24,331 nucleotides of DNA from Elusimicrobiota bacterium (GTDB lineage: Bacteria; Elusimicrobiota; Elusimicrobia; UBA1565): NCBI GenBank assembly GCA_043827405.1, contig JBDRPD010000031.1:1-24331 (forward strand), written 5' to 3'. The notes under the pieces were generated by a model. It did no database searches and was not told the DNA's origin. It worked only from the letters and a program-made list of their open reading frames with translations. Below are positions 1 through 24,331 of the stretch, in pieces. Made by a program: the position numbers and the translations under genes. Numbering within the stretch: the first letter of the stretch is position 1; the number at the start of each line of letters is the position of its first letter.

Positions 1-3000
1 ATCGTTGACGCCCCCCGCACCGGCATAGACAACCGAAGAGAGCAGCACCCAGTCCGTGTCGTACTTGATGGCGATAATGTCGGTATCCGAGCCGTTGGTG
101 AAGTAGCCGCCGACGATCAGGTCGCCGCTGCCGTCCCTGACGATATCGAGGCCGGTATCGACCGCCGGGCCGTTCAGCGCGGCGGAGGACACGAAAGCCA
201 GCGACGAGTCGTACTTGATATTCAAGATCTCATAGGTCGGGCCGTTGGTGCCGGTTACATAGATATTGTTCGAGTCGTCGGTAACAACGCCGTAGCCGTA
301 CTGGATATTGCCGTCGCCGAAAGAGGCGGATGAGATATAAGTGAGCGCGGCATCGAACTTCAGCACATGCAGCTGAGTACTGCCGCCCGGCTTCGAATCA
401 CCGATGGTGATGATATCGCCGTTGCCGTCCACCGCGATATTCCAGACCTGATCGATCTGCCCGCTTGGATCACCCCATACCGCCGAGGAGACCATGACCA
501 GGTTGGAGGTATAGCGTATGAGCATAGAGTCCGGTTTCGGCTGGCCGTCGCTCGCATTGCCCGCGACGTAGATATCGCCGTTGGGATGCACCGCGATCGC
601 CTGTCCCTGATCGGAATTTCCGAAGCTGTGCGCCCAGGTCGCGGAAGCGACAAAGGTGAGATTGGAGTCGAATTTGAGAACCAGGACATCCGAGGCCTGG
701 GTATTGTCCGTATGCCCGGCGACATAGATATTCCCTGAGGCGTCATGCGCCAGGGCGCGGCCATGCTCATGCTGGGCGCCCACAAAGGAAGCCGAGGCGA
801 CCATGGCCCCGGTATAGTCGTACTTGACGACAAAGGCGTCCAGTCCGGTGGCCGCCCGCGAGGCATGCCCGGTAATATAGACGAAAGGCCCGCCGACCGA
901 TATGGTGTCGACGATGACGCGGTTGGCGGACTCCGTAGCTCCCAGGTCGTAGACCGCGCCGCCCGGGGCCGCGAAGTTGCCGGAGAAGGTGCCAGGAGCT
1001 GTAGGCGGCAACGGACTTGCGGCGCTGATGCCGAGCTTCGCCACGTAGATATCCTTATCTGAATTGGTCACATGGCCAGCCACGAAGGACGAATTAGCCG
1101 CCGTAGCCAGGGCCAGCGCATAGCCGCCGTCATCCGAGCTCCCGGAATGGTTGTATGTCATGCTCGATACCAGGCTCAGGTCGCCGTCATATTCGGCATG
1201 CCAGACATCGGCCCCGTTGCCCGTCGGCGTCAAGATGCCGCTCGCCACCACGTTGTTATTGTTGCCGATCGCGATATCCATCACCGAATCGAGATTATTG
1301 GCCGAGCCCTCGATCGTGATCTCATTCTGGTACGCGAGATCGTTGTCGTATTTGGCCAGCCAGATATCCATGTCGCCGCCCGATAAGTTGATCCCGCCGC
1401 CCACATACACCGCGCCGTTGCCGTCAACCGCCACGGCCTGGGCCACATCCGATCCGCCGCCCGGTCCCGCACGGGTCGTACTGGTTATGAAGACCAAATT
1501 GGAATCGAACTTACCCACCCATATATTGTTCGATGTCGCCGGCGCCGGCGGCACCTGGCCCGCCACAAATACATCGCCGTCGGCATCCAGGGCAATGCCG
1601 TGCGTGAAGTTCAGGTCGTAGCCGTTATTAAAGGACGCGCTCGACTGCAGGACCAGCGCGGAATTATAGCGCGCCAGCCATATCGTACCGTTAGCCCCAC
1701 CGTTCTTGTAGTGGCCCGTCACGTAGAGGTCGCCGTTGGGAGCGGCGACGATACCGGTGCCCTTGTTCCAACTATGCCCGGAGCCGATATTGAAGGTCTG
1801 GCTGCTGATTACCGCCAGTGAAGAATCAAAGCGGCCAAGCCATATCTGCTGGCCGAGGTCCACCAGCGAGGTATAGCCCACCGCATAGATGTCGCCGCTG
1901 GCGCCCACCGCGACTTCCAGCGCTTCATCGATTAGGTTGCCGCTGCCGTTAAGTACCCGGCTCGATACCAGCAAAGCATCACTGTCGTATTTGCCGATCC
2001 AGATGTCCCAGTATGAACTTGTCATGCTCGCCCAGCCCACCGCGTAGAGGCTCCCATCCGCGGCCCGGTCCAAACCACGCGCCTGCTCGTCGGCGGCGAC
2101 GGACGGCGGCGGCACTTCTCCCGTTATGGCAGAGGCGCCCGCGGACGGCACAAAGCCGCCGGCGTTGACCGCGACGACGTAGCGGTAGTACGTCGTCCCC
2201 GCCGTCAGCCCCGTCTCGGTATAGGTATCCGCATCCACACCGAGCGTCCCACTGCCGACGATCAGCGAGAACTGCCCCGTCGGCGAGGTGCCGCCGTAAA
2301 TCCGATAGCCTAACTCATTGGTAGCGTTATCGGACCAGTTCCAGGTGATCGAGGTTTCATATACCGTATTAGCGGCAAAATCCGTCGGCGCCTGCGAACG
2401 CCCCCGTCCGTTGCCGCCCGCCATCGCCGCCTCAAAGCCGGTGGTGTCATCGTAGGCGTGGCTCAGCCCGCCGCCCGAAGTCATATAGGAAACATGGGAA
2501 GTGCCTTCGCCGTCGATCGTCAAGCCCGTATAGTGATCATCCGCCGAATCGATAGTGTCGAAGTTCCAGCCTCCATCTTGATACGCGTAAAGCACCTCGG
2601 AATTGGTGTAGTCGAAATACGAGATATGCGCCGCGCCGTCGCCGTCCAAGGCGATCGAACAGTCACGGCCCACATCGTCGGCGCTGGCGACGGTGCTGGT
2701 GCTCCAGGATGTCCCGGTCCAATTTACATAGATCAGATCCAGCTCCCCCGACGCATGATAGTAGGCGATATGAGCGTAGCCGTTGCCGTCCAGCACTAGG
2801 TCAACATCTCTTAACGCCGCGGGGGTGTCGATTGTGGAGATGCTCCAGCCGGTCCCGGTCCAGCTGGCATATCTCAGGCTGTACCCGGAGCTTTCGTTGT
2901 ACGCGATATGCGGCCGCCCCATGGCGTCCAGCGCCAGGCTGGGTTCGGGGCTGCCCGGCAAAGTATCCACGGTGCTGATATCCCAGGCGCTGCCCGTCCA

Positions 3001-3495
3001 GCGGGCGTACTTCAATCCTTTGTTGGTGAAATCCTGGTAGGCGATATGCGGATGGCCCCAGGCATCGACGGCGATGGAGGGATTGGCGCCGACATTGCCG
3101 CCGCTGTCGACCGTCGTTATAGTCCAGCTGCTGCCGAGGCCCGTGGCATAGCGCAGGTCCATCGCTCCGTCGAGATAGTAGGCGAGGTGCTTGTTGCCGT
3201 CCGGCCCGATGGCGATCGCCGTATAGCTGTTGTTGATGGTCTCCGCTTCCGAGTATCCCCAAGAGTCGCTATAGGTGGAGATCATGACCCGGTCCGCAGT
3301 GGCATGGCCATAAACGATATTGACCGTATCGTCGCTCTCAACTGCGATCGCGCTAAACAAGCCCGTATCGGTGTCTGAGTTGACTTCCTCGGTGGTGAAC
3401 TGAGCGGCGGACTTGGCGACAGTGGAAAACAGAAGAACAAACGCACCCAGAAGGGCGGGGAGAGTACGGGTTCTCGGCGTTTCCGACTCCGGCAT
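1..3495 (-). CDS. Giant secreted/surface protein, 5' part only (>=1165 aa, runs off the left edge): signal peptide, beta-propeller, FN3 domain, then two SBBP-like beta-propellers
   Basis: Read by hand with no stop in this minus frame from ATG 3495 to position 1 (alternative GTG starts at 3510 and 3519). N-terminus MPESETPRTRTLPALLGAFVLLFSTVAKSAAQ. Blades such as SIAVDAWGHPHIAY and SLALDAMGRPHIAY (about 2450-3400); FN3 APTDF..SITWNWSDNATNELGYRIY..YTETGLTAGTTYYRYVVAVN (about 2130-2395); repeats such as AVAVDGNGAVYVGG..DIWLAKYD (1-2095). Confidence 0.92.
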   Translation of the reverse strand, partial: MPESETPRTRTLPALLGAFVLLFSTVAKSAAQFTTEEVNSDTDTGLFSAIAVESDDTVNIVYGHATADRVMISTYSDSWGYSEAETINNSYTAIAIGPDGNKHLAYYLDGAMDLRYATGLGSSWTITTVDSGGNVGANPSIAVDAWGHPHIAYQDFTNKGLKYARWTGSAWDISTVDTLPGSPEPSLALDAMGRPHIAYNESSGYSLRYASWTGTGWSISTIDTPAALRDVDLVLDGNGYAHIAYYHASGELDLIYVNWTGTSWSTSTVASADDVGRDCSIALDGDGAAHISYFDYTNSEVLYAYQDGGWNFDTIDSADDHYTGLTIDGEGTSHVSYMTSGGGLSHAYDDTTGFEAAMAGGNGRGRSQAPTDFAANTVYETSITWNWSDNATNELGYRIYGGTSPTGQFSLIVGSGTLGVDADTYTETGLTAGTTYYRYVVAVNAGGFVPSAGASAITGEVPPPSVAADEQARGLDRAADGSLYAVGWASMTSSYWDIWIGKYDSDALLVSSRVLNGSGNLIDEALEVAVGASGDIYAVGYTSLVDLGQQIWLGRFDSSLAVISSQTFNIGSGHSWNKGTGIVAAPNGDLYVTGHYKNGGANGTIWLARYNSALVLQSSASFNNGYDLNFTHGIALDADGDVFVAGQVPPAPATSNNIWVGKFDSNLVFITSTTRAGPGGGSDVAQAVAVDGNGAVYVGGGINLSGGDMDIWLAKYDNDLAYQNEITIEGSANNLDSVMDIAIGNNNNVVASGILTPTGNGADVWHAEYDGDLSLVSSMTYNHSGSSDDGGYALALATAANSSFVAGHVTNSDKDIYVAKLGISAASPLPPTAPGTFSGNFAAPGGAVYDLGATESANRVIVDTISVGGPFVYITGHASRAATGLDAFVVKYDYTGAMVASASFVGAQHEHGRALAHDASGNIYVAGHTDNTQASDVLVLKFDSNLTFVASATWAHSFGNSDQGQAIAVHPNGDIYVAGNASDGQPKPDSMLIRYTSNLVMVSSAVWGDPSGQIDQVWNIAVDGNGDIITIGDSKPGGSTQLHVLKFDAALTYISSASFGDGNIQYGYGVVTDDSNNIYVTGTNGPTYEILNIKYDSSLAFVSSAALNGPAVDTGLDIVRDGSGDLIVGGYFTNGSDTDIIAIKYDTDWVLLSSVVYAGAGGVND

Positions 3496-3661
3496 GCAGT
3501 TCCGGAACACATTGGCCACGTATTTAACGTGACTGGTTAACTACCCTCCCATTATGAGCCGTTCCCCAGATAAATCAAGGCTTTTTTACTGTAACCTAAG
3601 TTACAAACCGACTCCCTCCTATTCCCCCCTTATTAAGGAAAATGTACGTTATAGCACCAGC

Positions 3662-4306
3662 ATGGCCCGCAAAGTCATAGTCTTCAACAAGCCCTACGGC
3701 ATAGTCACCCAGTTCTCACCCATTCTGGAGAAGCGCACCCTCGCCGACTTCGGCTTGCCCAAAGGGGTCTACCCCTGCGGCCGGCTCGACCATGACAGCG
3801 AAGGCCTCCTCGTGCTGACCGACGACGGGCGGCTGCAGAACCGCATCACCGATCCCAAGCGCGGCCACCCGCGGACTTATCTGGTGCAGGTCGAAGGCGT
3901 GCCGGTGCTCCAGCGTCTAAACCGGCTGAAGAATGGGCTGAAGCTCAAGGACGGCATGACCAAGCCCTGCGAGGTCAAGCTGCTGCAAGATGAGCCCGCT
4001 CTCCCCCCCCGCATACCCCCGATACGCTACCGCAAGAGCGTGCCCACGAGCTGGCTGGAGCTGAGCCTGACGGAAGGACGCAATAGGCAGGTGCGGCGCA
4101 TGACCGCGGCGATCAGCCACCCCACGCTGCGGCTGGTGCGCGTCAGGATCGGACCGCTGACGCTGGAAGGGCTGGAGCCCGGCACCTGGCGGCCGCTGAC
4201 GGTAGAGGAAAGCCGCCGGCTGCTTAACGCCGTCTACGACTTTCGCAGGACCAAGTCCAGGACCAGGTCCTCGTGCAGCCGCAGGTCCAAAGGCGCGCGG
4301 TCGTAA
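3662..4306 (+). CDS. rluE: rRNA large subunit pseudouridine synthase (RsuA family, RluE-like, no S4 domain)
   Basis: Motifs FNKPYG, GRLDHDSEGLLVLT (catalytic Asp), RIPPIRYRKSVPTSWLELSLTEGRNRQVRRMTA, HPTLRLVR. Start set at MARKVIV (3662). Confidence 0.9.
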   Translation: MARKVIVFNKPYGIVTQFSPILEKRTLADFGLPKGVYPCGRLDHDSEGLLVLTDDGRLQNRITDPKRGHPRTYLVQVEGVPVLQRLNRLKNGLKLKDGMTKPCEVKLLQDEPALPPRIPPIRYRKSVPTSWLELSLTEGRNRQVRRMTAAISHPTLRLVRVRIGPLTLEGLEPGTWRPLTVEESRRLLNAVYDFRRTKSRTRSSCSRRSKGARS

Positions 4307-6531
4307 GGAAGCCAGTCCTCGCCGTTGAGGCGCAGGTGCGAGAAGGGCCCTTCCTTCTTCATGCGCTTGAGCAAGGTCTGCAGGCTGGTCCCGTTGACGT
4401 AGTAGCGGTAGGAAACCTCGGCGCTGCTGCGCGAGTCCTTCTCCCGGCGCACCCGGATGGTCGTGCGGTAGGAAGTCTTGTGACGGATATCCTCGCGCGC
4501 CAGCTGCAAGGTCGCGATCGCGTTCTGAATCCGCTTGCGCTTGATCTCGCTGCTCGCCAGCTTGAGCAGCTTCTTGGCCCGGGCATAGCCGGGCTCGGGG
4601 AGCTCCTCGGAGAAGTAGGTCTGCAGCAGGCCGCTGAGCTCGCCGCGCAGGTCGGCCTCGGCCTTGCGGCTGATATAGCCGCCGCGCAGGACCTTGACGA
4701 CGAGGGCGGTGCGGCGCAGGATGTCCTGGTCGCGGTATTCGGTGTAGACCGCGGCGGCGCGGCGGCGCACGCCGGCGGATATGCGCTCTATCGTCTGCAG
4801 GCGGGCGTTGAGGCCGGCGATCGCCCGCGCGATGTCCCGGCGCGCCGCGGCGTAATCGCCCCGCGCCTGGCCGGCGGCGGCGCTCTGCAGATGTCCGGCC
4901 GCGCTCTGCTTCTGCGCGACCTTGCCGCGGGCGGCCCAGGACCGCAGGTCCTGGATCACGGCGCCGATATCGTCGAACTCCTCCTTGGCCAGCGGCCGGG
5001 CATGGGGACGGACGCCGCTCTCGACCGCCGAGTTCAGCAGATCGGAGGCGCGCTCGAGGTCGGCGACGGCGCGCAGGATGCGCGCGCTCTCGTCGGCGTT
5101 GGCAGCCAGCGTATGCGCCTGGCTGCGCAGGGCGGTCGACAGGTTCTCATACTCGACGCCCTTCCAGTTGGGATAGAGCGGGGAGACTATCCCGTCGCGT
5201 ACGGCGAGAATCTCGGCCGAAACCTCTTTGGCCGGCGGCGGGTTGGGGGCCATTAGCGACTCCACCCGCGCCCGCACCTGCGCGATCCTGGCGCTGAATG
5301 CGGCATCGAGCGCGGCGAGCTGCGTCAGCTTCTCGATACTTTGATCTATCCGGCCGTTGCGCGCATGCAGGGCGGCGTCGCTGAGACCTTTGGCCAGGCT
5401 GCGCCAGCGCTGCTGGCGGATGACCACGCGCTCGCTCTTGCCCGAGCCGTGCAGCTCCATAGCGAAGCCCGGAAGATCGAAGATGCGGACGATAGCGCCG
5501 GCGGCGTCGACCTCGAAGGACTCGCGGGCCTTGCGGCGGGATTGCGCCAAGGTGCCGCGATAGCGCAGCTCGGCCTTCAGCATGGCGGCGCTGTTGTAAG
5601 CGCCGGCCAAGGTCCACAGCGCGGCGTTGCGGCGGAAGACTTTTGACGGCAGAGGCGAGTCCTCGCTCAGGAGCAGGCGTACCGTCCGCAGCTGCGTCTT
5701 CAACAGGGTCAGGTTGATGCGGATCGCCTCGGCGTTGAGCTCCTCGCGATCGCCGGCGGCAGCGCGCATGCGCCGGTAGTGGGCGGCGCGGCCGGCATGC
5801 AGGGTCTTGAGCTCCTTTGAGATGGCGGCAAAATTGTCCGCCTCGACGGTGCCGGGGACTCCGCCATCGAGCGCTTCCAGGCGCTGGATAAAGGCCCGCT
5901 TGCGGGCGGGAAGCGCCAGCCGCGACTGCGAAGACGCGCCGGGATCCTTCTCGACGGCATGGATGCCCGCCAGCTCCGCGTAAAGCCGGTCGACGCCGGA
6001 AAGAAAGCTATTCGCGCTCTCGAGCGAAGGGAGCTCCGTCAAGTAGCGGGATGCGCCGAATGCCGCGACGACATCATCGCCGATCTCCCCCTTATGGCTC
6101 CGGACGCCGTCATATATCAGCCCCAGCGGGGTCTTCTTCTTGAGGGCCTGCTGAATCTGCCGCTGCAGCGGCTCCTTGTGCTGCGCCGCCGAACCGCTGA
6201 AGGCGGCCGCAGGCAGGGTCCGCGGCAGATCGAGCACGGTAAAGCGCGTTTCGGTCATGGACGGCAGGACCGAGACCTGGCCCGAGTTTATTGCGCCCAG
6301 CGACGGCGCGGCTGCCCCCCGCAGCGTTCCCCTAAGCGAGAGCCCCGCCTGCAGCGGCGAGAGGCCGGCGTTGAAGGTCGCGAGCGTCGTCACCGAACCG
6401 GCGGCGCCGGCCGCGGCGGCGGCCGAGCCGCCTTTGGCCGCCTGCCCGACGACGGCGATCCCGGCGCCCTGGGCGGGCGTCGACAATAAAATGGATACGC
6501 AAAGGCTGAATATCTTTTTGGCTCCGATCAT
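4234..6531 (-). CDS. Large secreted alpha-helical hypothetical protein (about 765 aa) with a putative C-terminal beta-grasp (ubiquitin/ThiS-like) domain
   Basis: Long ORF with signal peptide MIGAKKIFSLCVSILLSTPAQGA, an Ala/Gly-rich leader and an Ala/Arg/Leu-rich helical body. Start 6531 chosen because an extended -10 (TGGTACTAT) ends 7 nt upstream. Confidence 0.8.
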   Translation of the reverse strand: MIGAKKIFSLCVSILLSTPAQGAGIAVVGQAAKGGSAAAAAGAAGSVTTLATFNAGLSPLQAGLSLRGTLRGAAAPSLGAINSGQVSVLPSMTETRFTVLDLPRTLPAAAFSGSAAQHKEPLQRQIQQALKKKTPLGLIYDGVRSHKGEIGDDVVAAFGASRYLTELPSLESANSFLSGVDRLYAELAGIHAVEKDPGASSQSRLALPARKRAFIQRLEALDGGVPGTVEADNFAAISKELKTLHAGRAAHYRRMRAAAGDREELNAEAIRINLTLLKTQLRTVRLLLSEDSPLPSKVFRRNAALWTLAGAYNSAAMLKAELRYRGTLAQSRRKARESFEVDAAGAIVRIFDLPGFAMELHGSGKSERVVIRQQRWRSLAKGLSDAALHARNGRIDQSIEKLTQLAALDAAFSARIAQVRARVESLMAPNPPPAKEVSAEILAVRDGIVSPLYPNWKGVEYENLSTALRSQAHTLAANADESARILRAVADLERASDLLNSAVESGVRPHARPLAKEEFDDIGAVIQDLRSWAARGKVAQKQSAAGHLQSAAAGQARGDYAAARRDIARAIAGLNARLQTIERISAGVRRRAAAVYTEYRDQDILRRTALVVKVLRGGYISRKAEADLRGELSGLLQTYFSEELPEPGYARAKKLLKLASSEIKRKRIQNAIATLQLAREDIRHKTSYRTTIRVRREKDSRSSAEVSYRYYVNGTSLQTLLKRMKKEGPFSHLRLNGEDWLPYDRAPLDLRLHEDLVLDLVLRKS

Positions 6532-6668
6532 GGAAGCCATAGTACCAGAAACCCCGACGGGACGGATGCGTCGATGGGCCCAGTTTCCCCTCGGCGTAGG
6601 TCCCACTCCCCGGTGGGACCAAAGAAGTGCCCTTGCCGCGGCGAACTGGTACAATGTCCACCGGCATC
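6532..6668. promoter_or_regulatory. Divergent promoter region with two extended -10 boxes and three GG(C/T/A)C boxes
   Basis: Minus strand TG-G-TACTAT (6539-6547); plus strand TG-G-TACAAT (6647-6655); boxes TGGGCC 6575, TAGGTC 6597, TGGGAC 6614. Confidence 0.55.
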
Positions 6669-7481
6669 ATGACCAAGACAATCAGCCGCTTCCCGCCCCC
6701 CGCTCACGACTTCGACAAGTATGACCTGTACTCGCGCGCCGTACAAAATCCCGGAACGGATGCGCTGTTCTTCCAAAAGGTCTACCGCGAATTGCGGGAG
6801 AGGCAGCCGCGGATTTTGCGCGAGGACTTCTGCGGAACGTTTCAGGTCTGCTGCGAATGGGTCAAGCTCGACGAGGAGAACGCCGCCTTCGGTCTGGACC
6901 TCGATCCGGAGCCCGTCGCTTACGGCCGCGAGCGCTATCTCAGCCGCCTGGCTCCCGAGCAGCGGCGCCGCGTCCGCGTCGAGCTCAAAAATGTGCTCGA
7001 CCGCGACCTCCCCATGGCCGACATCGTGGCCGCCGAGAACTTTTCCTACTTCATCTTCAAGCGCCGGGCCAAGCTGTTGAGCTATTTCGAAAACTGCCGG
7101 GCCTCGCTGCTCCCCGGAGGACTGCTGATACTCGACGCCTTCGGCGGCACCGACAACCATACGGAGGGCGAGGAAGAAACGGACCACGGGGACTTCACCT
7201 ACTATTGGGACCAGCAGCTCTTCGACCCCATCACCTGCCATACCCGCTTCGCCATCCACCTGCGGCCCAAATGCGGGCCGAAGTTCGAGAACTGCTTCAC
7301 CTATGACTGGCGCATGTGGTCTATCCCCGAAATCCGCGAGCTGCTGGCCGAGGCGGGCTTCCGCCACTCCCATGTCTACTGGGAAGGCACCGCCGGCGAG
7401 AAAGGCGACGGCATCTTCACCCGCGTACGCACCGGCGAGGCATGCGAAAGCTGGATCGCCTACATCGCCGCCGAGAAATAG
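6669..7481 (+). CDS. Class I SAM-dependent methyltransferase (LREDFCGT-type), substrate unknown
   Basis: Motif I variant ILREDFCGT, acidic strand GLDLDPEP, ADIVAAENFSY, LLPGGLLILDAFGG. The start could be 6654, but 6669 fits the upstream -10 better. Confidence 0.85.
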   Translation: MTKTISRFPPPAHDFDKYDLYSRAVQNPGTDALFFQKVYRELRERQPRILREDFCGTFQVCCEWVKLDEENAAFGLDLDPEPVAYGRERYLSRLAPEQRRRVRVELKNVLDRDLPMADIVAAENFSYFIFKRRAKLLSYFENCRASLLPGGLLILDAFGGTDNHTEGEEETDHGDFTYYWDQQLFDPITCHTRFAIHLRPKCGPKFENCFTYDWRMWSIPEIRELLAEAGFRHSHVYWEGTAGEKGDGIFTRVRTGEACESWIAYIAAEK

Positions 7482-7513
7482 TCCCTCCCCAAGCGATACC
7501 CCAAACTACCAAG

Positions 7514-7585
7514 CGGTACCGGTTATTAACATTAACTTTCCCATGATTTTGCGTCCCGGGAAGTTAATGTTAATAACCGGTACCG
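7514..7585. repeat. Palindromic intergenic element, copy 1 (REP/MITE-like)
   Basis: Perfect 25-bp inverted repeat CGGTACCGGTTATTAACATTAACTT (7514-7538) / AAGTTAATGTTAATAACCGGTACCG (7561-7585) with a 22-nt core; lies between convergent genes. Confidence 0.95.
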
Positions 7586-7600
7586 GAATGGGGCCGGGAC

Positions 7601-9268
7601 TTAGTGGCGGGCGGCGTAGTAGGCGGCGAAGGAGAAGAACAGGGCGATCCAGAACAGCGCCAGCCCTACCGGGGCGCGCCGCCGGTCCACCTCGTAGTCG
7701 AAGGGCACCGCGTTCACGCACAGCGCCACGCCCTCGGTCGACATGACGCGGCCGATGCCGCGCAGCAGGGCCACGATCCCGCCGACCAGCGCCGCGAACG
7801 GCTTGCGGTAGAGCCAGTCCACATCGAGTGAAATGGCGTCCTTGGGCTTGAGCACCTTGAGCAGCAGCCAGAAGGCGGCGGCGGTCCCCAGGTGCAGCTG
7901 CAGCGAGCCCGCGACATGGGTCAGCGTATACGGGTGGTATTCGGCGGCGTTCGGCAGGAAATCGTAGAGCATCTGCGGAAACAAGCCGAGCAAGGTGCAC
8001 AGCGCCGCGGCGAAGCCCATGGCCACGTACATATTGGCCGGCAGCGCCTTGGCCTTTATCTTGCAGTCCTCGCCGAAGAAGGCGTGATACGCCAGCTTGA
8101 GCCCGATCGACAGGAAGGTGCCGACGGAAGCGAGCTCGAGGAGCAGCTCCAGGACGATGCGGTGCTCGTGGCCGAAGGCGCTGATCGTCATGGTCTTGCT
8201 GATAAAGCCGTTAAACATCGGCAGGCCCGAGATCGAGAAGGCCCCCACCATGAACAGGACGAGTACCGCCGGCATCTGCCGCACCAGCCCGCCGAGCTCG
8301 GTCAGCTTGCTTTTGCCGGTGGCGTAGATGATCGCCCCCGCGCCCATAAACAGCAGGCCCTTATAAAGGATGTGGCAGAAGGCATGCGCCGCCGCGCCGT
8401 CCAACGACAGCGCCGTGCCCAGGCCGACGCCCGCCACCATGAAGCCGACCTGGCTGACGATATGGTAGGAGAGCAGCCGGCGAATATCGTTTTCCAGCAC
8501 CGCGAATACGACGCCGTAGAGCGCCATGATGACGCCGATAACCGCCAGCGGCTCGGCGCCGGGGAAAGCCCGCAGCAGCACGTAGACCGCGGTCTTGGTG
8601 GTGAAGGCGCTCTGTACGACGCTGCCGGTAACGGTGCATTCAGGATACGCGTCGGTCAGCCAGGCATGGAGCGGCGGGATCGCGGAGTTGACCGCGACGC
8701 CGGTTAAAATCAGCCAGCCGGCGGGGGTCAGCGGCCCCTGCCCGGTCAGGGCCAGGAACTCGGAGCTGCCGCCGTTTGCCAGGTGCAGCAGGATGCCGGC
8801 GAACAGTATGCCGCCGCCCATCACATGCACCAGCAGATAGCGGTAGCCCGCCTTCAGCGAGCCGGGGGTGTCGCCCATCCAGATAATGAAGATGGAGGCC
8901 ACGCTCATGAGCTCCCAGAAAACGAACATGGTGATCCAGTCGCCGGCGAACACCACGCCCAAGGCCGAGCCGGCCAAAGCGAGGGAGGCGGCCTGCTCCT
9001 TGCCGCCCGGATGATGCAGGGCGTAGATAATGCCGGCGAAAGTGATCAGGCAGAAGATGATGCCGAACAGCAGGCTCAGCGAGTCAAAGCGCATCAGCTC
9101 CAGCGTATAGCCCGGCAGCTTGTAGGGCAAAGACGAGCCGCCCGACAGGCCGAACAGCGTCCACAAGGCCAGCGCGGGCGCCGCCGTCACGGCGATCCGG
9201 CGCACATTCCCCCGCAGCACGATCGCCAGGGCCGCAGCGCCGAACAGGAAGTGGGATGGGTGCAGCAT
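7601..9268 (-). CDS. mrpD: Mrp-type Na+/H+ antiporter, antiporter-like subunit D (third paralogue)
   Basis: Polytopic membrane protein; FVFWELMS, IPPLHAWLTDAYPE, FTTKTAVY, DIRRLLSYHIVSQVG, HILYKGLLF, FNGFISKT. Confidence 0.88.
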   Translation of the reverse strand: MLHPSHFLFGAAALAIVLRGNVRRIAVTAAPALALWTLFGLSGGSSLPYKLPGYTLELMRFDSLSLLFGIIFCLITFAGIIYALHHPGGKEQAASLALAGSALGVVFAGDWITMFVFWELMSVASIFIIWMGDTPGSLKAGYRYLLVHVMGGGILFAGILLHLANGGSSEFLALTGQGPLTPAGWLILTGVAVNSAIPPLHAWLTDAYPECTVTGSVVQSAFTTKTAVYVLLRAFPGAEPLAVIGVIMALYGVVFAVLENDIRRLLSYHIVSQVGFMVAGVGLGTALSLDGAAAHAFCHILYKGLLFMGAGAIIYATGKSKLTELGGLVRQMPAVLVLFMVGAFSISGLPMFNGFISKTMTISAFGHEHRIVLELLLELASVGTFLSIGLKLAYHAFFGEDCKIKAKALPANMYVAMGFAAALCTLLGLFPQMLYDFLPNAAEYHPYTLTHVAGSLQLHLGTAAAFWLLLKVLKPKDAISLDVDWLYRKPFAALVGGIVALLRGIGRVMSTEGVALCVNAVPFDYEVDRRRAPVGLALFWIALFFSFAAYYAARH

Positions 9269-9495
9269 CAGTCCCAGTCCCCCTTGCCGTAGTAGTCGTC
9301 CTTGCGCCCGATGAGCTTGTACATGATGATCTTGGCGAATACCGTGAGCAGGGCGCCGCCGATGATGCCGAAGAGAAACAGGAAGCCCGGCATGGACATG
9401 ATGCCGTCCCCGCCGTGGCCGTGATCCATGGCGCCCATGATCAGGCTGATCGCCAGCAGGCCGAGCCCGCCCAAGAGCAGATGCTTCTTCTTCAT
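9268..9495 (-). CDS. Small two-helix membrane protein within the Mrp operon
   Basis: 75 aa with two hydrophobic segments and C-terminal IGRKDDYY; overlaps both neighbours by start/stop coupling. Confidence 0.8.
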   Translation of the reverse strand: MKKKHLLLGGLGLLAISLIMGAMDHGHGGDGIMSMPGFLFLFGIIGGALLTVFAKIIMYKLIGRKDDYYGKGDWD

Positions 9496-10979
9496 CCCAA
9501 GCCCCCGGGCACGCCGGTAATGGCGCCGGCCGCCATCCAGGCCAGCTGGTAGAACTTAAGGAAGGCGTTGGGGCTGACGCCGAGGATCAGCGCGCATACC
9601 GCGGTGATCGCCAGCGGCACCCAGTTGGCGGGAGCCGCCTCGTCGAAGCGCAGCTTGCCCTCGCCGGCGAAGAAGGCGCGGTGGACGATCGGAAAGAAGT
9701 AGGCGAAATTGAGGATGGCGCTGGCGACCAGCACGGCGATGAATATCTCATGGCCGGAGTGGATGGCGCCCAGGCCCAGGTTCCACTTGCTGACGAAGCC
9801 CGCGAACAGCGGCACGCCAGCCAGGCCCATGGCGGCGAGGGTGAAGGCGGCGAACGTCACCGGCATGCGCCGGCCCATGCCGTCGAGGTCCGGGATCTCG
9901 GTCTTGTGCGTACGGGTGTAGATGGAGCCGGCGCAGAAGAACAGGGTGATCTTCATGAAGCCGTGCGCGGCGATATGGAAAATCGCGCCGGCCACCGCCG
10001 CGGGCGAGCCCAGCGCGGCGCCCAGCACGATGTAGGAAAGCTGGCTTACGGTGGAGTAGGCGAGCCGCTTCTTGAGGTTGGTCTCGCCCAGCGCGCGCAG
10101 CGAGCCGCCGATAATGGTCGCCGAGGCCAGGCCGGCGATAAACCAGTCGGCCCCGATCTCGCGCAGCAGATTAGGCCCGAAGATATAGCCGGTCACGCGC
10201 ACGCAGCCGAAAGCGCCCGCCTTGACGACGGCCACGGCGTGGAGCAGGGCGCTTACCGGCGTCGGCGCGACCATGGCCGACGGCAGCCAGCCCTGCAGCG
10301 GGAAGATCGCGGCCTTCACCCCGATTCCCAGCATAAAGAGGAACAGCAGCATGCGCAGCTCGCCGTGAGAGAAGCCCGCGCCGGCCAAAAATCCCCCCGG
10401 GGTGAACTCGGCGCCCGGGACCTTGCTCTCGGCCCAGATGAGGGCCAGCAGCAGGGCCTGCCCGGCGACGAGCGTATAGGCGAGGTACTTGCGGCCGCCG
10501 GCGACCGCCTCGTCGGTCCGGTTATGGATGACCAAGGGATAGGTCGCGATGGTCAGGATCTCAAAGAAGATGAAGAAGGTCAAAGTGTTGGCCGCAAAAG
10601 CTATGCCGATGGCGGAAGATACGCAAACCGCGAAGCAGGCGAAGTACATGGTCTGGTTTTTGTAGTTCCCGCCCCGCATATAGCCGACGGAGTAGAGCGA
10701 GGTGAGAATCCACAAGCAGGAAGCGAGCAGGGCGAAGACCATGCCGCAGGCGTCGGCGCGCAGGTGCAGCTTGATGCCGGGACCGATCGCCATGATGACG
10801 GCTTCGGGCGGATATCCCGCCAGCACGTCGGGCAGGAGCGAAAACACGCAGAAGAACATGGCGAAGGCGGCGAGGAAGGTCCAGGTCTCGCGCACGTTGG
10901 GGCGTTTGTCCGACAGCAGGATCAGCGGCACCGCCGCCAGCCCGCACAGCACGGGATAAAGAGGGCGGTAGTCGATCAC
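9492..10979 (-). CDS. mrpD: Mrp-type antiporter-like subunit (MrpD/MrpA-like, second paralogue)
   Basis: FIFFEILTIATYPL, GVKAAIFPLQGWLPSAMVAPTPVSALLHAVAVVKAG, NLKKRLAYSTVSQLSY, GFVSKW. The GTG start at 10979 overlaps the upstream TGA (GTGA). Confidence 0.88.
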   Translation of the reverse strand: MIDYRPLYPVLCGLAAVPLILLSDKRPNVRETWTFLAAFAMFFCVFSLLPDVLAGYPPEAVIMAIGPGIKLHLRADACGMVFALLASCLWILTSLYSVGYMRGGNYKNQTMYFACFAVCVSSAIGIAFAANTLTFFIFFEILTIATYPLVIHNRTDEAVAGGRKYLAYTLVAGQALLLALIWAESKVPGAEFTPGGFLAGAGFSHGELRMLLFLFMLGIGVKAAIFPLQGWLPSAMVAPTPVSALLHAVAVVKAGAFGCVRVTGYIFGPNLLREIGADWFIAGLASATIIGGSLRALGETNLKKRLAYSTVSQLSYIVLGAALGSPAAVAGAIFHIAAHGFMKITLFFCAGSIYTRTHKTEIPDLDGMGRRMPVTFAAFTLAAMGLAGVPLFAGFVSKWNLGLGAIHSGHEIFIAVLVASAILNFAYFFPIVHRAFFAGEGKLRFDEAAPANWVPLAITAVCALILGVSPNAFLKFYQLAWMAAGAITGVPGGLG

Positions 10980-12439
10980 CAGGCGGCCCCCGGTAAAGCG
11001 TAGGTGATGACGGCGTCGACCAGCTGCTGATTGCACAAGCCGATGGCGATCACGAGCGTCGCCAGGATCAGGGAAGGTATGCGGTACGCCGCCGGCGCCT
11101 CCTCCTTGGGCTGATCGCCTACGGGCTTAAAGAGGTAGAACTGCTCGATTACGCGAAAGAAGTAGACGGTATTGAGCAGGCTGCTGATGACCAGGGCGGC
11201 GACAAAAGGCCAGGCCTGCGCCTTGACGGCGCCGGTCGCGAGATAGAGCTTGCTGAAGAAGCCGCAGGTCGGGGGCAGGCCGATCATGGAGATGGCCGCC
11301 GTGGTGAAGGCGGCGCAGGTCCACGGCATGCTCTTGGCCAGGCCGGCGAAATCGGGGATATCGGTCTTGCCGGTGCGCGCGCGGATGCCCGCCACGCACA
11401 TGAACAGGCAGCCTTTCATGACGGCATGATTGATGATATGCAGTATCGCCCCGGTCATGGCGATCATGCCGCCCAGGCCCATGCCGAGCGCCACATAGCC
11501 GATCTGCGCCACGCTCGAATAGGCGAGCATGCGGCGGATATCGCGCTGCGCCAGCGCCATGACCGAGCCGGCAACGACGGTGAACGCCGCCATCCAGCCG
11601 AGGAAGCTGAGCACCGGCTCCGCCGGGCCGCGCGCGGCGAAGACGGTATAGAGGACGCGGATCAGGACATAGGCGGATACCTTCGACATCACCGACGAGA
11701 TAAAAGGGATGACGGAAGGCGGTGAATAGGTGTAGGCGTCGGGCTGCCAGCCGTGCAGCGGGAACAGCGCCATCTTGATGGCCATGCCGGCGAAGATGAA
11801 GGCGAGGCCGCAGACCACGGCCCGGCTCGCATGCAGCTGCGGCAGGAGCGTGCTCATATCGGCCATGTTCAGCGTCCCGGTGGCCGCGTACAGGTAGCCG
11901 AGCCCCAGCACCCAGAAGGTCGCCGCCACGCTGCCGATGATCAGGTAGCGGAACGCGGCCACGCGAGCCTTGTCGCCGCCGTTGGCGACCAGGGCGTAGC
12001 CGGAGAGCGCGGAAATCTCGAGAAAAACGTAGAGGTTGAAGAGGTCGCCGGTGATCGAGATGCCGATGAGCCCGGTGACGAGCAGGAGATACAGCCCGTG
12101 GAAGGCGCCCGCACGCAAACCCGACATCTGCGTCGTCTCGCGCTCGACTCCGAAAACCGTCAGCAGCGCGAAGAACGATACCAGGACGGCCATCAGCCCG
12201 CTGAGCGCGTCGATAGCGAACTCGATGCCCCAGGGCGGGGTCCAGTCGCCGAAGTGATAGTGGATCGGCCCGACGGCCAGCGCCTCCACCAGGATCGCGA
12301 CGGCGAAGCCGAGCACCGCGGTGAGCACCGCGATGCACATGAAGCGCATCCAGCGCACCGAGCGCATGGCGACCAGCGGCGCCAGCATCGCCGCCATCAG
12401 CGGGACGGCAACGATCAGGGCGGGGTACTGGGAGCTCAT
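10976..12439 (-). CDS. mrpD: Mrp-type Na+/H+ antiporter subunit D
   Basis: YHFGDWTPPWGIEFAID, TGDLFNLYVFLEI, AIKMALFPLHGWQPDAY, RRMLAYSSVAQIGY, GFFSK. Confidence 0.92.
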   Translation of the reverse strand: MSSQYPALIVAVPLMAAMLAPLVAMRSVRWMRFMCIAVLTAVLGFAVAILVEALAVGPIHYHFGDWTPPWGIEFAIDALSGLMAVLVSFFALLTVFGVERETTQMSGLRAGAFHGLYLLLVTGLIGISITGDLFNLYVFLEISALSGYALVANGGDKARVAAFRYLIIGSVAATFWVLGLGYLYAATGTLNMADMSTLLPQLHASRAVVCGLAFIFAGMAIKMALFPLHGWQPDAYTYSPPSVIPFISSVMSKVSAYVLIRVLYTVFAARGPAEPVLSFLGWMAAFTVVAGSVMALAQRDIRRMLAYSSVAQIGYVALGMGLGGMIAMTGAILHIINHAVMKGCLFMCVAGIRARTGKTDIPDFAGLAKSMPWTCAAFTTAAISMIGLPPTCGFFSKLYLATGAVKAQAWPFVAALVISSLLNTVYFFRVIEQFYLFKPVGDQPKEEAPAAYRIPSLILATLVIAIGLCNQQLVDAVITYALPGAAW

Positions 12440-12825
12440 TTATCGCTCGCCAGCCTTGCGAGCAGCTCGGGCTCTTCGATGGTGCCGTAGCGGCGATAGA
12501 TGGCGACGATCAGCGCCAGCGCGACGCCGGTGGTGCTGACGCCGACGACGATCGCGGTCAGCATCAAGGCATGCGGCAGGGGGTTGACGTACTGCGCGGC
12601 GTGCACCAAGACGTCCGCCCCGTGCCCGCCGTGGGTCGCGATCACCGGAGCGTCGGCGCCGATCTTCTCGGCGAGGCTGAGGTAGAAGATGATCGCGGCC
12701 ACCTGGAATATGTTCATGGCCATCAGCTTGCGCATGAGGTTGGGCCGCGCCAGCATGCCGTGCACGCCGATCAGCAGCAGAACGGCCACCGCCCAGTAGT
12801 TGACGATGGCGTAGAATCCGCTCAT
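12436..12825 (-). CDS. mrpC: Mrp antiporter subunit C
   Basis: NLMRKLMAMNI and VNPLPHALMLTAIVVG; position in the operon. Confidence 0.92.
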   Translation of the reverse strand: MSGFYAIVNYWAVAVLLLIGVHGMLARPNLMRKLMAMNIFQVAAIIFYLSLAEKIGADAPVIATHGGHGADVLVHAAQYVNPLPHALMLTAIVVGVSTTGVALALIVAIYRRYGTIEEPELLARLASDK

Positions 12826-13259
12826 CCGTGGTCCTCGCGATGGTCGGTCAGGAGGTCGAAGATAAGGACCATGGTTCCCATCACGCCGATGGTCACGCCG
12901 ATCTCGATGCCGAGGATGCCCATGGCGCGGATCTCGGGACGAGCCATGGGCAGCGGCAGCGCGCCGTAGTTGAGGAAGTTGGCGCCGGAGGCGACGCAGG
13001 CCACTCCGATGCCGGCGTAAATCAGGACTCCGAGGACGCCGAGCGCGACGCAGCGCTTGCGGTCCAGGCCCCAGCCGGGCGTGCTGCCGCGTACCAAGCG
13101 CACCAGGATGAGGGCTGAGGCCAGCATGGTGCCGCCCTGAAAGCCCCCGCCCGGGCTGTAATGCCCGTGAAACAGCACGTAGAGCGCGAACAAAAGGATG
13201 TAGGGGACCAGCAGCCGCGCCGCCGCATCGAGGATCTGGCTGCCGAAAGGCCGCTTCAT
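12822..13259 (-). CDS. mrpB: Mrp antiporter subunit B
   Basis: HGHYSPGGGFQGG signature. Confidence 0.92.
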   Translation of the reverse strand: MKRPFGSQILDAAARLLVPYILLFALYVLFHGHYSPGGGFQGGTMLASALILVRLVRGSTPGWGLDRKRCVALGVLGVLIYAGIGVACVASGANFLNYGALPLPMARPEIRAMGILGIEIGVTIGVMGTMVLIFDLLTDHREDHG

Positions 13260-13543
13260 TCCTCGTCCTCCTTGCGGCCGGCGGCGCCGAGAATAATCAG
13301 GCAGGCCAGTCCGGCGGTCAGGATAACCGAGGTCTCGCCCAGAGTATCAAAGCCTCTATAGTCGGCCAGCACCGTGGTCACGATATTGGGAGTCGCCGCG
13401 TCCGCCAGCGAGTTCTCGACATAGTCCGGCGAGATATGGGTCGCGGCGGGCGACTTATCGCTGCCCACCGGCGGCAAATCCTGCGCCGCATAAAACAGCA
13501 CGCCGCCCATGAACAGGACCGCGATAAATGACAGCACCCTCAT
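13256..13543 (-). CDS. Mrp subunit B-related protein (MbhE-like, equivalent to a MrpA C-terminal segment)
   Basis: TPNIVTTVLADYRGFDTLGET signature. Confidence 0.88.
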   Translation of the reverse strand: MRVLSFIAVLFMGGVLFYAAQDLPPVGSDKSPAATHISPDYVENSLADAATPNIVTTVLADYRGFDTLGETSVILTAGLACLIILGAAGRKEDEE

Positions 13544-13791
13544 GGCGAGTCCTTCCGGTTCTTGTGCGAGCGGTGGATGGCGGAGACGAAGAAGACGGTG
13601 GCGATGACGGCGCCGAGCGCCACCTCGGTGAACGCCACGTCGAGGGCGCCGGTGATGGCGTAGAAAGTCGCGGAGAAAAAGCTGAAGGCGCCGAAGAGGA
13701 TGACCGCCGAGAGGAGATCATCCGCCTCCAGCGCGGTGATGGCGGTAATAATGAGGAGCACGAGAAACAGGGTCTCCAGGGGCTGGATCAT
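13540..13791 (-). CDS. Mrp subunit, DUF4040/MbhD-like
   Basis: Starts MIQPLET; DDLLSAVIL..GALDVAFTEVALGA. ATG 13791 is coupled to the mrpG stop (ATGA). Confidence 0.85.
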   Translation of the reverse strand: MIQPLETLFLVLLIITAITALEADDLLSAVILFGAFSFFSATFYAITGALDVAFTEVALGAVIATVFFVSAIHRSHKNRKDSP

Positions 13792-14093
13792 GGCTTCTTG
13801 GTCCAGGGCTTGAGGCCCGCCAGGTGCGCGGCGCGGCCGAGCGCATGCGTGGCCGTCGGATTGGCCAAAGCGATAAAGAACAGGATGGCGAGAATCTTGA
13901 GACTGGTCAAGGTCGCCCCTTCGTAGAGCGCGAGCCCGCCCAGCATCAAAGCCACGCCGAGCGTATCGCACTTGCCCTGGGCGTGCAGGCGGGTATAGAA
14001 ATCGGGCAGCCGCAGGACGCCCAGGATGCCGAAGCAGACGAAGACAAAGCCGGCCGCTATCAGGACCACGGCGGCGATCTCGACCAAGGTCAT
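13788..14093 (-). CDS. mrpG: Mrp antiporter subunit G
   Basis: GVLRLPDFYTRLHAQGKCDTLG..NPTATHALGRAA. Confidence 0.93.
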   Translation of the reverse strand: MTLVEIAAVVLIAAGFVFVCFGILGVLRLPDFYTRLHAQGKCDTLGVALMLGGLALYEGATLTSLKILAILFFIALANPTATHALGRAAHLAGLKPWTKKP

Positions 14094-14362
14094 ACCTTGA
14101 GGTTCCTGCGGCTCTCGAAGAACTTGGCCAGCCCCAGCGTCCCGATAAATCCCACCAGCGCGTAGGTCAGCGCCAGGTCCACCAGCATATCCGCCTTATG
14201 GGTCAGCGAGCCCATGAGCACGAGGAGCACCACGGTCTTGGTGCCGATCAGCCCCAGTCCGATCAGCCGGTCGAAATGCGTCGGGCCGCGCACGACGCGG
14301 TAGAGCGAAAGCAGCATCGCCAAGCCGAGAGCGAGCGCCATGGCGTTGAGGTAGGCGTGCAT
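14090..14362 (-). CDS. mrpF: Mrp antiporter subunit F
   Basis: Starts MHAYLN; YRVVRGPTHFDRLIGL..VDLALTYALVGFIGT. The true start is 14362, not the 14665 given in the ORF track. Confidence 0.92.
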   Translation of the reverse strand: MHAYLNAMALALGLAMLLSLYRVVRGPTHFDRLIGLGLIGTKTVVLLVLMGSLTHKADMLVDLALTYALVGFIGTLGLAKFFESRRNLKV

Positions 14363-14856
14363 CAGCTTTCCCCCCGCTTCTGGAACAGCTCGAACACCCG
14401 CCGCTGCATATCCCCCTCGCCTGCGGCGGGGATCAGGGCTTCGCCGGCGGGCTTGGTCAGGGCATGTACGATATAATCGTCGCCCTGCAGATCGATGGTC
14501 ACCGTGCCCGGCGTCAAGGTGATGGAGTTGGCCAGCGTTAAATGCGCCACCGTATGCGGCAGCTTGCATTTGAAGCGGATAAAGCCGGGATCGATAGGCA
14601 TCTCGGGGGCGAGGACCACCTTCGCCACCTGAACCGCGGAGTCGAAAATCTGCCAGCACAGCCACGGCAGATACGAAAACCAGCCTCTCCAGGTATAGGC
14701 GCGCAGCCCGTAGACGGGAGGTTCGGCGAGCTCAAGACGGTGTGTGAAGTAGGCGACGCCGACGGAACTCAGCAGACCCAGCGAAAGATGGAAAGCATCG
14801 ATCTTACCGGAGAGAATGACCCAGAAGATAAATAGAACGACGCTCATGAGGACCAT
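14362..14856 (-). CDS. mrpE: Mrp antiporter subunit E
   Basis: LANSITLTPGTVTID..YIVHAL. Confidence 0.93.
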   Translation of the reverse strand: MVLMSVVLFIFWVILSGKIDAFHLSLGLLSSVGVAYFTHRLELAEPPVYGLRAYTWRGWFSYLPWLCWQIFDSAVQVAKVVLAPEMPIDPGFIRFKCKLPHTVAHLTLANSITLTPGTVTIDLQGDDYIVHALTKPAGEALIPAAGEGDMQRRVFELFQKRGES

Positions 14857-14909
14857 ACGGTGCGCTATTTAATAATAAATGCCCGCCGAAACACAATATC
14901 GGCTCAGGC

Positions 14910-16547
14910 TCAGCGGTGGGAGCCGCGCGCCATGGGCATGCGGCGCCCGGCGCCGAAAGCCTTGCCCGACACCCGCAGCGCCGGCGGCGCCTGCCGGCGC
15001 TTGTACTCGTTGCGGTCGATCATGCCCAGGATCTTCCCGACGAGCTCGGCGGCATGTCCCCGCTTGACGATAGCGGAGACGTCGAGCCCCTGCTCGACAT
15101 AGGCGGTGAGGATATCGTCGAGCACGTCGTAGGGCGGCAGGTCGTCCTGGTCCTTCTGCTCGGGCTTAAGCTCGGCCGAGGGCGGCTTGTCGATCGTGGC
15201 CTGGGGTATGCGCATGCCGTCGCGGTTAAGCCAGGCGGCGAGCTGGTAGACGGCCGTCTTGGGCAGGTCGGCGATCACCGCGAGGCCGCCGTTCATGTCG
15301 CCGTAGAGCGTGCAGTAGCCGACCGACAGCTCGGACTTATTGCCCGTCGACAAAACCAGTCCGCCGCTCTTGTTGGAAAGCGCCATGAGCAGGCTGCCGC
15401 GCACGCGCGCCTGGATATTCTGCTCGGCGAGGCCGGGCTCGCTGTCGCGGAAAGCCTCCCGCAGCGCCATCAGCATCGAGTTGTAGACATGCGTGATCGG
15501 GATCTGGTAGAGGTTGACGCCGAGCGTCTCGGCGAGCGCTTCCGCGTCGGCGACGCTGCCTTTGGATGAGTGCATCGACGGCATGGAGACCCCGGTCACA
15601 TGCTCGGGGCCGAGCGCGTCGGCCGCCAAGGCGCAGACGACGGCGGAGTCTATCCCCCCCGAAAGGCCGACGATCACGTCGGCGAACCCGCACTTGCGCG
15701 TATAGTCGCGGATGCCGAGGATCAGCGCGCGGGCGACATGCTCGATCTCCACCGGGTCATCCCAGCGGTTCTCGGGGACGCCGGCGTCGGAGTCCACGTA
15801 CAGCAGGTCTTCCGCGAAAGACTTGGCTTGGAGCAGCAGGTGGCCGTCCGGATCGAGCGCGAAGCTGCTGCCGTCGAAAATCAGCTCATCATTGCCGCCG
15901 ACCAGCGAACAGTAGATGAAGGGGCGCTTGGCGCGGACCGCATGGCTCTTGATCAGCTTGCGGCGCAGCGCGACCTTGCCGCGATCGAAGGGCGACGCGG
16001 CGATATTGATCAGGATCTCGGCTCCCGCCTTCACCTGTTCGTCGACGGGGTCCTGCTTGTATATCTGCCGGGGCCGGAAATTCTTGTCGTTCCAGGCGTC
16101 CTCGCAGATCGTCAATCCGATCTTCCGCCCGCGGAAGCTGATCGGGATATTATTGTCCGCCGGCTCGAAGTAGCGCGTCTCGTCGAACACGTCGTAGCTG
16201 GGGATCAGGGTCTTGAAGCGCTTGGCCGCGATCTTCTTTTTATGCAGCAATGCCGCGGCGTTGAACAGCGGCTTTCCCGTTTTGGCGGGATTGGGCTCGG
16301 CATAACCGACCACCAGGCCGGCATCGCCGGATTCGCGCGCCAGCTTCTTGAGAGCGTCCAGGTTGGCGCGAATAAAATCGCTCTGCTCGAGCAGGTCGCA
16401 TGGGGGATAGCCGGTCAGCGTCAGCTCGGGAAAAAGCACCAGCTCGGCGCCATGCTCACAGGCGAGGGCGTAGCGCTCGCGTATCAGCTCCAGGTTCCCC
16501 GCGATGTCTCCGACTGTCGTATTTATTTGCGCCAGCGCGATTCTCAC
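14910..16547 (-). CDS. nadE: Glutamine-dependent NAD+ synthetase
   Basis: Nitrilase-type glutaminase triad (FPEL, FKTLIPSYDVFDE, ICEDAW) plus synthetase motifs GLSGGIDS, NIQAR, STGNKSE, PPSAEL. GTG start with a GGAGG ribosome-binding site. Confidence 0.96.
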   Translation of the reverse strand: MRIALAQINTTVGDIAGNLELIRERYALACEHGAELVLFPELTLTGYPPCDLLEQSDFIRANLDALKKLARESGDAGLVVGYAEPNPAKTGKPLFNAAALLHKKKIAAKRFKTLIPSYDVFDETRYFEPADNNIPISFRGRKIGLTICEDAWNDKNFRPRQIYKQDPVDEQVKAGAEILINIAASPFDRGKVALRRKLIKSHAVRAKRPFIYCSLVGGNDELIFDGSSFALDPDGHLLLQAKSFAEDLLYVDSDAGVPENRWDDPVEIEHVARALILGIRDYTRKCGFADVIVGLSGGIDSAVVCALAADALGPEHVTGVSMPSMHSSKGSVADAEALAETLGVNLYQIPITHVYNSMLMALREAFRDSEPGLAEQNIQARVRGSLLMALSNKSGGLVLSTGNKSELSVGYCTLYGDMNGGLAVIADLPKTAVYQLAAWLNRDGMRIPQATIDKPPSAELKPEQKDQDDLPPYDVLDDILTAYVEQGLDVSAIVKRGHAAELVGKILGMIDRNEYKRRQAPPALRVSGKAFGAGRRMPMARGSHR

Positions 16548-16620
16548 TGTTCCTCCGGATCGTTGGTTATTTAATGTTTTTCGATATGTTTGTGCAATCT
16601 CAATATGCTAATTAAGCAGC

Positions 16621-17874
16621 GTGGCGAAACGTCCGCCGGCATCGGTGCTAAGCAGCGCGTCCGTTTTGGCGGCGGTTTTGCTCCTCGCGTCCGCCTGCGC
16701 GCACCCGCCCAGCTTCGTTAAGAAAAGCAAGTCGATGCGGGCCATGCTCTACCAGCCGGAGGTCCAGCCCTTCACCGACAGCCTCGATTTCGCCTTCGAG
16801 ATCGACCGCAAATGGAAAGGCCCCCTTAAAAACAAGCTCGGCGTCTACCGCTTCACGCATCCGGATGAACGCGCCACCTTCGATATCGTCTACCTTCTCA
16901 ACGGCTCGCCCGGCTGGAAGACGCCGGTCAAGCTGCTGCAGAGCATGCGTGAAAAGGGCTCGATCGAGGACACGCATATCATCGAGGACATGAAGGTCGC
17001 CGCGCGTCCGGCCAAGCGCATCCGCTACACCTCCTACCTCTATGATCCGAAATTTCGTATCGGCGAGAAGCCCGAGGTCCTCTACACGGAGGAGATCGTC
17101 GTTCCCGATCCGACGGGCTATCATCTCCTGCGCTTCCAGGCGCCGCAGCAGAGGTTCTGGTCCGACCGCAAAGCGCTGGGCTATGTCCTCACCTCGATCA
17201 CGCTGGCGGAGCGCAAGGGCGAGAGCAAGGCGGACGCCTTCTCGAGCCTGCGCAAGAAGCAGTCCGTCGGCGACCGGATGCAGATCAATTCGTTTGACCG
17301 GGAGGACGCCGACCGCAAGCGGCGCAAGCGCTACCAGGCGGGCCTGCAGCTGGGGCAGGCGCGGCCGCTGACGCTGGACTCTAAGCTGGACTTCCCCCGG
17401 CTGCTGCGCCCCGGCTACGCGGCGCATGCGCAGTTCATGTATTTCCTGCGCAACCGCTACGGCATCGGCGCCGAGCTGTCCCTGCTGCAGCTCCCCCCCC
17501 GGACCGAGATACTCCTGCCGGGGACTCCGCCCGTCACGCGCAGCGCAGAAGCCAAAGCGACCATACTCTCGGTCGCCGGCCGCCTGCGGCTCAACGAGCT
17601 GCCCCGCTCATCGCCCTACCTGGCGGCCGCGGTGGGCTATTACTCCTTCGAATACTCGCTGAGCGTCAGCGGCCTCGCGAGCACGTCCTTGGCGGGAAAC
17701 CTCAAATCGACGGGAATCGCCCTGGGCTGCGGAGCGGGCTACGAGCTCTTCGTTCACCGCCGCGCGAGCCTGACGCTGGAGGCCCGCTATCAGCAGCTGC
17801 GGCTGGGCAGCGAGTTCTCCAACGGCACGTTTGAAGCCTTCAGCGCGGTTCTCGGCACCCATTACTGGTTCTAG
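16621..17874 (+). CDS. Putative lipoprotein with an N-terminal PsbP/DcrB-like domain fused to a C-terminal outer-membrane beta-barrel (OmpA/OmpW-like)
   Basis: Lipobox-like LLASAC. The C-terminal ~180 aa has alternating beta-strands (YGIGAELS, SPYLAAAVGYY, GAGYELF, SLTLEARY) and ends VLGTHYWF. The domain names are inferred. Confidence 0.7.
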   Translation: MAKRPPASVLSSASVLAAVLLLASACAHPPSFVKKSKSMRAMLYQPEVQPFTDSLDFAFEIDRKWKGPLKNKLGVYRFTHPDERATFDIVYLLNGSPGWKTPVKLLQSMREKGSIEDTHIIEDMKVAARPAKRIRYTSYLYDPKFRIGEKPEVLYTEEIVVPDPTGYHLLRFQAPQQRFWSDRKALGYVLTSITLAERKGESKADAFSSLRKKQSVGDRMQINSFDREDADRKRRKRYQAGLQLGQARPLTLDSKLDFPRLLRPGYAAHAQFMYFLRNRYGIGAELSLLQLPPRTEILLPGTPPVTRSAEAKATILSVAGRLRLNELPRSSPYLAAAVGYYSFEYSLSVSGLASTSLAGNLKSTGIALGCGAGYELFVHRRASLTLEARYQQLRLGSEFSNGTFEAFSAVLGTHYWF

Positions 17875-17888
17875 GCTGAATCCGCGCA

Positions 17889-17984
17889 TAGGCCTTTGGG
17901 CCCACTCCATGCTGGGCCCTAAGCGTAATTCAAATTGGGCCCAATGCCCCTCCTATTATCCCCCCATCCCGCTACACTGGAAGC
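17889..17984 (+). promoter_or_regulatory. Triple GGGCC-box array plus -10 (TACACT) upstream of the PilZ gene
   Basis: TAGGCC 17889, TGGGCC 17913, TGGGCC 17936; TACACT at 17973-17978, 6 nt before the ATG. Confidence 0.6.
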
Positions 17985-18545
17985 ATGAAGATTTCGGCCT
18001 CGTTTGCCGACCCCTCGGCATCAGCGGTTAACCCCGCCGAACAGCGCCGTTCAACGCGTTACAGCAGCGATTTTCGCATCTCTATGCTGGACGTCGAGAA
18101 CCGGCCCGCGGACGAGGCCGTCCGTTTAATAAACCTCAGCGACTCGGGCGTCGGCATAGAAAGCAGCCGCCGCCTGGCGGTCGGCCAGCGTCTGGGCTTT
18201 GAGCTGGCGACCGGATCGGGGACGCCCGTAAGCGCCCAGGCCCGGGTCCGCTGGAGCCAGCCCTCCGGGCACTACTTCAGCTACGGCTTGAAGCTGGAGG
18301 ATATGGGCTATTTCGCCCGCATGCGCCTCGAGAAGTTCCTCAAGCCCCCGGTGTTCGGCCCGCTGGAATGGGCGACCTTGGCGCTGGAAGCGGGCGCGAG
18401 CATGGTCGTGATCCTGATCATCGCGGACTGGCTCAACCGCAGCCCCCACGTCATCTCCGCGCTCACGCCGCTGCTCCCGGTGCTGCTGCCGGCGCTCCTG
18501 CTCGCCGGCCTGGTGAAGCTCTTCGACTTGATCCGCAGCTGCTGA
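17985..18545 (+). CDS. PilZ domain (c-di-GMP-binding) protein with two C-terminal transmembrane helices
   Basis: QRRSTR (RxxxR), NLSDSG (D/NxSxxG), ARVRWS..YGLKL; hydrophobic C-terminal hairpin. Confidence 0.85.
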   Translation: MKISASFADPSASAVNPAEQRRSTRYSSDFRISMLDVENRPADEAVRLINLSDSGVGIESSRRLAVGQRLGFELATGSGTPVSAQARVRWSQPSGHYFSYGLKLEDMGYFARMRLEKFLKPPVFGPLEWATLALEAGASMVVILIIADWLNRSPHVISALTPLLPVLLPALLLAGLVKLFDLIRSC

Positions 18546-18556
18546 CCCCCCCCATC

Positions 18557-18591
18557 CGGCACCCATCAGATACCCCCTCAGGTACCCCATC
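18557..18591. repeat. Degenerate 11-12 bp tandem units flanking palindrome copy 2
   Basis: CGGCACCCATC, AGATACCCCCTC, AGGTACCCCATC, then CGGTACC. Confidence 0.75.
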
Positions 18592-18672
18592 CGGTACCGG
18601 TTTTTAACATTAACATTCCTGTGTACAACTGCGGATTGAGTTCGGGAATGTTAATGTTAAAAACCGGTACCG
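18592..18672. repeat. Palindromic intergenic element, copy 2
   Basis: Perfect 28-bp inverted repeat CGGTACCGGTTTTTAACATTAACATTCC (18592-18619 / 18645-18672) with a 25-nt core; lies between convergent genes. Confidence 0.95.
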
Positions 18673-18698
18673 CCTAAAGCGCGTCGCGGTACCGCTGC

Positions 18699-19682
18699 CT
18701 AGAAGCCCGCGCGGCAGCGCGGATCTAGCGCGTCGCGCATGAAGAGCTCCGGCCCCTGATCGGTGATGCGGAAGCCCCAGCGTTCATGCCCCCACAGCGG
18801 CTGCGTCTTGGTATAGGCGAATATATACGGCCGGCCGCGGCGGTTGGGATCATACGCCACGAACTGCATCTGGCGGGTCTCCACGTTGAGCTCATGCGGC
18901 ATCTCCTCGCAGTCGCCCATCGGCTTGATTCCGTTGAACATGCGCAGGCAGCGGCGGTAGGTCTGTGATATCTGCGTTCCCTCGACCAGGACGAAGGCGT
19001 CGGCAAAGCCGAGGTAGCGGATCTTGGAGCCGAAATCTATCTTGAACTGCACCGCCTGCGGGTCGGGATCCTTGGCGAAGGCATGGCCCTTCTCATCGGT
19101 CACGTCGATCTGAAAAGCGCCGCTGCGCAGATCGGAAACCACCGCCGCGCGGATGGCATCCTGCAGCTTCTGGTACGTCTGCTCCTTGACCTCGTTGCGC
19201 AGCGGGTAGAACCAGGAGCGCTTCTTGTCGAAAGTCTTGCCTTTCGGCAGCAGCAGCGCGATAATGGGCGTTCCCACCGCGGCGAACTTCTTGGCCGAAC
19301 CGGCGGTCAGCAGATAGGCGGTACGCGGCACCGGATGTCTTCCCTCGCAGGCGGCGATCCAGGTCCGGGTGGTGCCGCCGACGCGGAATACATCGACCCC
19401 GCTGCTGCCGATCACCGCCAGCAGGCTTCCCTGGCGCACGCGGCGGCGGCTCATCTGCGGCTCGCGGTCGACCAGCATCCAGCGGCCGCCGGCCTCATAG
19501 ACCGGATAAATTCCGGGCCGGCTCTTGCCCTGGGTCAGCGGACGCTTCTCTTCCACGTCGGGTCCCACCTGGATATCACCGCGGCCGCGCTTTTCCTTGG
19601 ACACAGGCTTATCCCCGGAAATGACGCCCGCGCTCCAAACCGGAGCCGCGAACAGCAGCAGCATTAAGGCGCTCTTAAGCAT
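18699..19682 (-). CDS. Secreted hypothetical protein
   Basis: 327 aa ORF with signal peptide MLKSALMLLLFAAPVWSA and four Cys; -10 TAGAAT 7 nt before the ATG. Confidence 0.8.
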   Translation of the reverse strand: MLKSALMLLLFAAPVWSAGVISGDKPVSKEKRGRGDIQVGPDVEEKRPLTQGKSRPGIYPVYEAGGRWMLVDREPQMSRRRVRQGSLLAVIGSSGVDVFRVGGTTRTWIAACEGRHPVPRTAYLLTAGSAKKFAAVGTPIIALLLPKGKTFDKKRSWFYPLRNEVKEQTYQKLQDAIRAAVVSDLRSGAFQIDVTDEKGHAFAKDPDPQAVQFKIDFGSKIRYLGFADAFVLVEGTQISQTYRRCLRMFNGIKPMGDCEEMPHELNVETRQMQFVAYDPNRRGRPYIFAYTKTQPLWGHERWGFRITDQGPELFMRDALDPRCRAGF

Positions 19683-19756
19683 GGCGGATATTCTACTATA
19701 GCAGGCCCTGATTACAATTTTTGGACAGCCCCATCCTCCTCATGGAGTCCTTATTA

Positions 19757-19854
19757 TGGGCCCGGGGGCCCAGCGCAAAAAGGGCCCTTTATCCGCGGTC
19801 ATTTAGGCTTATCGGCTCGTGTAGGATAATCCGTGTTGCGACATACTATGCGGG
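19757..19854 (+). promoter_or_regulatory. Triple GGGCC-box array plus -10 upstream of the 19855 gene
   Basis: TGGGCC 19757 (palindrome TGGGCC-N4-GGCCCA), AGGGCC 19781, TAGGCT 19804; CATACT/TACTAT at 19842-19849. Confidence 0.6.
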
Positions 19855-20712
19855 ATGCGTGTGAAATCAGCAGTCTTTTTCACGATTGCTGCGCTCCTCG
19901 GCGTCGCGTCCTATTCCCATGGCGCGCTTCCCGGGGGTCTTGCTGCGGGCGCGCGGCTGTGGGCCGCCGCCGGAACCGAAGTCCCCGCGATTGACAACGG
20001 CGGGGTGGTCTTCGAGCCGGAGAAGCTGCGGCTCAGGGGCGAGACGCGCAAGGGCGATTACCAGCAAGTCCCCGCCGCCGCGCCGGAAGCGAGCGTCCAT
20101 CTCGGCGCCATCTTCAACCGGCAATGGAAGCAGGCCGAAGTTCTGGGCATTGCGGACGACCAGCTGTTTCTCAGCATAACCTTTGATCTCGAAGGCGACG
20201 CCTACCTGTCGATTATGGCCGCGCAGTGGGAGCAGCCGAACTTCTACAAGCTGGAGCGGACGCTGCACGGTGAATGGGAGCTCCCCGGCGGCAAGTACAG
20301 CGTCGACCTCGACGTCAGCATTTTCCGCGAGCGCATCAGCAACTACATCGTCATCAGGAAGGAAGGCGTCGAGCAGCCGGTCTACCGCAAGCGCATCAAG
20401 CACCTGCTGCTGCAGGCCTATTTATCCGGCCGGCGCATAACTTTGGGCGGCCGCGAGTACATGGTGTTTTTCTCCTTCGACCTGGACGGCGCGAACAAGC
20501 CGGCGCAGATGCGCAAAGACAAGTTCGGCATCGTGCTGGTCCACGATGACCGGGACGGCGAAGAGCACAATTTCTATACCTACATCATCGCCTATTCCGA
20601 TCTGACAGCGGATCAGGTCCTGCGCAAGGAGTTCTTCGGCGATTATCCGGCGGGGCTGCGCATCGCCGAGGACAATACCACGCTCGAGATTTACGGCTTG
20701 TCGAAACCGTAG
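19855..20712 (+). CDS. Secreted hypothetical protein, beta-rich
   Basis: 285 aa ORF with signal peptide MRVKSAVFFTIAALLGVASYSHGA and normal codon usage. Confidence 0.82.
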   Translation: MRVKSAVFFTIAALLGVASYSHGALPGGLAAGARLWAAAGTEVPAIDNGGVVFEPEKLRLRGETRKGDYQQVPAAAPEASVHLGAIFNRQWKQAEVLGIADDQLFLSITFDLEGDAYLSIMAAQWEQPNFYKLERTLHGEWELPGGKYSVDLDVSIFRERISNYIVIRKEGVEQPVYRKRIKHLLLQAYLSGRRITLGGREYMVFFSFDLDGANKPAQMRKDKFGIVLVHDDRDGEEHNFYTYIIAYSDLTADQVLRKEFFGDYPAGLRIAEDNTTLEIYGLSKP

Positions 20713-21623
20713 TAGACCAGCGATCCCAGGAAGGTCTCGAACGCCGCATGCTCGCGCTTGAAGCTCGCCGCGGGCGCCCGAAAGCGCAGCACCAGGAAGC
20801 CGTCCTCGATAGCGCGCAGATGCACGCATTCATGCTCCACGCTGCGCACCGCGCCGTGCGCGCGCTCCTCGCGCGCCATGATCCGCAGGCGATACATGCT
20901 GGGCTTGGGGATGCGCGGGACCTCGTCGCCGCGGCCGACCGCCATGATCACTTCTCGGCCGAAGCAGGCGGCGATGATCTTGCGCTCGGTCGAACGCAGC
21001 GAGACGCGCTGATGCTCGCCCAAGCGCTTCTTTCTGCGCATGCGCCGGTAGTCGCCGAGCATGCCCCAGGCATCGAGCCGCCGGCAGCGGTACAGGCGGT
21101 AGGCTTCGCCGCCGACCAGGAAGCGCCGGCGCTCGAAGAGGCTCAAGCGGGGCGGAGGGAAATGCGCGCCTAGATAGTCGGAATAGGGGTCGCCGCTGCC
21201 GATGCGGCGGGTGAAGCGCACGAACTCCAGGCCGTGACGGACCGGGAACTCCAGCGCCCCGACCTTATGCCGGGTCTCGCGCGGCGTCTCCCCTGCGGGA
21301 GCGAGGTTGCGCAGGAACAGCTCCTTGTCGGCCGCGCTGCCGTCGGCCGCGCTGTAGCGCTCGACCAAAATAGCGGCTTCCCCCACGCGCAGCGTTTTGC
21401 TGAAGACCGCGAGCACGGGCGCGCCCATCTCGCCGGAGGACTGCCGGTAGCCTTCCGCCAGCACCGCCCGCAGCAGCGGCGCCGTCGAGCGCCTGGCGTC
21501 ATATACCGTAATGGGAGCGCGGCGGACGCCCAAGGGGTCGCCGGCGGCGTAAACCGGTCCGCCGGCCCGCGCGGCGGCGCAGCAGGAACCAAGGAGCGCG
21601 AGGGCCGTCGCAAAGCGCAGCAT
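20691..21623 (-). CDS. Secreted hypothetical protein with a PsbP/DcrB-like C-terminus
   Basis: 310 aa ORF with signal peptide MLRFATALALLGSCCAAARA; C-terminal GFLVLRFRAPAASFKREHAAFETFLGSL. Confidence 0.75.
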   Translation of the reverse strand: MLRFATALALLGSCCAAARAGGPVYAAGDPLGVRRAPITVYDARRSTAPLLRAVLAEGYRQSSGEMGAPVLAVFSKTLRVGEAAILVERYSAADGSAADKELFLRNLAPAGETPRETRHKVGALEFPVRHGLEFVRFTRRIGSGDPYSDYLGAHFPPPRLSLFERRRFLVGGEAYRLYRCRRLDAWGMLGDYRRMRRKKRLGEHQRVSLRSTERKIIAACFGREVIMAVGRGDEVPRIPKPSMYRLRIMAREERAHGAVRSVEHECVHLRAIEDGFLVLRFRAPAASFKREHAAFETFLGSLVYYGFDKP

Positions 21624-21646
21624 GACTAATACTATAATATCGGCTC
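21624..21646. promoter_or_regulatory. Overlapping divergent -10 boxes in a 23-bp gap
   Basis: TATAAT (+, 21633-21638) 8 nt before the galE ATG; TATAGT (-, 21631-21636) 7 nt before ATG 21623; no Shine-Dalgarno sequence. Confidence 0.65.
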
Positions 21647-22624
21647 ATGGCTGACGAGAGCATTCTGGTCGTCGGCGGCGCGGGCTATATCGGCTCGCAG
21701 TGCGCCAAGGAGCTGAAAAAGGCCGGGTTTGAGCCCGTCGTCCTGGACAACCTGTGTACGGGCTATCGCGACAACGTGCGCTGGGGACCGTTCATCGAGG
21801 GCGACATCGGCGACAGCGCCCTGCTCGACGAAGTATTCAGCAGCCGCCGCTTCGCCGGCGTCATGCATTTCGCCGCGCATGCCTTGGTCGGCGAATCCAT
21901 GGAGAACCCCGGCAAGTATTACCGCAATAACGTCGCCGCCACGCTCAACCTGCTGCAGGCCATGGTTCGCGCCAAGACGGCGAACTTCATCTTCTCCTCG
22001 ACCTGCGCCGTCTACGGCGAGCCCGAGCAGGTCCCGCTCCGCGAAGACCATCCGCGGCGGCCGATCAACCCCTACGGCCGCAGCAAGCTGATGGTCGAAG
22101 AGATGCTGCAGGATTTCGACGCCGCCTACGGTCTGCGCTACAGCGCGCTGCGCTACTTCAACGCCGCCGGCGCCGACCCGGAGGGCGAGACCGGCGAGGC
22201 GCATGATCCTGAAACGCATATCATACCGCTGGCCATCCAGGCCGCCTTGGGCAGACGCGCCGGGCTCAAGGTTTTCGGCGCCGACTACGACACCCCGGAC
22301 GGCACCTGCCTGCGCGACTACATCCATACCGTCGACCTGAGCGCGGCGCATATCCTGGCGCTCCGCCGGCTGCTGGACGGGGGCGCCAGCGCCGCCTACA
22401 ACCTCGGCAACGAGGAGGGCCGCTCGGTGCTGGAAGTCATCGCCGCCGTCAAAAAGGCGTCCGGCAAGGACTTCAAGGTCGAGCAGGTGGAACGCCGCCC
22501 CGGCGATCCGGCCCGGCTGATCGGCTCCTCCGCCAAAATCAAGCAGGAGCTGGGCTGGTCGCCGCGCTACGGCGAACTGGAGACCATGGTGCGGACCGCC
22601 TGGGACTGGGCCCAGCGCCGCTAG
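21647..22624 (+). CDS. galE: UDP-glucose 4-epimerase
   Basis: GGAGYIGS, HFAA..VGES, FSSTCAVYG, NPYGRSK (YxxxK), LRYFNAAGAD, DGTCLRDYIH, RRPGDP. Confidence 0.96.
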   Translation: MADESILVVGGAGYIGSQCAKELKKAGFEPVVLDNLCTGYRDNVRWGPFIEGDIGDSALLDEVFSSRRFAGVMHFAAHALVGESMENPGKYYRNNVAATLNLLQAMVRAKTANFIFSSTCAVYGEPEQVPLREDHPRRPINPYGRSKLMVEEMLQDFDAAYGLRYSALRYFNAAGADPEGETGEAHDPETHIIPLAIQAALGRRAGLKVFGADYDTPDGTCLRDYIHTVDLSAAHILALRRLLDGGASAAYNLGNEEGRSVLEVIAAVKKASGKDFKVEQVERRPGDPARLIGSSAKIKQELGWSPRYGELETMVRTAWDWAQRR

Positions 22625-22628
22625 CCTT

Positions 22629-22676
22629 CAGCGCCCCGTCCAGCACCACGTCCGGTACCCCGTCCAGCGCCCCGTC
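22629..22676. repeat. Four 12-bp tandem units flanking palindrome copy 3
   Basis: CAGCGCCCCGTC, CAGCACCACGTC, CGGTACCCCGTC, CAGCGCCCCGTC, then CGGTACC. Confidence 0.88.
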
Positions 22677-22757
22677 CGGTACCGGTTATTAACATTAACT
22701 TTCCGAAATTCAAACAGCTGTTATGCACAGGAAAGTTAATGTTAATAAACGGTACCG
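22677..22757. repeat. Palindromic intergenic element, copy 3
   Basis: 28-bp inverted repeat with 1 mismatch (22677-22704 / 22730-22757) and a 25-nt core; the right arm contains the stop codon of the convergent gene. Confidence 0.95.
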
Positions 22758-24091
22758 TCATTTTCTTTGCGCGGGAAAGCGGCGATAAACTCCCCGGTGC
22801 GCGCGTCGAACAGGCGCGCGCTGCCGTCCGGCGCCACCACCGCGACGCGGGCGCCGTCGGCGCTGTAGACGATGCGCGTCCCGCTCCGGGGATGAATAAA
22901 GCCCTGCCGCCGCCAGTCGGCGAAATGGCGGTAGGCCCAGGGCTCGCCGGCATGCAGCAGGAACCAGCCGTCCCGCGTCTTCCACCACCAATGTTCCGCG
23001 TGGCGCACCATGCGCTGGGCGCCCGCGGCGACCGTCCACCAGCGCTTGCCTTTGCGGATCAGCCAGGTCCAGCGGCCGGAATCGGCCCGGCCCCAGCTCG
23101 TTCCCATATGATAGAAGGGCACATTGGCCGCGTCGATATGCCAATGCGGCTCATCTTTCCGGCCGCGATGAGCATCTTTCTCCAGCCAGCGCTCATACTT
23201 CGGATGCTCGCCCGGCGGGACCAGGCGCTCGACATGCGCCGGACCGGGAGTCTTGCGCGTGTACGGCTTGCCGTCCGGCAGGCGTTCCGGGTACTTCCCT
23301 TTTAATGCCGAAAAAGACGGCGCCTCAAGATCTTCCGCCGGCGGCTTAAGCGCGCCCTTGCCCAGCCAGGCCGAAAGCTTGGGCGGCTTGAAGGCGATCT
23401 TACCGCGGCGCGGCTCCTTATCCTTCCTTTGCGTGCGCGCTGAATGCAGCGAGTTGTACCGCAGACCCGAATCGCCGCTCCCGAAAGAACCGCCGCGCGC
23501 GCGTCTGCCGTCAAAATCCGGCGCTCGCGTTTTCCCCCCGGCGGCACGGCGCGGACTGTGCCGCCGCTCGGCGCTGCCGGCGGCCGCCGCCGTCGCTGCC
23601 TGCCCGCGGCGCCGGTGCGCGGCCGGGACCTTGGCTGTCCGCTTTCGCTCTTTCCCCGCTGAAACCGCCGTGCCGGCCCGCCGGCTCTTCGCCGCTCGAC
23701 CGCCGCGGATCGCGGCGGACCGGTAGCGCCTGCTGCTTACTTTTCCGTCGCTCTCTCTGCGCGCCGCGGTGATGCCGTCCAAGGCGCGCGCCCAGAAACC
23801 GCTTTGCGTTCCGGTATTGAGCGCGTCCCGCAGCATCGGGTCCAGTACGAGCCGCTGTGCGGACCGCTTGCGGCCGGGGCGGCGACGGTCCCGGCGCGCA
23901 GGGCCTCGCTCTTTGGCATAGAGCTTTCCGCGCAGCAGCGCGAGCGATGAGAATCGCGCGCTTCCGGCCGCCGGCCGGCCGGCGCTCCAGAACCACCAAG
24001 GCCGCGGCAAAGCCCTCCTGAACGCCGGGAGGCAGGCCGCGATCAGCCCCGCGTAGAGCGCCGCGACGATCACATGGCGGTAGCGCCGCAT
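22742..24091 (-). CDS. Hypothetical protein: N-terminal membrane anchor, basic low-complexity stalk, Trp-rich C-terminal domain
   Basis: 449 aa ORF with a hydrophobic N-terminus and an Arg/Ala/Gly/Ser-rich middle; C-terminal GRWTWLIRKGKRWW..HWWWKTRDGWFLLH..YSADGARVAVV..LFDARTGE. Confidence 0.75.
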   Translation of the reverse strand: MRRYRHVIVAALYAGLIAACLPAFRRALPRPWWFWSAGRPAAGSARFSSLALLRGKLYAKERGPARRDRRRPGRKRSAQRLVLDPMLRDALNTGTQSGFWARALDGITAARRESDGKVSSRRYRSAAIRGGRAAKSRRAGTAVSAGKERKRTAKVPAAHRRRGQAATAAAAGSAERRHSPRRAAGGKTRAPDFDGRRARGGSFGSGDSGLRYNSLHSARTQRKDKEPRRGKIAFKPPKLSAWLGKGALKPPAEDLEAPSFSALKGKYPERLPDGKPYTRKTPGPAHVERLVPPGEHPKYERWLEKDAHRGRKDEPHWHIDAANVPFYHMGTSWGRADSGRWTWLIRKGKRWWTVAAGAQRMVRHAEHWWWKTRDGWFLLHAGEPWAYRHFADWRRQGFIHPRSGTRIVYSADGARVAVVAPDGSARLFDARTGEFIAAFPRKENDGTVY

Positions 24092-24148
24092 GCCTAATTA
24101 TGCAGCGGCCGCGCCGCGGGAAGCAGGGCCGATAGCGCCGCCGGGCCA

Positions 24149-24187
24149 AGAAAAAGGACCCGGGCCTTATTGGGGCCCGGGTCCTTT
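24149..24187 (-). terminator. Rho-independent terminator, possibly bidirectional
   Basis: 14-bp stem AAAGGACCCGGGCC (24153-24166) / GGCCCGGGTCCTTT (24174-24187), 7-nt loop, U-tract on the minus strand; about 20 nt after the TAA at 24208. Confidence 0.85.
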
Positions 24188-24207
24188 ATTGATTCTGTAT
24201 CCTTGCC

Positions 24208-24331
24208 TTACATGCAGCTGGTGCAGCTCGGCGACGAAGGCGAAGTCGTCGTGGTCTCCACGTTCTGCGACGGGTTCTCTACCGGAGCGTCATCGGTCGT
24301 CGCCGGCTCCTCGACAAACGTCTCATCGCCC
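24208..24331 (-). CDS. 3' end of a gene truncated by the right edge; acidic Pro/Thr/Ser-rich tail
   Basis: Reads ..GDETFVEEPATTDDAPVENPSQNVETTTTSPSSPSCTSCM* and is followed by the terminator. Confidence 0.65.
   Translation of the reverse strand, partial: GDETFVEEPATTDDAPVENPSQNVETTTTSPSSPSCTSCM

Follow-up and report, generated by a model that had tools for sequence, protein, structure and literature searches.

What are the three long AT-rich palindromes that lie between converging genes in a 24,331-nt stretch of Elusimicrobiota DNA (contig JBDRPD010000031.1, positions 1 to 24,331; the whole stretch analysed, hereafter the window), and how did they get there? Judging from sequence, the elements are very probably gene-less pairs of the inverted repeats (TIRs) of a Y1 transposase gene on contig C36, whose product likely acts on them in trans, copying or moving them while they are folded as single-stranded hairpins.

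The three hairpins of the window

Three copies were re-derived, at 7514-7585, 18592-18672 and 22677-22757, each with 28-nt arms around a spacer of 16-25 nt, in agreement with the positions and arms given by the first-pass annotation. In copy 1, the left arm (7514..7541, + strand) carries an outer GGTACC-G motif followed by an inner TTAAC tandem; it is 96% complementary to the right arm (7558..7585, − strand), and the two enclose a 16-nt spacer (7542..7557). The first 8 nt of this spacer are identical to the spacer start of the copy on contig C52, the best of 612 end pairs and possibly a chance match. The arms of copy 2 (18592..18619, +; 18645..18672, −) are 100% complementary, and the two private variants of the left arm are both found in the right arm too. 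Copy 3 has 96% complementary arms (22677..22704, +; 22730..22757, −), and its right arm forms the end of the ORF at 22742-24091 (−), with the final codons and the TAA stop. The 25-nt spacer of copy 2 (18620..18644) is identical at 17 of 25 positions to the reverse complement of the 25-nt spacer of copy 3 (22705..22729), a relation with a z of 6.4 that none of 400 shuffles equalled.

Genes converge at five junctions of the window, where the gaps measure -73, 119, 153, -22 and 117 bp, and, as first described, the element is present in all three positive gaps while the genes overlap at the other two. Arm G+C is 39%, against 64% for the window. Folded as single-stranded DNA, the three elements have energies between -26.7 and -32.2 kcal/mol, a stability that none of 200 shuffles attained (z -9 to -11), whereas a single arm, at -0.1 kcal/mol (z +1.16), forms no hairpin of its own.

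The outer flanks on the + strand carry short degenerate repeats. Next to copy 1 (7482..7513) there are degenerate units of ~12 bp built of flank plus arm end, and a related strain (run X2) has one extra ~12-bp unit and a 10-bp deletion in this flank. Similar degenerate ~12-bp arm-end units occupy 18549..18591 beside copy 2, with GGTACC at 18581 and another GGTACC on the far side at 18688, and four degenerate 12-bp units, with GGTACC at 22654, precede copy 3 (22629..22676). Genome-wide, GGTACC occurs 7 times in the 1800 bp beside copies, while the remaining intergenic DNA, 272,530 bp, has it 50 times. No intergenic GGTACC-N-GGTACC footprint of this family was found in the genome. Beside the 18 copies of the genome, inverted flanks gave no signal, and no z for a fixed target-site duplication of 2-35 bp exceeded 1.91.

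A dispersed family and its candidate transposase

Searching the genome with the arm at up to 6 mismatches returned 39 arms, that is, 18 pairs and 3 unpaired arms. The first-pass annotation expected many copies if the density of the window was typical, but the total is 18 pairs, not hundreds, and it is the window that is atypical (3 copies versus 0.10 expected, Poisson p 1.6e-4). Neither does the preference for convergent junctions hold beyond the window: 3 of the 18 copies are convergent, 11 lie between co-oriented genes and 4 between divergent ones (binomial p 0.22-0.44). Changes in one arm of a copy are mirrored in the other, with 29 arm mismatches within copies versus 62 when partners are shuffled (0/20000). 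Copies also cluster, since 5 pairs lie within 16 kb where 0.94 are expected (p 0.005), and 2 of these 5 share spacer sequence. At the level of their sequences, neighbouring copies are shown to be related by descent.

All three unpaired arms bracket one ORF, at C36 19925-20782. They lie at C36:19871 (+), 20816 (−) and 20843 (−), and deviate by 2, 3 and 6 bases from the arm consensus, which starts CGGTACCGG and has no GGGGWSAS. The product is a Y1_Tnp protein (PF01797, E 6e-12) with the motifs NHIH, FQ and YIHQNP; H59, H61 and Y118, corresponding to the HUH motif and the catalytic tyrosine, are invariant across 28 sequences. Its best structure match is TnpA-REP 4ER8 (profile E 2.5e-9, fold E 3.1e-6). 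An HUH gene had been among the partners proposed to be flanked by copies, and this Y1 gene, carrying the arms of the family, is one. Because the ends of the copies match the ends of this gene, the elements are likely its gene-less passengers.

The C-terminal part of the protein has weak but consistent likeness to a helix-turn-helix (HTH) of Bac_DnaA_C or HTH_23 type. Scores in the C36 protein are low (HTH_23 E 0.02, Bac_DnaA_C E 0.046), a DnaA-type HTH is found at E<=0.1 in 14 of 28 members (best 2.8e-5), and the structure model predicts a separate helical domain at residues 218-282. There was no DnaA chain among the PDB and structure matches of the protein, and a PDB search with its C-terminal 80 residues returned nothing useful. 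The genome has a second gene of this kind, on contig C3, which served as an internal control: its TIR is different and is itself dispersed in copies (26 arm matches). A scan of genome contigs with the transposase returned 2 distant loci.

Junctions, spacers and sister families in relatives

Is the element an insertion? Orthologous junctions were compared at 7 of the 18 sites, in relatives outside the genus, and at 5 of these 7 they were short and element-free, as the empty sites envisaged in the first-pass annotation would be: for example, -1 to 7 bp in 5/5, -4 to 10 bp in 4/4 and 11-20 bp in 9/12. One further junction was ambiguous (33-51 bp, compared with 26 bp excluding the spacer and 49 bp including it), and no orthologue was found for the other; 8 of 33 junctions of relatives were long for other reasons. 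Since orthologous junctions are mostly short, arms and spacer are taken to be insertions. We also considered that the spacer might be native DNA caught between two separate arm insertions, which was ruled out at 5 of the 7 junctions compared (of 18). The one junction compared in strain X2 was occupied, and no excision joint was seen in the X2 comparison or in a noisy broad read mapping, contigs being prone to drop rare variants.

The exact arm pattern was absent from 40 relatives, none of them congeneric, and from the metagenome and viral contigs scanned. Rfam, one of the searches proposed at the outset, gave 6 matches, none reaching gathering (best 32.7 bits versus 116.6). Within the order, 35 of 71 genomes contain sister families whose arms have the same two-part build. 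The transposase loci of relatives have TIRs in 24 of 29 cases (score >=16, taken without a shuffle control), mostly GGTGYCWGRC and some GGGGTC, and the TIR of the gene recurs as dimers in 5/5 genomes inspected (G018, G300, G366 and G389, with one partial dimer in G034). A GGTACC-ended dimer pattern searched in 401 genomes was mostly noise, its backwards control being as frequent, and the few true hairpins with such ends were in G094, G266 and G303. At some junctions, different species carry different arm families. An ECF-like promoter motif is common to 19 of 32 transposase genes.

Spacers could instead be event records and not drifted descendants, each new copy capturing fresh host or foreign DNA at insertion. 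We consider this unlikely, even though no relation beyond chance is seen in 135 of 136 spacer pairs, which fits drift only if the copies are old. Also in favour of capture, the lengths cluster at 22-25 nt (10 of 18, with others at 42-51 and 66), spacer G+C is 42% versus 54% in intergenic DNA, and one spacer is identical in X2 (23/23, rebuilt by eye from difference tables), indicating that spacers are not continuously hypermutable. Capture fits poorly with the spacers common to neighbouring copies and with the plainly homologous, drifting spacers of orthologous copies in genus g17, which keep 16-20 of 23-25 bases; in general, arms are ~99% identical between species and spacers drift. Within the genome, no spacer matched convincingly anywhere else (best 16 nt, E 0.017), and one element each queried against plasmids and phages gave no match.

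Slightly less probable still is that the arms are mainly host regulatory sites (protein-binding boxes or parts of promoters), with immobile copies and a transposase that is a domesticated binder or incidental. It would account for the arms of orthologous g17 copies (26-27 of 27 bases kept) being more conserved than the coding flanks (238-287 of 300), and for copies that fill most of four divergent gaps or come within 1-20 bp of a start codon. Of the 8 specified positions of a DnaA box, the inner repeat agrees at 7, a likeness that is weak because 271 of 5000 shuffles (5.4%) equal it. Against this reading, the element is absent from most orthologous junctions, arm sequence goes with the resident transposase and not with the flanking genes, these genes have no evident common function, and arm ends are altered at strain level (X2). 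Least of all do we favour selection of the family as bidirectional terminators or 3′ stabilisers, which the first-pass annotation had raised and which the stable hairpins and occupied gaps of the window might suggest, given that so few copies are convergent, several of the co-oriented gene pairs with a copy abut or overlap in relatives, a U-tract directly follows the stem in 1 of 17 transcribed directions and a terminator scan passed over the three long hairpins; dedicated terminators they probably are not.

If the elements are passengers of the Y1 enzyme, the arm would have two parts: an outer GGTRYC-type motif, order-wide, with the HUH core nicking close to it, and an inner tandem repeat, specific to each family, as the binding site of the C-terminal HTH. 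Copies would hop rarely, often locally, settle wherever an intergenic gap tolerates them and stay there; recognition by the enzyme and repair templated by the hairpin would hold the arms constant, and the loop would drift. The ~12-bp tandem scars may be the product of repeated nicking at the arm end, and effects on transcripts would be incidental, if any. More tentatively, group-1 RAYTs (subclass 2.1), which have been described as having no REPINs, might run an order-wide REPIN-like system with this division of arm work between HUH core and DnaA-type HTH, in which the resident enzyme rewrites the element at a seeded junction, keeping the outer motif but exchanging the inner arms and, at times, the spacer. 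The enzyme itself might be domesticated as part of an ECF-sigma stress regulon that includes further DNA-processing genes.

The present family offers a clean test case of whether subclass 2.1 enzymes move their repeats and of what the HTH binds. The presence of two enzymes in one genome, each paired with an arm family of its own, lends itself directly to assays of cross-specificity and to HTH swaps. Specific predictions of the cut site, the binding site and the inducing condition follow from what is seen across the order, namely the conserved outer motif, the variable inner repeat, the re-occupied junctions and the shared promoter motif.

Relation to known systems

The first-pass annotation proposed an undescribed mobile hairpin family mobilised in trans. 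Mobility in trans is probable, with an HUH partner that has the same arms and junctions that are element-free in relatives, whereas "undescribed" applies at most to the arm sequence, not found elsewhere, and not to the kind. A literature search for Elusimicrobia with REP gave no match. Classical MITEs have DDE partners and make target duplications, unlike the present elements, which have an HUH partner, no fixed target-site duplication in 18 copies and interiors that are not conserved. With MITEs such as ERIC and Correia/NEMIS, which are named in PMC3733652, they share being short, non-coding, TIR-bounded and intergenic.

REPINs of RAYT groups 2 and 3 (PMC3116915; bioRxiv 2021.07.10.451892; 2022.05.22.493013) are closer: inverted conserved ends, a variable spacer, a hairpin, compensatory changes, extragenic sites, a single-copy HUH partner and apparent persistence in the lineage are all shared. 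Their ends, however, are GTAG-tagged short palindromes, whereas the present arm has no GTAG and does not fold alone, and copies number 18, not hundreds. In RAREFAN, the RAYT group of the present partner is stated as not repeat-associated.

Most likely, the elements are a further TIR-dimer family of the TIRtron/TIRYT kind (Di Nocera et al. 2013, PMC3733652), a kind already described. In the accounts of TIRtrons, of TnpA-Y1 subclass 2.1 (Quentin et al. 2018, PMC6006769) and of RAYT group 1 (PMC5581495), the common ground is a single Y1 HUH gene whose protein has an HTH at its C terminus. Subclass 2.1 is the second-largest TnpA-Y1 group, found in 14.9% of strains, and its Table 1 motifs are NHVH/NH[YF]H, FQ and Y[IV]HLNP (PMC6006769), from which two of the C36 motifs each differ at one position. 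As TIRtrons are described in the text of PMC3733652, the gene lies between inverted repeats rather than REP hairpins, as at the C36 locus, an arrangement that makes the elements most likely its non-autonomous TIR dimers; the repeats are likewise dispersed as dimers, in moderate number (here 18), with one repeat family per transposase. The present arm begins GGTACCGG, without the GGGGWSAS of many TIRs in that text, where other TIRs are given as unrelated and the motif is thus not obligatory; a TIR similar to ours may be among those of Figure 9 or the supplements of that paper. Its text has TIRtrons and TIR families coexisting in few genomes, whereas in the order studied here sister dimers are spread over about half of the genomes.

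Distribution of the element in the genome

The three copies in the window (7514-7585, 18592-18672 and 22677-22757) lie where the first-pass annotation had placed them. Each consists of 28-nt arms, 96-100% complementary, around spacers of 16, 25 and 25 nt, respectively, and they fold far more stably than shuffled sequences (z -9 to -11). An Rfam search with these elements returned no family close to its threshold. Within the window, the claim that every gapped convergent junction holds an element is borne out: of five convergent junctions, three have gaps (119, 153 and 117 bp), all occupied, and two have none, overlapping by 73 and 22 bp. The minus strand of the window also encodes a long ORF running past the left end (1-3519) with internal 138-160-bp repeats, probably a repeat-rich surface protein, and an Mrp/Mnh-type antiporter operon (7601-14856; three Proton_antipo_M genes, MnhB, MbhE and MrpF) that a DNA search found in 3/16 genomes of the family.

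Do these junctions represent the genome? G000, the genome whose contig C31 is the window (4.33 Mb, 63% G+C), contains 39 arms, counted with up to 6 mismatches, which form 18 inverted pairs (62-122 bp) and leave 3 unpaired; two truncated arms lie beside the copies on contigs C1 and C63. Because three copies were observed in the window and 0.10 expected, its density is atypical, and the many copies foreseen on the opposite premise come down to 18 pairs. Genes predicted by a home-made gene caller place 11 copies between co-oriented genes and 4 between divergent ones; the 3 at convergent junctions are all inside the window. Against 108/1183 convergent gaps at ≥60 bp and 478/3556 overall, 3/18 gives p values of 0.22 and 0.44, and the supposed preference for convergent junctions disappears. 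Counting each direction from which a transcript would run into an element, 1 of 17 has a U-tract after the stem, which speaks against a bidirectional terminator. The reading as a convergent terminator thus amounts to a local impression. Two of the copies have an arm that provides the stop codon of a gene. The copy spacer at C62:38259-38276 resembles two facing DnaA boxes, with no second match in the genome.

A probable partner transposase and its putative promoter

All three unpaired arms surround one 285-aa ORF (C36:19925-20782), one arm lying 26 bp beyond the stop and two in tandem, ending 33 bp ahead of the start. The product is a Y1_Tnp protein (motifs NHIH, FQ and YIHQNP), and so arms bracket an HUH gene, one of the associations suggested from the window. 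In its predicted model (mean pLDDT 86) a disordered linker joins the HUH core to a C-terminal domain made of helices; the best match is TnpA-REP 4ER8, and the tail weakly resembles Bac_DnaA_C/HTH_23. These features match subclass 2.1 as described in PMC6006769. Tandem arms occupy the same position upstream of the gene in another strain (one contig, run X4), consistent with a resident gene.

Two further Y1 genes bring the genome total to three. The second (L014, C3:106051-107250) is a TIRtron with a different TIR and its own dispersed dimers (gene-less inverted arm pairs), singles and two 13-bp fused-end palindromes (26 arm matches; dispersed copies on C3, C18, C50, C53, C76 and C83); together with these repeats it is an internal control for the pairing of one enzyme with one repeat. 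The palindromes, at C44:9099 and C50:57053, have the look of excision footprints. In the third gene (L012, C22:50844-51849) the HUH motif is degenerate (NYVH); the ends are short GGTGTCAGAC sequences, and no dimer family was seen for them (4 motif matches).

Among 32 transposase genes, 19 have the pattern GAAC-N14-18-CGTA in the 75 nt ahead of the gene, ending 8-11 nt before the start, against 70/3575 genes of G000; three others deviate by one base, and for two the start position was misplaced. At the C36 gene its first half adjoins the inner arm end. By comparison with the consensus for such promoters, we take this motif to be a putative ECF-sigma promoter. The strict form, GGAAC-N16-CGTA, has 13 matches in the genome, shortly before start codons, including C36:20816. 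Genes at ten of them were scanned: ORF6N, UPF0102, Schlafen/AlbA_2, DEAD-box helicase, M48 peptidase, one weak Brinker-domain match and four without a match. Genes sharing the strict form are a candidate ECF-sigma stress regulon.

Insertion, descent and sister families

Seven junctions were compared with genomes from other genera of the family; their gene names are presumptive labels assigned from the protein sequences. The gap in G000 measures 102 bp at eutM-pduL against 11-20 bp in 9/12 relatives, 101 against -4 to 10 bp at purM-purN (4/4), 120 against 7-9 bp at pnp-pdp (3/5), 100 against -1 to 7 bp at gatC-pcrA (5/5), and 119 against 10 and 18 bp at the junction of the first window element (2/3). 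The alaS-qor gap (33, 37, 51 and 166 bp in relatives) is ambiguous, and for one junction no orthologue was found in the relatives. Short, element-free junctions, the kind of empty site proposed as a check, were seen in most of these relatives at 5/7 junctions, and such short gaps imply that arms and spacer arrive together. No fixed target duplication was found across the 18 copies. In one relative (L103, G016) the eutM-pduL junction is occupied too, by a hairpin of a sister family, and the alaS junction of L127 (G003) carries TIR-like remnants where G000 holds its own family; both point to repeated use of these junctions.

Within copies, arm differences total 29 positions, versus 62 with shuffled partners (0/20000). 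Among 136 spacer pairs, a test excluding a 6-nt spacer, 7 reach p<0.05, the chance level, and the sole related pair is window copies 2 and 3 (17/25, z 6.4). The 6-nt spacer is identical to the end of the spacer of a neighbouring copy 1.6 kb off, and copies are clustered (5 pairs within 16 kb, 0.94 expected, p 0.005). One spacer is the same in G000 and the related strain X2 (23/23, rebuilt by eye), where outer flanks at two sites gain one unit of flank plus arm end. GGTACC is ~20-fold enriched next to copies. Spacers captured as fresh DNA at the moment of insertion would be an improbable source of this pattern, which is best explained by descent in which copies hop locally, the arms are constrained and the loops drift.

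Homologues of the transposase (E≤1e-15) occur in 151/401 genomes of the phylum. Of the best 29 loci in relatives, 24 have TIRs; in most, short tandem units come after an outer GGTGYCWGRC-like motif. Dimers bearing this motif were found in 35/71 genomes of the order (backwards control, 0), and they agree with the resident gene's TIR in 5/5 genomes inspected, in one partly. In genus g17, whose elements are sister families of the G000 one and whose kin are not independent, four junctions (A-D) were compared with identical rows merged. At site A, 12 junctions are empty and 3 retain remnants; the 7 full elements there fall into 4 arm types. Site B is filled in 5 cases and empty in 8, and site D is filled in 3 and empty in 9, with 1 scar and 1 mis-anchored row. 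Filled B and D sites hold 22-26 bp of extra non-element DNA compared with empty ones, including a partial target duplicate; no such constant surplus was seen at site A. Orthologous copies in g17 retain 26-27/27 arm, 16-20 of 23-25 spacer and 238-287/300 flank bases. In other genomes, tandem GGTACC-N-GGTACC junctions at hairpin ends (G303:C65:157760 and G003:C13:2881-3042) have the form that would be expected if the cut falls just inside the outer motif.

Proposed mechanism and place among known systems

Gene and copies have arms in common, insertion is by unit, arm changes are mirrored and neighbours are kin. By analogy with the HUH family, the HUH core would nick and rejoin a single strand of the folded hairpin near the outer motif, the HTH may recognise the inner repeat of the arm, and copies would hop rarely and locally, then persist long.

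The family is real and belongs to a known kind, TIRtron dimers, with putative mobilisation. A literature search with most subscription journals outside its scope found no paper on the G000 arm or lineage. The kind itself, called undescribed in the first-pass annotation, is already on record, since PMC3733652 reports TIR dimers; PMC6006769 equates subclass 2.1 with the TIRYTs of that paper. PMC5581495 gives 16-mers flanking RAYT group 1 a modest 12 copies, RAREFAN names groups 2 and 3 alone as repeat-associated, and bioRxiv 2020.03.09.984088 identifies group 1 with subclass 2.1. The prevalence of dimers in the order (35/71) exceeds these statements on group 1. The REPIN-RAYT system described in PMC3116915 and bioRxiv 2021.07.10.451892 works similarly, but the element family fails the REP-end test. 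The C36 gene and its elements show all the obligatory TIRtron features open to testing.
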